Shown here one piece after another: positions 1 to 64,000 of a DNA stretch of 64,000 nt; the first letter of the stretch is position 1; the number at the start of each line of letters is the position of its first letter. The position numbers and the translations under genes were made by a program. The notes under the pieces were generated by a model. It was not told the DNA's origin. It did not search any database and saw only the letters and a program-made list of their open reading frames with translations. Origin of the DNA: Sphaerodactylus townsendi (taxonomy: Eukaryota); assembly GCF_021028975.2 (NCBI RefSeq), contig NC_059439.1:19902001-19966000 (forward strand). Reading direction: 5' to 3'.

Positions 1-639
1 AATCAGACCCAAATGCAGACTTTCCCTTTTTAAAGAACTCTTGTTGAGATCATAAAAAAGATATACGAGGGCAGGATAACAAAGCAAAAACTTAAGGAAC
101 ATGGAAGAACCTTCATTCTGCTTGGTTTACTTAAAGCTGATACATTTCCACTTGCTAAATACTGTATCTTTGTTGGAGGACGTCATCATAAATGCTGAAA
201 AAGTAGATTATAACTCTAACTTGGAGGCCAAGAGGGTTCGTGACATGCTGTGGTCCCAGTAGTACTATCAGATGCGGTGCCATGCAGACAGACCAGGTTG
301 CTACCAAGTCTTAGGATGCACTGAAAGATGTGTTTGCGTGTTTTCTCTGGACTTGGGTTGTTTCCATGGTCTTTTGTGGGGAGAGAATGGGACTCCTTGA
401 AGCAATGCAGGCTGCAGTTTCACAACTATTACTTGGGATCCAGAACACAGATGTCTAGAGATGTGGGCAAAGAGTATTTATTTAGGAAATTTCTGTCCCA
501 TTGTTTTATTGAAATATGTGTGCATGTTCAGTGCTGTACGGTCGCTTTTGACTCGCAGAGAAACTATGACCCCCCCAAACCTCACATTAACATCTTTATT
601 CAAGTTTTGCAATCTGAGATCCGTGGCTACCTTTATGGA

Positions 640-800
640 GTCAGTCCATCTCATGTTGGGTCTTCCTCATTTCCTGCCATCTTCAACTTTTAAAAAACAT
701 TATTGTAATTTCTCATAATGCGACCGAAGTACGATAGCCTTAGTTTAGTCAGTTTAGCTTCTAGGATCAGTTCAGACTTGATTTGATCTAGAACCCACTT
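640..800 (-). mobile_element. RTE-clade LINE fragment
   Basis: Minus strand reads WVLDQIKSELILEAKLTKLRLSYFGRIMR, typical of the RTE/BovB ORF C-terminus. Confidence 0.7.
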
Positions 801-1323
801 AGCATTCACAAATAATACAAAAGGGGTCATTCCTCCTCCTCCCGCAAGGAGCAAGTGACAGCAGCATAACAGCTGCTGTTTGTGATTGGTAATTTGTTCA
901 GCGTTTTTATCATTGTTAGGCGCTTTGAATGCTTTTTTTGGAAAAGTAGGATGTAAGTACTGAAAAGATACAGCCTCTGACCAGCAATAATAGCAATTGG
1001 TCATTAAAAGCTCAGGAGGAAGGGGGGTTGCGGGGGAAGCAAAAGATCAGCTTTGATTGTCATCAAACACTTGCTGGAACAGAACCGTTTTAATAGATTT
1101 CTGGAGAGCCAAGAGGGAAGGGTAAGAGGGGATTCCTAAGATCAGAGTTTAGAGCCTGGGGCATACGGCCGAGAAAGCCCATGAGTCTCTCTTGTGTTCA
1201 GGCAGAAGGCAGCTGGGTTAGTTACAGGTGCGCCTCCAGCTACTCTCAGGGGCCCGAAGCTTGCACAAAACCTTGCTCTCCTATGCTTTGGTTCACATTT
1301 CTGAAAGTGCTAACTAGCAGTGG

Positions 1324-2323
1324 CAAGGACGTAGGTAAGGGGGGGTTCTCAGGTTCAGAACCCCCCCATTGCATGTCCGAAGCTCCGCCCCCCATTTGTG
1401 GGGTTTTGTATTTTAAAAGTGTTTTTTCGTTTTTGGCCTGCAGGGGGCGCAGTTTTTAGGCTAGCGGCTCCAAAATTTCAGGCTATCATCAGGTGACACT
1501 CCTGATGATACCAGCCAAGTTTGGTGAAGTTTGGTTCAGGGGGTCCAAAAGGGGTGCCCCATCCCCCATTGTTTCCAATGGAAGCTAATAGGAGATGGGG
1601 GCTACAACTTTGAGAGTCCATAATTTTGGATCCCCTGAACCAAACTTCACCAAACCTGGGTGGTATCATCAGGAGAGTCTCCCAAAGATACCCTGAAAGT
1701 TTGGTGCTGCTAGCTTAACAATTGTACCCCTGACAGCAGGCACCCCCCAAATTTTCCCAGATTCTCTTTTTAAATCCACCCCCTTCGGCATGGATTTAAA
1801 GGGAGAATCTGAGGTCCCCACTTTAAACATTGAAAGGGATGTTGTTTCATGGTGGGGGATAATCCACCCCAAAACAGCATCACTTTCAATATTGTTTTAT
1901 CTGGGGACCTCAGATTCTCCCTTTAAGGTGGATTTAAAAGGAGAATCTGGGCTCCCTAATTTAAACACCATTGAAAGTGATGCTGTTTGGGGGTGGATTC
2001 CAGCATCACAGCAGTTGCCCATGGGGGGCGGGGGGGCGGTGCACAAACCTCACATTTTGCACTGAGCTCCATTTTCCCTAGCTATCCCTCTGCCTGGAGG
2101 GGAGAGAGAAGGGACTGCCGGCTGCCAGCTGGAAGCCCAGTCGGTGGGGGAGGCAGGGTGGGCGGGTCACGGGAGTCTGCCATCCCTTGCTTTGGAGAGC
2201 TGCTTTTATAACCACTTAGGCTGGGGGTGGGGCTTGGGGAGGCGTGGCCACGCCCCCAGAGGCAGGTGGGGGCGTGGCCTCGCCTTTGAATCCCCTCGTA
2301 AAAAATCTATACCTACGTCACTG
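1324..2323 (+). mobile_element. Non-autonomous hAT-type DNA transposon in a THAP7 intron
   Basis: TIRs CAAGGACGTAGGTA / TACCTACGTCACTG; 8-bp TSD agcagtgg/agcagcgg. Same family as 9834-10476. Confidence 0.8.
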
Positions 2324-2359
2324 AGCAGCGGCCTCTGAATGTTGATGCTTCCTTCCTAG

Positions 2360-2476
2360 CGGTTACCATCGACTCAAGGAAGGTGCCGTCCCCACTATAT
2401 TCGAGCTTCATGCCAAGCCGCGGCGGAAATTAAAGCTAGGCAGTTCCAGACATGCAAGGCATCAGCAGAAGCAGAG
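2360..2476 (+). CDS. THAP7: THAP7 penultimate coding exon (end of THAP domain, AVPTIF box)
   Basis: Acceptor ttccttcctag (AG 2358-2359) and donor gtgagt at 2477. Phase 2/2, 117 nt. Translates GYHRLKEGAVPTIFELHAKPRRKLKLGSSRHARHQQKQ, matching the THAP7 GYHRLKEGAVPTIFE motif. Splices in frame to the exon at 3999. Not in the ORF track. Confidence 0.93.
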
Positions 2477-2769
2477 GTGAGTAGTCACTTTGCCGTCCAT
2501 TGCCCTGTTTCTTCATTTTATAGTTTCTCAGCCACATGTGTCGGTAGGCTTGGGAGAGAGGCCTGGTGACGGGAACCATCAAAGGTGAACATAGTGGCAT
2601 CTGGGCCGAGGGGCAGGGAAGAAAGAGAAGGAGGGAGGGAAGCCGCTGGCATGGTACATGTACAGAAACGGGATTATAATGCAGGAGGGAAAGCAATTGG
2701 GGCTAAATTAGACCCCAGGCCCATTTTGTGGGGGTAAGAAAAGTTGCAGTATATCATTGCATTTCATCC

Positions 2770-3428
2770 AGTGGATTCTAATCTGGAGAAACAGGTTTGA
2801 TTCCCCACTCCTCCACCTGAGTGGCAGAGGCTTATCTGGTGAACCGGATGTGTTTCCACACTCCTGCATTCCTGCTGGGTGCCCTTGGGCCAGTCACAGT
2901 TCTTTGGAGCTCTCAGTCCCATCTACCTCACAAGGTGTCTCTTGTGGGGAGAGGAAGGGAAAGGAGCTTGTAAGCCACCTGGAGTCTCCTTGCAGGAGAG
3001 AAAGGTGGAATATAAATCCAAACTCTTCTTCTTCTCATGACAGCTTTGCAAAGGGGTGAGAATCTATATTTGCCCAAGACCATCCAGAAAGCTTCCTGTG
3101 TTTACATCTAGTTCAGTTTTCACTGCTCTATAATGGCAGACTGCTCCCCTGGGAAAAGCTGTTTGGCCAACGTGATGTAGTGGTGAAGAGCAGGTGGTCT
3201 CTTAACTTGGAGAACCAAGTTTGATTCCCCACTCCTGCACATGAGTGGCGGACTCTTATCTGGTGAACTGGATTTGTTTCCCCACTCGTGCGCACAAAGC
3301 CTTCTGGGTGGCCTTGGGCCTGTCACAGTTCTCTCAGAACTCTCCCAGTCCCACCAACCTCACAAGATGCCTCTGAGTCTCCTTACAGGAGGGAAGGGTG
3401 GAGTATAAAACCAAACTGTTCTTCTTCT
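2770..3428 (+). mobile_element. Two Squam3-like SINEs (about 2770-3033 and 3170-3428) in the last THAP7 intron
   Basis: B box ggtttgattcccc and tail ataaatccaaactcttcttct. Confidence 0.75.
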
Positions 3429-3998
3429 GCATAGCTTTTCTTGGTTCTGTGCATGGTCTGCCCTCATTCCTGCTTTTCTGTGGGGAGCAGTACCAGTGGT
3501 AGCAACCAAACGTCACATTTATTCAGGAGTTCTATCATAACAAATCGCCCTTAGTACAAATTGTAGTACAGACCAATAAACATTCCATCAGAATACATCA
3601 TAAGATATCAAAACAACATCTTGATTCAAGCGACAGCCGAAGGGAAGTGCTGAACCAGAACACTTGACTGGGGGGGGGGGGGGGGGGGGGGGGGGCACTG
3701 TAGTCCCATTTCACAGAGTGATAGTTTCTTCTGAATATCCCACCAATATTTCTGCTGGTTTCCTTCAAATTGTTCTTCCCCAAACGTGCTTCAATCAATG
3801 TAAATGTATTAACGTGCTTCGATTATATTCCAACTTTATGCCGCTTTATAAGTTCTTGGTACTGTAAAAGCAGCGTGAGCTGGTGAAACTTGGTGTGTGC
3901 TTACACAATTTTCCCTTGTGTGGTATACTGTTGTTGTTGTGCTGTGTACCCTCTGGGAACCTTCCTGACTGACCGTGGTTCTGTTCCCTTCCTCACAG

Positions 3999-4554
3999 CT
4001 GCAGCCCTTGCCTAGAGGAGACATCAACCCCATTGTCCATGGACATCTCGTGCTTCCCTGCACAAGAGCTCCCGAGCCCCGTGGCAGCCCCCACCAGCGG
4101 GGAACCCCGAAGCCAGCCCCTCCTCCCCGGACCGGAGCCAGAAAGCCTGGCCCCGCTCTCAGACATTCCCCCAGACCAGTCTCCAGTTGCCACAGGCCAG
4201 GAGGACGCCTCTCCCTCTCCAGCGCTCCCCGAACTTGTGGGGGATCCCTCCCACCCCGTTTCCCTCTCCCTCTATATGCTACGTCTCCCTCCCCCAGCTG
4301 GGGCCTACATCCAGAACGAGCACAGCTACCAGGTAGGCAGCGCCTTGCTGTGGAAGCGGCGAGCGGAGGCGGCCCTTGACGCTTTGGGCAAAGCCCAGCG
4401 GCAGCTGCAGGCCTGCCGGCGCCGGGAGCAGCGACTCCGCCTGCGTATCTGTGAGCTGCAGCGGGAACGGCGACCGCACAGTGCCGACGCCCACCGGCGG
4501 CTGAAGGAACACCTGCAGGTCTTTGAACTGCAGCTACTCAACGACCTGGAGTGA
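3999..4554 (+). CDS. THAP7: THAP7 last coding exon (HCF-1-binding motif and coiled coil)
   Basis: Acceptor ttcccttcctcacag ends at 3998. YMLRLPPPAGAYIQNEHSYQVGSALLWKRRAEAALDALGKAQRQLQACRRREQRLRLR matches the THAP7 C-terminus as I recall it; EHSY fits the D/EHxY HCF-1 motif. Stop TGA at 4552-4554. The zinc-finger exons were not found and presumably lie upstream of the window. Confidence 0.95.
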
Positions 4555-4752
4555 CTCTGGATGGGGGGGTGGGGGGTGGCTAGTCCTCCTCTCTCCCCCC
4601 CCACAAGCTGCCTCGGGGGGGGGGGGGCTACACGACAGCCTCCCTTAGCCGAACGGTGTATTGAGCGACTCTTGAGGCACTCCTAACTGTCCCGCTACCT
4701 GGCACTTGCCCTCCTCTTCCCCTTCCCCACTTCTGTTTACTCGGTGTCTGTA

Positions 4753-4758
4753 AATAAA
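4753..4758 (+). terminator. Likely THAP7 polyadenylation signal
   Basis: AATAAA about 200 nt after the stop, followed by GT/T-rich sequence (ttgttttgta). Confidence 0.65.
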
Positions 4759-5311
4759 CATTGTTTTGTATAACTAGTTGCTCTCAGCTCAGGAGGAAAA
4801 CCAGTTTGGCTTTACCTCTTTTGAGCATCATTCTGTTTCAGTTTCAAAAATTCACAAATTCTTTGGAGGTACTCGATGAGGGAAATCATTTTACACATTA
4901 AGGAGCCTGTGAACAGATAGGCATCCAATGGCTTGTTTTGAGGATGTCACAGCCTAATAGAATGACATGATTTGCGATCCCGCTGGGCCAGTGCAGAGCA
5001 TAGAAAATCATGAAAAGGGTCTTCCATCAAAGGGAATAAAAACCACAGGTGTACAAAGACCAAGGAGCAGGTGGCCGCCTTGCTCTGGCTGTTCCCTTTT
5101 TCTTTTGAGCAGCTAATTTACCTTTTCCCTCCTGGTTCTGTGGGAAAGCGCGTTGCTAAAGCAAGCAAGGAGGAGAGAGGAATAGCGAGCAGGTCCTTTC
5201 CCCTGAACGTGTGGTTCCTGCTCCTTCCAGAATCTTCAGCCTGTTTATTCCTTCGTGTGGTTCCTGCCCCTTCCTCAGCCTGCTCAACCTTATCTTTAAG
5301 GACCTGGATAT

Positions 5312-5560
5312 AGAAGAAGAAGAGTTTGGATTTATACCCCATTTTTTTCTCCTGTAAGGAGACTCAAGGTGGCTTACAAGCTCCTCTCCCTTCCTCTTCC
5401 CACAGCAGACACCTTAACTAGCCCAAGGTCACCCAGCAGGAAGGTAGGAGTGCAGAAACACACCTGGTTCACCAGATAAGCCTCCGCCACTCAGGTGGAG
5501 GGGTGAGGAATCAAACCTGGTTCTCCAGATTAGAATCCACCGGCTCTTAGCCACTACACT
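5312..5560 (-). mobile_element. Squam3-like SINE
   Basis: Reverse-strand copy with (AAG)n tail. Confidence 0.8.
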
Positions 5561-5951
5561 AGTGGGTTAGGGATTGGCCTTTCTTTTGCATCAGGCCGAA
5601 TGATGGTCTGCTAGTTTTTGCTCCCAACGTTTCACTCGCATCTCCAGGTTAGTGTCCACCTGCTCTTCGCCACTACACACTGAATGCCCACTTTGCCATG
5701 GAAGCTCCCCAGGTGGTTTTGTGGTCACTGTTTCTCAGACACAGGGTTCGGAGATAAAAATGGAGGAGCAGTGAATAATAACGTGAGCTGCTTTGGGTCT
5801 CCGTTGTGCAGATAAGTGGAATGTAAATAATAAATAAAAACATTGGAGTAAAAGATGCAAGATTTGCACACCTCCTATAAGCTTATGATACATAAACATG
5901 GACTTCAGCATAATAAATAAGAACCCTGACGGGTCAGACCACGGTTCGCCT

Positions 5952-6255
5952 AAGAAGAAGAAGAGTTTGGATTTATATCCCCCCTTTCTCTCCTGCAGGA
6001 GACTCAAAGGGGCTTACAATCTCCTTGCCCTTCCCCCCCCCCCACAACAAACACCCTGTGAGGTAGGTGGGGCTGAGAGAGCTCCGAGAAGCTGTGACTA
6101 GCCCAAGGTCACCCAGCTGGCGTGTGTGGGAGTGCACAGGCTAATCTGAATTCCCCAGATAAGCCTCCACAGCTCAGGCGGCAGAGCTGGGAATCAAACC
6201 CGGTTCCTCCAGATTAGATACACGAGCTCTTAACCTCCTACGCCACTGCTGCTCC
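5952..6255 (-). mobile_element. tRNA-derived SINE, Squam3-like
   Basis: A box (GTGGCGTAGGAGG), B box (GGTTTGATTCCC) and (CTT)n tail. Confidence 0.85.
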
Positions 6256-8981
6256 CAGCATCAGTGACCAAACAAATAGCAGTTAACAAGCAGGGCACAG
6301 ATGCCGAAACTTTCCCATTCTTGCACCAGCACCTTTGAAACTGGCACTTTAAGGTACACTTTCTCTGATCATGGAGGTTCCATTTCACCATCTTTGATGT
6401 ATCTAATCATTGTTACAGCTGCCAACAAGCCTGTGGAAAAATGCCCTTTTAACAGAGGCTTAACGTGTGGGAATCTTCAGCTGAACCTTTTCATGGCGTC
6501 ACCAGATAGATAACATCCGTAAATCCTCTATTCAAGAGACAGGACATTGTTCACCCCCTCAAGCAGTTACTAGCCTATCCATGATGGAAATTCAGGTTGC
6601 CAGCTGGCATGTGTGTCGGGGAGGAGTGGCCGCACTCCTGTGCCTTTTAGATGTCCAGATAATTTAGCAGGGATGCTTTTCCCAGCACAGAGGAGAAACA
6701 ATGGGAAATCGGCTATACTTCTGCTTGCTGGGCAGCTCTTAAAGGAACAGAAACCCTGCACGCCCCAGTTGACTAGCAGCCTTAATGGCAAATAATGGTA
6801 CTGAAAAGCCAACATAAGAGCCTAAGAAATAGCCACGAGAGGGCAACATAGGATAGGAAATGGGAAAAGGCGGTGTCATTGATGGTATTTCGGACCAGCC
6901 CGGCGATGGCAAACCTGTGACACGTGACGAAATCCAGGACTTTGCTGCTTGCGATCAGAGCAAAGCTTCAGCAAACAAGGAGTTAACCGCCGTCGCTGAA
7001 AGGCAGTTATGACGACTGAGGCTGAGATTAAGCTTGGGAGAGCCACTCTTATCTCACCTCGGTCCTGGGTCCTTTTCCCTCCTAATAACTCCAGACAGCT
7101 GATTTCTCAAAGATTTATTGTAAAAGTTCAAAACAAAGAAATAAACATAAATGCTTTTAGAGAAATTGACCAGCTGTATGCTTCTTGTGGATCTCTTGGG
7201 ACCTCTAGCCAAGAGGTGCTTCTCTTAGCTTAGCCCATGATAGAGTCACCTAGGCTTTGTTCCCTCACTCTCCAAGAAAACTTTTCCCGCTCGCCATGAG
7301 GTTTCCAAAACCTTTGAAGTTTCATGCTAGCACCTCTGCATAGTTTCCTGTCCCCCCTCCAGGAGATCAAAAGGCAAAGATGCTTTTCACAGTCATATGT
7401 GACTTCCCTTTACTGTAGCGATAGCATCTTCCATGACACGCCCCCTTTTGGGATGAAGTCTGTAAACTCCATGTTCACATACTTCAGCTTCCTATTAATA
7501 CTGGTTGCATAATATCACATGTTTCTAGCTAATACATAGTTCAGCTAACTATTTTCCATCACATATCATGAAAGCAAGCCTGGGAGAGCCAATGCTTGTT
7601 TCATTAAAACCTGGGTTCTTTTCTCCAATAACTCCAACCAGCTGAGGTCTCAATGATTTTTATTGAAAAACAGAAAACAAAGAAATAAAACTTAGATGCA
7701 GTTAAGGGATTGCTTAGGTGGTCATATCCCTTTTCGTTCTTTGTCCCCATTCCGGGAACCCATGGCCCAGAGATGCTTCTCTGACCAGGTCTCAAGATGG
7801 AATTCTTAAAACCTTTGTTTCCCCCTTCTCAGGAAAACTCTGTTCAGGCCACGAGGTAACTTAGGCCTTTGAAGTTTCATCCTAGCACCTCTGCATAGTT
7901 TCCTGTCCTTCCTCCAGGAGATCAAAAGGCAAAGATGCTTTTCACAGTCATATAGAATTTTTGGGAAGAGAAGGCTGCATGCAGGTCGAGATGGTAACCA
8001 GAGAGTCTGATGCTGATGGCATGAGTGCTTTGGGAGAAGATGTGCCAGGATCCGGCAGGGAGAAGTCAAGGGGCCAGGGCTCAGGTCTTGAGCGGGGCGC
8101 CCAGAGGGCTTTCTCAAGCGGATGGCAGGAGCTCCTAAGAAGCTTTATGCTGCATCTACAGGCTATTTGGAATCTTTTGACAGCACAGCAGAGAAAACAA
8201 CTTCCAAAATTCGAAGCTGGAGGGGATCAAAGTCTCAAGGGAGGGAACGAAAAGCCTCCAGGTGGGAGAATGTTCCATTCAGATGCAAGTGAAGAGAAGC
8301 CTGGAATTTTCCATCACAGCAGTTGTGTAGGATAATGCTCATGTCTTTCTTTTCTAGACAAAAACTGCTATCTGAAACTAACCGGCCTTGCTCATCGTTG
8401 AGCTATGGACTTTTTTTTAACAACAACAACCTTTATTTGGCATTTAAAAATAGGTTCTAGAGCATTGCCAGACATTTTTGAAATACAAATCAAGAGTACA
8501 TTCAGAGCGCAGACAGGAAGACTATATAGCAGTATACATTACTTAGAAAGTTCTGTCACTTGTAAAAGAAATTTTGCTACTTTTTCCAAGAGCATGACAT
8601 CTGTGCTGTTTAACAGAAGCTCCACAACAGAACAGTCAGAGTCACTTTCAGATTTGTCTAGGGCCAGCCTGGGAGAGAAATTCCTAATGCCCACGTATCT
8701 GAGCTATGGACTTCTTCCACCTGATGGATCCCTTCCAGCCTACTTCAAAAATCTCTCCTCCCCATTACTGAGACGTTTCTTTATGCAAGCTGGTCTAAAT
8801 GGTCTCTCCTCTCCAGTTCTTGGTGGAAGATTCCTTCAGGTCCCATTACAAGCTAGAACTTGTCAGTGTTTGCCCAACCAAGTGGAAACAATTGCTCATA
8901 TTGTCGAAGGCTTTCACGGCCGGAATCACTTGGGTGCTGTGTGGTTTCCGGGCTGTATGGCCGTGTTCTAGCAGCATTCTC

Positions 8982-9024
8982 TCCTGACGTTTCGCCTGCA
9001 TCTGTGGCTGGCATCTTCAGAGGA
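8982..9024 (-). ncRNA. Minimal type I hammerhead ribozyme motif (antisense arm)
   Basis: Exact reverse complement of the 9045-9087 motif. Confidence 0.8.
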
Positions 9025-9044
9025 TCTGATGGATCCTCTGAAGA

Positions 9045-9087
9045 TCCTCTGAAGATGCCAGCCACAGATGCAGGCGAAACGTCAGGA
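9045..9087 (+). ncRNA. Minimal type I hammerhead ribozyme motif
   Basis: TCCT-CTGAAGA-T-GCCAGC cacagat GCAGGC-GAAAC-GTC-AGGA: stem I TCCT/AGGA, core CUGANGA, stem II GCC/GGC, GAAA, palindromic ACGT stem III, GUC cleavage triplet. Confidence 0.8.
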
Positions 9088-9833
9088 GAGAATGCTGCTA
9101 GAACACGGCCATACAGCCTGGAAACCACACAGCACCCAATTGCTCATATTGTTCTCGCCACACAGAACTCCGGAGTCTCTACGTTGAACCTCATATTAAT
9201 TCGTGTCTTGCCACTTCTGACCAAGACAAGCTACGTCTGCTCTTGAATGACTGCAGTACTAAAAGAACTACAGACGTAGCAAAGTTTTTGGCGACAGCTT
9301 TATCGACAACTGAGCACTCCTGTTGATCAACCAATAACCTTTCTATTTGTTGTTATTGTTAGTCTGATTGTTGTTTTATCCATGCCTAATAAAGGAAATG
9401 AAATGTGTTTCTTTTCTTTTTTTATGATCCTAAATCTTTATTAAGCACTTCTGCAAACAGCTTTTTTTTTGCAACAAATGTCGGTTAATTCGCCAGCTAT
9501 TGTGCACGTCAGTAAACAAAGCATTCAAGACAAAACAAAAGAGTCTCCTTGTAGGAATAAACCCATCCACCTTCCTGAACGTGGTGGACAGTAATAACAA
9601 TTTCTTCGGTATTTCCAGACCACAACCCTAAACCTACTTGCTTGTAAGTAAGTACCACTGAAATCAAAGGGATTTAAATAAATGCGTTTACGGTTCAGGC
9701 TTTTCACGTGACTACTGTGCGTGAAAAAATTTGCATGTGTTAAGAACTTTGTTCCATCGCTGTCGGTTGTCCGTCCCGTGACTCGTCGGCTGCGCTTGTC
9801 ATTGTCGCAACAAATCCTCCACCGGGTTGATTT

Positions 9834-10476
9834 CAGGGACATAGGTATAGATTTTTTAGGGGGGGGGGGTTCGGGGGTGGGGCCACACCCCCACCCGCCC
9901 CTACAGGAGAGAAAGGGAGGATATAAATCCAAACTCTTCTTCTTCTTCTAAACTGAGGACCTCAGATTCTCCCTTTAAATCCATGCCAAGTGGGTGGATT
10001 TAAAACGAGAATCTGGGGAAATTTGGGGGGTGCCTGCTGTCAGGGGTGCAATTGTTAAGCTAGAAGCACCAAACTTTCAGGGTATCTTTAGGAGTCTCTC
10101 CTAATGATACCACCCAGGTTTGGTGAAGTTTGGTTCAGGGGGTCCAAAGTTATGGACCCTCAAAGGTGTAGCCCCCATCTCCTATTAGCTCCCATTGGAA
10201 ACAATGGAGGATGGGGGCACCCCCTTTGGGAGTCCATAACTTTGGACCCCCTGAACCAAACCACACCAAACCCGGGTAGTATCATCTGGAGAGTCCCCCA
10301 AACAATCCCTGAAAGTTTGGTGCTGCTAGTCCAAACAATGCGCCCCCTGCAGGCCAAAAACCGAAAAAGCACTAAAATGCTTAAAAAACCCACAAACGGG
10401 TGGGCGGAGCTTCGGACATGAATGGGGGGGGGGTTTCCAAACCCGAGAACCCCCCCCCCCCTTACCTACGTGCATG
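9834..10476 (-). mobile_element. Non-autonomous hAT-type element, inverted relative of 1324-2323
   Basis: Perfect 8-bp TSD gttgattt (9826-9833 and 10477-10484); shares internal sequence with 1324-2323; contains a SINE tail at about 9902-9949. Confidence 0.85.
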
Positions 10477-10844
10477 GTTGATTTTCTTTGCTTTGGAAAC
10501 CGTGTGCAACCTTTCCAGAATCGACAGCTGCAAAACAGATTTCTCCTTGGATTGCTAAATCCAGCTGCTCAGGAACCACTAGCTATTTCTTCTAACCAGG
10601 ATGGGACTTCCTGTTGAGCACCTGCAAACATTTTGACCCCCCCCCTTCCCCCCCCCCCCGGGTTTTCTGTGGGTTTTAAGATCATGACCCAAAACCATTT
10701 CAGCATCTCCTGTTCAGATTAAAAGCATATTATTTTCTGCTCATTTGGTTGGTTCTCACCTCTCCTGGGTTTGGATTTTCTTGGGACGGATGCAGCTACT
10801 TGCCAGGTTTACAAAACTCCTGAGTAGTGAGGAATTGGCAGTCC

Positions 10845-11031
10845 TGCTTCCGGCGGATCTGTCAACCGCTTTCACTTTCATGGTGCCGGAAAATATTCTA
10901 CAGTCACGTCTCTAGCTTTACAAGGACGGATGGGGAGGAGGAAGCTACTTCCTCCCTTTCCCAGTTCGTGGGACTTTCGTTTTCATTTGCTGAGTGCAGC
11001 CGAGGGAGAAGGGCCGCGAGAGGAGAGAGCG
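10845..11031 (+). promoter_or_regulatory. Candidate promoter and non-coding first exon of the PYD-B30.2 gene (IRF/ISRE, kB-like and ETS motifs)
   Basis: GCTTTCACTTTCA at 10868-10880 (reverse TGAAAGTGAAAGC, IRF-E). Inverted ETS pair GGAGGAAG-cta-CTTCCTCC at 10937-10955. GGGACTTTCG at 10970-10979 overlaps ACTTTCGTTTTC at 10973-10984 (ISRE-like). Consensus donor G|gtgagt at 11032; the PYD exon has an acceptor 21 nt before its ATG. Confidence 0.55.
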
Positions 11032-11329
11032 GTGAGTTTCCCCCAGTTCCTGACTTTTTCCAGCCTTCTTTTAAACTTCGTGGGGACCTAAGGATCAGGC
11101 AATCAGGGATCTAAAAGGATCTATTTCTGAAGCTCTGGGGAGCCACTGAGCATTCTTGACAGTTCAACGACATAAGGCAGCTTCGTTTAAAGGCATTCAA
11201 AGCGCATTACTTCCCGCACGCCACGTTTGTTTAGTCGCACTGTTACTTTGGCAGGTTCTAAGGCTGCTGGGGGCTGTCCTCTCTGGGATGGAAGGGTGGT
11301 GTAGTGTAGTGGTTAAGAGCAGGTGGGCT

Positions 11330-11725
11330 CAGAGGTGGGATCCAGCAGGTTCTCACAGGTTCCCGAGAGTAGGTTACTAATTATTTGTGTGTGCCGAGAG
11401 GGGGTTACTAATGGGTGATTTTGCCACGTGATTTTTGCCTTAGTTACGCCCCTCCTCTCAGCAGTAGCAGGCAGAACTTGAAGCAGTCTAGCAGGAGGTG
11501 CACCGGCGTGCGTGGCAGCCTGCGCCTGCATGCATTCGTTTCCCGCCCAAGGACCGGCGCAGCGGCTGCGTCCTTGCCACAGCCCCGGCCAGGAATGCCA
11601 CGCCCCGCCCCGAAATGCCCGGCCATGCCCCCGGAATGCCCCGCCCAGCCCCATTGGCGCTACGCCACAGTTTGAATCCCACCACCATGGGAACCTGTTA
11701 CTAAAATTTTTGGATCCCACCACTG
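11330..11725 (+). mobile_element. hAT-type MITE (CAGAGGTGGGATCC family) inserted in a SINE head
   Basis: TIRs CAGAGGTGGGATCC / GGATCCCACCACTG; TSD ggtgggct/ggtggact. Confidence 0.85.
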
Positions 11726-12410
11726 GGTGGACTCCTGCAGGGAGGCTAAGCAGTTCTGCAGCGATTGGCCAAATAGCTTCATGCCCACCACCAAGCTACT
11801 TCGCCTCAGGTGTCTCCCAGTGTGAGGCTGCACAGAATACCTACAAAGGTGAAAGCAGAGTTGCACTTACCTGTAGCTGCAGTTCATTGAGTGGGTTTCT
11901 GTGTAGACACACAGCCCTGCCTCCTACTGTGGGCTGCTATTTTTTTTACTGCACTACAACTGGCTTTCCAGGTGTTCCTTGTCTAGCTGGGGTGGCGGTA
12001 GGAGAACTGAGGGAATAGCATCACATGAACATTTGGACGAGAATCTTTTAGAGCCGCAGAGCAGGCAAAAAGCTTGAAAATCTTTCCGTGGCAGGCTGCT
12101 CAAGCGCAGTCCCAGTGTGTGTCTGGACAGAACCCCATTTGATGAGCTACCGTTACAGATAAGTGCAACTCTGTATTTATAATTGCTCTGTGAGTTTGTG
12201 GTACACATTCTGGTACTTGCCCTCAGTGATGACAGCAACATAGACAGAGCAGGCATTCCTTTAAAATATTTCCCAGCATCGCTTTCTCTTTCACAGCTTT
12301 CAGGCGCAGTATATTCATATTATTATGGTCATGTGATCAGAACTGAGCCCACTTTTTGGAGCACTCATAGGTGCTTTTCTCCACTCCAGAAACTTCGGCC
12401 TGGGCCCAAG

Positions 12411-12687
12411 ATGGCCGACACCGTCTGCTGCAAATTGGTGGACTACTTGGAAGAACTGACGGAGGAGGAATTCAAGAAGTTTAAGATGCACCTTGAGGAA
12501 TATCCGCTCGAGGAAGGCTACAAGCCCATACGGCGCTGTAAGACCGAGAAAGCCGGTGCCATCGAAATTGCCCGGCTCATGGTCAGAGCATATGAGGAGG
12601 CCATGGCGTTGCAGATGACAGTCAAAATCTTGGACAGGATAAACAAGAAGGATCTGTCAGCAAAAGTCAAGCAGGAGATGCCAGCCC
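12411..12687 (+). CDS. Pyrin domain (PYD) exon, NLRP3/NLRP12-like; first coding exon of a PYD-B30.2 gene
   Basis: Acceptor cttttctccactccag ends at 12389; Kozak aagATGG at 12411. MADTVCCKLVDYLEELTEEEFKKFKMHLEEYP...TEKA...INKKDLSAKVKQEMP has the PYD signature (LE.L...EFKKFK..L). Donor gtaagt at 12688, phase 1. Confidence 0.92.
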
Positions 12688-12800
12688 GTAAGTAAAAGGA
12701 GCCAGACCACAACAAAACTGTATTTTCTGAGGTTCTGTTCCTTCATAGGCCTTTAGTTCAGGTCACTATGGAACCTACCTGACTCATCAATATGTGTAGT

Positions 12801-13106
12801 GGAGCAGCAGTGGCGTAGGAGGTTAAGAGCTCATGTATCTAATCTGGAGGAACCAGGTTTGATTCCCAGCTCTGCCGCCTGAGCTGTGGAGGCTTATCTG
12901 GGGAATTCAGATTAGCCTGTACACTCCCACACACGCCAGCTGGGTGACCTTGGGCTAGTCACAGCTCTTTTGAGCTCTCTCAGCCCCACCCACCTCACAG
13001 GGTGTTTGTTGTGATGGGGGAAGGGCAAGGAGATTGTAAGCCCCTTTGAGTCTCCTGCTGGAGAGAAAGGGGGGATATAAATCCAAACTCTTCTTCTTCT
13101 TCTTCT
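12801..13106 (+). mobile_element. tRNA-derived SINE, Squam3-like
   Basis: Full-length copy with A/B boxes and (CTT)n tail. Confidence 0.85.
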
Positions 13107-14879
13107 ATCATACAAGAAATACATGGAATTTCACATGCTGTGCCACCTCCAGCTAGCTTGTTGTTGTTGTTGTTGTTGTTGTTATTGATACAAAAACAGT
13201 TATACACAGCAAACAAGATCAATATACTGGATTTTGTATTACATCACACGTCGGATATTATTTATTAAATTTATAGGCCGCCTCATCCCCGAAGGGCTCG
13301 AGGCGGCTCACAACACGGCTGTTTCAACAGCAAATTCATACGACATAAAAATAACCCATTAAAACTCAGCAGCAATTAATAATGAATAATTAAAACAGCA
13401 AGATTGTGTAACACGTATACACGTATACAGAGGCGCCCGATCTAAAGGCCAAAGGAAAAAAGAAAAAGAAAGAAGAAAGAAAGGGAGGAGATAGGCAGGG
13501 CCAAGATTGTTGTGCCAAGATTAAAGATGTCCTGGTTTAGAGCTAGATGGGGACAGACGTAATGCGAACACCAGTTGCCTTGTAGTCTCATCTTGGTCTC
13601 TTAAGACCTATATTGTCTGCTTGGACTGGCCTTTGGTCTCAGAAGATTTCAGGTGTTTTTGTTTAGAAGTAGTGTTGTATGAGCAATCCTTTGCCTCAGA
13701 GAGAGCAAAGCCCAGTCTTTTAAAACTGCACTATACATTTTAAAAATGTATAGTGATGCATAGACATGAATAGTGGGGTAGATAGGTTCTATTCTGTGTA
13801 GAGAATGGCACAAGACAGTGGATGGAGTGGGTAAGAATTGCCTCTTTTGGGGGGAGGGCACAACTGTTGTTCGTACTTCGAAATCCAAATCACACACAAA
13901 GACAGTAATTTGCCAAATAATAAGGTACTTATGTCATAGAAACTTCCGGGTTTTTTTTCCTATGCCGAATATTTACCCTTAAACCCTTCAGTTTCGGCAC
14001 CTGGCCTTTAAGCATCAGAATGAGATAAAATCTTTAGCATCATTATTTTTTTTAAAAAAAAAACCTATTTTCTGTATTGGATCTTAATTTAACCCCACTT
14101 TTTGTCAGTGGGGAGGGGGGTTCCGATTTATCTAGATAATTCTATCAAATGTTTCCAATTGTCCATGAACTTAAGTTATTTTCTTTAAGTAGCAAAGTTA
14201 ACTTGGCCATCTCGGCCAGCCTTCTTCACACACCATTCTTCAATTGTAGGAATAGCTGGGGTTTTCTATTTCTGCGCATTCAATATTCCTGTTACTGCTG
14301 TCATGTATAAAAACAAAATCTCCATGTTTTCTTTCTAGAGATCTGTCCCTAAGAATTGTGTAGCAAAGCAACAAGCACAGCCTGTTTATTGTTTTATGAG
14401 CTGATTGTCTGGAAATGCTCACCTTTTGGTTTTGAAACCAGATCTCTTATCCTGATTGCATCCACTTGTTAATCCGAGTGGTGCAAGAGACATTTCTCTT
14501 ATTTTGAAAACAATAGAAGCAGGGACATATGAAGCTGCCTCCTGCTGAGTCAGGTGATTGGTCTGTCAAAGCCACTATTGCCTTCTCTGACTGGCAGCAG
14601 CTCTCCACAGTTTCAGGAAGAGGTGTTCTCTCATGCCTAGTATCTGGTCCTTTTAACCATTGGATCTGTTGAGGACTGAACCTGGCCAATAAGATTCTCT
14701 AGCACTGAGACATGTTCCCTTTCCCTAAAAAGCAGAAAGATGTTGTGCGTGTGTGCGTAAGATATAGATAAATATACAAACACCATGTGTTTGTAGTATT
14801 TCAAATTAAATATTTAAAATATCTGTATTTGTATATGATATTTATTTCATTAACAAGAACAGCCATTTGTTTCTGACAG

Positions 14880-14990
14880 GCTTCTTTCAGCCTGCAAAGC
14901 CAGTGCCTGTGACCAAGGAAGAAAAACAAAAACAGAAAGAGAAGACAGAGTCGGATATGTATGAGCGGTTCTTCGGGACTCCAAAGAAAG
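14880..14990 (+). CDS. Charged linker exon of the PYD-B30.2 gene
   Basis: Acceptor tttgtttctgacag ends at 14879; donor AAG|gtctgt at 14991. 111 nt, phase 1/1, open: (R)FFQPAKPVPVTKEEKQKQKEKTESDMYERFFGTPKK. Joins both neighbouring exons in frame. Confidence 0.75.
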
Positions 14991-15026
14991 GTCTGTTTCT
15001 GGGGGGAAATTCAGAAGCTTCTAGGT

Positions 15027-15500
15027 CAGTGATGGCAAACCTTTTTGAGACCGAGTGCCCAAATTGCAACCCAAACCCCACTTATTTATCGCAAAGTGCC
15101 AACCTGGCAATTTAACCTGAATGCTGAAGTTTTAGTTTAGAAGAAACCGGTTGGCTCTCTTTTCCTCTGCCCCACCTGCTCGAGCAGGGACCAGCCTGCT
15201 CTAGCCACCAGCAAGTCCCACATGCACTGCTCTGTGCCTCTCTAGCATGTCTGCCTCCTCTGCGCCCGCCCCCCCCCCCAGGCAGCAGCCACCCGGAGCA
15301 CAGGCACCAGGCCCACCAGTCAACTTTCTTGTTCACCGTGGTGCACGCACGTCTTGCTCAGTGGCCCAGGCCAGCCTAGATGTGTGTGTGGGGGGGTGTG
15401 ATTTTCCGCCCCCCCACATGACAAACTCTGTGTGTGTGTGCCCACAGAGAGGGCTCCGAGTGCCACCTCTGGCACCCATGCCATAGGTTCGCCATCACTG
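15027..15500 (+). mobile_element. hAT-type MITE (CAGTGATGGC family)
   Basis: TIRs CAGTGATGGCAAACC / GGTTCGCCATCACTG; perfect TSD ttctaggt. Second copy at 52636-53113. Confidence 0.9.
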
Positions 15501-15716
15501 TTCTAGGTGGAGGTCACTGTAGAAAGGCTGCAGGCAACTTGGCCTTCCAAATGCATGTTAGCCCTCTGTTTTGAGAAACATGCAGTTCGATCTCGTCAGA
15601 CATTGGTCCTTGGATGGAAGACCATCAAGGAAAGCTCTGCCGGTGAAGGCAATGGTAAATTATGGCCAATTGTGCATGGAGCATCTCCTTGCCTCAAACA
15701 GCATTCCTTTGGCTCA

Positions 15717-16017
15717 GAGAGCCAGCGTGGTGTAGTGGTTAAGAGCAGGTGGATTCTAATCTGGAGAAACGGGTTTGATTCCTCACTCCTCCACCTGAGT
15801 GGCAGAGACGTGTCTGGTGAACCAGATGTGTTTCTGCACTCTTCCATTCCTGCTGGGTGACCTTGGACTAGTCACAGTTCTCTCTGAACTCTCTCAGCCC
15901 CACCTACCTCACAAGGTATCAGTTGTGGGGAGAGGAAGGGAAAGGAGCTCGTAAGCCCCCTTAAGTCTCCTTACAGGAGAGAAAGGTGGGGTATAAATCC
16001 AAACTCTTCTTCTTCTC
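15717..16017 (+). mobile_element. Squam3-like SINE
   Basis: Full-length copy; its 3' part is tandemly duplicated (15899-16182). Confidence 0.8.
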
Positions 16018-16182
16018 TAGATTTTCAATTATGCAACTGACCCACCTACCTCACAAGGTATCAGTTGTGGGGAGAGGAAGGGAAAGGAGCTCGTAAGCCC
16101 CCTTAAGTCTCCTTACAGGAGAGAAAGGTGGGGTATAAATCCAAACTCTTCTTCTTCTCTAGATTTTCAATTATGCAACTGA
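15899..16182 (+). repeat. Perfect 142-bp tandem duplication
   Basis: 15899-16040 equals 16041-16182 (SINE tail plus unique flank). Confidence 0.9.
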
Positions 16183-16921
16183 TCCAATGTATTCTCTGGG
16201 ATGGATTTTCAATTATGGAACTGTTCCTAAACCACCACACTTTCTGAAGGAGAATCCCCACATTTTCCAATTCCCTGACCATTTTTTTCCCTCTTTGCAT
16301 GGAAAGCGGAGCAGAACACCTTCTTCTATTTCTACTTCTCACTTGCCTTGAAAGCCCCTTGCCGAGGTCACCGTAAGTTGGCTGCAGCTTGCAAGCACTT
16401 TGTGCACACAATCCGGATCCCATTGCAGGACTGAGGAAAAGACTTCTCAAACTGCTGGCCATCTTGCTGAAGCATTCAGCAGCAGCAAAAAGAAAATCAA
16501 GTAGTAAACCACAGAGTAGAAGCAGTGAAAACCGGAAGCAGAGCCATTGAGGCCTGGAAAGAGACGATTGTTAGTGTTTGGCACCTAAAACAGCAGTGGG
16601 GTGTCACGGGCATAATGGTGGGAAGAGAGCTGCCACCGGTTCCTCGCAAGCACAAAGCCCTCAAGCAACCAACAGAGAAAACCAAATGTTTTCCCTCCAG
16701 AATGGCCAGCATTTACAGTGGCTTGCTATGTCGGGAAGAGCATTTTTTTAAAGGTGCATATAATAATAATAATTGTGTGGCATCAAGTTGTGACTGACTC
16801 ATGGTGACTCCAGAACTATGGGGTTTTCAAGGCAAGAGATGACCAGCAGAGGGGATTGCCAATACCTTCCTCTGCATAACACCCCCATTCTTTCTCAGTG
16901 GTGTCCCATCCAAGAACTAAT

Positions 16922-17160
16922 CATAAGAACATAAGAACAAGCCAGCTGGATCAGACCAGAGTCCATCTAGTCCAGCTCTCTGCTACTCGCAGTAGCCCAC
17001 CAGGTGCCTTTGGGAGCTCACGTGCAGGATGTGAAAGCAATGGCCTTCTGTGGCTGTTGCTCCCGAGCACCTGGACTGTTAAGGCATTTGCAATCTCAGA
17101 TCAAAGAGGATCAAGATTGGTAACCATGAATCGACTTCTCCATAAATCTGTCCAAGCCCC
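16922..17160 (-). mobile_element. CR1 3' tail in the last intron of the PYD-B30.2 gene
   Basis: cataagaacataagaacaagccagctggatcagacc..., same family as 45563 onward. Confidence 0.85.
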
Positions 17161-17622
17161 TAATCATGGCCAACCTCACATAAGCTTTAAAGTTCTGATG
17201 AGATTTCACTACTGGGGGCTACTCAAGCTGCTAAAACCTGCATATATACATTTATGCAAATACACATTCATCCTTCACCTTACAAGAAGATTTTTAAACA
17301 ACTGCTTTGTAGAATGGGGTGTACATGTGAGTGTTAGGGACGTCACTGATGCTAGCCAAGCAGCATGTGCAGTGTCCGTTTTTCCCATGCCCATCTTGAA
17401 ACCAAACCAAACCTCCATAGAACATTTTTTTTAAAACTTCCACCGGAAAGAGAGAAAGTGTATATAGGCTTGGAAGGTAGCACGGATATTATCAAACACC
17501 TCCACCACTGATAAAATAGTACATTCGTCTCCACCAATCCTAGTCTGATTTGAAAATATGTAAACAATAGTTTCTTAAGCTGATGAACATGGAAACACTC
17601 CCCTTTTTCCCTGTCTCTTTAG

Positions 17623-18143
17623 TGGAGGTAACACTGGATCCCAAAACAGCCTTCCCCACGCTTATCCTTTCTGAAGACCGGAAGAGCGTCCATCTGGGAG
17701 AAAGAGCCCAACCTCTGCCTGATAACCCTGAGCGATTCAATTTCTTACCCTGTGTTCTGGGAGCCGAAGGCATCACCTCTGGGACCCTGGAATGGGTGGT
17801 GAACGTGGGCAAGGCCAAAAGCTGGTCCATCGGTGCCGTTCGGGAATCAATTGATAGAAAATGGTACCTCTACATAACAGCCGAACAGGGGTTTTGGGTA
17901 CTGCAGCTGCATGAAGGAGAGTACACAGTCTCAACTACCCCATTCACCAACCTTTTCTTGTGGAAGTCGCCACAGAGAATCAGAGTGCATCTGGACTACG
18001 ACCGTGGTATCCTCTCCTTTTATGATGGTGACTCCATGGAGCACCTCTTTAGCTTCAACTATCCATTTTCCGAAAGGATGTTTCCCTTTTTTCAGGTCTG
18101 GGATACTGAGATCCCCTTGCAAATATGCCCCAGTGATTCCTAG
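17623..18143 (+). CDS. PRY-SPRY (B30.2) terminal exon of the PYD-B30.2 gene
   Basis: Strong acceptor ccctttttccctgtctctttag ends at 17622, phase 1. Motifs VTLDPKTA.PTLILSEDRKSV, LPDNPERF..LPCVLG.EG.TSG, GFWVLQL and RIRVHLDYDRGILSFYD. Stop TAG at 18141-18143; AATAAA at 18462-18467. Confidence 0.93.
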
Positions 18144-18959
18144 AGATAACATAATCAAGTCATTGCCAAAGGCTTTCATGGACGGAAACAACTGAGCGGT
18201 GTGGGTTTCCCGGGCTGTGTCTGATGGCTTTTGCTCTTGTTTCGCCTGCATCTATGGCTGGCATCTCCAGAGGCATGTCATAATAAGATGGGCTATGATG
18301 TATGGCCGAACAGCCTCATATCTTTGTGGCACCGGGATCATACACTTTATCAGTTTTCGCCAGCATGGCCGAGGTGGCCACGCTGGAAGGGGCTGATGGG
18401 ACTTGTAGTCCATAACATCTGGCGTGCCAAAGGTTCGCCACCACAGGCTAAGGAGAGGAGAAATAAATCTTATCGTGACCTGAAGAGATGCAGGTGAGAT
18501 AGTAGGGGGAGGTGAGATAGTAGGAGCAAAAACTACCAGACTATTATATGTAGTCAGTATAATAGTGGGAGGAGAGTTGCCACCACAGAAATCCTTCCAG
18601 TTCCTTCCAACCCTATGAAAACTCAGTAGGGTTTCTGATAATGGTAATATTGGAGCATGTATGTAGAAACTGTCCTGAGTCCTGCTTTCTTGGGGGAAAG
18701 GCAGGATAAAATCTCAAAACTAAAATAAACTAATGATTAGCAGTCCCTCTTGTCTTATGTTATGCACAAAGTTTTTGCATGTACTATTCATTGCTGCAAA
18801 TCACTGTGCGGAATAATTACAGGGATATGTGGACCAGCCCGTATATCACAACTTCTATACCCCTTCTGCACAGGCAGAATAATGCACTTTCAATCCACTT
18901 TCAATGCACTTTGAAGCTGTGCGGAAAAGCAAAATTCACTTGCAAACAATTGTGAATGT

Positions 18960-19248
18960 GGGGTGCTGTGTGGTTTCCGGGCTGTATGGCAAGATGTGGG
19001 GTGCTGTGTGGTTTCGGGCTGGCATGGCGTTCCTGGCAACATTCTCTCCTGGCCGTTTCACCTGCATCTGTGGTTGGCATCTTCCAAGGAGGATCTGATT
19101 ATAACAAGATCCTCTGAAGATGCCAGCCACAGGGCTGGCAAACGTCAGGAGAGAATGTTCAGATCCTCTGAAGATACTCAACCGGACCATACAGCCCGGA
19201 AACCACACAGCACCCCAGTGATTCCAGCCGTGAAAGCCTTCGACAATA
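18960..19248. mobile_element. Degenerate inverted Penelope termini inserted in a MITE
   Basis: Same arms as 8901-9138, with several indels. Confidence 0.7.
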
Positions 19249-20169
19249 AATTGTGAATGTGAATTGGAAGTGCATTATTCTGCCTGTCATGTATAAAAGG
19301 AAGGGGGGTATAATGCCTGTCTCTTTGTAGAAGCGCAAATCCCACTGTTTTTGACATCATACTAGAATTTATAGTTTAGACTCATTCTGTTAGGCTTAAC
19401 ACGTTTAAAAGAAACTGGCAGTTTGAGGATGTGCCCAGCAATGACAGCCTTAGTTGTACATCAAAAATATTTTTGGTCTGTTCATGTAAAAGTCGATTTT
19501 ATTATAAATATACAAATAAGTAAACACATAATATTTTCTAATTTGTTTTTCTTCTTCTAAGATTGAAATATATCTTGTCAAAATATTTTAGAGCTAGATT
19601 TCTGTCAGTAGCACATTAGAGACCAACAAAATTTTCAAAATATAATCTTTCAAGAGTCAAAATTTCCTTTAAGAACAGAATGCTAGATGGGATAAAAGAA
19701 GATAGAGTGGGGAGCTCTCTCTCAAAGTGGTATTACATTTATATGTTAATTTATTAAAGTATCAAGTTCCATCCGGTTGTTGTGTTTTATTTTCATGGTT
19801 AGGTAATTTACCTGTTTATAATTGTTGTGGGTTTTTTGTTTTCCTGTTTATCTTTTTCTTCCCTATATTTTGAGAAAATAAGTATATTTTTATGCAAAAG
19901 CAACTCAGCATCCCTGCGTATCTTTATGTCGTCATTGTGCAACTCTCTTATTTAAGAATTTATACCTTTTTAAAACCCATCAATTCCTCATTCTTCATCA
20001 GTAGACCTAAAAAGAACACATTTGTTCCAAGGTAAGTATGCACAGAATGGCACCCCGACAGAGCCATCCTATGCAGCGCTACACTGTTCTTGAGTCCATT
20101 GACATCAACAGTCTTAGAAAAGCAACACTCTATTTAGGAGGACACTAGCCAACCCTCCCACAATCAATA

Positions 20170-20468
20170 AGAAGAAGAAGAGGAGTTTGGATTTATATCC
20201 CCACTTTCTCTCCTGTATGGAGACTCAAAGGGATTTACAATCTCCTTTCCCTCCCCCACCCCCCCAACAACACCCTGTGAGGCGGGTGGGGCTGAGAGAG
20301 CTCCAAAGAACTGTGACTAGCCCAAGGTCACCCAGCTGGCATGAGTTGGAGTGCGCAAGCTAATCTGGTTCACCAGGTAAGCCTCCACAGCTCCAGTGGC
20401 AGAGCAGGGAAACAAACCTGGTTCTCCAGAATAGAGTGCACCTGCTCTTAACCTCTACACCACGCTGG
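20170..20468 (-). mobile_element. Squam3-like SINE (unit-B copy at about 28953-29250)
   Basis: Same family, directly downstream of the OR stop codon. Confidence 0.8.
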
Positions 20469-20528
20469 AAAACTCTGTCCACTTCACCCAACCACAGTGT
20501 TACAAATGCACAGAGTGATCATTGCCTT

Positions 20529-21464
20529 TCATTGCCGTCTCCTTCTGATTTTAGACAAGGCGCCTTTGACTTCCTTGTTCCTGAGGCTGTAAATGAGAGG
20601 ATTGGAGTAATGGAGTGTAACCAATTGCATAAAAGAAAGTAGTATCTTGTCACGGGTTGAACTACAGAGTTGCGTTGGGACTCAAATAAGCAAAGATAGC
20701 TGTGCCATAGCAGAGGGTGACCACGGTCAGGTGGGAGGTGCACGTGGAGAAGGCTCGGTGCCGGCCTTCTGAAGAGCGGATGCGCAAGATGGCTCCGATG
20801 ATATACACATAGGAAAGCATGACTAGACTACAGGGGATCAACAGCACAAGGACGCCAGCCACCATCAGTGAAATATCATTGACGAAAGTGTCCGAGCATG
20901 ACAGCTTGACCACAGCCAGGACTTCACACACAAAGTGATTGATGGTATTGAAGTGGCAGAAATGAAGGCACATGGTGAACGCAGTCTGCACCCCGGCATT
21001 GAGGAAGCCAACGAACCAGGAAGCGATTGCCAGTTGGATGCACACTCTCGGGCTCATGATGACCTTGTAATGCAGGCAAGTTGGCAGAGCGGCGACGATC
21101 TGTCGTAGGCCATGGCTGCCAACAAGATGAACTCGGTGCTGCCCAGGAACAAAGAGATGCAGAGCTGGGCCATGCATTGGTCAAAAGAGATAGTTTTGTG
21201 GCTGGTCAGGCAGTGGGCCAGCAACTGGGGCACCACACTTGTTGTGTAGCAGATGTCCAGGAAAGAGAGGTTGCTCAGGAAAAAGTACATAGGGCTGTTG
21301 AGCCGGGATGCGGCGCGGATGGTTGCTATGATGGTTTTATTGCCTGCCAGGGTGATGAGATACATGAAGAAAACCACCCCAAAGAGCCATAGATTAGTTC
21401 CTCGCACTCGAGAGAATCCCAAAAACACAAACTCTTGGACGCTTGTCTGATTGGGGGGTCTCAT
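20529..21464 (-). pseudogene. Olfactory receptor, class II family-2-like, frameshifted copy
   Basis: Same gene as 29312-30241 (MRPPNQTSVQEFVFLGFS..., MAYDR, KLSC, STCTSHL), but with several indels near 21075-21100 and 20600-20680 that split it over several ORFs. Confidence 0.85.
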
Positions 21465-21859
21465 CGTAGAGCTGAACGAGTGGAAACAGAATGGAAGTAT
21501 AACGCCTGGCTGGTACCTTGTGATTCGAATAGGTAGCCAATCTCCGTGGGATCTGGAAACCCTCCTGGAATTCGCCAGCTGATCTTCAGAAGACCAAGAT
21601 CAGTTCTCTAGGAGAAAATGGTGCTCGAGGGGTGACTTCATGGCATCACACCATGGGAACAGGAAAATAGGTTTGGAATATTATATTTGATACAAAAGAA
21701 TAAGGGATCTATATAAACTGAAAAGCAAGGAGTCTCCCTCTCAGTAGTAAAAAGTAACTGGTCAGAAAGTTACAAAGCAGGGAAGATCTTATCATATCAC
21801 TAAGGAATTGATAACATCCCGGTATAGGACTAAAAAGGCATGAGATAAAGCGTGTCTTA

Positions 21860-22002
21860 GGCTCATTCCGCACATGCAGAATAATGCACTTTCAAACTGC
21901 TTTCAGTGCTCTTTGAAGCTGTGCGGAATGGCAAAAATCCGCTTGCAAACAGTTGTGAAAGTGGTTTGAAAACGCATTATTTTGCGTGTGCAGAAGGGGC
22001 CC
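21860..22002. mobile_element. Palindromic MITE (GGCCCCTTCCGCACA family, Harbinger-like)
   Basis: TIR-bounded hairpin. Relatives at about 18860-19308, 27821-28099, 30586-30725, 46808-46957, 53511-53630, 54474-55098 (interrupted by a gap and a SINE) and 55256-55394. Confidence 0.7.
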
Positions 22003-22164
22003 TACAGTCCTAAAGGCATCCTCAGTCAAATAAGAGAGAATAAGATAATAAACACAGAAAGGAAGATGTCAAACGTTAGAGGAGAGATAAATCTAATCAG
22101 ATAATTAAAATGTGTTTTTCTATAGTTTAATGAACTCTGAAATGATAGTGAATACGAAAGGTAG

Positions 22165-23294
22165 TGTGGAGACGGGCCAGAATGTGTATAAAATTGTTTA
22201 ATCAAGGAAGATTGATTCAAATGAACCAGAGATTGCAATGAATCAAAATGGTGCTTCTGTGTAAGTGACCAGCAGAAACCTGCATGTTTGCAAAAAAAGG
22301 TCAAAAAGCCATGTTACCAGGTTTCTCAGTGAATATGCAGGCCAGCAAGATAACATCTTTGACATCTTGGCACTGAGGGCCTACGTGACAGCAGACAAGA
22401 TGCATTTTATATGACCTTGTTTTCTTGGTTAGGTTTTTGGGTTAGAACTAGCTAAACCAATGTGATTAGTTAAATTACAAAGTGGTTTTTCTATATAGTT
22501 AAATGAGCACAGAGAAATAATAATGGGAGATATTCACATGTATTAGTATTTCACTATAATTCTATTTTCTTAGAATCATTGTATAATTGTTAGAATCATG
22601 TTTTAACATTTCATGCTGGGGAATTGAAGAGAGGTTTTATGACCCAAAGGAATCCTGCATTGCCCTTTGGCGCATCTCTCTGAGCCAAACTAAAAGCAAA
22701 GCGAGTTTTCTTGAAGACAGTGAGCTAGTCCCTTTATATGGCAGTCCCCTTTGTATATGCGTATTAGGAGGCCATAAACCAACAGCACATGTAGTGTTTG
22801 AGTAACAGAATATACGTAGGAAATATAGGCTGCCTTCATGTGACCAGTTCTGACCAATTAGATTTTTTTAAGGTATATGGACTATAATACGTGAGAGTAG
22901 GGGAAAGGATTTTATGTGACGTCTTTATTTCTGCATCTATAAGAATTAAGACTCTTCCTCTAATTTCGCCATGCAAGCCTCCTTCTGGAGAGCCACCCAG
23001 GAGAAGTTGCAATCTCCTGTAACATTCTAAACATTGGATTAGCGCCTCTCCTTAGGGAGAGAGTCACTCTTCTGTAACTTATCTGTATTCTGTATAACGT
23101 TCTGAATTCTGGGTCTATATCACTCCGAGTGGGCACTGGGAGTGTTCACACTCTGTAACTCTGCTATATTCTGCCAAGTAAAACTGTCTGTTTGTTTCTC
23201 TAATATCAGATGCTCTTGTTTTTTATTTCTAGCTTAGTTTTTCTTTAAAACTAATCTTGCTGTGTAGGACCAGAGAAGCGGCTCTGGCCCCACA
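22165..23294. mobile_element. Solo LTR (1130 bp)
   Basis: TGTGG...CCACA termini; 4-bp TSD gtag (22161-22164 and 23295-23298). The empty site aaaggtaggcaaaag is present in unit B near 30881-30895. Confidence 0.88.
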
Positions 23295-24373
23295 GTAGGC
23301 AAAAGATGTATTCTAGGCATAAATATTGTTACAATCATTTTCACCTTTTTAGTAAATAAGATGTATGTGAAATCATGTTATCCTGAAGAAGTTCCTCTTT
23401 GGACATCGCCCCCCCCAGGAATGTTGTCCGATTATTTGGAGTGAAACTTAGGAAGGCTGGAATTCAGTTTTATTGCCTTATTAATGGAAGAGACAACAAG
23501 CCAAAAGAGCAGACGGAAATTCCAGCTCTGTGTCAAACTAGCAAATTTGATTTTAAGGTGAAGGGCAGGTATGTAAGGAAATCATGGTGTGTGCATTTTT
23601 GAAAGTATAAGAAGAGAGGTCTTTTGTCTGGTTGGGTGTGACACTCTCAGAGACAGAGAGAGAGCTACCACCCTGTATGTTAGATGATGGATCTCACAGC
23701 AGTAAAAAATATTTTCCTCTCTTAAAACCTGTGGTCTTTGGGCATTCTTTTTCTTCACCCATCTTTTAAACCGTAACTGAGCTAGGTTAGGTTGAATTCT
23801 CACCCCACAATACAATGCTGAGGTCCTTCCCCTACCCAGACTCCCCCGCCCCCCAGAATATCCAGGATTTTCTTAACCCAGAGTTGGCAACTTTTGACTT
23901 GAGCAGTAAACCTCGTCTAGCAACATTCTCTCCCATGTGTGTTATATCTAAACTATATCATAGTTAGGACCTCGAAATTCCCTGCGCCTGTTTCGGGATT
24001 TTTTAGTTTAAATTTTTTATTATTTAGTGACACACATTAGCCAAAAGAAAAAAAGATACAAAAAAGACATCACCGCGAAAAACGAAACTTGATGAAGGGA
24101 AACATCAATAGAACAAAATTAATTATGTTACACTTTTCAATGTATTTTGTTGTTTACACAGTTAAAGAAGATTTTTTTTTTAATGCTTTGTTGAAGCCTA
24201 AGCCTTGGATGCTGTATTAAATCACGCCTTTCTCGGCGCCATAAAGCTAGAGAAGGTTTTAATATTTTTTAAACTGTTTTAAATGATCTCAGTGTTTCTA
24301 AATGGAGCTATTTTGGTCATGTGTTAAGAACATAAGAACTAGCCTGCTGGATCAGATGAGAGTCCATCTAGTC

Positions 24374-24823
24374 CAGGGGTAGGGTACCTGCTTGACTCGA
24401 GCCACACATGTTGCCTCTTCTGCCCTTTGCACTGTGGCTCCCGCGTGCCGAAGCTGTCAAGTCTCCATCGCTTGCCCATCCTGTGGTAGCAGGGCGGGAG
24501 GCATTCAACTGCCCACGGTCGGTTACGCTGCTGGCATGTTTCCTCTCGCCCCCCCCCCCATTGAAGCTGGTGGGCTTTCTGGTGGTCGGCAAGGCTGCTG
24601 CTAGCTTCATCGCTTGTCAGTCCTCCGGGTGGCAGGGTGGTGTGCAAATCCATGCTTTCAGAATGAGAAAGCGGAGTAAAGGTAAAAAAACAACTCTATA
24701 TATATAGTGTTATCTTTATTTTTTGAAATGTCAAAAAAATTATTTGCGGCTCCAAGTGTTTTTTTTTCCCCGTGGAAAACGGGTCCAAATGAGCTCTTTG
24801 AGTGTTAAAGGTTCCCACCCCTG
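24374..24823. mobile_element. hAT-type MITE private to unit A, inserted in a CR1 tail
   Basis: TIRs CAGGGGTAGGG / CCCACCCCTG; perfect TSD atctagtc; empty site in unit B near 32099-32106. Confidence 0.88.
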
Positions 24824-25517
24824 ATCTAGTCCAGCACTCTCTGCCACCAAGAGTGGCCCCACCAGGTGCCCGTGGGGATTCACATTATGGGAAACATCAG
24901 GAGCCAACCGAGTGTGATAGGGAAGGGGCTGCCTACAAGTCCGATAGATAAATTAACATAATATTTCTCATGTGTCAACTTTGGCACAAGCAAAATAATA
25001 TTTAAAATGACATGATGAAACAGAAGATGAGTTTTCAGAGCGTGGGCTGGCAAAAGACATAGACTCCAAATAGTGCAAAACATCTGCAATCCCTTTATTT
25101 TTCTTGCCACTCTAATTTGATTTGTGAATTTGTCCAACAGTCAGATTCCACACATTTGTAGGAGATGATGATGTAAGCTGTTTTGGGCCCTCGTTGGGGA
25201 GAAAAGTAGGTTTTAAATATCTAAATAAGTTGGGGAATCCACAGATGAGCACCACCTTGCACAGGTAGAATCGCCTTCTGCTCCTACAAGGGACAGCTTT
25301 GGATCCCAACCAATTTATCTTGGGAAACCATCTGCCCCAGGGTGTGACTCATTGAGGTGGGATGGAGATCCCAGCATCCTGGTTTGCTGAAGCAATTGTA
25401 GTGGGCTTCACCTTTTACCAGCCACCCCCAAGATCATCCTTTCATCCCGCAAATTATGGGTGAACATTCATTACAATTCATTAAACAGTTTTTCAAAACC
25501 ACACAGCAGCAGCAGCA

Positions 25518-25821
25518 GAAGAAGAAGAGTTTGGATTTATATCCCCCCCCCCCCTTTCTCTCCTGTAAGGAGACTTAAGGTGGCTTGCAAGCTCCTTTCC
25601 CTTCCTCTCCCCACAACAAACACCTGGTGAAGTAGGTGGGGCTGAGAGAGTTCTGAAGAACTGTGACTAGTCCAAGGTCACCCAGCAGGAATGTAGGAGT
25701 GTAGAAACACATCTGGTTCACCAGAAAAGCCTCTCCACCCACTCAGGTGGAGGAGTGGGTATTCAATCCCAGTTCTCCAGATGAGAATCCACCAGCTCTT
25801 AACCATTACACCACACTGCTC
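25518..25821 (-). mobile_element. Squam3-like SINE (unit-B copy at about 32787-33088)
   Basis: Same family. Confidence 0.8.
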
Positions 25822-26827
25822 TTACGGGCATAACAGCTGCAAACCCAGACAGAATCATGACTACAATTGATATTTCCAGCTTCTTCTGTGTGGGATGGAA
25901 GGGTTCATACATACCTATGATATCAAATGTCAGGAGTGTACCTCAGCCACAATTTCTGCAGTGAGTCCTTCTTCAGTTCTGTGCTGGCTGTACTGTTAGA
26001 TCCTACTGAGGTACAATGCAGACTGTAACGAACCAGAATTCTCCTCTTCTGGAGTCTTCTACAGCTCTTTAGGTTGGATCCAGCCAACCTTGCTTGTTGT
26101 GAAAAAGAAAGGAGGGTCTCCTTTTGACCTCCCCCCAAATGCTATGTTAGGAATCACAAGAACTGCATGTTGTGGGGAACAGAGCAACAACAAGGAAAAG
26201 AACTGGGTCGGACGGAGTAAAATATCTGGCTGGTTCCTGCCCATGGATTCATATGCTGCACAAGATAATTGTTGTCATTGCACTGCCAAGAATTGGGAAG
26301 GAAGCAGCAACTTTTCATAAAGAATTAAAGGGAAGGTGTTTCCTCGGTTGGACTCCAGCTCTGCCCCATGGCTTACTTTGACTGGTATGCAAGCAAGGAG
26401 ATTTACTCAGATAACGTTAAAGAATATTTGAGCTGTTGCCAATGAACATATTGTGCCTAGAAGATAATTGAGTTGCAGTTCCTATTCTCCAGTGGAAAAT
26501 TAACTATGAAGTCTCTTGGGTTACAAACGGCAGGGCCAAAAGTTTTTGAAGTCAACTCAGATTTGTGCCAAAGGTCCAGTTTAAAGGGATTAGATTCTAC
26601 AACCCCATCCTGCTAAACTGGATCGTAAGATTTTTTTGCAACCAAGCCTTTGTCCAATGGCTTTTTGCAATAGGGAAAGATTTCCTTGGATGGAAGAACT
26701 TATTATTATTGGTTGATTTCAGTCAATGATGATAATAATAAGTTCTTCATTATTATCATTATTGATTGACTTCACAGCTGCCAGTTCTTTAGCTGGGTGT
26801 TGGCCTTTCATTACAATTCCAGTCTCC

Positions 26828-27109
26828 TGGAACCTCTACATAACAGCCGAACAGGGGTTTTGGGTACTGCAGCTGCATGAAGGAGAGTACACAGTCTCAA
26901 CTACCCCTTTCACCAACCTTTTCTTGTGGAAGTCACCACATAGAATCAGAGTGCATCTGGACTACGACCGTGGCATCCTCTCCTTTTATGATGGTGACTC
27001 CATGGAGCACCTCTTTAGCTTCAACTATCCATTTTCCGAAAGGATGTTTCCCTTTTTTCAGGTCTGGGATACTGAGATCCCCTTGCAAATATGCCCCAGT
27101 GATTCCTAG
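26828..27109 (+). pseudogene. Duplicated 3' half of the SPRY exon (truncated B30.2 copy)
   Basis: Near-identical to 17862-18143; from LYITAEQ onward the only amino-acid difference is SPQR vs SPHR. Lacks PRY and the first SPRY strands; begins at the tandem-duplication junction. Confidence 0.88.
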
Positions 27110-27264
27110 GAATAACATAATCAAGTCATTGCCAAAGGCTTTCATGGACGGAAACAACTGAGTGTTGTGGGTTTCCCGGGCTGCATCGGATGGCTTTTGC
27201 TCCTGTTTCACCTGCATCTATGGTTGGCATCTCCAGAGTCATGTCATAATAAGATGGGCTATGA

Positions 27265-27410
27265 CAGTGGTGGCGAACCTTTGGCACTCCAGATGTGGTG
27301 GACTACAATTCCCATCAGCCCCTGCCAGCATGGTCAATTGGCCATGCTGGAAGGGGCTGATGGGAATTGTAGTCCATAACATCTGGAGTGCCAAAGGTTC
27401 GCCACCACAG
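27265..27410. mobile_element. Short palindromic hAT MITE
   Basis: CAGTGGTGGCGAACC.../...GGTTCGCCACCACAG; TSD ggctatga. A garbled counterpart lies at about 18299-18446. Confidence 0.85.
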
Positions 27411-27924
27411 GGCTATGAGGAGAAATACATCTTATCGTGACCTGAAGAGATGCAGGTGAGATAGTAGGGGGAGGTGAGATAGTAGGAGCAAAAACTACCA
27501 AGCTATTATATGTAGTCAGTATAATAGTGAGAGGAGAGTTGCCACCACAGAAATCCTTCCAGTTCCTTCCAACCCTATGAAAACTCAGTAGGGTTTCTGA
27601 TAATGGTAATATTGGAGCATGTATGTAGAAACTGTCCTGAGTCCTGCTTTCTTGGGGGAAAGGCAGGATAAAATCTCAAAACTAAAATAAACTATTGATT
27701 AGCAGTCCCTCTTGTCTTATGTTATGCACAAAGTTTTTGAATGTACTATTCATTGCTGCAAATCACTGTGCGGAATAATTACAGGGATATGTGGACCAGC
27801 CCGTATATCACAACTCTATGGCCCCTTCTGCACAGGCAGAATAATGCACTTTCAATCCACTTTCAATGCACTTTGAAGCTGTGCGGAAAAGCAAAATTCA
27901 CTTGCAAATTCACTATTATAAAGA

Positions 27925-27967
27925 TCCTCTGAAGATGCCAGCCACAGATGAAGGCGAAACGTCAGGA
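27925..27967 (+). ncRNA. Minimal hammerhead ribozyme motif in a Penelope terminus (27921-28050)
   Basis: tcctCTGAAGAtgcc...ggcGAAACGTCagga with an intact core. The unit-A counterpart near 19110-19150 is damaged. Confidence 0.72.
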
Positions 27968-29311
27968 GAGAATGCTGCTAGAACACGGCCATACAGCCCG
28001 GAAACCACACAGCACCCCAGTGATTCCAGCCGTGAAAGCCTTCGACAATAAATTGTGAATGTGAATTGGAAGTGCATTATTCTGCATGTGCGGAAGGGGT
28101 ATATGCCTGTCTCTTTAGAAGTAAATCCCACTGTTTTTGACATCATACTAGAATTTATAGTTTAGACTCATTCTGTTAGGCTTAACATGTTTAAAAGAAA
28201 CTGGTAGTTTGAGGATGTGCCCAGCAATGATAGCCTTAGTTCTACATCAAAAATATTTTGGTCTGTTCATGTAAAAGTCAATTTTATTATAAATATACAA
28301 ATAAGTAAACACATAATATTTTATCATTTTTTTCTTCTAAGATTGAAATATATCTTGTCAAAATATTTTAGAGCTAGATTTCTGTCAGTAGCACATTAGA
28401 GACCAACAAAATTTTCAAAATATAATCTTTCAAGAGTCAAAAATTTCCTTTAAGAACAGAATGCTAGATGGGATAAAAGAAGATAGAGGGCTCTCTCTCA
28501 AAGTGGTATTACATTTATATGTTAATTTATTAAAGTATCAAGTTCCATTCGGTTGTTGTGTTTTATTTTCATGGTTAGGTAATTTACCTGTTTATAATTG
28601 TTGTGGGTTTTTTGTTTTCCTGTTTATCTTTTTCTTCCCTATATTTTGAGAAAATAAGTATATTTTTATGCAAAAGCAACTCAGCATCCCTGCGTATCTT
28701 TATGTCGTCATTGTGCAACTCTCTTATTTAAGAATCTCTTTGTATACCTTTTTTAAACCCATCAATCCCTCATTCGTCATCAGTACACCTAAAAAAAACC
28801 ACATTTGTTCCAAGGTAAGTATGCACAGAATGGCACCCTGACAGAGCCATGCTATGCAGTGCTACACTGTTCTTGAGTCCATTGACATCAACAGTCTTAG
28901 AAAAGCAACACTCTATTTAGGAGGACACTAGCCAACCCTCCCACAATCAATAAGAAGAAGAGGAGGAGTTTGGATTTATATCCCCACTTTCTCTCCTGTA
29001 TGGAGACCCAAAGGGTTTTACAATCTCCTTTCCCTCCCCCCCCCCACAACAAACACCCTGTGAGGCGGGTGGGGCTGAGAGAGCTCCAAAGAACTGTGAC
29101 TAGCCCAAGGTCACCCAGCTGCCATGTGTTGGAGTGCGCAAGCTAATCTGGTTCACCAGGTAAGCCTCCACAGCTCCAGTGGCGGAGCAGGGAAACAAAC
29201 CTGGTTCTCCAGAATAGAGTGCACCTGCTCTTAACCTCTACACCACGCTGGAAAACTCTGTCCACTTCACCCAACCACAGTGTTACAAATGCACAGATTG
29301 ATCATTGCCTT

Positions 29312-30241
29312 TCATTGCCGCCTCCTTCTGATTTTAGACAAGGCACCTTTGACTTCCTTGTTCCTGAGGCTGTAAATGAGAGGATTGAGCATGGGTGTAA
29401 CCACTGCATAAAAGAAAGCAAGCATCTTGTCACGGTTGGACACAGAGTTGCCTTTGGGACTCAAATAAGCAAAGATAGCTGTGCCATAGCAGAGGGTGAC
29501 CACGGTCAAGTGGGAGGTGCACGTGGAGAAGGCTCGGTGCCGGCCTTCTGAAGAGCGGATGCGCAAGATGGCTCCGATGATATACACATAGGAAAGCATG
29601 ACTAGAATACAGGGGATCAACAGCACAAGGACGCCAGCCACCATCAGTGAAATATCATTGACGAAAGTGTCCGAGCATGACAGCTTGACCACAGCCAGGA
29701 CTTCACACACAAAGTGATTGATGGTGTTGAGGTGGCAAAAGTGAAGGCACATGGTGAACGCAGTCTGCACCCCGGCATTGAGGAAGCCAACGAACCAGGA
29801 AGCGATTGCCAGTTGGATGCACACTCTCGGGCTCATGATGACCTTGTAATGCAAGGGGTGGCAGACGGCGACGTATCTGTCGTAGGCCATGGCTGCCAAC
29901 AGGATGAACTCAGTGCTGCCCAGGAACAAAGAGATGTAGAGCTGGGCCATGCATTGGTCAAAAGAGATAGTTTTGTGGCTGGTCAGGCAGTGGGCCAGCA
30001 ACTGGGGTACCACACTTGTTGTGTAGCAGATGTCCAGGAAAGAGAGGTTGCTCAGGAAAAAGTACATAGGGCTGTTGAGCCGGGGATCGATGCGGATGGC
30101 TGTTATGATGAGCGCATTGCCTGCCAGGGTGATGAGATACATGAAGAAAACCACCCCAAAGAGCCATAGATTAGTTCCTCGCACTCGAGAGAATCCCAAA
30201 AACACAAACTCTTGGACGCTTGTCTGATTGGGGGGTCTCAT
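29312..30241 (-). CDS. Olfactory receptor, class II (family 2-like, OR2D/OR2F-type), intact 309 aa
   Basis: Intronless 7TM ORF with GN, LNSPMYFFLSNLS, MAYDRYVAVCHPLHY, KLSC, RAFSTCTSHLTVV and PMLNPLIYSLRNKEVK. N-glycosylation site NQT. Confidence 0.96.
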   Translation of the reverse strand: MRPPNQTSVQEFVFLGFSRVRGTNLWLFGVVFFMYLITLAGNALIITAIRIDPRLNSPMYFFLSNLSFLDICYTTSVVPQLLAHCLTSHKTISFDQCMAQLYISLFLGSTEFILLAAMAYDRYVAVCHPLHYKVIMSPRVCIQLAIASWFVGFLNAGVQTAFTMCLHFCHLNTINHFVCEVLAVVKLSCSDTFVNDISLMVAGVLVLLIPCILVMLSYVYIIGAILRIRSSEGRHRAFSTCTSHLTVVTLCYGTAIFAYLSPKGNSVSNRDKMLAFFYAVVTPMLNPLIYSLRNKEVKGALSKIRRRRQ

Positions 30242-31620
30242 CGCAGAGCTGAATGAGAGGAAGCAGAATGGAAGTATAACGCCTGGCTGGTTCCTTGTGA
30301 TTCGAATAGGGTTGCCAATCTCCTGGTGGGATCTGGAAACCTCCTGGAATTACAGCTGATCTTCAGAAGACCAAGATCAGTTTCCTTGGAGAAAATGGCA
30401 GCTTCAGAGGGGGGGACTTCATGGCATCACACTATGGGAACAGGAAAATAGGCTTGAATATTATATTTGATACAAAAGAATAAGGGATCTATATAAACTG
30501 AAAATCAAGGAGTCTCTCTCTCTCAGTAGTAAAAAGTAACTGGTCAGAAAGTTAAAAAGCAGGGAAGATCTTATCATATCACTAAGGCTGATTCCGCACA
30601 CGCAAAATAAGCACTTTTAAGCTGCTTTCAGGGCTCTTTGAAGCTGTGCGGAATGGTAAAATCCACTTGCAAACAGTTGTGAAAGTGGTTTGAAAACGCA
30701 TTATTTTGCGTGTGCGGAAGGGGCCCTACAGTCCTAAAGGCATCCTCGGTCAAATAAGAGGGACTAAGATAATAAACACAGAAAGGAAGTTGTCAAAGGT
30801 TAGAGGAGAGATAAATCTAATCAGATAATTAAAATGTGTTTTTCTATAGTTTAATGAACTCTGAAATGATAGTGAATATGAAAGGTAGGCAAAAGATGTA
30901 TTCTAGGCATAAATATTGTTACAATCATTTTCACCTTTTTAGTAAATAAGATGTATGTGAAATCATGTTATCCTGAAGAAGTTCCTCTTTGGACATCGTC
31001 CCCTTCAGGAATGTTGGAAACTGATTATTTGGATTGGAACCAGGAAGGCTGGAATTAGTTTTATTGCCTTATTAATGGAAGAGACAACAAGCCAAAGAGC
31101 AGAGGGAAATTCCAGCTCTGTGTCAAACTAGCAAATTTGATTTTAAGGTGAAGAGCAGGTATGTAAGGAAATCATGGTGTGTGCATTTTTGAAAGTATAA
31201 GAGAGGTCTTTTGTCTAGTTGGGTGTGACTCTCTCAGAGACAGAGAGAGAGCTCACCCTGGGTTAGATGATGGATCTACGCAGTATAAAAATATTTTTTT
31301 TTCTCTTAAAACCTGTGTCTTGGGCATTCTTTTCTTCACCCATCTTTTAAACCGTAACGGAGCTGGGTTAGGTTGAATTCTCACTCCACAATACAATGCT
31401 GAGGTCCTTCCCCTACCCAGACTCCCCCCCCCCCCCAGAATATCCAGGATTTTCTTAACCCAGAGTTGGCAACTTTTGACTTAAGCAGTAAACCTCATCT
31501 AGCAACATTCTCTCCCTATGTGTGTTATATCTAAACTATATCATAGTTAGGACCTCGAAATTTCCTCGCCTGTTTCGGGGATTTTTAGTTTAATTTTTAT
31601 TATTTAGTGACACGTTAGCC

Positions 31621-31768
31621 CAGGGGTAGGGAACCTGTGGCTCTCCAGATGTTCAGGAACTACAATTCCCATCAGCCCCTACCAACATGGCCAATTGGCC
31701 ATGCTGACAGAGGCTGATGGGAATTGTAGTTCCTGAACATCTGGAGAACCGCAGGTTCCCTACCCCTG
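31621..31768. mobile_element. Short palindromic hAT MITE private to unit B
   Basis: CAGGGGTAGGGAACC / GGTTCCCTACCCCTG; perfect TSD cgttagcc; empty site in unit A near 24035-24042. Confidence 0.9.
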
Positions 31769-34156
31769 CGTTAGCCAAAAGAAAAAGATAAGCAAAAAAA
31801 CATCACTGCAAAACGAAACGATTTAGTGAAACAATAGAACAAAAATTAATATTTACAATTTTCAATGTATTTTGTTTTACAGTTAAAGAAGATGTTTTAA
31901 TGCTTTGTTGCCTAAGCCTGGATGCTGTATTAAATCATTTCTTTCCCAGTGCCGTAAAGTTAGAAGGTTTTAATATTTTTAAACTGTTTTAAATGATCTC
32001 AGTGTTTCTAAATGGAGCTATCTACCGGTTATGTTTTAAACGATTTTGGTCATGTGTTAAGAACATAAGAACTAGCCTGCTGGATCATACCAGAGTCCAT
32101 CTAGTCCAGCACTCTGCTACTCGCAGTGGCCCACCAGGTGCCTGTGGGAGCTCACATTATGGAAACATTGTGAGCCACCCGGAGCATGTTGGGAAGGGGC
32201 TGCCCACAAGTCTGATAGATAAATTAACTAAATATTTCTCATGTGTCAACTTTGGCACAAGCAAAATAATATTTAAAATGACATGATGAAACAGAAGATG
32301 AGTTTTCAGAGCGTGGGCTGGCAAAAGACATAGACTCCAAATAGTGCAAAATATCTGCTATCCCTTTATTTTTCTTGCCACTCTAATTTGATTTGTGAAT
32401 TTGTCCAACAGTCAGATTCCACACATTTGTAGGAGATGATGATGTAAGCTGTTTTGGGCCCTCGTTGGGGAGAAAAGCAGGCTTTAAATATCTAAATAAG
32501 TTGGGGAATCCACAGATGAGCACCACCTTGCACAGGTAGAATCGCCTTCTGCTCCTACAAGGACAGCTTTGGATCCAACCAATTTATCTTGGGGGGGGGG
32601 GAAACTATCTGCCCCAGGTGTGACTGATGTGGGATGGAGATCCCAGCATCCTGGTTTGCTGAAGCAATTGTAGTGGCCTTCACCTTTTACCAGCCTCCCC
32701 CAAGATCATCCTTTCATCCCGCAAATTATGGGTGAACATTCATTACAATTCATTAAACAGTTTTTCAAAACCACACAGCAGCAGCAGAAGAAGAAGAGTT
32801 TGGATTTATATCCCCCCCCCCTTTCTCTCCTGTAAGGAGACTTAAGGTGGCTTGCAAGCTCCTTTCCCTTCCTCTCCCCACAACAAACACCTGGTGAAGT
32901 AGGTGGGGCTGAGAGAGTTCTGAAGAACTGTGACTAGTCCAAGGTCACCCAGCAGGAATGTAGGAGTGTAGAAACACATCTGGTTCACCAGAAAAGCCTC
33001 TCCACCCACTCAGGTGGAGGAGTGGGTAATCAATCCCAGTTCTCCAGATTAGAATCCACCTGCTCTTAACCACTACACCACACTGCTCTTATGGGCATAA
33101 TAGCTGCAAACCCAGACAGAATCATGACTACAATTGATACTTCCAGCTTCTTCTGTGTGGGATGAAGGGTTCATACATACCTATGATATCAAATGTCAGG
33201 AGTGTACCTCAGCCACAATTTCTGCAGTGAGTCCTTCTTCAGTTCTGTGCTGGCTGTACTGTTAGATCCTACTGAGGTACAATGCAGACTGTAACGAACC
33301 AGAATTCTCCTCTTCTGGAGTCTTCTACAGCTCTTTAGGTTGGATCCAGCCAACCTTGCTTGTTGTGAAAAAGAAAGGAGGGTCTTCTTTTGACCTCCCC
33401 CCAAATGCTATGTTAGGAATCACAAGAACTGCATGCCAAAAGCCGTGGGGAACAGGGCAACAACAAGGAAAAGAACTGGGTCGGACGGAGTAAAATATCT
33501 GGCTGGCTCCTGCCCATGTATTCATATGCCCCACAAGATAATTTCTGTCATTGCACTGCCAAGAATTGGGAAGGAAGCAGCAACTTTTCATAAAGAATTA
33601 AAGGGAAGGTGTTTCCTCGGTTGGACTCCAGCTCTGCCCCATGGCTTACTTTGACTGGTATGCAAGCAAGGAGATTTCATCACAGATAACGTTAAAGAAT
33701 ATTTGAGCTGTTGCCAATGAACATATTGTGCCTAGAAGATAATTGAGTTGCAGTTCCTATTCTCCAGTGGAAAATTAACTATGAAGTCTCTTGGGTTACA
33801 AACGGCAGAGTCAAAAGTTTTTGAAGTCAAAGGTCCAGTTTAAAGGGATTAGTGGGCTGGATTCTTCAACCCCATCCTGCTAAACTGGATCATAAGATTT
33901 CTTTTAAACCAAGCCTTTGTCCAATGGCTTTTTGCAATAGGGAAAGATTTCCTTGGATGGAAGAACTTATTATTGGTTGATTTCAGTCAATAATGATAAT
34001 AATAAGTTCTTCATTATTATCATTATCGATGGATTTCACAGCTGCCAGTTCTTTAGCTGGGTGTTGGCCTTTCATTACAATTCGAATCTCACCCAGTGGC
34101 CTAGGAAGTTGTAATGCCTCGGCGTAGTATTCATGCGGATGCCAGGAAGACTGCCT

Positions 34157-34409
34157 NNNNNNNNNNNNNNNNNNNNNNNNNNNNNNNNNNNNNNNNNNNN
34201 NNNNNNNNNNNNNNNNNNNNNNNNNNNNNNNNNNNNNNNNNNNNNNNNNNNNNNNNNNNNNNNNNNNNNNNNNNNNNNNNNNNNNNNNNNNNNNNNNNNN
34301 NNNNNNNNNNNNNNNNNNNNNNNNNNNNNNNNNNNNNNNNNNNNNNNNNNNNNNNNNNNNNNNNNNNNNNNNNNNNNNNNNNNNNNNNNNNNNNNNNNNN
34401 NNNNNNNNN
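34157..34409. other. Assembly gap
   Basis: Run of N. Confidence 1.
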
Positions 34410-34905
34410 CATCCCCGAGGGGCTCTGGGTGGTGCACAGCAATATCAGTATGTATACAATGTATAACAAGGGTCACAATAGTGACCATATTTACTAAAAT
34501 CCATTAAAAACCATTAAAAACCATTTAAATAGTTGTCAAAACAATAATAACGGCGTCCTGTAACCCAATTCATTAAAACCTCCCCAGAAGGAGGGAGCGG
34601 CTGGACTCCTCCCTAAAAAGATAACAAATATATATACAAGAATGGAATTGTAAAAAATAAGGGAGCAAAGAAGCAAAGCAAAGGAGGGGGGGCGCACCTC
34701 AGCGACTGGACACTCCAAAGGCCCAGCGGAACAGCTCAGTCTTACAGGCCCTGCGGAATTCACCAAGGTCCCGCAGGGCCCGGACAGCTGGAGGAAGAGT
34801 GTTCCACCAGGCCGGGGCCAGGGCCGTAAAGGTCCTGGCCCATGTGGAGGCCAGCTGCATCATTGAGGGGCCAGGAACCACCAGCAAATTGGCCTCTGCC
34901 GAGTG
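34410..34905 (-). mobile_element. L2-clade LINE 3' end
   Basis: RTFTALAPAWWNTLPPAVRALRDLGEFRRACKTELFRWAFG is the usual L2 ORF2 end. Related tails at about 13255-13400 and 55950-56040. Confidence 0.75.
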
Positions 34906-36082
34906 CAGATGTTAATTTTGTCAATTTGAAGATGTTTCAAGTACTGCCCTAGCATTTTTGGAATGGCGCCCAGAGTGCCAGTTACCACTGGGATACCTCA
35001 GCTGGTCTATGCCATAGACACTGAAGCTCGATTTTCAAATCATGGTATTTAGTGACCTTCTCATATTCTTTTTCAATGGCTGTTGTTCCCATCCACACAT
35101 ACCAATACATACCATACCATACCAATACATACATGCAAATTAAGCATGGTGCCCTTATTCAGATGTAAGTAATAAAAAAATGGAACGTCCACAATACTAT
35201 ATCACAATAATCACGCCGCACTTCTGGCTCTATTTCTTATTTAAGTCCTGTAAACAAGCCTTTTAAGACAGCACAATTCACATTTCATTAAAGAAACAGG
35301 ACTACATATTACGTGTATTAAAGGAACCAAATTCCAAGTTCATACAACCCTATTTTCATCTGATGTAGCCTTCACCATATCAATAGTCCAAAGAATTTCT
35401 TGTTTATAATCCATACATAGATGGTAGATATTGTAATCCATTCATTACAGGCTACGTTGGCAAGAACGCTTCGCACATAAACTGCGTTTTTTGTCTCCTG
35501 TGTTTTTCGTCTCCTGCGTTTTTCATCTCCTCCTTCAGTACCACAACCTTATGTGTAAATTTATCATAGACGTATCCAATGAGTAATATACTCTCTGTTA
35601 ACAGAGCTGAAAAACATCCCACTGCATCCATTTCTCAGGATGTGAAAAGGTTTGTTTACAAGACTTAAATAACAAATAGAGCCAGAAGTGTGGTCCTTAT
35701 TCAGATGACATGGTGACTGTGAATACTGACAGCATTGTAGTTATTCTGTGTGTAAATATATCACGTGAGGTATAAATCAGTGTCTAAATATATCACTCGA
35801 GATAGAAATCAGCAGATGTCGGACAGTTGTTCTTTTCAGATATTATGTCAGCACGTACCTAGTATATGCAGACATAATATCCAAAAAGAACAACTGTCAG
35901 ACACCTGCTGATTTATATCTCAAGTGATATATTTAGTGTTGCCAGCCTGTAGGTGTGACCTGGAGATCTTCCAGAAGTACAACTGATCTTCATGCTACAG
36001 AAATCAGTTCCTCGGAGAAAATGGCTTCTTTGGACGGTGGTCTTTATGGTATTCTAGCTCACTGAGGTCTTCCTCACTGAGG

Positions 36083-36397
36083 AGGAGCAGCAGTGGCGTA
36101 GGAGATTAAGAGCAGGTGCATTCTGATCTGGAGGAACCGGGTTTGATTCCCCGCTCTGCCGCTGAACTGTGGAGGCTTATCTGGGGGAATTCAGATTAGC
36201 CTGTGCACTCCCATGCACACCAGCTGGGTGACCTTGGGCTAGTCACAGCTCTACAGAGCTCTCTCAGCCCCACCTACATCACAGGGTGTTTGTTGTGATG
36301 GGGGAAGGGCAAGGAGATTGTAAGCCACTTTGAGTCTCCTACAGGAGAGAAAGGGGAGATATAAATCCAAACTCTTCTTCTTCTTCTTCCTCTTCTT
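36083..36397 (+). mobile_element. Squam3-like SINE
   Basis: Full-length copy with (CTT)n tail. Confidence 0.82.
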
Positions 36398-36533
36398 GAA
36401 CCATGCCCTCCTTAGGTTCCATCCTAAAATCTCCAGCAATTTTAGAGTTGGCAACCCTAAATATATATGTGGCTCTCAGCCTATGACATGAGCATGCTTT
36501 CAAGGCTTTAAGGAATTTGACTCATACTTGGAG

Positions 36534-37470
36534 CTACAGAGATGGCATTTGGGGGGGATTGAGCACTCGTTTCACAGCCTCCTTCATTTCTTTGTTCCTC
36601 AGGCAGTAGATGATGGGGTTCAACATTGGAGTCACCACATTGTAAAGCACAGAAGCCAGAGTATCTAAATACGCAGGGTAACTAGAGCCAGGTCGGTTAT
36701 AATTAAACATGCCACTGCTGAAAAACAAGGTGACCACCGTAAGATGGGAAGCGCAGGTGGAGAAGGCTTTGCGGCGGCCCTGGGATGTGCGGATCCTCAA
36801 GACCGCTGAGACAATATGAATGTAGGAAACCATGATGCAGAGGAAAGGGCTAACCCCAAGCAGCATCGTTACTACTACCAATGTGATTTGGTTGAGGAAA
36901 GTATCTGCACAAGACAGCTTGAGCAGCTGGGGGACATCGCAGAACACATGGGTCCAGATTGTGAGAGGCACAGAAGGGCACGAGACAAGTCATGGCGGTA
37001 TGCAGCACTGAGTTGAGGAGGCCACAAGTCCACGAGGCCCCCACCAACTGGGCGCATAGCGTTCGGTTCATGAGGAGGGTGTACGTGAGGGGATGGCAGA
37101 TGGCGACGTATCGGTCGTACGCCATCACGGCCAGAAGAAGGCACTCCACTCCCACAAAGGCCACCAGGAAGTAAAGCTGGACCAGGCAGCCCTGGAAGGA
37201 AATGGTCTTTGACTCGGCCAACAAGTTTTTCAGCACGTGGGGCAGAGTGACAGAGGTGTAGCACATGTCCAGGAAGGAGAGATGCCGAATGAAGTAGTAC
37301 ATGGGCGTGTGGAAGCTGGAATCCAGAAAAGCCGTGGCCAGGATGAGGCCGTTTCCAAACAAGGTGGTGACGTACATGGTCAGGAACAAGACGAAGAACA
37401 GAGCATGGGGCTCGGGGAAATGGGAGAACCCCAAGAAGACGAATTCTCTCACAGCCGTTTGATTTGCCAT
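36534..37470 (-). pseudogene. Olfactory receptor, OR5V1-like, with a single 1-bp frameshift
   Basis: ORFs 36850-37536 and 36534-36971 join into a full OR if one extra G near 36951 is removed (acacatgggtccag, where the paralog implies acacatggtccag). No other lesion seen, so a sequencing error is possible. Confidence 0.85.
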
Positions 37471-37915
37471 CCGCTCCAACAAGGATCGCATCTTGCATCT
37501 GAAACAGGGAAGAGGGTTAGAAAACACAGGGGACAATTTGCGCTTAACTCTCTAGGACATTTTGTCTGCCTGCATTAATTAATTAATTTTTGTGTTATCG
37601 TTGGTATATGATTCAGACATAACGCACACAATTCTCCAGCCACCGCACAAACAGTGATATTGATTTTCACTATCAAAAGTGATTCACATGAATAATGTTC
37701 TGTGAGAACAGTGAATAGGGATCCATCCTCCAGGTGTAGCCTGGGAATCCCTTGGAATGAGAACTCATCTCCACACTACAGATATCCATTCTTCTGAAGC
37801 AAAGGGGTGCTTTGGGGATGCCTTTTGCCCAGCTGAGTTCTCCTCCAAATTTCCGGAAAATTCTCCACCTCCAAATTTCCGGAAAATTCCCAACCTGGAT
37901 CTGGCAACCTTACCC

Positions 37916-38494
37916 CAGAGGTGGGATCCAGCAGGTTCTCACCAGTTCCCGAGAGTGGGTTACTAATTATTTGTGTGTGCCGAGAGGGGGTTCCTAATTG
38001 GGTCTGCTTTTCCGTTAGAAATTCCATTAGGTCCAAAAATCATAAAGTCCTGTTGTTCCCTATGTGGCTGGTTAGCGAAGGTAGAAAACGGGATAATTCT
38101 CCCTGTTGGGCTGTTTTCAAAACATGTTTTAGTAATATGGCAAAGTTCCTTGTTTAAGGAAAGTATCCTTCTTTTGATTTCTAGAAACAAAATTAAGTAT
38201 TTGAAAGTATTAAGTCAGGCAGTCAATTAGAGGAGAAGTCGTTGTTTCTGTTGGCAGTAGACGATAGGACTTGCTATAATGAGTTTAAATTATGGGCAGA
38301 AAGATACCAGCTGGAAATTAGGAACTTTTTTTTACAGTAAGTTTTTTACAATAACAGAGAAATTATTAATGCCCCGCCCCCGGAATGCCCGGCCACGCCC
38401 CGTCGTGCCCCGCCTAGCCCCATTGGCGCTACGCCACTGTTTGAATCCCACCACCATGGGAACCCGTTACTAAAATTTTTGGTTCCCACCACAG
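37916..38494 (+). mobile_element. hAT-type MITE (CAGAGGTGGGATCC family)
   Basis: Perfect TSD ccttaccc; reverse-complement relative at 58577-59161. Confidence 0.9.
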
Positions 38495-40262
38495 CCTTAC
38501 CCCCTTTCCCTGCCAAAGGACTGGCACCCCTAATACTGAGGATTTAATCTGCATAGTATTTCTGGCTGGATCCAGCTACCCTTCTCGCTAGGCATGGAGC
38601 CACTGTGTTGTAGTGGTTAAGAGCGGCAGACTAATCTGGTGAACTGGATTTATTTCCCTGCTCCTACACCCAAAGCCTCTGGGGTGACCTTGGGCTACTC
38701 AGTTCTCTCAGAGCTCTCTCAGCCCCACAAGGTGTCTGATGTGAGAAGAGGAAGGGAAGGAGTTCCTAACTCCCTCTGAGTCTCCTTGCGGCTGATGAAA
38801 GCAGAGTAAGCATCCTTATTGCAAGGGCATGGATGAGACTGAGGCGAAGTTGGTTCCCCCAAGCCTCAGGTACTGCAAAGCTGAGCAGATTTATAACTAA
38901 GCTCCTTGATTTCAGTTGGTTTAAGACTGGAGTAACTCTGGATAGGATTGAGCTGCTGCTTTGGAACCATATCTAACTCAAAAGAGTAATCAGTCCCATG
39001 CAGATTCACTCCCAACTGTTGATAGGCAACGTGCCATTCACACAATCTAGGTGTAGGGAGACACATGAAACGTGCTGGGTGAACCTTGGGGTACTTACAG
39101 TTCTCTCGGAACTCTCTCAGCCTCACCTACCTCTCAAGGTGTCCCTTGCGGGGAGAGGAAAGGAGTTTGCAAGCCACCTTGAGTCTCTTTACAGGAAAAA
39201 AAGGCGGGGAATAAATCCAAACTCTCCTTCTTTGAGTTAGCAAAGTATAAAAGTAATGCCATACTAAGTAACATTTGTGAGGTGTGGGATGTGCCAAGAC
39301 TGTAGCCCCTTGAGTAAGTGAAAAAGGACAGTTGCTTGTTAAGACCTAAGATACTGATGAATGCTAATTCAGGGTTTTTCCTGTTGGATTCTCCCTTTGA
39401 AGTTCAGTAGGGAAAAGTGTGACAATTTTTATTGTTTCCCATGACCCATTAGAAAGGAAAAGTAGAGCAGAGTCGTCAGGAAGTGAGTTCCTTCCATGTA
39501 TATTTGCTCCGGCTTGCAATCTGCATTTGCCTGCCCTTTGTCTGCCTACTTCTGCTGCATGTCTGCCTTTTCTTCTGGGTATCTCTCTCTTGATCCTTCT
39601 GAATCGTTTTCTTTCTTTTACTCACCCATGGCTGGCTTATCATAGCTGGCTTCCCTTCTACCACTCACTGCCTTTCTTTCCTTGTGCTTCCCCAACCCCG
39701 CTTCACCCCATCAGACAGACTGAACCAGTCAAAAACACTCACCCCTTTAGCATCTAAGGAGACTTGTTGCAAACCATGGTTCTTTGTGATTGCTCAGCAG
39801 AGTCAACGGGTTGGAGCACACCAGCTTTTCCACCTGCAATAGAGGGGGAAGCCCCCCCCCCCTTTTCACCACCGAGAAGGCTATGAAGGGAATCTTGGCA
39901 CACACACAGACAAGTCACACAGGACTAGCATGGCAGTGAAGGGTGGAATCAGGCAAGATCAAGCGGAAAAGTTGATAGGGTCCAAATTTAGGTGAATGAA
40001 ATTCAAAACCATCCTCTGTTCCTCAACATTCCTGCTAGCTTTTTTCACTCAACGGTCTCGCCCAGTTCTCGTCCTTTCTGCACCCTCTATCCTACCTGGC
40101 ATTTGTCCGTGCAGATCCTGTGATCCACACAGCACAGCTTTTTGGGGGAGTCAAATGAGACCGCCTCCCTTTTTGACTAACAGAAAAATGGGCTGGATCC
40201 AACCCACGTTCTTGTAATTTCAACGCAAGCAGACTTTGCACATAAATAGATGCTGAGACCTT

Positions 40263-40481
40263 NNNNNNNNNNNNNNNNNNNNNNNNNNNNNNNNNNNNNN
40301 NNNNNNNNNNNNNNNNNNNNNNNNNNNNNNNNNNNNNNNNNNNNNNNNNNNNNNNNNNNNNNNNNNNNNNNNNNNNNNNNNNNNNNNNNNNNNNNNNNNN
40401 NNNNNNNNNNNNNNNNNNNNNNNNNNNNNNNNNNNNNNNNNNNNNNNNNNNNNNNNNNNNNNNNNNNNNNNNNNNNNNNNN
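40263..40481. other. Assembly gap
   Basis: Run of N. Confidence 1.
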
Positions 40482-41424
40482 AGAAATTCCATGAGAAAAA
40501 TATATTTACCAGAGAATCTCACAAAGATAAAGCGTCGGTAGTATATTTTCCACACGATGCATCCTCTACCTCAGATGAATAAATCCATGTATATTTAAAT
40601 TGTCATTTGCATCCAGATTGCCTGCAACTTTTAATAATTGTGTGAGAGAGACTATATAAACCTCTCTTGGCACCAGTGGGATCATTAAGTAATTCTCTAC
40701 CCAATAGCAAGATTGTTTTTTGTTTTCCTGAAAAAAAGAGAAATTCCTTGATTTGGACCCAGAAGGTTTTCTAGTTTGCTTCACTAAGCCAACGGCATGG
40801 TCTTCCATAACATGAGAATGCCATACATTGCTTTAACATAGAAGCATCTGTCTTTCCAAATGATTTTTTTCTGAGTAACACTTATAGGAGTCACCAGGAA
40901 CCCTATAATAAAATGGGAAAATAGGGTTGCTGTTGAGAGATCTCCCACCAAAGTGGAGGATGTGGAACTCTTAGCTGTATGCTTTGTTATGTGTTTTATT
41001 CTGTACCCACATTTTGTTGGGCCACAAGACTGAACCCTAAGCTAGAGTTTTACCTCAGTTCAAAGAGCCAAAAGCCGCAAGCGGTACAAATGGAGGATTG
41101 CGAAAAAAATATTTATTTATTTATTTAAAACATTTGCTGCTTTCCCGCCAAATTTAAGGTCCCCCCAGGCGTCAAACATTAAACTATTTCAAATATTAGA
41201 ACATTTATGATGTTGAAACCCATTTTCATAATAAATATATATTACATTAATATAACAAGTATAAATATAAACACATACGTAACCCTGCGGGTTTGGCTCT
41301 CTATTGGACCTTGAGGGGGGAAAGGCATTTTATCCCTAAAGGAGAGCAGTAGAAAAGGCCTGAGAGAAAGGACAATGCACAGGAAAAAGAGTTCTGAGGA
41401 GAAAAAAGGAGACAAAAGTCATCT

Positions 41425-41660
41425 GTTGGTTCTGGTGGGTTTTCCGGGCTGTGTGGCTGTGGTCTGGTGGATCTTGTTCCTAACATTTCACCTGCATCCC
41501 TGTTACACAGTGTGTAACAGATTTCCCTCTGTGATACACCTCTGAAGATGCCAGCCACAGATGCAGGCGAAACATTAGGAACAAGATCCACCAGACCACG
41601 GCCACACAGCCCGGAAAACCCACCAGAACCAGTTGAATCCGGCCGTGAAAGCCTTTGTCA
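41425..41660. mobile_element. Penelope-like inverted termini (second subfamily) with a variant hammerhead at 41539-41579
   Basis: Palindromic arms ggttctggtgggttttccggg.../...cccggaaaacccaccagaacc; cctCTGAAGAtgcc...ggcGAAACattagg. Confidence 0.72.
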
Positions 41661-41852
41661 AAAAATCATCTGTGTTCACGGGCAGAGAAAAGAGTGACCT
41701 GAAGGAACCTCAAGAGAGCTGCAGACTCAAAGATCTGCAGCAATACAAAAATGCCTCAAGAGCAGAAGGGGACCTGTTATCCCCAGAGGCCTTCTTCCTG
41801 CTAGCTGCCACTTCCTGCCTCTCTCTTTTACTTCCATGAGTGCACTATGTGA

Positions 41853-42092
41853 CAGTGGTGTAGCAAGAGGGGGATGCGGGAGGGCTGGTGCCCCGGGTGG
41901 CACTTCCTTGAGGGCACATTGCAGGACCGTGCCTCCCCTCGCATCTGCGCTCCAGCAGGGGCTCAGTTGAATGCCAAAAAGTGGGGCTTGGCTCGCCCAA
42001 TCTCCACGTGGAGAATCGGGAGTGGGGCAAAGCTGGGGGGGGGGAGTTCTCAGTGTTAGCCACAGGTGCCGTTTTATAAAGCTACACCCCTG
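41853..42092. mobile_element. MITE (CAGTGGTGTAGC family)
   Basis: TIRs CAGTGGTGTAGC / GCTACACCCCTG; TSD degenerate. Confidence 0.6.
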
Positions 42093-42133
42093 ACATGTGC
42101 TCTCGGCATCTCTCTCCATCCTCGCTTAGATAG

Positions 42134-42733
42134 TGTCATGGGCTCAGAGTCAGCCAGCCAGGAGTCCTCTGATGAGGAGCACTGGCAGTAGGACCCCACT
42201 GTGCTGGAGTCCCAGTCAACTGGGCCTCAAGCACAGCCAGAAGTCTCATAGGATGTAGAGCTGGCCCAAGTCAAGAGTTGGAAGCCAGAGTGCTTGCAGA
42301 AGCACCTCCAGCTACTGAGGGCCAACCTAGCAGTCCACCCAGCTCACCTGAGTCTGTAAGACAACTGAGGATTTGCACCCAGCAGGAACTGCACTCTATA
42401 AGGCGCAGTGCACACTTGGAAGCCCTAATCACAGAAAATGCTGTGAGTCAGCTCAGGATTAAGACTGAGACACAACACAGGCATATAAGAAACTGGGAAG
42501 TGGAAGTTGCAGGAGCAACCTTGTTGAACGCCTGACAGTTTTCTGCCACACCCGCTTGCAGACCGATTCCTTGGACTGGATTGCCTGACTTGACCTCGCT
42601 TGGACCCTTGACTGCCTCTTACCAGACCTACTTGGACTCTGTTTCTCTGGACTCAGAGCAAGACTGCTCTCTCCCTTTCTTGCTTCTGTGCCTGCTATTG
42701 GCTGGGACCTGACTCTCCGGGTGGGCAAAGACA
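42134..42733 (+). mobile_element. Probable solo LTR
   Basis: TGTCA...AGACA ends and a TATAA-like box near 42484; no clean TSD. Confidence 0.45.
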
Positions 42734-42996
42734 AAGCAGAAGTTTAAAAAACAATAGAGGAACACAAATGATGATGGAGAAACCACAGGCCTGGTGGAAC
42801 AGCTCTGTCTTGCAGGCCCTGCGGAACCGTGTCAGGCCCTGCAACTCACAGCTAATATCAGAGAAGTCAGAGGTCAGAAGCTGAAGATGGAGGAAAGGAG
42901 GGGATCCTGAAAGAAAACAGGCCAGTCACTGTACCTCTTGCAAGATCCTGTGTGGTAAAGAGATCGTTACGAAAAGGTACCGCTGTCAGACTCTGA

Positions 42997-43510
42997 GGTC
43001 GATTCCGCACTTGGGTTATCGACCTAAGTTCGAGCTGCGTTCGACCTAAGTGCTCCGCACAACCACTGGGATTGACGTGGTTTTGTACCAGCTTCGCCCT
43101 GTGTAACGGTCAAATTTCCGACTCCAGTTGGGAACTACTACTTTTTCAGGGAACCACGCTCGAACTCAGCTCGATTCCAGGAAAGTGCAGAATCTCTGGT
43201 GCCAGGAGTCCCCCATTCAGCCAATCACAGCTGAGTGTTTCGGGCATGCGTACAGCTGGCCAATCAAAAAACACCATCTTCGTTCCTTCATTCCTGTGGC
43301 AGTTTTTTTTATAACATGTGTGGGGATAGACGGAACATGGCCATAGAACAGTAGCCAATCGGAACGGAGCAGCAAAGAGGCACAGGATGATTCCGCCCTC
43401 CGAGCTGGGATCAAGCTGGTTGCAGTGGGGAACAACAATGGCTTCGACCTAGGTTAGTACCCTTCTCAGGGAACTGGGTCGAACCTATTTTACTCGTGTG
43501 CGGAATCGCC
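42997..43510. mobile_element. MITE, probably PIF/Harbinger-type
   Basis: TIRs GGTCGATTCCGCAC / GTGCGGAATCGCC; flanks tga/tca; CpG-rich, suggesting a young element. Confidence 0.65.
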
Positions 43511-45148
43511 TCATCAGTGATTTTAGAAGAACCTGTTCTGGCAGATATGTGGACTAATAGTTCTTCTGCAAGTGTTCAAGGTTACATGAGAACAGGGTTC
43601 AAATTAAGAATTCAGCTTGGTAAGATATTGTGCTGGGATACTGTGTTGTCATTGCTAAGGTATGGTTAGAATGGATAAACACCTTTGAAAATGGCTGCTC
43701 CATCAGCAATCATGGAAGATAGATTAACCAAGTATTATCTCCGAACCAAACCATACCTAACTTAAATCTGTTTCACTTAACTTTAAAATTCATTTTCATC
43801 CAATTAGAAAAATCCTCTTCTTCACTTCAGCTTTCACAACTGTAGGTAGGTACCCAATCATTATTATAATCCTGTACAAAATATTTTACCCAGTCTTCCA
43901 ATCTAGTTTAAATTCATTAATATGTTTGTCCAAAATATATCCATTCCATTTTGCCAATCTTACACATTCGATAACTTTGATTTGCCATTCATGTATGTTT
44001 TCTTTTTTCTTTATACAGAAAATGATTAATTGGAAGAACTAATTCTATCATATTAAATCAAACAGTGTCCACATTTATTGCATTATGTAAGACCATATTA
44101 TGCCGGGTTTAGCTGAGCTAACTGAAATCTTCTGGGTCCAATTCAAGAAACTTGATTTATCAGGAAAAAGAAAACAAAACAGCTTACTGAGCTGAGAATA
44201 CTGCAACTATCCCTGGGTGAATCAACCCCAGGAGTACAAAGATATGTTTATATAGTCTGTTTCTCACTTCAACAATGGAGACGGGAGTATTTTTTAAAAA
44301 AAATATGACAATCAGAATACAAAATAACTATTGAAATATACATGGATTTATTCATTTGGTGTGAAGCGGCATGCAGGACGCATTGTATAAAAAATACAAA
44401 ATGGATACTGCATCATTGTGAGATTCTTTGGTAACACATTTCTGTAATGCAATTTCTTCTCTACCGTCCTATCTGCCTGTCCATCTCTGTCTTTCTCTGT
44501 TCTGCATAATTTTGTCGTTTCCATTTGGAATCAAAGGTCCCTGCGCACAAAATCGGCTGTAATTGCTGCTACAATGCTGTGGATTGGATCCAAACAGGTT
44601 TTCTGCTGGTGAAAAAGTCAGAGGGGTGGTCCACTTTGACCACTCAAAAAGGCTATGATCTACAGATCGAGGGCATGAACAGAGCATGAACAAAAGTCAG
44701 GTGGGGTGGCAGAAAGAAGAAAGGGAATTGGATGAGTTTGAGTGAAAAGGCTCTGTGAAGCGAACCCAGCTTTGCAAAGGGATGAATTGGCAGAAATGTT
44801 GATGAATAGATCATAATTCTGAGGTTTTTGTATACTGGTTGGATCCTACCAGCTTTTGTGCTTGATGTTCCCTAATTCTCCACCTCTCTGCAAGCCTGAT
44901 CCTGTTTGATTTTTCTCTCAATAGCTTCCCCAATTTCCTTTACAGCTTTTGCAGTGGCCAAAAGGGGTCTTTCTTCCTTCGGTCACTACTGGTAGGCTGC
45001 AACCCTTTCAGATGCCGTGGTGTGGCATCGTTTGTTCGTGACCGGAATGTGAAAGGAACTCTGCCCACACACCACGGGAGTGAATGTCTGTTGGAAGGTT
45101 TTCACATGGAGCTGTCCGCAAGGTTCAGATGCCGAACTGCAGCATTGT

Positions 45149-46674
45149 CCTTCCATATGAGGAGAGGCTGCAGCGTTTGGGACTCTTGAGTTTGGAGAGG
45201 AGGCGGCTGAGGGGGGATATGATTGAAGTCTACAAAATTATGCATGGGGTAGAAAATGTTGACAGAGAGAAATTTTTCTCTCTTTCTCACAATACTAGAA
45301 CCAGGGGGCATACATTGAAAATGCTGGGGGGAAGAATTAGAACTAATAAAAGGAAACACTTCTTCACGCAACGTGTGACTGGTGTTTGGAATATGCTGCC
45401 ACAGGAGGTGGTGATGGCCACTAACCTGGATAGCTTTAAAAGGGGCTTGGACAGATTTATGGAGGAGAAGTCGATCTATGGCTACCAATCTTGATCCTCC
45501 TTGATCTGAGATTGCAAATGCCTTAACAGACCAGGTGATCGGGAGCAACAGCCGCAGAAGGCCATAAGAACATAAGAACAAGCCAGCTGGATCAGACCAA
45601 AGTCCATCTAGTCCAGCTCTCTGCTACTCGCAGTGGCCCACCAGGTGCCTTTGGGAGCTCACATGTAGGATGTGAACGCAATGGCCTTCTGCGGCTGTTG
45701 CTCTCGATCACCTGGTCTGTTAAGGCATTTGCAATCTCAGATCAAGGAGGATCAAGATTGGTAGCCATAAATCGACTTCTCCTCCATAAATCTGTCCAAG
45801 CCCCTTTTAAAGCTATCCAGGTTAGTGGCCATCACCACCTCCTGTGGCAGCATATTCCAAACACCAATCACGTTAGCGTGAAGAAGTGTTTCCTTTTATT
45901 AGTCCTAATTCTTCCCCCCAGCATTTTCAATGAATGCCCCCTGGTTCTAGTATTGTGAGAAAGAGAGAAAAATTTCTCTCTGTCAACATTTTCTACCCCA
46001 TGCATAATTTTGTAGACTTCAATCATATCCCCCCTCAGCCGCCTCCTCTCCAAACTAAAGAGTCCCAAACGCTGCAGCCTCTCCTCATAGGGAAGGTGCT
46101 CCAGTCCCTCAATCATCCTTGTTGCCCTTCGCTGCACTTTTTCTATCTCCTCAATATCCTTTTTGAGATGGGGCGACCAGAACTGGACACAGTATTCCAA
46201 GTGCGGTCGCACCACTGCTTTATATAAGGGCATGGCAATCTTTGCAGTTTTATTCCCAATTCCTTTCCTAATTATCCCCAGCATAGAGTTTGCCTTTTTT
46301 ACAGCTGCCATGCATTGAGTTGACATTCCCATGCAACTATCAACTAAGACGCCTAAATCCCTTTCCTGGTCTGTGACTGATAGCACTGACCCCTGTAGCG
46401 TGTTTGTGAAGTTTGGATTTTTTGCCCCTATGTGCATCACTTTACATTTTGCTACATTGAACTGCATTTGCCATTTCTGAGCCCACTCACCTAATTTATC
46501 AAGGTCCGCTTGGAGCTCTTCGCAATCCTTTGTGGTTCTCACCACCCTACATTGCATTCACATCCTGCATGTGAGCTCCCAAAGGCACCTGGTGGGCCAC
46601 TGCGAGTAGCAGAGAGCTGGACTAGATGGACTCTGGTCTGATCCAACTGGCTTGTTCTTATGTTCTTATGTTCT
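45149..46674 (+). mobile_element. CR1 LINE 3' fragment (45149-45565 plus 46553-46674) split by the antisense CR1
   Basis: ORF 45084-45494 encodes the CR1 ORF2 C-terminus. The 3' UTR resumes at 46553 and ends in (TTCTTATG)n. Confidence 0.9.
45563..46552 (-). mobile_element. CR1 LINE, 5'-truncated (RT C-terminus and 3' UTR)
   Basis: ORF 45868-46557 has LQADLDKLGEWAQKWQMQFNVAKCKVMH, RPHLEYCVQFWSP and LERRRLRGDMIEVYKI. (ATAAGAAC)n tail at 45564-45579. Confidence 0.95.
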
Positions 46675-47279
46675 TGTTTTCTTCATTGGTTTGAGATCAG
46701 AGAAACGATGAGGAAAACACACCAAGGCAATAAATGGAAAATAATGTCTGAAAGCGTGGAGGAAAATTGCAGCAGTAGAGCACCCAAACTGCAGGAAAGC
46801 CTCAAAAGGCCCCTTCCACTACACAGAATAATGCACTTTCAATCCACTTTCGCAATTGTTTGCAAGTGGATTTGGCTATTCCACACAGTTAAATCCAGCT
46901 TCAAAGTGCATTGAAAGTGGACTGAAAGTGCATTATTCCACATGTGCGGAAGGGGCCACTGTCGGTCTCATAGGAGTGACCTAGGCTAACTCTGCTCAAG
47001 ATAAGCCCTCAGCAAACCACCATTGCCTCAGTTTCTCCCACATCCCCACCCATTTATATGGAAATAATGATGGTTACCAACATTACAGGGCTGTTGCAAT
47101 GATAACTGAAATAAAGCATTCATATTACTGCTTTTGCTACCATTTCTGGCTGAAATGGCTGAAATGCTAAGTGGGTTTTGTCCCCAGCATCCCTGCAAGA
47201 TGTTATTCAGTTGCACTGCATTTTGGTAGATGAAATTCATATTTACTTGTTGTGTGCTTGCAGGAGAATTGCATGTCTA

Positions 47280-47819
47280 CCCCAGGGGGCATTCATTGAA
47301 AATGCTGGGGGGAAGAATTAGGACTAATAAAAGGAAACACTTCTTCATACAATGTGTGATTGGTGTTTGGAATATGCTCACATAGGAAAAGGGGGTGCAA
47401 TAGTAAATATTAATAATAATAGAACTACCACTACTGTTGCACTCTGGCTATAACTAATATTTCAAATATAGATATATGCATTTGAAATATTAGTTATAGT
47501 CAGAGTGCAACAGTAGTGGTAGTTTGGAATATGCTGCCACAGGAGGTGGTGATGGCCACTAACCTGGATAGCTTTAAAAAGGGCTTGGACAGTTTTATGG
47601 AGGAGAAGTCAATCTATGGCTACCAATCTTGATCCTCCTCAATTTCAGATTGCAAATGCCTTAACAGACCAGGTGCTCGGGAGCAGCAGCAGCAGCAGAA
47701 GGCCATTGCGTTCACAGCCTGCATGTGAGCTCCCAAAAGTACCTGGTGGGCCACTGCGAGTAGCAGAGTGCTGGACTAGATGGACTCTGGTCTGATCCAG
47801 CTGGCTTGTTCTTATGTTC
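47280..47819 (+). mobile_element. CR1 3' fragment interrupted by a hairpin insertion
   Basis: Same 3' sequence as 45300-45565 and 46553-46670. Confidence 0.88.
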
Positions 47820-48255
47820 ACGTTGGTGGCCAATTCAAATGCCTGTGGGTTGGATCCAGCTGATTTTTCTATCAATAAAAAGGGGGGAGAGGGGAGCAAA
47901 AAAAACTATGCTGAGGATCATGGGACCTGTGTGGAAGAAAGCAATACAAGATGGGACCGTCGTACAGAGGGGAACTAGACAAGATATAGTGGGAAGGTTA
48001 ACTGGATTCAACCGACTGTCACAATAGAGAAAATGCAGGCAGGGAAGGGAAGAAAAAAATCCAAAATATCATAAGGTAAGTCCCAGGTTCAAATGGACAA
48101 ATATTCCCGTTTCATTATCACTTTGAATATACATTCAATAGATTGTTCATTAAAACAAACAATGGCTTTTTAAAAAGTTTGATTAAGAGTTCTTTCAACA
48201 TCTAAGATCCAGTCTCCAGGGCTGCATTAAAAATGTAGCCACTTTCCCCATAAGG

Positions 48256-48448
48256 TAGTGGTTCTCAACCTTCCTAATGCCACAACCCTTTAATATAGTT
48301 CCTCATGTTGTGGTGACCCCCAACCCTAACATTTATCCATTTTAAAGATGGAGAACACTGATGCAGAGAGTCTTAGGCGACCCCTGTGAAAGGGCCATTC
48401 GACCCCCCCCCCCAAAAGGGGTCCTGACCCCCAGGTTGAGAACCACTG
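48256..48448 (+). mobile_element. hAT MITE (CAGTGGTTCTCAACC family)
   Basis: TSD ccataagg; inverted relative at 57371-57516. Confidence 0.85.
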
Positions 48449-48601
48449 CCATAAGGTGTACAATTCCTCAGAAAAAGTAAACAAACGTTCTACCGATAGC
48501 CTGTTACCAGAGACACGAGTGACCCTATTGCAAAATTGTCCCTCTTTGTTTTCTAACCCTTTCCCCCATTCAGACGCAAGACATGATCTTTGTTAGAGCG
48601 G

Positions 48602-49546
48602 ATGGCAAATCAAACGGCCGTGAGAGAATTTGTCTTCTTGGGGTTCTCCCATTTCCCCGAGCCCCATGCTCTGTTCTTCGTCTTGTTCCTGACCATGTAC
48701 GTCACCACCTTGTTTGGAAACGGCCTCATCCTGGCTACGGCTTTTCTGGATTCCAGCTTCCACACGCCCATGTACTACTTCATTCGGCATCTCTCCTTCC
48801 TGGACATGTGCTACACCTCGGTCACTCTGCCCCACGTGCTGAAAAACTTGCTGGCCGAGTCAAAGACCATTTCCTTCCAGGGCTGCCTGGTCCAGCTTTA
48901 CTTCCTGGTGGCCTTTGTGGGAGTGGAGTGCCTTCTTCTGGCCGTGATGGCGTACGACCGATACGTCGCCATCTGCCATCCCCTCACGTACACCCTCCTC
49001 ATGAACCGAACGCTATGCGCCCAGTTGGTGGGAGCCTCGTGGGCCTGCGGCCTCCTCAACTCAGTGCTGCACACAGCCATGACCTCTCTTGTGCCCTTCT
49101 GTGCCTCTCACAATCTGGACCATGTGTTCTGCGATGTCCCTCAGCTGCTCAAGCTGTCTTGTGTGGACACTTTCCTCAACCAAATCACATTGCTGGCAGT
49201 AACGCTGCTGCTTGGGGCCAGCCCTTTCTTCTGCATCCTGGTTTCCTACGTCCACATTGCCGCAGCGGTCTTGAGGATCCGCACGTCCCAGGGCCGCCGC
49301 AAAGCCTTCTCCACCTGCGCTTCCCACCTCACGGTAGTCACCTTATTCTACACCACCTGCATGTTTAATTATAACCGGCCCAGTTCAAGTCACCCTGCGT
49401 ATCTCGACACTCTAGCATCTGTGCTTTACAATGTGGTGACCCCAATGTTGAACCCCATCATTTATTGCCTGAGGAACAAAGAAATGAAGGAGGCTCTCAA
49501 ACGAGCGTTCAGACCCAAACAGTCACTGTCCCTGTGGCTCCAGTAG
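48602..49546 (+). CDS. Olfactory receptor, OR5V1-like, intact (314 aa from MANQT)
   Basis: HTPMYYF, MAYDRYVAICHPL.Y, HVFCD.PQLLKLSC, KAFSTCASHLTVV and PMLNPIIYCLRNKE. Splice-acceptor-like ccccattcag about 30 nt upstream of the ATG. Confidence 0.96.
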   Translation: MANQTAVREFVFLGFSHFPEPHALFFVLFLTMYVTTLFGNGLILATAFLDSSFHTPMYYFIRHLSFLDMCYTSVTLPHVLKNLLAESKTISFQGCLVQLYFLVAFVGVECLLLAVMAYDRYVAICHPLTYTLLMNRTLCAQLVGASWACGLLNSVLHTAMTSLVPFCASHNLDHVFCDVPQLLKLSCVDTFLNQITLLAVTLLLGASPFFCILVSYVHIAAAVLRIRTSQGRRKAFSTCASHLTVVTLFYTTCMFNYNRPSSSHPAYLDTLASVLYNVVTPMLNPIIYCLRNKEMKEALKRAFRPKQSLSLWLQ

Positions 49547-49815
49547 TTGACCAAATTCCTAAAATGTCACTGCTGGATAACGTTGTAAATGTGTTACTGG
49601 CACATGCTGAAAACCTTTCCTTAACATTTATTTAAATACACTACTAACACCTCACACTGTTTAAGTTTTGTTCCTACTGGATGTATCCCCTGATCCCCGA
49701 GACATATCAAATCTGATCATATGTTCCTCTTATACTTTTAATCTATTTTATCCTTTGGGCCTTCACACTGATGACCCACCCCACCCCCACACAGGCGCGC
49801 ACACACAAACTTGCA

Positions 49816-49818
<3 letters not shown>

Positions 49819-49867
<49 letters not shown>
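49819..49867. repeat. (CA)n microsatellite
   Basis: Directly visible. Confidence 0.95.
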
Positions 49868-49868
<1 letters not shown>

Positions 49869-50414
49869 CTGTTCTTGCTGTAATCTAAGAATCAAACAGT
49901 CTGTGATGGCAGAACCTACCAATATTTACTCACATGTCGTGTATGGACCTTTTTTTTTATATACAGAAGGTGCAAAAAGAGAGTTGATTTAATTCATTTA
50001 ATTCTGTGTATCTTGTTTTTAAAAGTAGCACTGCCTTGTGCATGGCTCTGTTGTTTCTGTTCTTTCAGCTTGCTGTTGATTTTGTTTCCCTTTATTACTT
50101 AAAATGCTTGTACCCAAATAAAATATTTTGAGGTAGGTCATGATTCCACAGAAACCATGATATTCTATTAATACACAATTTTTTTTAAAAAAAACCCAAC
50201 CATTTGTATTGCAGCTGGTGAGATTGGATTTAGTGTCGCTTGTTTTTCAGACTGTAATTTTGCCATCAAAATCTCCCCGACCTGAAAAGGTGCTTATCAG
50301 TCCAGCCTCCTAGTCCACTTATCCCCAGTGTAACACCTCCGGATGCCCTTGCCATGTCATTCATCACCATAACATCTCTTTCCAATACAATCCTGGCTTT
50401 CCCCCATCTTACTA

Positions 50415-50866
50415 TGTAGGGGTGAGCCCGCGAACCCTGTAGAAAGAGTGCCTGGCATGCCGGTGCCGGCTACGGCCTTCTGGGCGCACACGCTCCCCCA
50501 ACCCCCTCTCCCCCATGAGTCACGGGTCATGAACTGCCTGGCTCGCAGCCACCAGGTGTCCCATACAAAGGGACAAAAGGGCTCTTGCCCTCAGGTGAGG
50601 ATTAGACCCAGACGCGGATGCTTCCTCCCGCACGTAGCAGCCCGATGAGATCATGCGTCACATGATGATCTCCCGGTCTCCCGGTCTCCTGCCTGCCCGA
50701 CCCCTTTACACGCCCCCATTGAAACCCTAATAAAAGGTGTGAGGGGCGAGCACACGGCAGAGTTGCCAGGATCACGGGATCCCGCGCTTCCTGCTGCTGG
50801 CACTCTCCACCAGATGAAATCTCTGCGTCTCGTCTCTTCCTTGGGGCCTCGTGGGTCAAGACTACA
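50415..50866 (+). mobile_element. Solo LTR (452 bp)
   Basis: TGTAG...CTACA termini; 5-bp TSD tacta; AATAAA near 50729; CpGs preserved. Confidence 0.88.
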
Positions 50867-51245
50867 TACTAGATAAGGAAGAAGAGCCCAGGAGACTCCT
50901 TTTGTACAAAGGGACTACTTGCCTAAAAATGGCTACTACATATTGGGTGGACATCTTATTTGGAGTCTTCAGAAGTCTCTGATTGGCCCCTGCCTAGAAT
51001 TACCAATGGTGGCTTGAGAAATCCCAGGAAATTTGGACCCAGTACTTGGGGTGGGTGAGCGGTAGCTCAGTGGAGATACAATGCAACCAAGTCCCAAGCT
51101 ACCATTTCCTTCAGTGGAACAGAACTCTGTAGTCTGGACATCAGTTGGAAGTCCAAGAGAACTCCAGACAACTTTGCCTCTTTCCCAGGGCAGCCATTCT
51201 GTGGTTAGCTGAACCTCTTCCTGGCAGCAATTTTATGGTGGCACC

Positions 51246-52146
51246 CAGTGGTGGGATTCAAAAATTTTAGTAACAAATTCCGATGGTGGTGAGATTCAAA
51301 CAGTGGCGTAGCGCCAATGAGGCTGGGTGGGACACGACAGGGGCGTGGCCAGGCATTCCAGGAGCAGGGCATTCCTGGGCAGGGCTGTGGCAAGGACACA
51401 GGGCATGCACGCCCCAGGTGCAGTTCCCCTTAGCCTCGCCTCTAGATTCAAATAATGTCTGTCTAATGTGTTAAAAAAGCAATATACTGAAAGGTAGTGT
51501 ATTATTTCTTTTTAATATAATTACATTGATTGATTTTAAATAATAACATAAGTAAGGAGAGAAACCAAAAACTGTTTACAATTGTTAACACATTACAAAC
51601 ATATCTAATTGTTTATCTCTCTCAACCCCTCCTACTAAAACATCCTATATTGCCTCCCTCCTTCCCATATTTCCCTCTCTCCCTCCTTTCTACTTCCCCT
51701 TCTGATTCCCATAACTACTTTATCTATTCCACTTGAAAGAAAACTAAGAGAGGGAGAGATCCAAAATCCTTAATCTAAAAGAGTGGTTTAAACTCCTCTC
51801 TTTCCAATATAAATTTCAAGGGAAAAAAAGAAAATGAAAAATCTTTACCTGTAATACTTTCCCAACCTTTATACCAATGAACAAAAAAAATAGAATTACT
51901 ATATATTGTATTATTTCATACAGTTCATACACACGTGGGGGGGTGCCACAGGGGGCAGGGGGAGCCGCAGGGGGCCCTGGGGGGTGATTTTGCATCTCCC
52001 ACTTGACGAGATTTGTTGTACCCAGGGACAGAGATTACCCCCTTGTCCCTAGTGGAGTTAATCATTAATAACCGGTTCTCCGAACTGAGAAAATTTTAGT
52101 AACCAGTTCTACCGAATAGGTGCGAATAGGCTGCATCCCACCTCTG
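51246..52146 (-). mobile_element. hAT-type element (CAGTGGTGGGAT family) with a heterologous AT-rich interior
   Basis: TSD gtggcacc/gtggtacc; termini CAGTGGTGGGAT / ATCCCACCTCTG. Confidence 0.75.
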
Positions 52147-52635
52147 GTGGTACCCACTACTCAAAACGACTGCAAAAAACCACCGATCAAACAGGTTGGC
52201 GTCCCATCACCCTACTCCAACTCCCTGCCCAGGAGGGCATTTTGATCCAACCACACCTAACCACACAGCACTATCTCAAAAAATACCAGTGTGTGCTACA
52301 GCTGGAGCGAGTCTTTGGGGAATTTCTTCATCTTCTTGAGGGGAGGGAAGATTTTTGTGTCCCATCTTCCTACTAATGGAGAAACCTCTGCCCTGGAGAA
52401 AATTCCCAGAAAAAAAGGTCACTCAACTGCAAGGGAAACAGAATGACAAAAGAGACATCTTTCACTTTTGGGGGTGGATTGGGACACTGAAGATGGCTCC
52501 TCCAAACCCAGGTCTCAACCTGAGCACGCACTGTCAGAAAATACATGGTGCATGTGCCTCAGTTGAGACGACGGGGCGGGGAAAGCTTGGGGAAGCAATG
52601 AGAAGCTTGCTGCCAATCAACATGAAAGTATAGGC

Positions 52636-53113
52636 CAGTGATGGTGAACCTTTTCGAGACCGAGTGCCCAAATTGCAACCCAAACCCCAGTTATTTATCG
52701 CAAAGTGCCAACACGGCAATTTAACCTGAATGCTGAGGTTTTGGTTTAGAAAAAACTGGTTGGCTCCCTCTTCCTCCGCCCCACCCGCTCGAGCAGGGGC
52801 CAGCCTGCTCTAGTCTCCAGCAAATCCTGTGTGCACCGCTCTGTGCCTCTCTAGCATCTCTGCTTCCTCTGCGCCCCCCCCCCCTCGGGCAGAAGCCACC
52901 CGGAGCACGGGCACCAGGCCCGCCAGCCAAGTCCTTCCTGGTCACCACGGTGTGCGCATGTCGTGCTCAGTGGCCCAGGCCAGCCTAGATGTGTGTGTGT
53001 GGGGTGTGTGTGTGATTTTCTGCCCCCCACATGACAAACTCTGTGTGTGCGTGCCCACAGAGAGGACTCTGAGTGCCACCTCTGGCACCCGTGCCATGGG
53101 TTCGCCATCACTG
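52636..53113 (+). mobile_element. hAT-type MITE (CAGTGATGG family)
   Basis: Perfect TSD gtataggc; homologous to 15027-15500. Confidence 0.9.
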
Positions 53114-54510
53114 GTATAGGCAATCCTTCAGCTGTTAAAAAAACACCAAACAAACCTCTTTTCTCCCAAACTCTGGCACACAAATCCCTCCACATTTTCT
53201 TAGCAATGCATCCAGGGTGTTTCAGCTTCAATGTTGTTCTCTAGCACCTCAAATGTCTGCCAGGATCAGAAATGTCTGCCAGGATCAGGTTCAGCCTTTC
53301 CAAATTAAAGAAACACCTCACATTTTTTCCAGTGACAGGAGAGGTTTTCAGGCCAACAGCAGAAGTCACTGGGTTGGATCCAAACAGCTTTCCCGCTGGT
53401 GAAAAAGAGAGACAATCCCCAGAAGACTATGTTGGGGATCTTGGCACTGAGGTGATAGAAAGAAGCAAATTGGGTGAGGCTGGGTAAAAAGGTTGGCCAG
53501 ATTTCACTCAGGCCCCTTCCGCACACGCAGAATAATGCACTTTCAATCTACTTTCACAATTGTTTGCAAGCGGCAAAATCCAGCTGCAAAGTGCATTGAA
53601 GTGCATTATTCTTCATGTGCGGAAGGGGCCTAGCATTTGCTAAGTGAAGTTTCCTCACGCTTTCTCCTCACAGGAAATAGTACCCATACAAGTGCACTTT
53701 CCCATATGTAGGCCAGAAAGTGCAGCTTGAGCATTATCTCCTGCAAATGTGTGGAGAATCCAAACTTCCTTCAATTTCAGAACTTATTCTCTCCAGGGCA
53801 CACAGATCTCAAAGACAGAAATTACCTTGCAAGCATTTGGGGGCAGTTCTGGAACAAAGTTCTCTCAAACTTGCAATTCTTCCTCAACGTTTCACAAAAT
53901 ATCGGCTGGAGTTTTCTTCCCAAAAGCCTCATTCTAACCAGCAGCACTTTCTCAAGAAATCACAGAGAGTGCTGCAGTTAGAACGGGACTTTCCAGGAAT
54001 ATCTTGCCATGTTCGAGAAAAGGTAGAATTTCATATTTCATATTTCAGAATTTCATATCCACAGAACACCTGTTAACAAGACAGGGATGGATCCAGCCAA
54101 CTTTTCCATTGGAGGGATTCCCCTTTAGCCACTAAAAAAGGTGTGCCGGGGATCAAAACCTAGCAAATAAAGGAAAGAACCTAGAAGATAAAGGAAAGAA
54201 CTGAGCAAAATTTAGTGAAGAAAGGTGACTGGATGCAATGTGTTTTTTAAAAAAGAATTACCATGCATGGGCAACGTAGAGCCAGTCATTCTTTCTCAGT
54301 CGAATCTACCTCGCAGGGTTGCTGTTATGAGGATAATAACAGAGGATGGAGGGAAAATGTTGTAAGCCACTTCAGGAGAAAAAAACCAACTGATCTCCAG
54401 ACAATAGAGGTGAATTCCTTAGGAGAAAATGGCTACTTTGAAGGGTGAATTCTATGGCATTTATAGAGTCATAGGCTCATTCCGCACATGCAGAATAATG
54501 CACTTTCAAA

Positions 54511-54648
54511 NNNNNNNNNNNNNNNNNNNNNNNNNNNNNNNNNNNNNNNNNNNNNNNNNNNNNNNNNNNNNNNNNNNNNNNNNNNNNNNNNNNNNNNNNN
54601 NNNNNNNNNNNNNNNNNNNNNNNNNNNNNNNNNNNNNNNNNNNNNNNN
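54511..54648. other. Assembly gap
   Basis: Run of N. Confidence 1.
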
Positions 54649-55887
54649 CCCCTTTCTCTCCTGCAGGAGACTCAAAGGGGCTTACAATCTCCTTGCCCGC
54701 ACCCACCTCACAAGCAAACCTACCCTGTGAGGTGGATGGGGCACAGAGCTCCGAATCAAAACTAGCCATTCCTCCGACTGGAGCTGTGTAGGAGTGTACA
54801 GTAATCTGAGCTCTAGATAGGACCTCCTACGTTGACTCGAGCTGCTCCTAGAGTATGCTTGAAGATAGCAAAATCCAGTTCCTGTAGATTAGGAATACAC
54901 GAGCTCTTAACCTCCCTACACCACTGCCTGCTCCTGCCAATGTCGTGAATAGCAAAATCACTGTCTTGAATCCCAAAATCTGTCACTGTCTTGGGAATAG
55001 CAAAATCCACTGTGAAGCTGTGCAGAATAGCAAAATCCACTTGCAAACAGTTGTGAAAGTGGTTTGAAAACGCATTATTTTGCATGTGTGGAAGGGGCCA
55101 TAGAACCACAGAGTTGGAAGGGGCCAAACAGGCTATCTAGCCCAAACCCCCCCCACCCCCGGCAGGATCAGCGTAGAACATCCCTGGCAAATGTTTGTCC
55201 AGCCACTGCTTAAAGACTGCCAATGGGGGGGGGGGGGGGAGCTCATCATCTTCCTGGTCCCTTCCACACATGCAGAATAATGCACCTTTAATCCATTTTT
55301 ACAACTGTTTGCAAGTGGATTTTGCTATTCTGCACAGTAAAATCCAGCTGCAAAGTGCATTGAAGTGCATTCTTCTGCATGTGTGGAAGGGGCCCCTAAG
55401 TAGCCAATTCCACAGCTGACCAACTCTTACACTGGTTTTTTTTCCTGCTATGCAACCAATACCCTTCTGCTGTGATTTAAACCCATTACTATGAGTCCTA
55501 TCTCCTGCTGCTGGTAAAAAATACCCCTTATTTAGTTCAAGGACGTTGTCACGAGATTTTCCATGACGCTTGATTTTTATGTAACCCATGCCATTTTAAT
55601 ATTTGGTTTTTTAATGTTTGGATTTGAGGGTTTAAGGAACAAGAGTTTCCTGAGCATGTTCAGTTGGTAAATTTGCTCACATATTATCAACTGCAAAGGC
55701 CCTACCGCCCCGAGTCAATCCAGTTTGCAGAAGGAGAGGGAAAGGCCAGAGCTTGACTGAGAATTGATCAGTTCCTTGGATCCTTGGAGGCCCAAGCTGA
55801 AGAAAGACTTGCAGCAGCCACAGCTGTCCCAAAAGAGCAGTTCTGATAGATATTTTGGACTCCCCTCTCCTTATAATAATAATAACA

Positions 55888-55955
<68 letters not shown>
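55888..55955. repeat. (ATT)n microsatellite at an L2 tail
   Basis: Directly visible. Confidence 0.95.
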
Positions 55956-55956
<1 letters not shown>

Positions 55957-56806
55957 TATTACTCTTATATACCGCCCTCCCCCAGAGGGCTCAGGGCGGT
56001 GCACACAAAATAACAGATAGAGCACAGTTTAAAACAACCATAAATAATTACTGGGTCCTGTTGGTATCTGTTATTGTTCTGAGTGCCTTTTCTGAAGGGC
56101 ACTGAATATTCTGTATATCTGAGTTCTGCTACATTCATAGCCACTATGATTTAGGTTTAACTGTTGTAAAGTCGTTGTGTTCATATTAAATGTGTGTTAC
56201 TCTGTCGAAGCAATTTCACATTCGTTTGGCAAGCCACGAGGGGCTGTCACTTTATTGATTTTAAATCCTCCCCCCCTCCACCATCCAAGTCTCCGATAGA
56301 GATTTATGTAGCCAGGGACCTGCTAGGTTATTTACACATTCAGTGTTGGCCTCTGTGGAGAAAACTCAGCTTGTTCAGGTGGAAGGAGTCAACGGAGAGG
56401 TCCCCGCATGACCTGAACCTCAACCTAAGCATACACCAGTCACAAATACAAGGCGCATGGCTCAGTTGGGGCCAAAGGCTAAGGAAGGTCTTTGGAGAAG
56501 CAAGAGAAAGGTTGAAACCCATCCAGGCTGAGGTAAACAAAGAAAATCTTGTTGCTTTTAGCAAGGGCAAGGGCATCCACACTAGCTGCACTATCCCATT
56601 TGTAACACAGAAAGTGACACGTGGTGAAGCACCATTCTCTCCCTCAAGAATCATGTCTCTTTCCTCCAGCACATTTCCTCCAGCACGGTGGTTTATTCCA
56701 GTCGTCCCCATCCCAAGCAGGCAGCACTATCTCAAGATACCAGAGAATGCTACAATTTAGGACAGGTCTGTCAGGAATTTCTGAGCACCTTTGAGGTAAA
56801 TGAGAC

Positions 56807-57343
56807 TGTAACCTCTGCTTGTGGGTTCTGTGGGGCAGAACTTGGAAGGAGTTTGCAACAACTAAATTTTAAAAAAAGGTTTACTTTTCCTTAACATATG
56901 ACACTTATCAAACATTAACATTTAATATCACACTTCAAGGTCCTGTTCAAGTTTCATTCCAAGTCCTTCTAATTACAGTCTGGTAATGCCAAGTCCATGT
57001 CTTCCTGCTGGTGGTTGGCCCATGAAGACTCCAGAGGCTTGGTGAACTGGATTCAAGATGATGAAGGTCCCCAAAAGAACTCTCACCAATGACATACACA
57101 AAAAGCCCTGAACAATACATTCTAACATTTACAATATGGCGAAATAAACAACCCCTTTCCCACTAGTTCCCAACAACATTGCAATTACCTTAAACAAAGT
57201 GTTAAGAGCAGATAAACAAATCAGTTAAGGAGGTCCCAGCCTGGTAGCCTTGCTTCCTCCAACTATATGAGTTTTTGCAGCCTCCTGATGTTTTCAGTCT
57301 CCACCCCATTTTGAGTCATCCCATTCTGAACATAGGGGTTACA
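56807..57343. mobile_element. Solo LTR (537 bp)
   Basis: TGTAACC...GGTTACA inverted termini; 4-bp TSD agac. Confidence 0.85.
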
Positions 57344-57370
57344 AGACCACCCTCCTTCCACTATCTAAAA

Positions 57371-57516
57371 CAGTGGTTCTCGACCTGGGGGTCACCTAAG
57401 TCTCTCTGCATCAGTGTTCCCCATCTGTAAAATGGATAAATGTTAGGGTTGGGGGTCACCACAACATGAGGAACTGTATTAAAGGGTCGCAGCATTAGGA
57501 AGGTTGAGAACCACTG
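57371..57516 (-). mobile_element. hAT MITE (CAGTGGTTCTC family)
   Basis: Perfect TSD atctaaaa. Confidence 0.85.
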
Positions 57517-58576
57517 ATCTAAAACCACACGTTCTAGATATCACCCCTCCAAAATAATTCCTCTTACCAAGAAAAACTAGGCTTCTGTGCAGTAAGGCCT
57601 TTCCTGGAGATGTCAGCTTTGGATCTGCTGTGTTCCTCCTGCATGAGCATTTTCTGTGCAAACTCACTCTCTTTCTGTTCCATCCCACAGGATCTCCTCA
57701 GTCTTTCTTTTATTGCCTGCCCGCTGAGTGTGTCACCAAACACACCCTCCCTGGTCCTTTCACTTTGATTGCATCACCAGCTTTATCAAGAGCTCCGAAA
57801 GGGCTTTAGGATCAGCAATCTTTTTGGGATGCAAATTACCCTCTTGGAATGAGAAGGACCAACTGAAACCGATCAGTGAGGAAAAAAAGTCCCCATGGAC
57901 AAAGTTTGTCTCATGGTCCGTTTGATGCAATTATCTTAAAAGAAGGCAATGATCCATTTCCCTTCCTTTCGAAGCTGGTTCTTCTTTGGATTAGATCAGA
58001 CGGTGATTCAACAGCACCAAAGTGTCAGAAATGATCCATGCGAGCCACAAGAATTCAAGAGATGCAGGGAGATGCTTCCCAGATATTAGAAGATCATTTT
58101 CTTGAAAATATCGCCGTTCTAATTTAAAATGATACTTCCTCAATTGTCTTAAGCCTATGAAGATGTCATAACCAATCAGCAATTCAGAATGACTCCCAAA
58201 AAGGTCCCAACGCACCCCAACCAATGAGATTAGATCCATCCATAGTTGGAATGCCCCTGATTGGAACTGATTAAATGGGTGAATTAAGTTTATGTTTCTC
58301 TGTAGTGAAGAGATGCTTGAATTTTTCACTTTGGGAATTTGGTTTCATTATTCGGAGCTGATTTTCCGGTTTGGGATCGATGACCAGAGCTTTCAGGTAG
58401 AGTGCAGTACAAATGTTGGATTAAGAAATTTGTGCCCTTCTCTTTCAAAACAAAATGTCTTATTCCCCCCCCCCCCCCGCCCCATAGATTATTGAACAAA
58501 CGACATGGCGTTATATATTTCTGCAGCAATAAATTAGCACATTTAAACAGAATCAAGTCAAAGTAACTATATCGTA

Positions 58577-59579
58577 CAGTGGTGGGATCCAAAAATTTTA
58601 GTAACAGGTTCCCATGGTGGTGGGATTCAAACAGTGGCGTAGCGCCAATGGGTGGGGCATGACGGGGGCATGGCCGGGGATTCCAGGAGTAGGGCAGGGC
58701 ATTAATAATTTCTGTTACTGTAAAAAACTCTTACTGTAAAAAAAAGTTCCTAATTTCCAGCTGGTATCTTTCTGTCCATAATTTAAACTCATTATAGCAA
58801 GTCCTATTGCCTATTGCCAACAGAAACAACTACTTCTCCTCTAATTGACTGCCTGTCAAATACTTAATACTTTCAAATACTTAATTTTGTTTCTAGAAAT
58901 CAAAAGAAGGATACTTTCCTTAAACAAGGAACTTTACCATATTTCTAAAACATCTTTTTAAAACAGCCCAACAGGGAGAATTATCCCGTTTTCTACCTTC
59001 GCTAACCAGCCACATAGGAAACAGCAGGACTTTATTATTTTTGGACCAAATGGAATTTCTAACGGAAAATCAGACCCAATTAGTAACCCCCTCTCGGCAC
59101 ACACAAATAATTAGTAACCCACTCTCGGGAACCGGTGAGAACCTGCTGGATCCCACCTCTGCTTAGGTCCCTTCTGCACATTGTGGGACAGGAGATTAGG
59201 ACTGAAAACTATATTTGATAAAGAACCACTATTTAATCAAAATGGGTTTTTCTCTCTTTCAGACCAACTGGTCATGAAAGAAAGGTAATATCACTAAGGG
59301 CCAGAGCCATGACAGAGAGTACATCTCATACACCTTTTAGGGCTAACCAGCTAGATAAGATGGGGTACGTGAATAAACACAGAAATGAAGAGATCAAAGG
59401 TTAGAATAGAGATGAATCTGATCAGATAATTGAAAATGTGTTTTTCTATATTTTAATGCACACTGAAATGATAGTGAAATATATGAAAAGTACCCAATTA
59501 GTAACCCCCTCTTGGCACACACAAATAATTAGTAACCCAGTCTCGGGAACTGGTGAGAACCTGCTGGATCCCACCTCTC
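58577..59579 (-). mobile_element. Composite hAT element with a duplicated terminus and a captured LTR fragment
   Basis: Perfect TSD atatcgta at 58569-58576 and 59580-59587. Inner terminus ends at 59161; second terminus at 59492-59579. Confidence 0.82.
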
Positions 59580-60946
59580 ATATCGTAAGAGAAACAGAGT
59601 GTCCGACAAGGATCTGAGAGGACCAAGTTCGAATTCCCACTCTGCATTAGAACCTTGCTGGGTGGGTGACCTTGGACTAGTCTCAGCTTAACTTCCTGTG
59701 CATGATCATTGTGAGACTAAAATGGAGGAAGAGAGAATGGTATATCTCACTTGGGGTCAACATTGAGGAGGAATGCAGGGGATAAATATGAAGCAGTAAG
59801 TACTTCTTGGTGGCAATGCTTACAAATATTAGTATTTACATGCAGATTTCATGGCAGTAGTTAAACCAAAGTCCACATAACTAAGAAAAAAAACACCCTT
59901 TAAAACATTTTCATGTCACTTTCAATGCTCTACGAGAAGAGGCTTTATTTGTTTTTCTTAGTTTGTTGGCTGCCTCGCCACTGAAAATGTCACGATTGTA
60001 ACAGTCTACCAAACGAAAACGTGACCTCAGCAATGGCAACAGCCACTGCAGAAAAAGAACATCTTAAATCACTTTCAGAGTACTATGAGCAAGAAACAAT
60101 TTGAAGGACAATGCAGAAAAAGATAACAGATGGTGAAATCCACAGACTCCAGCCAAACGTCCAGCAACTAAGACTCAATTAGGAAGAGCCAGACAGTTTG
60201 TTGGGCATAACTGTATCCCACAACTCCGGGGGGCCATTACAAAGAAGATCCACCCCTGCCTTGAGACGCCAGATGAAGGTATACAAAGCAGGGTCTCTGT
60301 TGCTGATCCCAAATGCCGGCATATTCTTATGGGAACAAATCCAGGTCCACTTCAGTCCTTTTCCTTCCAGACAAACTCTCTAGACTTATCCACATTTTAA
60401 AAGATCTATTTGTACAGTCAGTGAGGTAATTTGTTTCCTTAGGGAGAATATTTTGCTCTGAAGGACAACAGTCACAGAAATAAATAACAAGGAATGTCTA
60501 CAGAGACCTCAGCAAGCGATTATATGTTCTCTTCCTTGACGGGGGCATCAGTTTCACTTCTGAACTGGATGAGAAAAGAATTCCTTCCGTATATCAGGTA
60601 TATTACAGTTGTAACTAGATGACTATGAATATCTGACTTTATCTTCTGGGGATCTGTGCAATTTATTTATCTTTATTTACATCCACCGAATATGACAGAT
60701 GATGGGTTTGTGGTGCTGAAAACAACAAGCAGTGTGACCCCATGCGTGTTTATTCATAAGTTAGCCCCACTGTGAAGAATGTAGACACTCTACACCCCAG
60801 ATACTGTGGACAGGAGTACAAAATTAAATCTCGTTCACAGAAGAATGGGACCTGAATCTACCAAAAAGAGCCAATGGGGTACAAACTTCAGGAGACCTGG
60901 CGAACAAAGTAAGCTTCTGGACGATACCTGCAACCCCGCTCTTTTA

Positions 60947-61280
60947 GCAGTGGCGTAGGAGGTTAAGAGCTCGTGTATCTAATCAGCAGTGGCGTAGGAG
61001 GTTAAGAGCTCATGTATCTAATCTGGAGGAACCGGGTTTGATTCCCAGCCTTGCCGCCCGAGCTGTGGGGGCTTATCTGGGGAATTCAGATTAGCCTGTA
61101 CACTCCCACACACGCCAGCTGGGTGACCTTGGGCTAGTCGCAGCTTCTCGGAGCTCTCTCATCCCCACCCACCTCACAGGGTGTTTGCTGTGAGGGGGAA
61201 AGGGCAAGGAGATTGTAAGCCCCTTTGAGTCTCCTGCAGGAGAGAAAGGGGGGATATAAATCCAAACTCTTCTTCTTCTT
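60947..61280 (+). mobile_element. Squam3-like SINE with a duplicated 38-bp 5' head
   Basis: agcagtggcgtaggaggttaagagctc.tgtatctaatc occurs twice in tandem. Confidence 0.82.
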
Positions 61281-61578
61281 TAGTCAAACATCTTGCATAC
61301 GCTTTGAATGTAGGGCGAGAAGGACTTATTTATCTGGGTTGCACATGGGTTCTTGGCATTTTTGTAGAGAAATAAAAGCCATTTATTTGGGGATATTTGG
61401 TGGTAGAAATTGCCGTCACGTTACAGCCAGCTAATGGTGACACTGTAGGGTTTTCGAGGCGAGAGTTATTGAGAGGTTGTTTGCCTTTGCCTGCCTTCTG
61501 TGTAGCAACCCTGAATGTCTTTGGTGGTCTCTCCCATCCAAACCTTAACCAGGACCAATCATTCCTTAACCAGGACCA

Positions 61579-61889
61579 AGCAGCAGTGGCGTAGGAGGTT
61601 AAGAGCGCATGTATCTAATCTGGAGCAACCGGGTTTGATTCCCAGCTCTGCCGCCTGAGCTGTGGAGGCTTATCTGGGGAATTCAGATTAGCCTGTACAC
61701 TCCCACACACGCCAGCTGGGTGACCTTGGGCTAGTCACAGCTTCTCGGAGCTCTCTCAGCCCCACCTACCTCACAGGGTGTTCGTTGTGAGGGGGGAAGG
61801 GCAAGGAGATTGTAAGCCCCTTTGAGTCTCCTACAGGAGAGAAAGGGGGGATATGAATCCAAACTCTTCTTCTTCTTCTTCTTCTTCTT
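61579..61889 (+). mobile_element. Squam3-like SINE
   Basis: Full-length copy with (CTT)n tail. Confidence 0.85.
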
Positions 61890-62908
61890 TGCTTCCAAGA
61901 TTTGATGAGATGGAGTGAATCTGAGCAATCCAGGTTCAGGGAATGATGTTATTTACCACTTGACATTATTCTCCTCCATGCCACAAACATTTTCCATTTC
62001 CTGTTTCTACGGAAGAAACTTTGACTACACAAAGAGGGGCAGGACATTTTTTCAGGTGTGGTAGCAACCTTAGCTGTGGGAATAGCTTTGATTAAGACCA
62101 ACTGAAATAGCACAATATTGGGCAAGTGTCTACTTCTCCAGAGCTCTTCAAAAACCAAGCAAGATTAACTTGTTGGAGTGTAGTGCCATGAAGCGAAGAG
62201 AAAATTAGACCCAAAGTTATGGAAACGATCATCCTTTCCAACGAAAGAATAACATCTCCATTCTGAAGCGGCAGAAATGAACAAGAGTCCAGTAGCCCCT
62301 TCAAGACGAACAAAATTTCACACAGGGTATGAGATTTCGGGACTCACAGATCATCTCTTCAGATACCTGAAGTGATTTTATCTGAAGACATGAGCTGTGG
62401 TTTACAAAAGCTCATGCCTGCTGGAAATTGTGTTCATCTTTAAGGTGCTGCTGGATCTTGCTCTTTTATACCGCTACAGAATGCTACCACAGCTACCCAC
62501 CATAATCTAGGTCATTCTGAAGACACCTGGACCTTTCCAGCTATCTTTTAACCAACATAATTGATTTGAGAAAACAATCATTTTGCTTATGGCTGCCCAG
62601 AAAGAGTCACTCTTTCCATCTTCTCTCTTCCCCTTTATCTCATTCATTAACTAAACTCATTACGAGGAACCTCTGTTATGCCAGTGTCAGGGCAAATCTC
62701 TCTTTGGGGGTAGATTTGTGGCCCTGCAGGAGAGAAAGTGCCCGTTTGCAGGAGAGAAGTTTCTTAAGGGTTTAAGATGGCACTGTTTAAGATGGCACTG
62801 TTTGAGCCCAACATTTAGTTATGAATTCACTTCAACATCCATTTATGGACCAGCTGGATTCAAGTCCAGCAGCACCTCAGGTATTAGTCTTCGAGAGCCA
62901 CAGCTTCC

Positions 62909-62942
62909 TTGTTGTTGTTTGTTTGTTTGTTTGTTTGTTTGT

Positions 62943-62986
<44 letters not shown>
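62909..62986. repeat. Compound (TTTG)n/(TTG)n microsatellite
   Basis: Directly visible. Confidence 0.95.
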
Positions 62987-63292
62987 ATGGGGGGGTTGCC
63001 ATCAAGTCACAGCTGACTCATGGGAACCTTGTTGGATTTCCAAGGCAAGAGAGGTTTGGAGCTGGTTTGCCATTGCTTGACTCCACGTCTTGACCTTGGT
63101 ATTCCTTGACGGCGTCTCCCACTCAAATACTAACCAGAGTCAAATCTGTGAGTGTGTGACCAGTCCATGGTCACTCAGCAAGCGTCCACAGCATGTGGGT
63201 TTTATTCCCATGCTGGCAGGGGCTGATGGGAATTGTAGTCCATGAACATCTGGAGAGCTGCAGGTTGCCGACTCCTGCCTTAACCACTACAC

Positions 63293-63726
63293 CATAGGTG
63301 TCAAACTCGCAGCCCTCCAGATGTTATGGACTACAGATCCCATCATCCTCTGCCAGCGTCATGCTGGCAGGGGATGATGGGAACTGTAGTCATAACATCT
63401 GGAGGGCTGTGAGTTTGACACCTATGCACTATACCAATGGTGGCGAACCTATGGCACTCCAGATGTTCATGGACTACAATTCCCATCAGCCCCTGTCAGC
63501 ATGGCCAATTGGTGTAAGGTTGCAGACCCCTGAATAAAATCCACATGCTGTGGACGCTTGCTGGGTGACCATGGACTGGTCACACACTCACAGATTTGAC
63601 TCTGGTTAGTATTTGAATGGGAGACCCCCTCAAGGAATACTAAGGTCAAGATGTGGCCATGCTGGCAGGAGCTGATGGGAATTGTAGTCCATGAACATCT
63701 GGAGTGCCATAGGTTCGCCACCACGG
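63293..63726. mobile_element. Two adjacent hAT MITEs (63293-63426 and 63435-63726) sharing one target site
   Basis: Target cactacac/cactatac/cactacac at 63285, 63427 and 63727. Confidence 0.75.
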
Positions 63727-64000
63727 CACTACACTGTACCATACTTGATCCTTCTATCTGTCCCTTTAACATCAATGTGATCTGTGAGCAATAATCTGGT
63801 AGTGTGATTTTGTGATTGTGCTCTAGGCCATGAAAAGATCCAATTGTTCATGTCCTAGGGTTTCCAACCTCCAGGTGGGGTCTGGAGCTCTCCTGGAACG
63901 ACTGATCTCCAAACAGCAGAGAAGAGTTTTGGATCAGTTCTAGACACTATGGCATCACATCTTCACCCCCATTCTGCCTCCTGAACTCACCCCCTTTCCC

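Follow-up and report, generated by a model that had tools for sequence, protein, structure and literature searches.

Two families of inflammasome genes frame the locus described here, namely pyrin (MEFV/TRIM20) and the NLRP genes, together with the TRIM genes that supply its current database names. Pyrin first appears in mammals, according to the available text of PMC11258412. Its B-box and coiled coil are needed, and its B30.2 domain is an inhibitor rather than a ligand sensor, as set out in the available part of PMC10039897. The status of the non-mammalian genes called 'NLRP3' is less settled, and whether they are real orthologues is debated in the accessible portions of PMC11258412 and bioRxiv 10.64898/2026.04.26.720791; the main text of the latter, in the portion available, makes no mention of SPRY or B30.2. 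Related inflammasome literature, likewise available in part, includes PMC10445537 and PMC13076529. In a literature search that covered subscription journals thinly, we found no description of a gene like the one reported here or of its evolution. The gene joins a PYD, a short linker and a B30.2 domain in the gecko Sphaerodactylus townsendi. It is a real, old, unnamed tetrapod gene, and likely an overlooked immune sensor rather than pyrin.

Gene structure, transcript and surroundings

The PYD-B30.2 gene lies on C15, at positions 10930-18143 on the plus strand of the 64,000-nucleotide stretch of DNA that was analysed (the window). Its PYD exon (12390..12687, +) contains an ATG at 12411 and extends for 277 nt from that codon's first base, that is 92 codons plus 1 nt, and a GT donor in phase 1 follows position 12687. 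The linker exon (14880..14990, +) had been noted as short, in phase 1/1 and basic at its end, and so it is: 111 nt between AG and GT, with PKK as its last residues. The terminal exon (17623..18143, +), which encodes the B30.2 domain (PRY/SPRY), is preceded by a pyrimidine tract and AG, has V-T-L-D beginning 5 nt after its phase-1 acceptor, and reaches its stop at 18143. Counted from the ATG at 12411, the protein has 302 aa. Pfam identifies PYRIN (E = 1e-25), PRY (5e-23) and SPRY (5e-18) and finds no match in the linker, and the AlphaFold model (pLDDT 70, linker <50) bears out only the two folds. An additional upstream exon (10930..11031, +) with an in-frame ATG is used in the database model P0001, where it adds 41 residues together with 12390-12410. 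When it is included, the joined exons give exactly the 343 aa of P0001, which NCBI names 'TRIM39-like' of Sphaerodactylus townsendi. Because most orthologue models begin at the PYD, this exon is probably 5' UTR or an optional extension, and it is absent from the placed pieces of spliced contigs.

Four runs from one study were compared with the locus; X1-X14, whose word share was small, and the raw-read runs X19-X21 were left out. In two of the four, contigs place the PYD, linker and B30.2 exons at adjacent record positions (X16 record 10 and X17 record 16), and the remaining two cover the introns of the gene. The library type of X16 and X17 is unrecorded, but RNA is implied because their contigs skip the introns. 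Contigs that join the three exons in this way show that the fusion is genuinely transcribed rather than an artefact of the gene model. The locus is an intact, spliced PYD-linker-B30.2 gene. Searches of its introns and flanks by tblastn and profiles found no remnants of RING, B-box, coiled-coil or NACHT sequences. A decayed TRIM coiled-coil exon was suspected at about 16400-16600; neither method gave a TRIM match there, and its first 70 bases are a repeat.

The surroundings of the gene contain further copies of its last exon. A partial B30.2 duplicate at 26828..27908 (+), 94% identical to 17862-18946, holds only the 3' half of the exon, without the PRY, and is part of a local segmental duplication rather than a second gene. 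That duplication (window 17862-34090, 93-94% identity) comprises 17862-21805 copied to 26828-30587, 23295-24033 to 30885-31613 and 24824-26826 to 32099-34090, and it carried along an olfactory-receptor gene whose frame is intact at 29315-30349 and broken at about 20665-21599. A second olfactory-receptor pair, inverted, lies at 36566-37539 and 48533-49505. These neighbours resemble the synteny of the eutherian NLRP3 locus, a resemblance that we discounted because such clusters are too common. Upstream of the gene, positions 3973-4554 (+) are presumably the last exon of a THAP7-like gene, identified by motif and with no Pfam match. At a distance of 219 kb upstream there is a decayed copy of the 5' part of the B30.2 exon and its upstream intron (L046:5400-5800; C15:19.7006 Mb), beside a gene that we take to be LRRC4-like.

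Family distribution and the B30.2 domain

We use "family" for the PYD+PRY+SPRY orthologues of the gecko gene. A PYD search assigned 19 of 117 candidates to the family, all 19 with the three domains, from geckos, a lacertid, an amphisbaenian, a cordylid, a skink, an agamid and snakes. Searches with representatives and a family profile added tuatara, iguanians, Varanus, turtles and two caecilians among the matches listed (120 of 294). Within these listed matches (120 of 294) the three domains occur together in at least six turtles identified to species, alongside a partial Pelodiscus model. Bird, crocodilian, mammal, frog and salamander members were not among the same 120 of 294, which is weak evidence of absence. 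An Atlas feature search returned the family's own cluster, with 68 members. Snakes have two paralogues that differ in linker length, long in the first and short in the second (P0007-P0019, P0178, P0182-P0184), many of them with E at the position of NLRP3 K23. The gene is thus represented by orthologues among squamates, tuatara, turtles and caecilians.

A 58-row B30.2 tree, assembled without MEFV, unites all 15 family members in a clade (100/98) within which branching follows species order from caecilians through turtles and tuatara to squamates. Because this clade spans caecilians to squamates, the fusion predates the caecilian-amniote split. Its sister (96/87) is a clade containing gecko TRIM7 (L008) and reptile TRIM39/RFP-like genes, and the PYD-B30.2 proteins of fish fall in two separate fish clades. 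Of the 23 gecko B30.2 exons that could be parsed, out of 28 loci, 21 begin in phase 1 and the apparent phase 0 of the remaining two is due to a codon that finishes with AG; the acceptor position 5 nt before the first strand is common to the PYD-B30.2 gene and gecko TRIM B30.2 exons. Carried on a single phase-1 terminal exon and nested inside the TRIM B30.2 radiation, the domain has the features of a C-IV TRIM B30.2, and the tree and the gecko exon phases together bear out the original prediction of a TRIM-type terminal exon. Pairwise scores place the gecko domain nearer to BTN3A1 (146 bits) and TRIM7 (139) than to pyrin (123). Gecko TRIM7 scores 246 bits against human TRIM7, 149 against BTN3A1 and 116 against pyrin; because it has the same pyrin offset, we see no special tie between the B30.2 of the PYD-B30.2 gene and that of pyrin. 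Pyrin's B30.2 may evolve fast.

The fusion is one of several independent fusions of this kind, and exon phases make such events easy, since PYD exons in the gecko close in phase 1, the phase in which its B30.2 exons open. A second model from Sphenodon, which is partial (P0131, 152 aa), joins an ASC-type PYD directly to the start of a PRY, possibly as a further independent fusion or as a true pyrin relative. In other proteins (P0031 from Rhineura, P0115, P0150/P0153 and P0080) the partner of the PYD is, respectively, a RIPK-like kinase, a URGCP GTPase, FIIND or a linker-histone domain. Shuffling of PYD exons is thus frequent outside mammals.

Affinities of the PYD and linker

Scored against solved structures, the gecko PYD is closest to NLRP3 (69.4 bits), followed by NLRP4 (56), NLRP9 (42.5), NLRP12 (42), pyrin (40.5) and ASC (36.5). 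The expectation that it would resemble NLRP3 and NLRP12 more than MEFV or ASC therefore holds for NLRP3 but not for NLRP12, which does no better than pyrin. Mean identity is 42% to NLRP3 versus 33% to ASC-type PYDs. The turtle family PYD gives 65.2 bits with NLRP3 and 32.7 with pyrin, and the caecilian PYD 53.3 and 48.9. At 20 alignment columns the amniote family agrees with NLRP3, unlike ASC-type PYDs, and caecilians share 4 of these 20. By structure scores and PYD trees alike, the domain is an NLRP3-type PYD.

The PYD trees are built on 92 columns only, and the groups tested were named after the first tree had been seen. They omit MEFV, NLRP1, NLRP6 and the NLRPs of birds, frogs, marsupials and monotremes. 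Four NLRP3-type rows, the NLRP12-like row and some ASC-like rows are unnamed sequences labelled by tree position or motif; the NLRP12 row we take to be NLRP12 by motif only. In a 72-row tree the amniote family and mammalian NLRP3/12/4 form a clade (96/97), and a 39-row LG tree gives the branch uniting the amniote family and mammalian NLRPs 82/93; the caecilian PYD is unplaced in both of these fish-containing trees. With fish and long branches out, a 32-row tree reads (caecilians,(sauropsid family + mammalian NLRPs)), with support of 96/90 and 100/99, and on these sequences the mammalian NLRP PYDs occupy the position that a mammalian orthologue would be expected to take. An AU test rejected a single clade of mammalian and alligator/turtle NLRP PYDs (p-AU 0.013 and 0.011). 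A NACHT tree of 15 rows (one dropped, with no Walker A match) groups the NLRPs of gecko, turtle, coelacanth and mammals together (100/99) without resolving the order among them. The coelacanth NLRP PYDs are of generic type, and the platypus NLRP3-like PYD is given as 'Pyrin_ASC-like' in the available text of PMC11258412. Two further gecko loci may be recorded: an NLRP-type NACHT exon (L060/L074; C2:74.73 Mb) has no PYD in the 40 kb upstream, and L005 (C3:157.797 Mb) is a divergent, long-branched PYD exon for which 30 kb of examined sequence contain no extended reading frame of NACHT type.

The linker exon had also been ascribed to an NLRP3-type gene, and here the comparison does not sustain the claim. 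The gecko linker of 37 aa is predicted to form a charged, low-confidence helix followed by an amphipathic segment and a basic end. Linkers across the family likewise combine a charged stretch with an amphipathic segment and basic residues at the end, an arrangement reminiscent of the helix-Cys130-polybasic module of NLRP3 exon 3. The gecko linker lacks the Cys that 13 of 25 long family linkers have within their last 12 residues. Compared with NLRP3 exon 3, it gives local-score z values of 1.6 and -0.2, and right-anchored values of 2.7 and 1.8 that become 1.8 and 1.3 once the final KK is fixed. The likeness is matched by 20/500 and 60/500 shuffles and is not significant, and fish TRIM segments preceding the B30.2 score as high. 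When turtle PYD plus linker is aligned to full-length NLRP3, the alignment ends at the end of the PYD. The linker is short in one snake paralogue and differs in caecilians. Intron phase, which had been offered as evidence for the same source, carries little information in that all three of the other gecko PYD exons likewise end in phase 1.

Origin, function and comparison with known systems

One reading of these data is that the gene is a non-mammalian MEFV/TRIM20 orthologue, set apart either by an internal deletion or by a phospho-linker, B-box and coiled coil that were inserted later. The first and last domains are the same, the caecilian PYD scores 48.9 bits with pyrin against 53.3 with NLRP3, and pyrin is found only in mammals (available text of PMC11258412), where no family member is among the matches listed. 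However, pyrin is never the best PYD match (40.5 vs 69.4 bits in gecko, 32.7 vs 65.2 in turtle), the B30.2 prefers BTN3A1 and TRIM7 (146 and 139 bits vs 123) with the same offset in gecko TRIM7, the introns hold no B-box or coiled-coil remnants, and PYD-B30.2 fusions are recurrent, with two separate fish groups in the B30.2 tree. We consider orthology to pyrin highly improbable, and a pyrin deletion product is unlikely on these comparisons. A search for MEFV that used the caecilian protein against longer proteins gave 2 of 1763 candidates, both of them TRIMs of cartilaginous fish. Grouping with MEFV was assessed by pairwise scores only, by which neither PYD nor B30.2 is closest to it; with pyrin the best match of neither domain, a convergent likeness, as originally predicted, is most likely. 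The choice of donor is harder. The original prediction derived the PYD from an NLRP3-type gene, and a stem-tetrapod or amniote NLRP paralogue with an NLRP3-type PYD might have donated or replaced the 5' exons of the PYD-B30.2 gene, surviving as mammalian NLRP3/12/4 and being lost or unsampled in sauropsids. Family-only PYD monophyly, without mammals, is not rejected (p-AU 0.14 and 0.20), the linker layout resembles that of NLRP3 (phase 1/1 over 36-39 aa, with an amphipathic segment, basic residues at the end and Cys in 13/25 long linkers), and reptile NLR genes were often gained and lost (available text of bioRxiv 10.64898/2026.04.26.720791). Nonetheless, the sauropsid NLRs sampled carry another, ASC/pyrin-type PYD: the alligator 'NLRP3-like' PYD scores 66.5 bits with pyrin, 60 with ASC and 35.9 with NLRP3, and the PYD of the gecko C3 NLR scores 42.8 with NLRP6 and 20.4 with NLRP3. 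Eleven of 151 PYD proteins favour the family profile by >10 bits (5 family-type, 6 NLRP3-type), and the only two that bear a NACHT are named squirrel and mole NLRP3. Squirrel NLRP3 matches three NLRP-type NACHT exons in the gecko genome, and its PYD matches solely the PYD-B30.2 gene, in a search that scores best candidates only. The likeness of the linker to NLRP3 falls short of significance (20/500 and 60/500 shuffles), and the helix-Cys130-polybasic membrane linker of NLRP3 exon 3, reported as eutherian-only in the available part of the same preprint, is far younger than the gene. A lost NLRP donor is possible in our judgement, but doubtful.

The fusion itself goes back at least to the caecilian-amniote split, and flow in the reverse direction, from the PYD-B30.2 gene into mammalian NLRPs, fits the trees no less well. 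The simplest reading is a PYD swap in the mammalian line with the PYD-B30.2 gene as donor, a proposal that we place just short of even and somewhat ahead of the lost NLRP donor. The amniote stem would be where NLRP3-type letters arose in the family PYD, whose lineage would also include the PYD of mammalian NLRP3/12/4. In its full form, which we advance tentatively, the proposal is that mammalian NLRP3, NLRP12 and NLRP4-type genes took their PYD exon from a PYD-B30.2 gene that mammals then lost, that reptile 'NLRP3' is not NLRP3 at its signalling end, and that the living relative of the NLRP3 PYD would be a B30.2 inflammasome sensor, so far undescribed, in reptiles and caecilians.

As a whole explanation we slightly favour an origin in which a PYD exon was joined in phase 1 to a B30.2 exon of TRIM7/TRIM39 type, independently of pyrin, with the product acting as a minimal inflammasome sensor. 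The B30.2 would bind a repeated cytosolic ligand and cluster the molecules, the clustered PYDs would nucleate ASC polymerisation, and ASC would activate caspase-1, which would cut GSDMA and IL-1beta; caspase-1 cleaves GSDMA in reptiles (available text of PMC11258412). Mutants at NLRP3 E15, K23/K24 and M27 block ASC nucleation most fully (available text of bioRxiv 10.1101/2021.11.25.470035). The gecko PYD is identical to NLRP3 at E15, K23/K24, M27 and R43 and has lysines for R80/R81, although E15 and K23/K24 are not specific to the NLRP3 type because they are common in ASC-type PYDs too. A gecko ASC-like CARD exon lies on C15 (L077:8979-9260, 31.869 Mb), 67% identical to skink ASC, and one contig splices it to 382 bases from upstream. 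The surrounding 100 kb of this assembly (59 kb upstream, 40 kb downstream) yielded no PYD exon, which may reflect misassembly, a distant exon or a CARD-only gene. The protein could also be a targeted decoy or regulator, resembling POP1/POP2 with a B30.2 address and capping or dampening ASC filaments. It has no oligomerisation module or coiled coil, its charge is changed at two NLRP3 positions (D60 is R in the gecko PYD, and K23 is E in 11 of 33 amniote family members), and pyrin's own B30.2 is inhibitory (available text of PMC10039897). We find such a role unlikely given a slow-evolving PYD that retains most NLRP3 nucleation residues and a gene kept since early tetrapods, with two paralogues in snakes. 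Read as a sensor, the conserved gene, hidden by TRIM39-like and butyrophilin-like names, would add a candidate to the inflammasome repertoire of reptiles and amphibians. It would also offer a testable origin for the PYD of NLRP3, and the family illustrates repeated convergence on the pyrin layout.

In comparison with known systems, the protein shares with pyrin an N-terminal PYD and a C-terminal B30.2 in a single cytosolic protein, but at 302 aa it has none of the parts that lie between them in pyrin according to the available text of PMC10039897, namely a linker phosphorylated at S208/S242, a B-box and a central helical, coiled-coil scaffold. Unlike pyrin, its gene has an NLRP3-type PYD and a B30.2 that is not specially close, and it is found in non-mammalian tetrapods. 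With mammalian NLRP3, and with the PYDs of NLRP12 and NLRP4, it shares a PYD clade and a PYD exon followed by a short, basic-ended phase-1/1 exon, whereas FISNA, NACHT and LRR are missing and the linker is not detectably homologous and has no Cys near its end. TRIM7, sauropsid TRIM39-/RFP-like and butyrophilin B30.2 domains form the sister B30.2 clade and use the same phase-1 terminal exon, but the PYD-B30.2 protein has no RING, B-box, coiled coil, Ig or transmembrane part, and the database names 'TRIM39-like', 'TRIM7-like' and 'butyrophilin-like' reflect the B30.2 domain alone. Teleost 'pyrin-like' proteins of the form PYD-(coiled coil)-B30.2 have the same end domains, and some are as short (313-318 aa). 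Their B30.2 domains nest inside the clades of fish TRIM39/21-like and A33/NF7 genes, and a fish clade also takes in their PYDs; because both domains sit in fish clades, these proteins are independent fusions. Judged by the features that define the pyrin, NLRP and TRIM families, the PYD-B30.2 gene stands outside all three.

Follow-up and report, generated by a model that had tools for sequence, protein, structure and literature searches.

Pyrin (TRIM20, the MEFV product) combines an N-terminal PYD, which recruits ASC, and a C-terminal B30.2 domain in a single cytosolic protein, with a long phospho-regulated linker, a B-box and a coiled coil between these end domains. AIM2 and the other mammalian PYHIN proteins (ALRs) join a PYD to a single ligand-binding domain, HIN-200, within ~300-340 aa and without an intrinsic oligomerizer, and AIM2 is activated through clustering on a polymeric ligand. 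In NLRP3 the PYD is accompanied by FISNA, NACHT and LRR regions, and POP1-4, which stem from sensor or adaptor PYDs, are primate-restricted near-copies of ~90-110 aa that resemble the PYDs they antagonize. A survey of inflammasome evolution places the start of pyrin-type sensors in mammals and, for reptiles, lists no sensors but those of the NLR and CARD8 types (PMC11258412).

The locus analyzed here, in the gecko Sphaerodactylus townsendi, holds a real, conserved reptile gene in which an NLRP3-like PYD is joined to a B30.2 domain by a 37-aa linker, with no other domain between them. The encoded protein has end domains of the kinds found in pyrin but none of its intervening modules, and it shares with AIM2 the pairing of a PYD with one ligand-binding domain, the size and the lack of an oligomerizer, but carries a B30.2 domain unrelated in sequence to HIN-200, on which ligand-templated activation would be only presumptive. 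Its PYD falls in one supported clade with that of NLRP3, and the PYD exon ends at an equivalent point, followed by a short linker exon, but FISNA, NACHT and LRRs are absent. BTN3A1, TRIM7 and TRIM39 provide the best sequence and fold matches to the B30.2 domain, but their Ig ectodomain, transmembrane segment or RING-B-box-coiled-coil are missing. As a small PYD protein without an oligomerizer it may be functionally analogous to the POPs as a regulator, yet unlike them it has a full B30.2 domain and dates to the lepidosaur-turtle ancestor.

Gene structure and window contents

The gene lies, like all features described below, on the plus strand of a 64-kb window, the whole stretch of DNA that was analyzed. 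Its coding exons specify the PYD (12411..12687; conserved start codon, 92 codons plus 1 nt, phase 1), a charged, predicted flexible linker (14880..14990; 111 nt, symmetric phase 1) and the B30.2 domain, PRY plus SPRY (17623..18143, stop codon included), and total 277+111+521 = 909 nt. Introns 1 (12688..14879, 2192 nt) and 2 (14991..17622, 2632 nt) are both GT-AG and repeat-rich, with interspersed families D1, D11 and D14, over which RNA read depth is very high. The donors read CCC/GTAAGT and AAG/GTCTGT and the acceptors, in exon order, ...TTTCTGACAG/ and ...CTCTTTAG/. Each exon is translated without stops (92, 36 and 172 whole codons plus two split codons), both junctions are in phase 1 with split codons C/GC and G/TG encoding Arg and Val, and the junction residues match '...EMPA-R-FFQP...' and '...KK-V-EVTLDP' in aligned orthologs. 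Pfam detects PYRIN (PF02758; 1.1e-25, 90.1 bits versus a cutoff of 22.9) and contiguous PRY (PF13765; 5.3e-23, 80.8 bits) and SPRY (PF00622; 5.1e-18, 65.7 bits) domains, all above cutoff; it returns no HIN-200, the sole other match under E 0.1 being a sub-cutoff DUF6493 on the PYD exon. A preliminary description of this DNA had proposed the three exons with their GT-AG sites, phases and summed length, the intronic repeats, and the layout of PYD, 37-aa linker and complete PRY-SPRY; coordinates, translations, splice sites, repeat families and domain matches all agree with it.

Each of the three exons is covered by RNA reads from a close relative (9, 11 and 6 reads at 12671, 14909 and 17852 in run X7), with zero depth in the unique intron bins 13494-14090 (intron 1) and 16479-16677 (intron 2). 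This coverage is depth per exon, and no exon-exon junction reads are visible in the read output. The RefSeq protein XP_048374253.1 ("TRIM39-like", 343 aa, S. townsendi) matches the three exons at 100% identity in tblastn. That the PYD and B30.2 exons form one gene rather than two, as first read, is supported by this protein, which spans all three, and by the recurrence of the same structure in >30 species.

The RefSeq model further includes a 5' exon at 10930..11031 (an upstream ATG plus 34 codons, donor GCG/GTGAGT), which protein residues 1-22 match at 100% in tblastn and which is spliced to an acceptor at 12390 (...CTCCACTCCAG/AAA), extending the PYD-bearing exon 5' of the conserved ATG by 12390..12410 and adding a 41-aa N-terminal extension. 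Other geckos do not keep this extension, their proteins having 302 aa and starting at the PYD Met, which makes the ATG at 12411 the conserved start. With the 5' exon, at least four exons make up the transcript. No DNA conservation of 10930-11031 was found against the upstream regions of Eublepharis and Paroedura, and the exon is probably 5'UTR with a species-specific uATG. At the other end, AATAAA motif matches at 18462 and 18724 (18462..18729) are candidate poly(A) signals, by which the candidate 3'UTR would measure ~0.3-0.6 kb.

When the 64 kb were searched by tblastn with 300 proteins, among them full-length NLRP3s, RING-B-box-CC TRIMs and Ig-bearing butyrophilins, matches were limited to the three exons, the one upstream exon and one truncated B30.2 duplicate. 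This search turned up no exon for a NACHT, LRR, RING, B-box, coiled coil or Ig domain in the window, a result that, together with the Pfam scans, bears out the earlier claim that the first five are absent. Full-length NLRP3 queries match the PYD exon alone in the 64 kb, ~60 TRIM queries reveal no B-box exon across it and Pfam scans no B-box, the gene itself has no Pfam match to TRIM_CC, and neither Pfam nor tblastn finds an Ig or transmembrane exon, the gecko protein beginning with the PYD. We accordingly rejected assignment to the TRIM E3 ligases ('TRIM39-like'), whose RING/B-box/coiled-coil tripartite motif is absent, to the butyrophilins, given the lack of an IgV/IgC ectodomain or transmembrane segment, and to the NLRP family, since NACHT and LRRs are missing although the PYD is NLRP3-type. 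The duplicate (26813..27109) carries the B30.2 exon's 3'-terminal 60%, without PRY or a matching acceptor, and differs from the original at 4 of 278 nt, homology beginning near 17862/26828; its sequence marks it as part of a recent tandem segmental duplication.

Affinities of the PYD and B30.2 domains

The PYD matches that of human NLRP3 at 69 bits (3e-18) versus 40 bits for the human pyrin PYD, and in a phylogenetic tree the gecko PYD, nested among family members, falls into one clade with the NLRP3 and NLRP4 PYDs of mammals (support 99/97). Identity to mammalian NLRP3 PYDs is 43-50%, six helices are present in the PYD of an ortholog's AF2 model, and the motif KKFKMHLE(D/E)YP...EGY..I.R, common to NLRP3 and ASC, is kept. 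We take this region to hold type-I interface residues of the ASC and NLRP3 filaments (family E14, K22/K23, R42, D49, which is Gly in S. townsendi, and E52), and the putative interface positions are partly conserved across the family, with variation at K22, K23, E14 and D49. Judged by these comparisons, the PYD is of NLRP3 type and not of pyrin type.

The B30.2 domain matches BTN3A1 (5.6e-42, 146 bits), TRIM7 (8e-40, 139 bits) and pyrin (8e-35, 119-123 bits); Foldseek gives a TM of ~0.8 to TRIM7, BTN3A1 and TRIM21, and in the B30.2 tree the reptile family forms a clade at 100, sister to sauropsid TRIM39/RFP/BTN-like domains. The name 'mini-pyrin', under which the gene had been introduced, does not survive these results: both the PYD and the B30.2 domain (BTN3A1, TRIM7 and sauropsid TRIM39/RFP-like) are nearer to non-pyrin relatives, so that the gene is an independent fusion of two domains with separate origins rather than a trimmed MEFV.

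In the alignment, the positions that we take to form the BTN3A1 phosphoantigen pocket (H351/H378/K393/R412/R418, whose spacing agrees) are substituted in the gecko as H351L, H378S, K393Y, R412T and R418F. A BTN3A1-type phosphoantigen sensor was rejected, the basic pocket being replaced by L, S, Y, T and F. Within the family, the B30.2 positions that vary most (171, 211, 231 and 237) correspond to BTN3A1 pocket residues H351, W391, R412 and R418, and the domain is strongly conserved outside the variable pocket sites. Snake tandem paralogs share 91-93% amino acid identity in the PYD versus 66-68% in the B30.2 domain, a pattern that fits a single signaling output with diversified recognition. In the ortholog's structure model the 37-aa linker scores a pLDDT below 50, and some snake and turtle gene models have a shorter linker or none; no similarity between the linker exon and NLRP3 exon 3 is detectable.

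A reptile-specific family and its teleost counterparts

PYD+PRY+SPRY orthologs of 284-313 aa occur in >30 reptile species among squamates, tuatara and turtles; searches recovered none from crocodilians, birds, mammals or amphibians. The gecko gene has the family's traits (~300 aa, three phase-1 coding exons, the B30.2 clade at 100), and inter-reptile DNA conservation is restricted to the three exons, with the PYD exon block in all five reptile loci compared. Estimates of dN/dS are 0.05-0.11 for the PYD, 0.08-0.16 for the B30.2 domain and ~0.32 for the linker, well below the value near 1 that, with disrupted orthologs, had been named as a refutation. Taken at the sequence level, these data mark the gene as functional and as a member of a reptile-specific family, on which purifying selection has acted since lepidosaurs and turtles shared an ancestor. 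Squamates possess ASC and crocodilians also keep it (PMC11258412); as no crocodilian ortholog was found, the gene's distribution is not cleanly matched to that of ASC.

The same domain pair is combined in teleost PYD-B30.2, PYD-CC-B30.2 ('pyrin-like') and NLR-B30.2 proteins, an Alosa PYD-B30.2 protein of 313 aa having the identical two-domain layout. However, the teleost PYDs group with fish PYDs and the B30.2 domains with fish TRIM39/A33-like domains, so that the fish PYD-B30.2 proteins are independent, convergent fusions and not orthologs. Our literature search found no paper characterizing the reptile family, nor any characterization of the fish proteins. The earlier word 'undescribed' nevertheless goes too far: the gene is already annotated in RefSeq in dozens of reptiles, as TRIM39-like, TRIM7-like, BTN3A1-like or ERMAP-like, and the convergent fish proteins exist. 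The TRIM39-like label reflects B30.2 similarity alone.

Sensor, regulator or other roles

We tentatively favor, at somewhat under an even chance, a reading in which the NLRP3-type PYD, short flexible linker and TRIM39/BTN-type B30.2 domain make up a ligand-clustered, ASC-recruiting sensor. The B30.2 domain would bind ligand at its canonical pocket, a multivalent or polymeric ligand would bring several molecules together, and the clustered PYDs would act as a seed recruiting the PYD of ASC, the presumed partner, and thence caspase-1. Such a mechanism would share its logic with AIM2, which pairs a PYD with a single ligand-binding domain, and not with pyrin or NLRP3, and the flexible, length-variable linker may let tethered PYDs arrange into a helix, by analogy with work on the NLRP3 PYD-FISNA linker (10.64898/2026.04.17.719140). 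The variable B30.2 pocket sites and the PYD-conserving snake paralogs favor this sensor. Against it count the lack of a NACHT or coiled coil, which leaves seeding wholly reliant on the postulated multivalent ligand, the low overall B30.2 dN/dS, unlike that of arms-race sensors such as TRIM5, the incomplete conservation of type-I interface positions and the mismatch with the distribution of ASC. A broader and more doubtful proposal would add to NLRPs, PYHINs and pyrin a fourth structural class of PYD sensor, present in reptiles: a PYD-B30.2 protein lacking both NACHT and coiled coil, which would seed ASC only when a multivalent ligand clusters its B30.2 pockets, with recognition diversified by tandem duplication in snakes and the same solution reached independently in teleosts.

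Strong purifying selection on the B30.2 domain fits a conserved endogenous partner, and the protein's lack of an oligomerization domain and its NLRP3-type PYD, given the likeness of POPs to their targets, suit a regulator or decoy: a monomer that caps or sequesters NLRP3/ASC PYD assemblies as pyrin-only proteins do, or whose B30.2 domain brings a bound protein to PYD complexes or removes it, tuning inflammasome output instead of sensing. We regard this as unlikely, if a serious contender, since 43-50% identity to the NLRP3 PYD is unlike the recent near-copies among POP decoys, the pocket variability and snake B30.2 divergence point to changing ligands, and a simple decoy would have no need of a 170-aa recognition domain that has persisted since lepidosaurs and turtles diverged. 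Distinctly improbable, in our estimate, is signaling independent of ASC, in which the PYD would recruit another PYD protein into a different cell-death or signaling pathway: a candidate partner exists in the PYD-bearing caspase-15 reported in green anole (PMC12292325), and unusual PYD fusions are many in reptile and amphibian genomes (e.g., PYD-VLIG in Mauremys), but an NLRP3-type PYD canonically pairs with ASC, which squamates retain. Descent from MEFV by loss of the B-box and coiled coil could be argued from the two kinds of end domain, the B30.2 match to pyrin and the neighboring olfactory receptor genes, which also border human MEFV. As human NLRP3 adjoins such a cluster too, this context does not discriminate, and with both domains nearer to other relatives, no B-box or coiled-coil remnant in the 64 kb and a mammalian origin of pyrin in the survey (PMC11258412), we consider a pyrin ortholog very improbable. 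Hardly credible at all is an artefact in which chance or annotation has brought unrelated exons together, or a pseudogene in decay; no junction-spanning reads are displayed and RefSeq models are computational, but exon structure and reading frame are identical in >30 species, dN/dS is ~0.1, no stops occur, and RNA covers exons and not introns.

The database names TRIM39-like, BTN3A1-like and ERMAP-like are wrong for this protein and have hidden the family from keyword and BLAST-by-name surveys. At this very small size, it would offer a tractable model for how many tethered PYDs, and how flexibly held, are needed to seed ASC. With its inclusion, the reptile repertoire would gain a B30.2-based PYD protein that purifying selection has preserved from the lepidosaur-turtle ancestor onward.

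Gene model and genomic setting

The three exons claimed in the preliminary description (12411-12687, 14880-14990 and 17623-18143, forward strand) are present and translate without a stop; their donors (CCC/GTAAGT and AAG/GTCTGT) and acceptors (ending in CAG and TAG behind pyrimidine tracts) are canonical as proposed, and both junctions are indeed phase 1, with split codons that encode Arg and Val, the residues found in orthologs. Searches with the window sequence were run exon by exon and never on a joined splice model, and full-length analyses used the database proteins that the searches recovered (P0001, P0208 and others). Pfam assigns exon 1 to a PYRIN domain (PYD; 1.1e-25) and exon 3 to PRY (5.3e-23) plus SPRY (5.1e-18), together a B30.2 domain, and matches nothing to the 36 residues of exon 2. 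A RefSeq protein of the gecko Sphaerodactylus townsendi, XP_048374253.1 (P0208, 343 aa), is 100% identical to the translations of all three exons and carries the name 'E3 ubiquitin-protein ligase TRIM39-like isoform X1'. Its model includes an extra 5' exon (10930-11031), in which an upstream ATG and 34 codons are spliced to an acceptor at 12390. The 41-residue N-terminal extension is missing from the 302-aa proteins of Gekko, Heteronotia, Euleptes and Eublepharis, and the DNA upstream of the PYD exon shows no conservation with that of Eublepharis or Paroedura. Judging from these comparisons, we take the 5' exon as 5'UTR with a lineage-specific upstream ATG, and the ATG at 12411 (CCCAAGATGG), the start originally put forward, as the conserved start codon. 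RefSeq isoform X2 (P0292) is one residue apart from X1, Q288H (window 17975 / 26941), the His codon being carried by a truncated duplicate (26941) and not by the gene copy (17975); since there is no visible way for a spliced transcript to yield this substitution, X2 may reflect an artefact of annotation or alignment between two identical repeats.

The reported lack of NACHT, LRR, RING, B-box and coiled-coil exons holds across the 64 kb, as a tblastn comparison of 300 proteins with the whole window, including full-length NLRP3s, about 60 RING-B-box-coiled-coil TRIMs and Ig-bearing butyrophilins, had matches only in the three exons, in one exon upstream of them and in a truncated B30.2 exon duplicate. 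The last (26813-27109) lacks both PRY and a matching acceptor and is therefore not a second gene. RNA-seq reads from a closely related species lie at low depth over all three exons and leave unique intron bins empty, a support that consists of exon-restricted coverage rather than of reads showing splicing directly; junctions 12687/14880 and 14990/17623 are absent among the joints listed, where repeat-derived joints dominate. Repeats within the introns have enormous read depth in DNA and RNA runs, and one RNA joint runs backwards by 123 (17046 to 16924), hinting at a variant of the repeat that is tandem or rearranged. One interspersed family has copies at 12803-13102, 36087-36386, 60982-61281 and 61579-61878, and further repeat pairs lie at 15022-15275 / 52631-52884 and 16922-17141 / 45563-45782.

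The flanking genes form a cluster of olfactory receptors, as they do at the Eublepharis and Paroedura orthologs. Recent duplication in tandem has given the window second copies of the 3' part of the B30.2 exon and of the receptor gene downstream; the duplicated segments (17862-22200 vs 26828-30900 and 24920-26409 vs 32191-33682; 95-100% identity) are offset by about 8.8-9.0 kb and by 7.27 kb. Each of the two receptor pairs, 29312-30241 (-) with 20662-21464 (-) and 48590-49546 (+) with 36534-37536 (-), comprises one intact gene (309 aa and 318 aa) and a near-identical frameshifted partner. Elsewhere in the window, ORFs at 4033-4551 and 8405-8968 (upstream) and at 56194-56757 have no Pfam domain, and 45084-46557 is open on both strands (229 aa minus, 136 aa plus), presumably, by eye, a candidate reverse-transcriptase C-terminus of a non-LTR retrotransposon. 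N runs at ~34150-34450, ~40270-40500 and ~54510-54650 mark assembly gaps or masking.

A conserved and mis-annotated reptile family

An architecture search for PYD, PRY and SPRY in sauropsids, which the preliminary description had called for, recovered proteins of 284-313 aa when annotated proteins were searched first with the B30.2 exon and afterwards with a profile of 21 sequences. The family spans lizards (geckos, an amphisbaenian, skinks, cordylids, lacertids, agamids, iguanians and varanids), many snakes, the tuatara, and cryptodiran and pleurodiran turtles, and no member was found among the annotated proteins of crocodilians, birds, mammals or amphibians. DNA similarity between reptiles is confined to exactly the three coding exons, a layout common to Eublepharis, Paroedura, Rhineura, Candoia and a sea turtle. 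Nei-Gojobori dN/dS, computed per exon with summed counts and without joining sequences, is 0.09, 0.33 and 0.08 for PYD, linker and B30.2, respectively, against Eublepharis, and 0.11, 0.32 and 0.13 against Paroedura; against Rhineura and the turtle Eretmochelys (dS saturated), where the linker has no match, PYD and B30.2 give 0.05 and 0.16, and 0.11 and 0.14. Values of 0.05-0.16 in both domains, well below 1, bear out the proposed selection check and exclude a pseudogene or chance ORF.

The orthologs are named TRIM39-like, TRIM7-like, BTN3A1-like, BTN1A1-like or ERMAP-like in the databases, names that are artefacts of best-hit naming from the B30.2 domain. Literature searches for a PYD-linker-B30.2 architecture found no description. 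The earlier word 'undescribed' is nevertheless too strong, as RefSeq already has the sequences from many species; what emerges is a family that is mis-annotated and uncharacterised, and not a new gene. Pyrin itself first appears in mammals according to a 2024 survey (PMC11258412).

Origin of the two domains

Among solved structures the PYD is best matched by that of human NLRP3 (3e-18, 69 bits), with NLRP4, pyrin (3.5e-9) and ASC trailing well behind, and its 43-50% identity to NLRP3 ends at the exon boundary; the linker exon has no significant similarity to the exon-3 linker of NLRP3. In a PYD tree built without squamate NLRP3 PYDs (the NLRP3 PYD-region homologs among the matches listed are mammalian only), the family groups with mammalian NLRP3 and NLRP4 PYDs in a clade supported at 99/97, to the exclusion of ASC and all fish PYDs. 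The B30.2 domain is closest to BTN3A1 (5.6e-42), TRIM7 (8e-40) and BTN2A1, followed by pyrin at 8e-35; in the B30.2 tree the family is monophyletic (100) and weakly (83) sister to sauropsid TRIM39/RFP/TRIM11-like and avian BTN-like domains. On these two sets of matches, the gene joins a PYD exon of NLRP3 type to a B30.2 exon of TRIM/BTN type, a fusion made easy by junctions that are all phase 1. The earlier 'mini-pyrin' framing does not survive this comparison: with a PYD nearer NLRP3 and a B30.2 nearer BTN3A1/TRIM7 than pyrin, the gene is not a trimmed MEFV. Derivation from a fish-type NLRP3-B30.2 protein through internal deletion is unlikely, judging from the grouping of the B30.2 with the TRIM39/RFP/BTN type in the tree.

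Teleosts have PYD-B30.2 (Alosa, 313 aa), PYD-coiled-coil-B30.2 ('pyrin-like') and PYD-2xB30.2 proteins, and both domains of these proteins cluster with fish paralogs in their respective trees, so that the architecture has evolved repeatedly. Unusual PYD fusions elsewhere include PYD-histone H1 (the fish Pempheris) and PYD-VLIG GTPase (the turtle Mauremys), alongside a DED-DDE transposase-PYD mixture and proteins with as many as 11 PYDs in tandem (the database protein set P0112, P0147, P0053 and P0095).

Putative recognition surface and signalling

All five mapped residues of the BTN3A1 phosphoantigen pocket are replaced in the gene's B30.2, which discards BTN3A1-like phosphoantigen sensing. 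The family's most variable B30.2 columns (171, 211, 231 and 237) correspond precisely to H351, W391, R412 and R418 of that pocket, a coincidence suggesting that the canonical pocket is the functional, lineage-tuned surface. Snakes have two copies of the gene in tandem (in Candoia aspera, at 4084-7158 and 10001-15887 of its locus, L005); the product of one copy has 286 aa and a short linker, that of the other about 301-313 aa. The copies form two clades predating the boa-colubrid split, and their PYDs are 91-93% identical and their B30.2 domains only 66-68%, a pattern that would fit one output with two specificities.

The AlphaFold2 model of the Eublepharis ortholog (87% identical) comprises a six-helix PYD and a B30.2 sandwich that are not confidently packed against each other, and between them a linker with pLDDT <50; Foldseek confirms the B30.2 fold. 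The linker evolves ~3x faster than both domains, is shortened in Hemicordylus and one snake paralog, and is missing from one turtle model, as would fit skipping of the symmetric 111-nt exon. From sequence and model, it appears to behave as a tether, not an oligomeriser. The PYD retains the KKFKMHLE(D/E)YP and EGY..I.R motifs common to NLRP3 and ASC, and most family members, though not all, preserve several charged positions that we take to be type-I filament contacts. ASC is present in squamates; a predicted complex of the Hemicordylus PYD (P0013 17-110) with the Hemicordylus ASC PYD (P0119 1-95) scored 0.00 and counts neither way.

By their defining tests the gene stands apart from pyrin/TRIM20, TRIM ligases, butyrophilins, NLRPs and PYHINs, sharing one domain with each by our count; with pyrin the likeness is one of domain kinds, and a TRIM E3 ligase is excluded as the gene has no RING. 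The main rival reading, a PYD decoy or regulator, draws on the protein's inability to oligomerise by itself and on the strong constraint on its B30.2. Sequence evidence and analogy lead us to favour, over such a decoy, a recognition protein that signals through its PYD upon ligand clustering, with AIM2 the nearest functional likeness in layout: a multivalent ligand would cluster the protein, the PYDs of the clustered molecules would then signal on the AIM2 principle, and their likeliest partner would be ASC.
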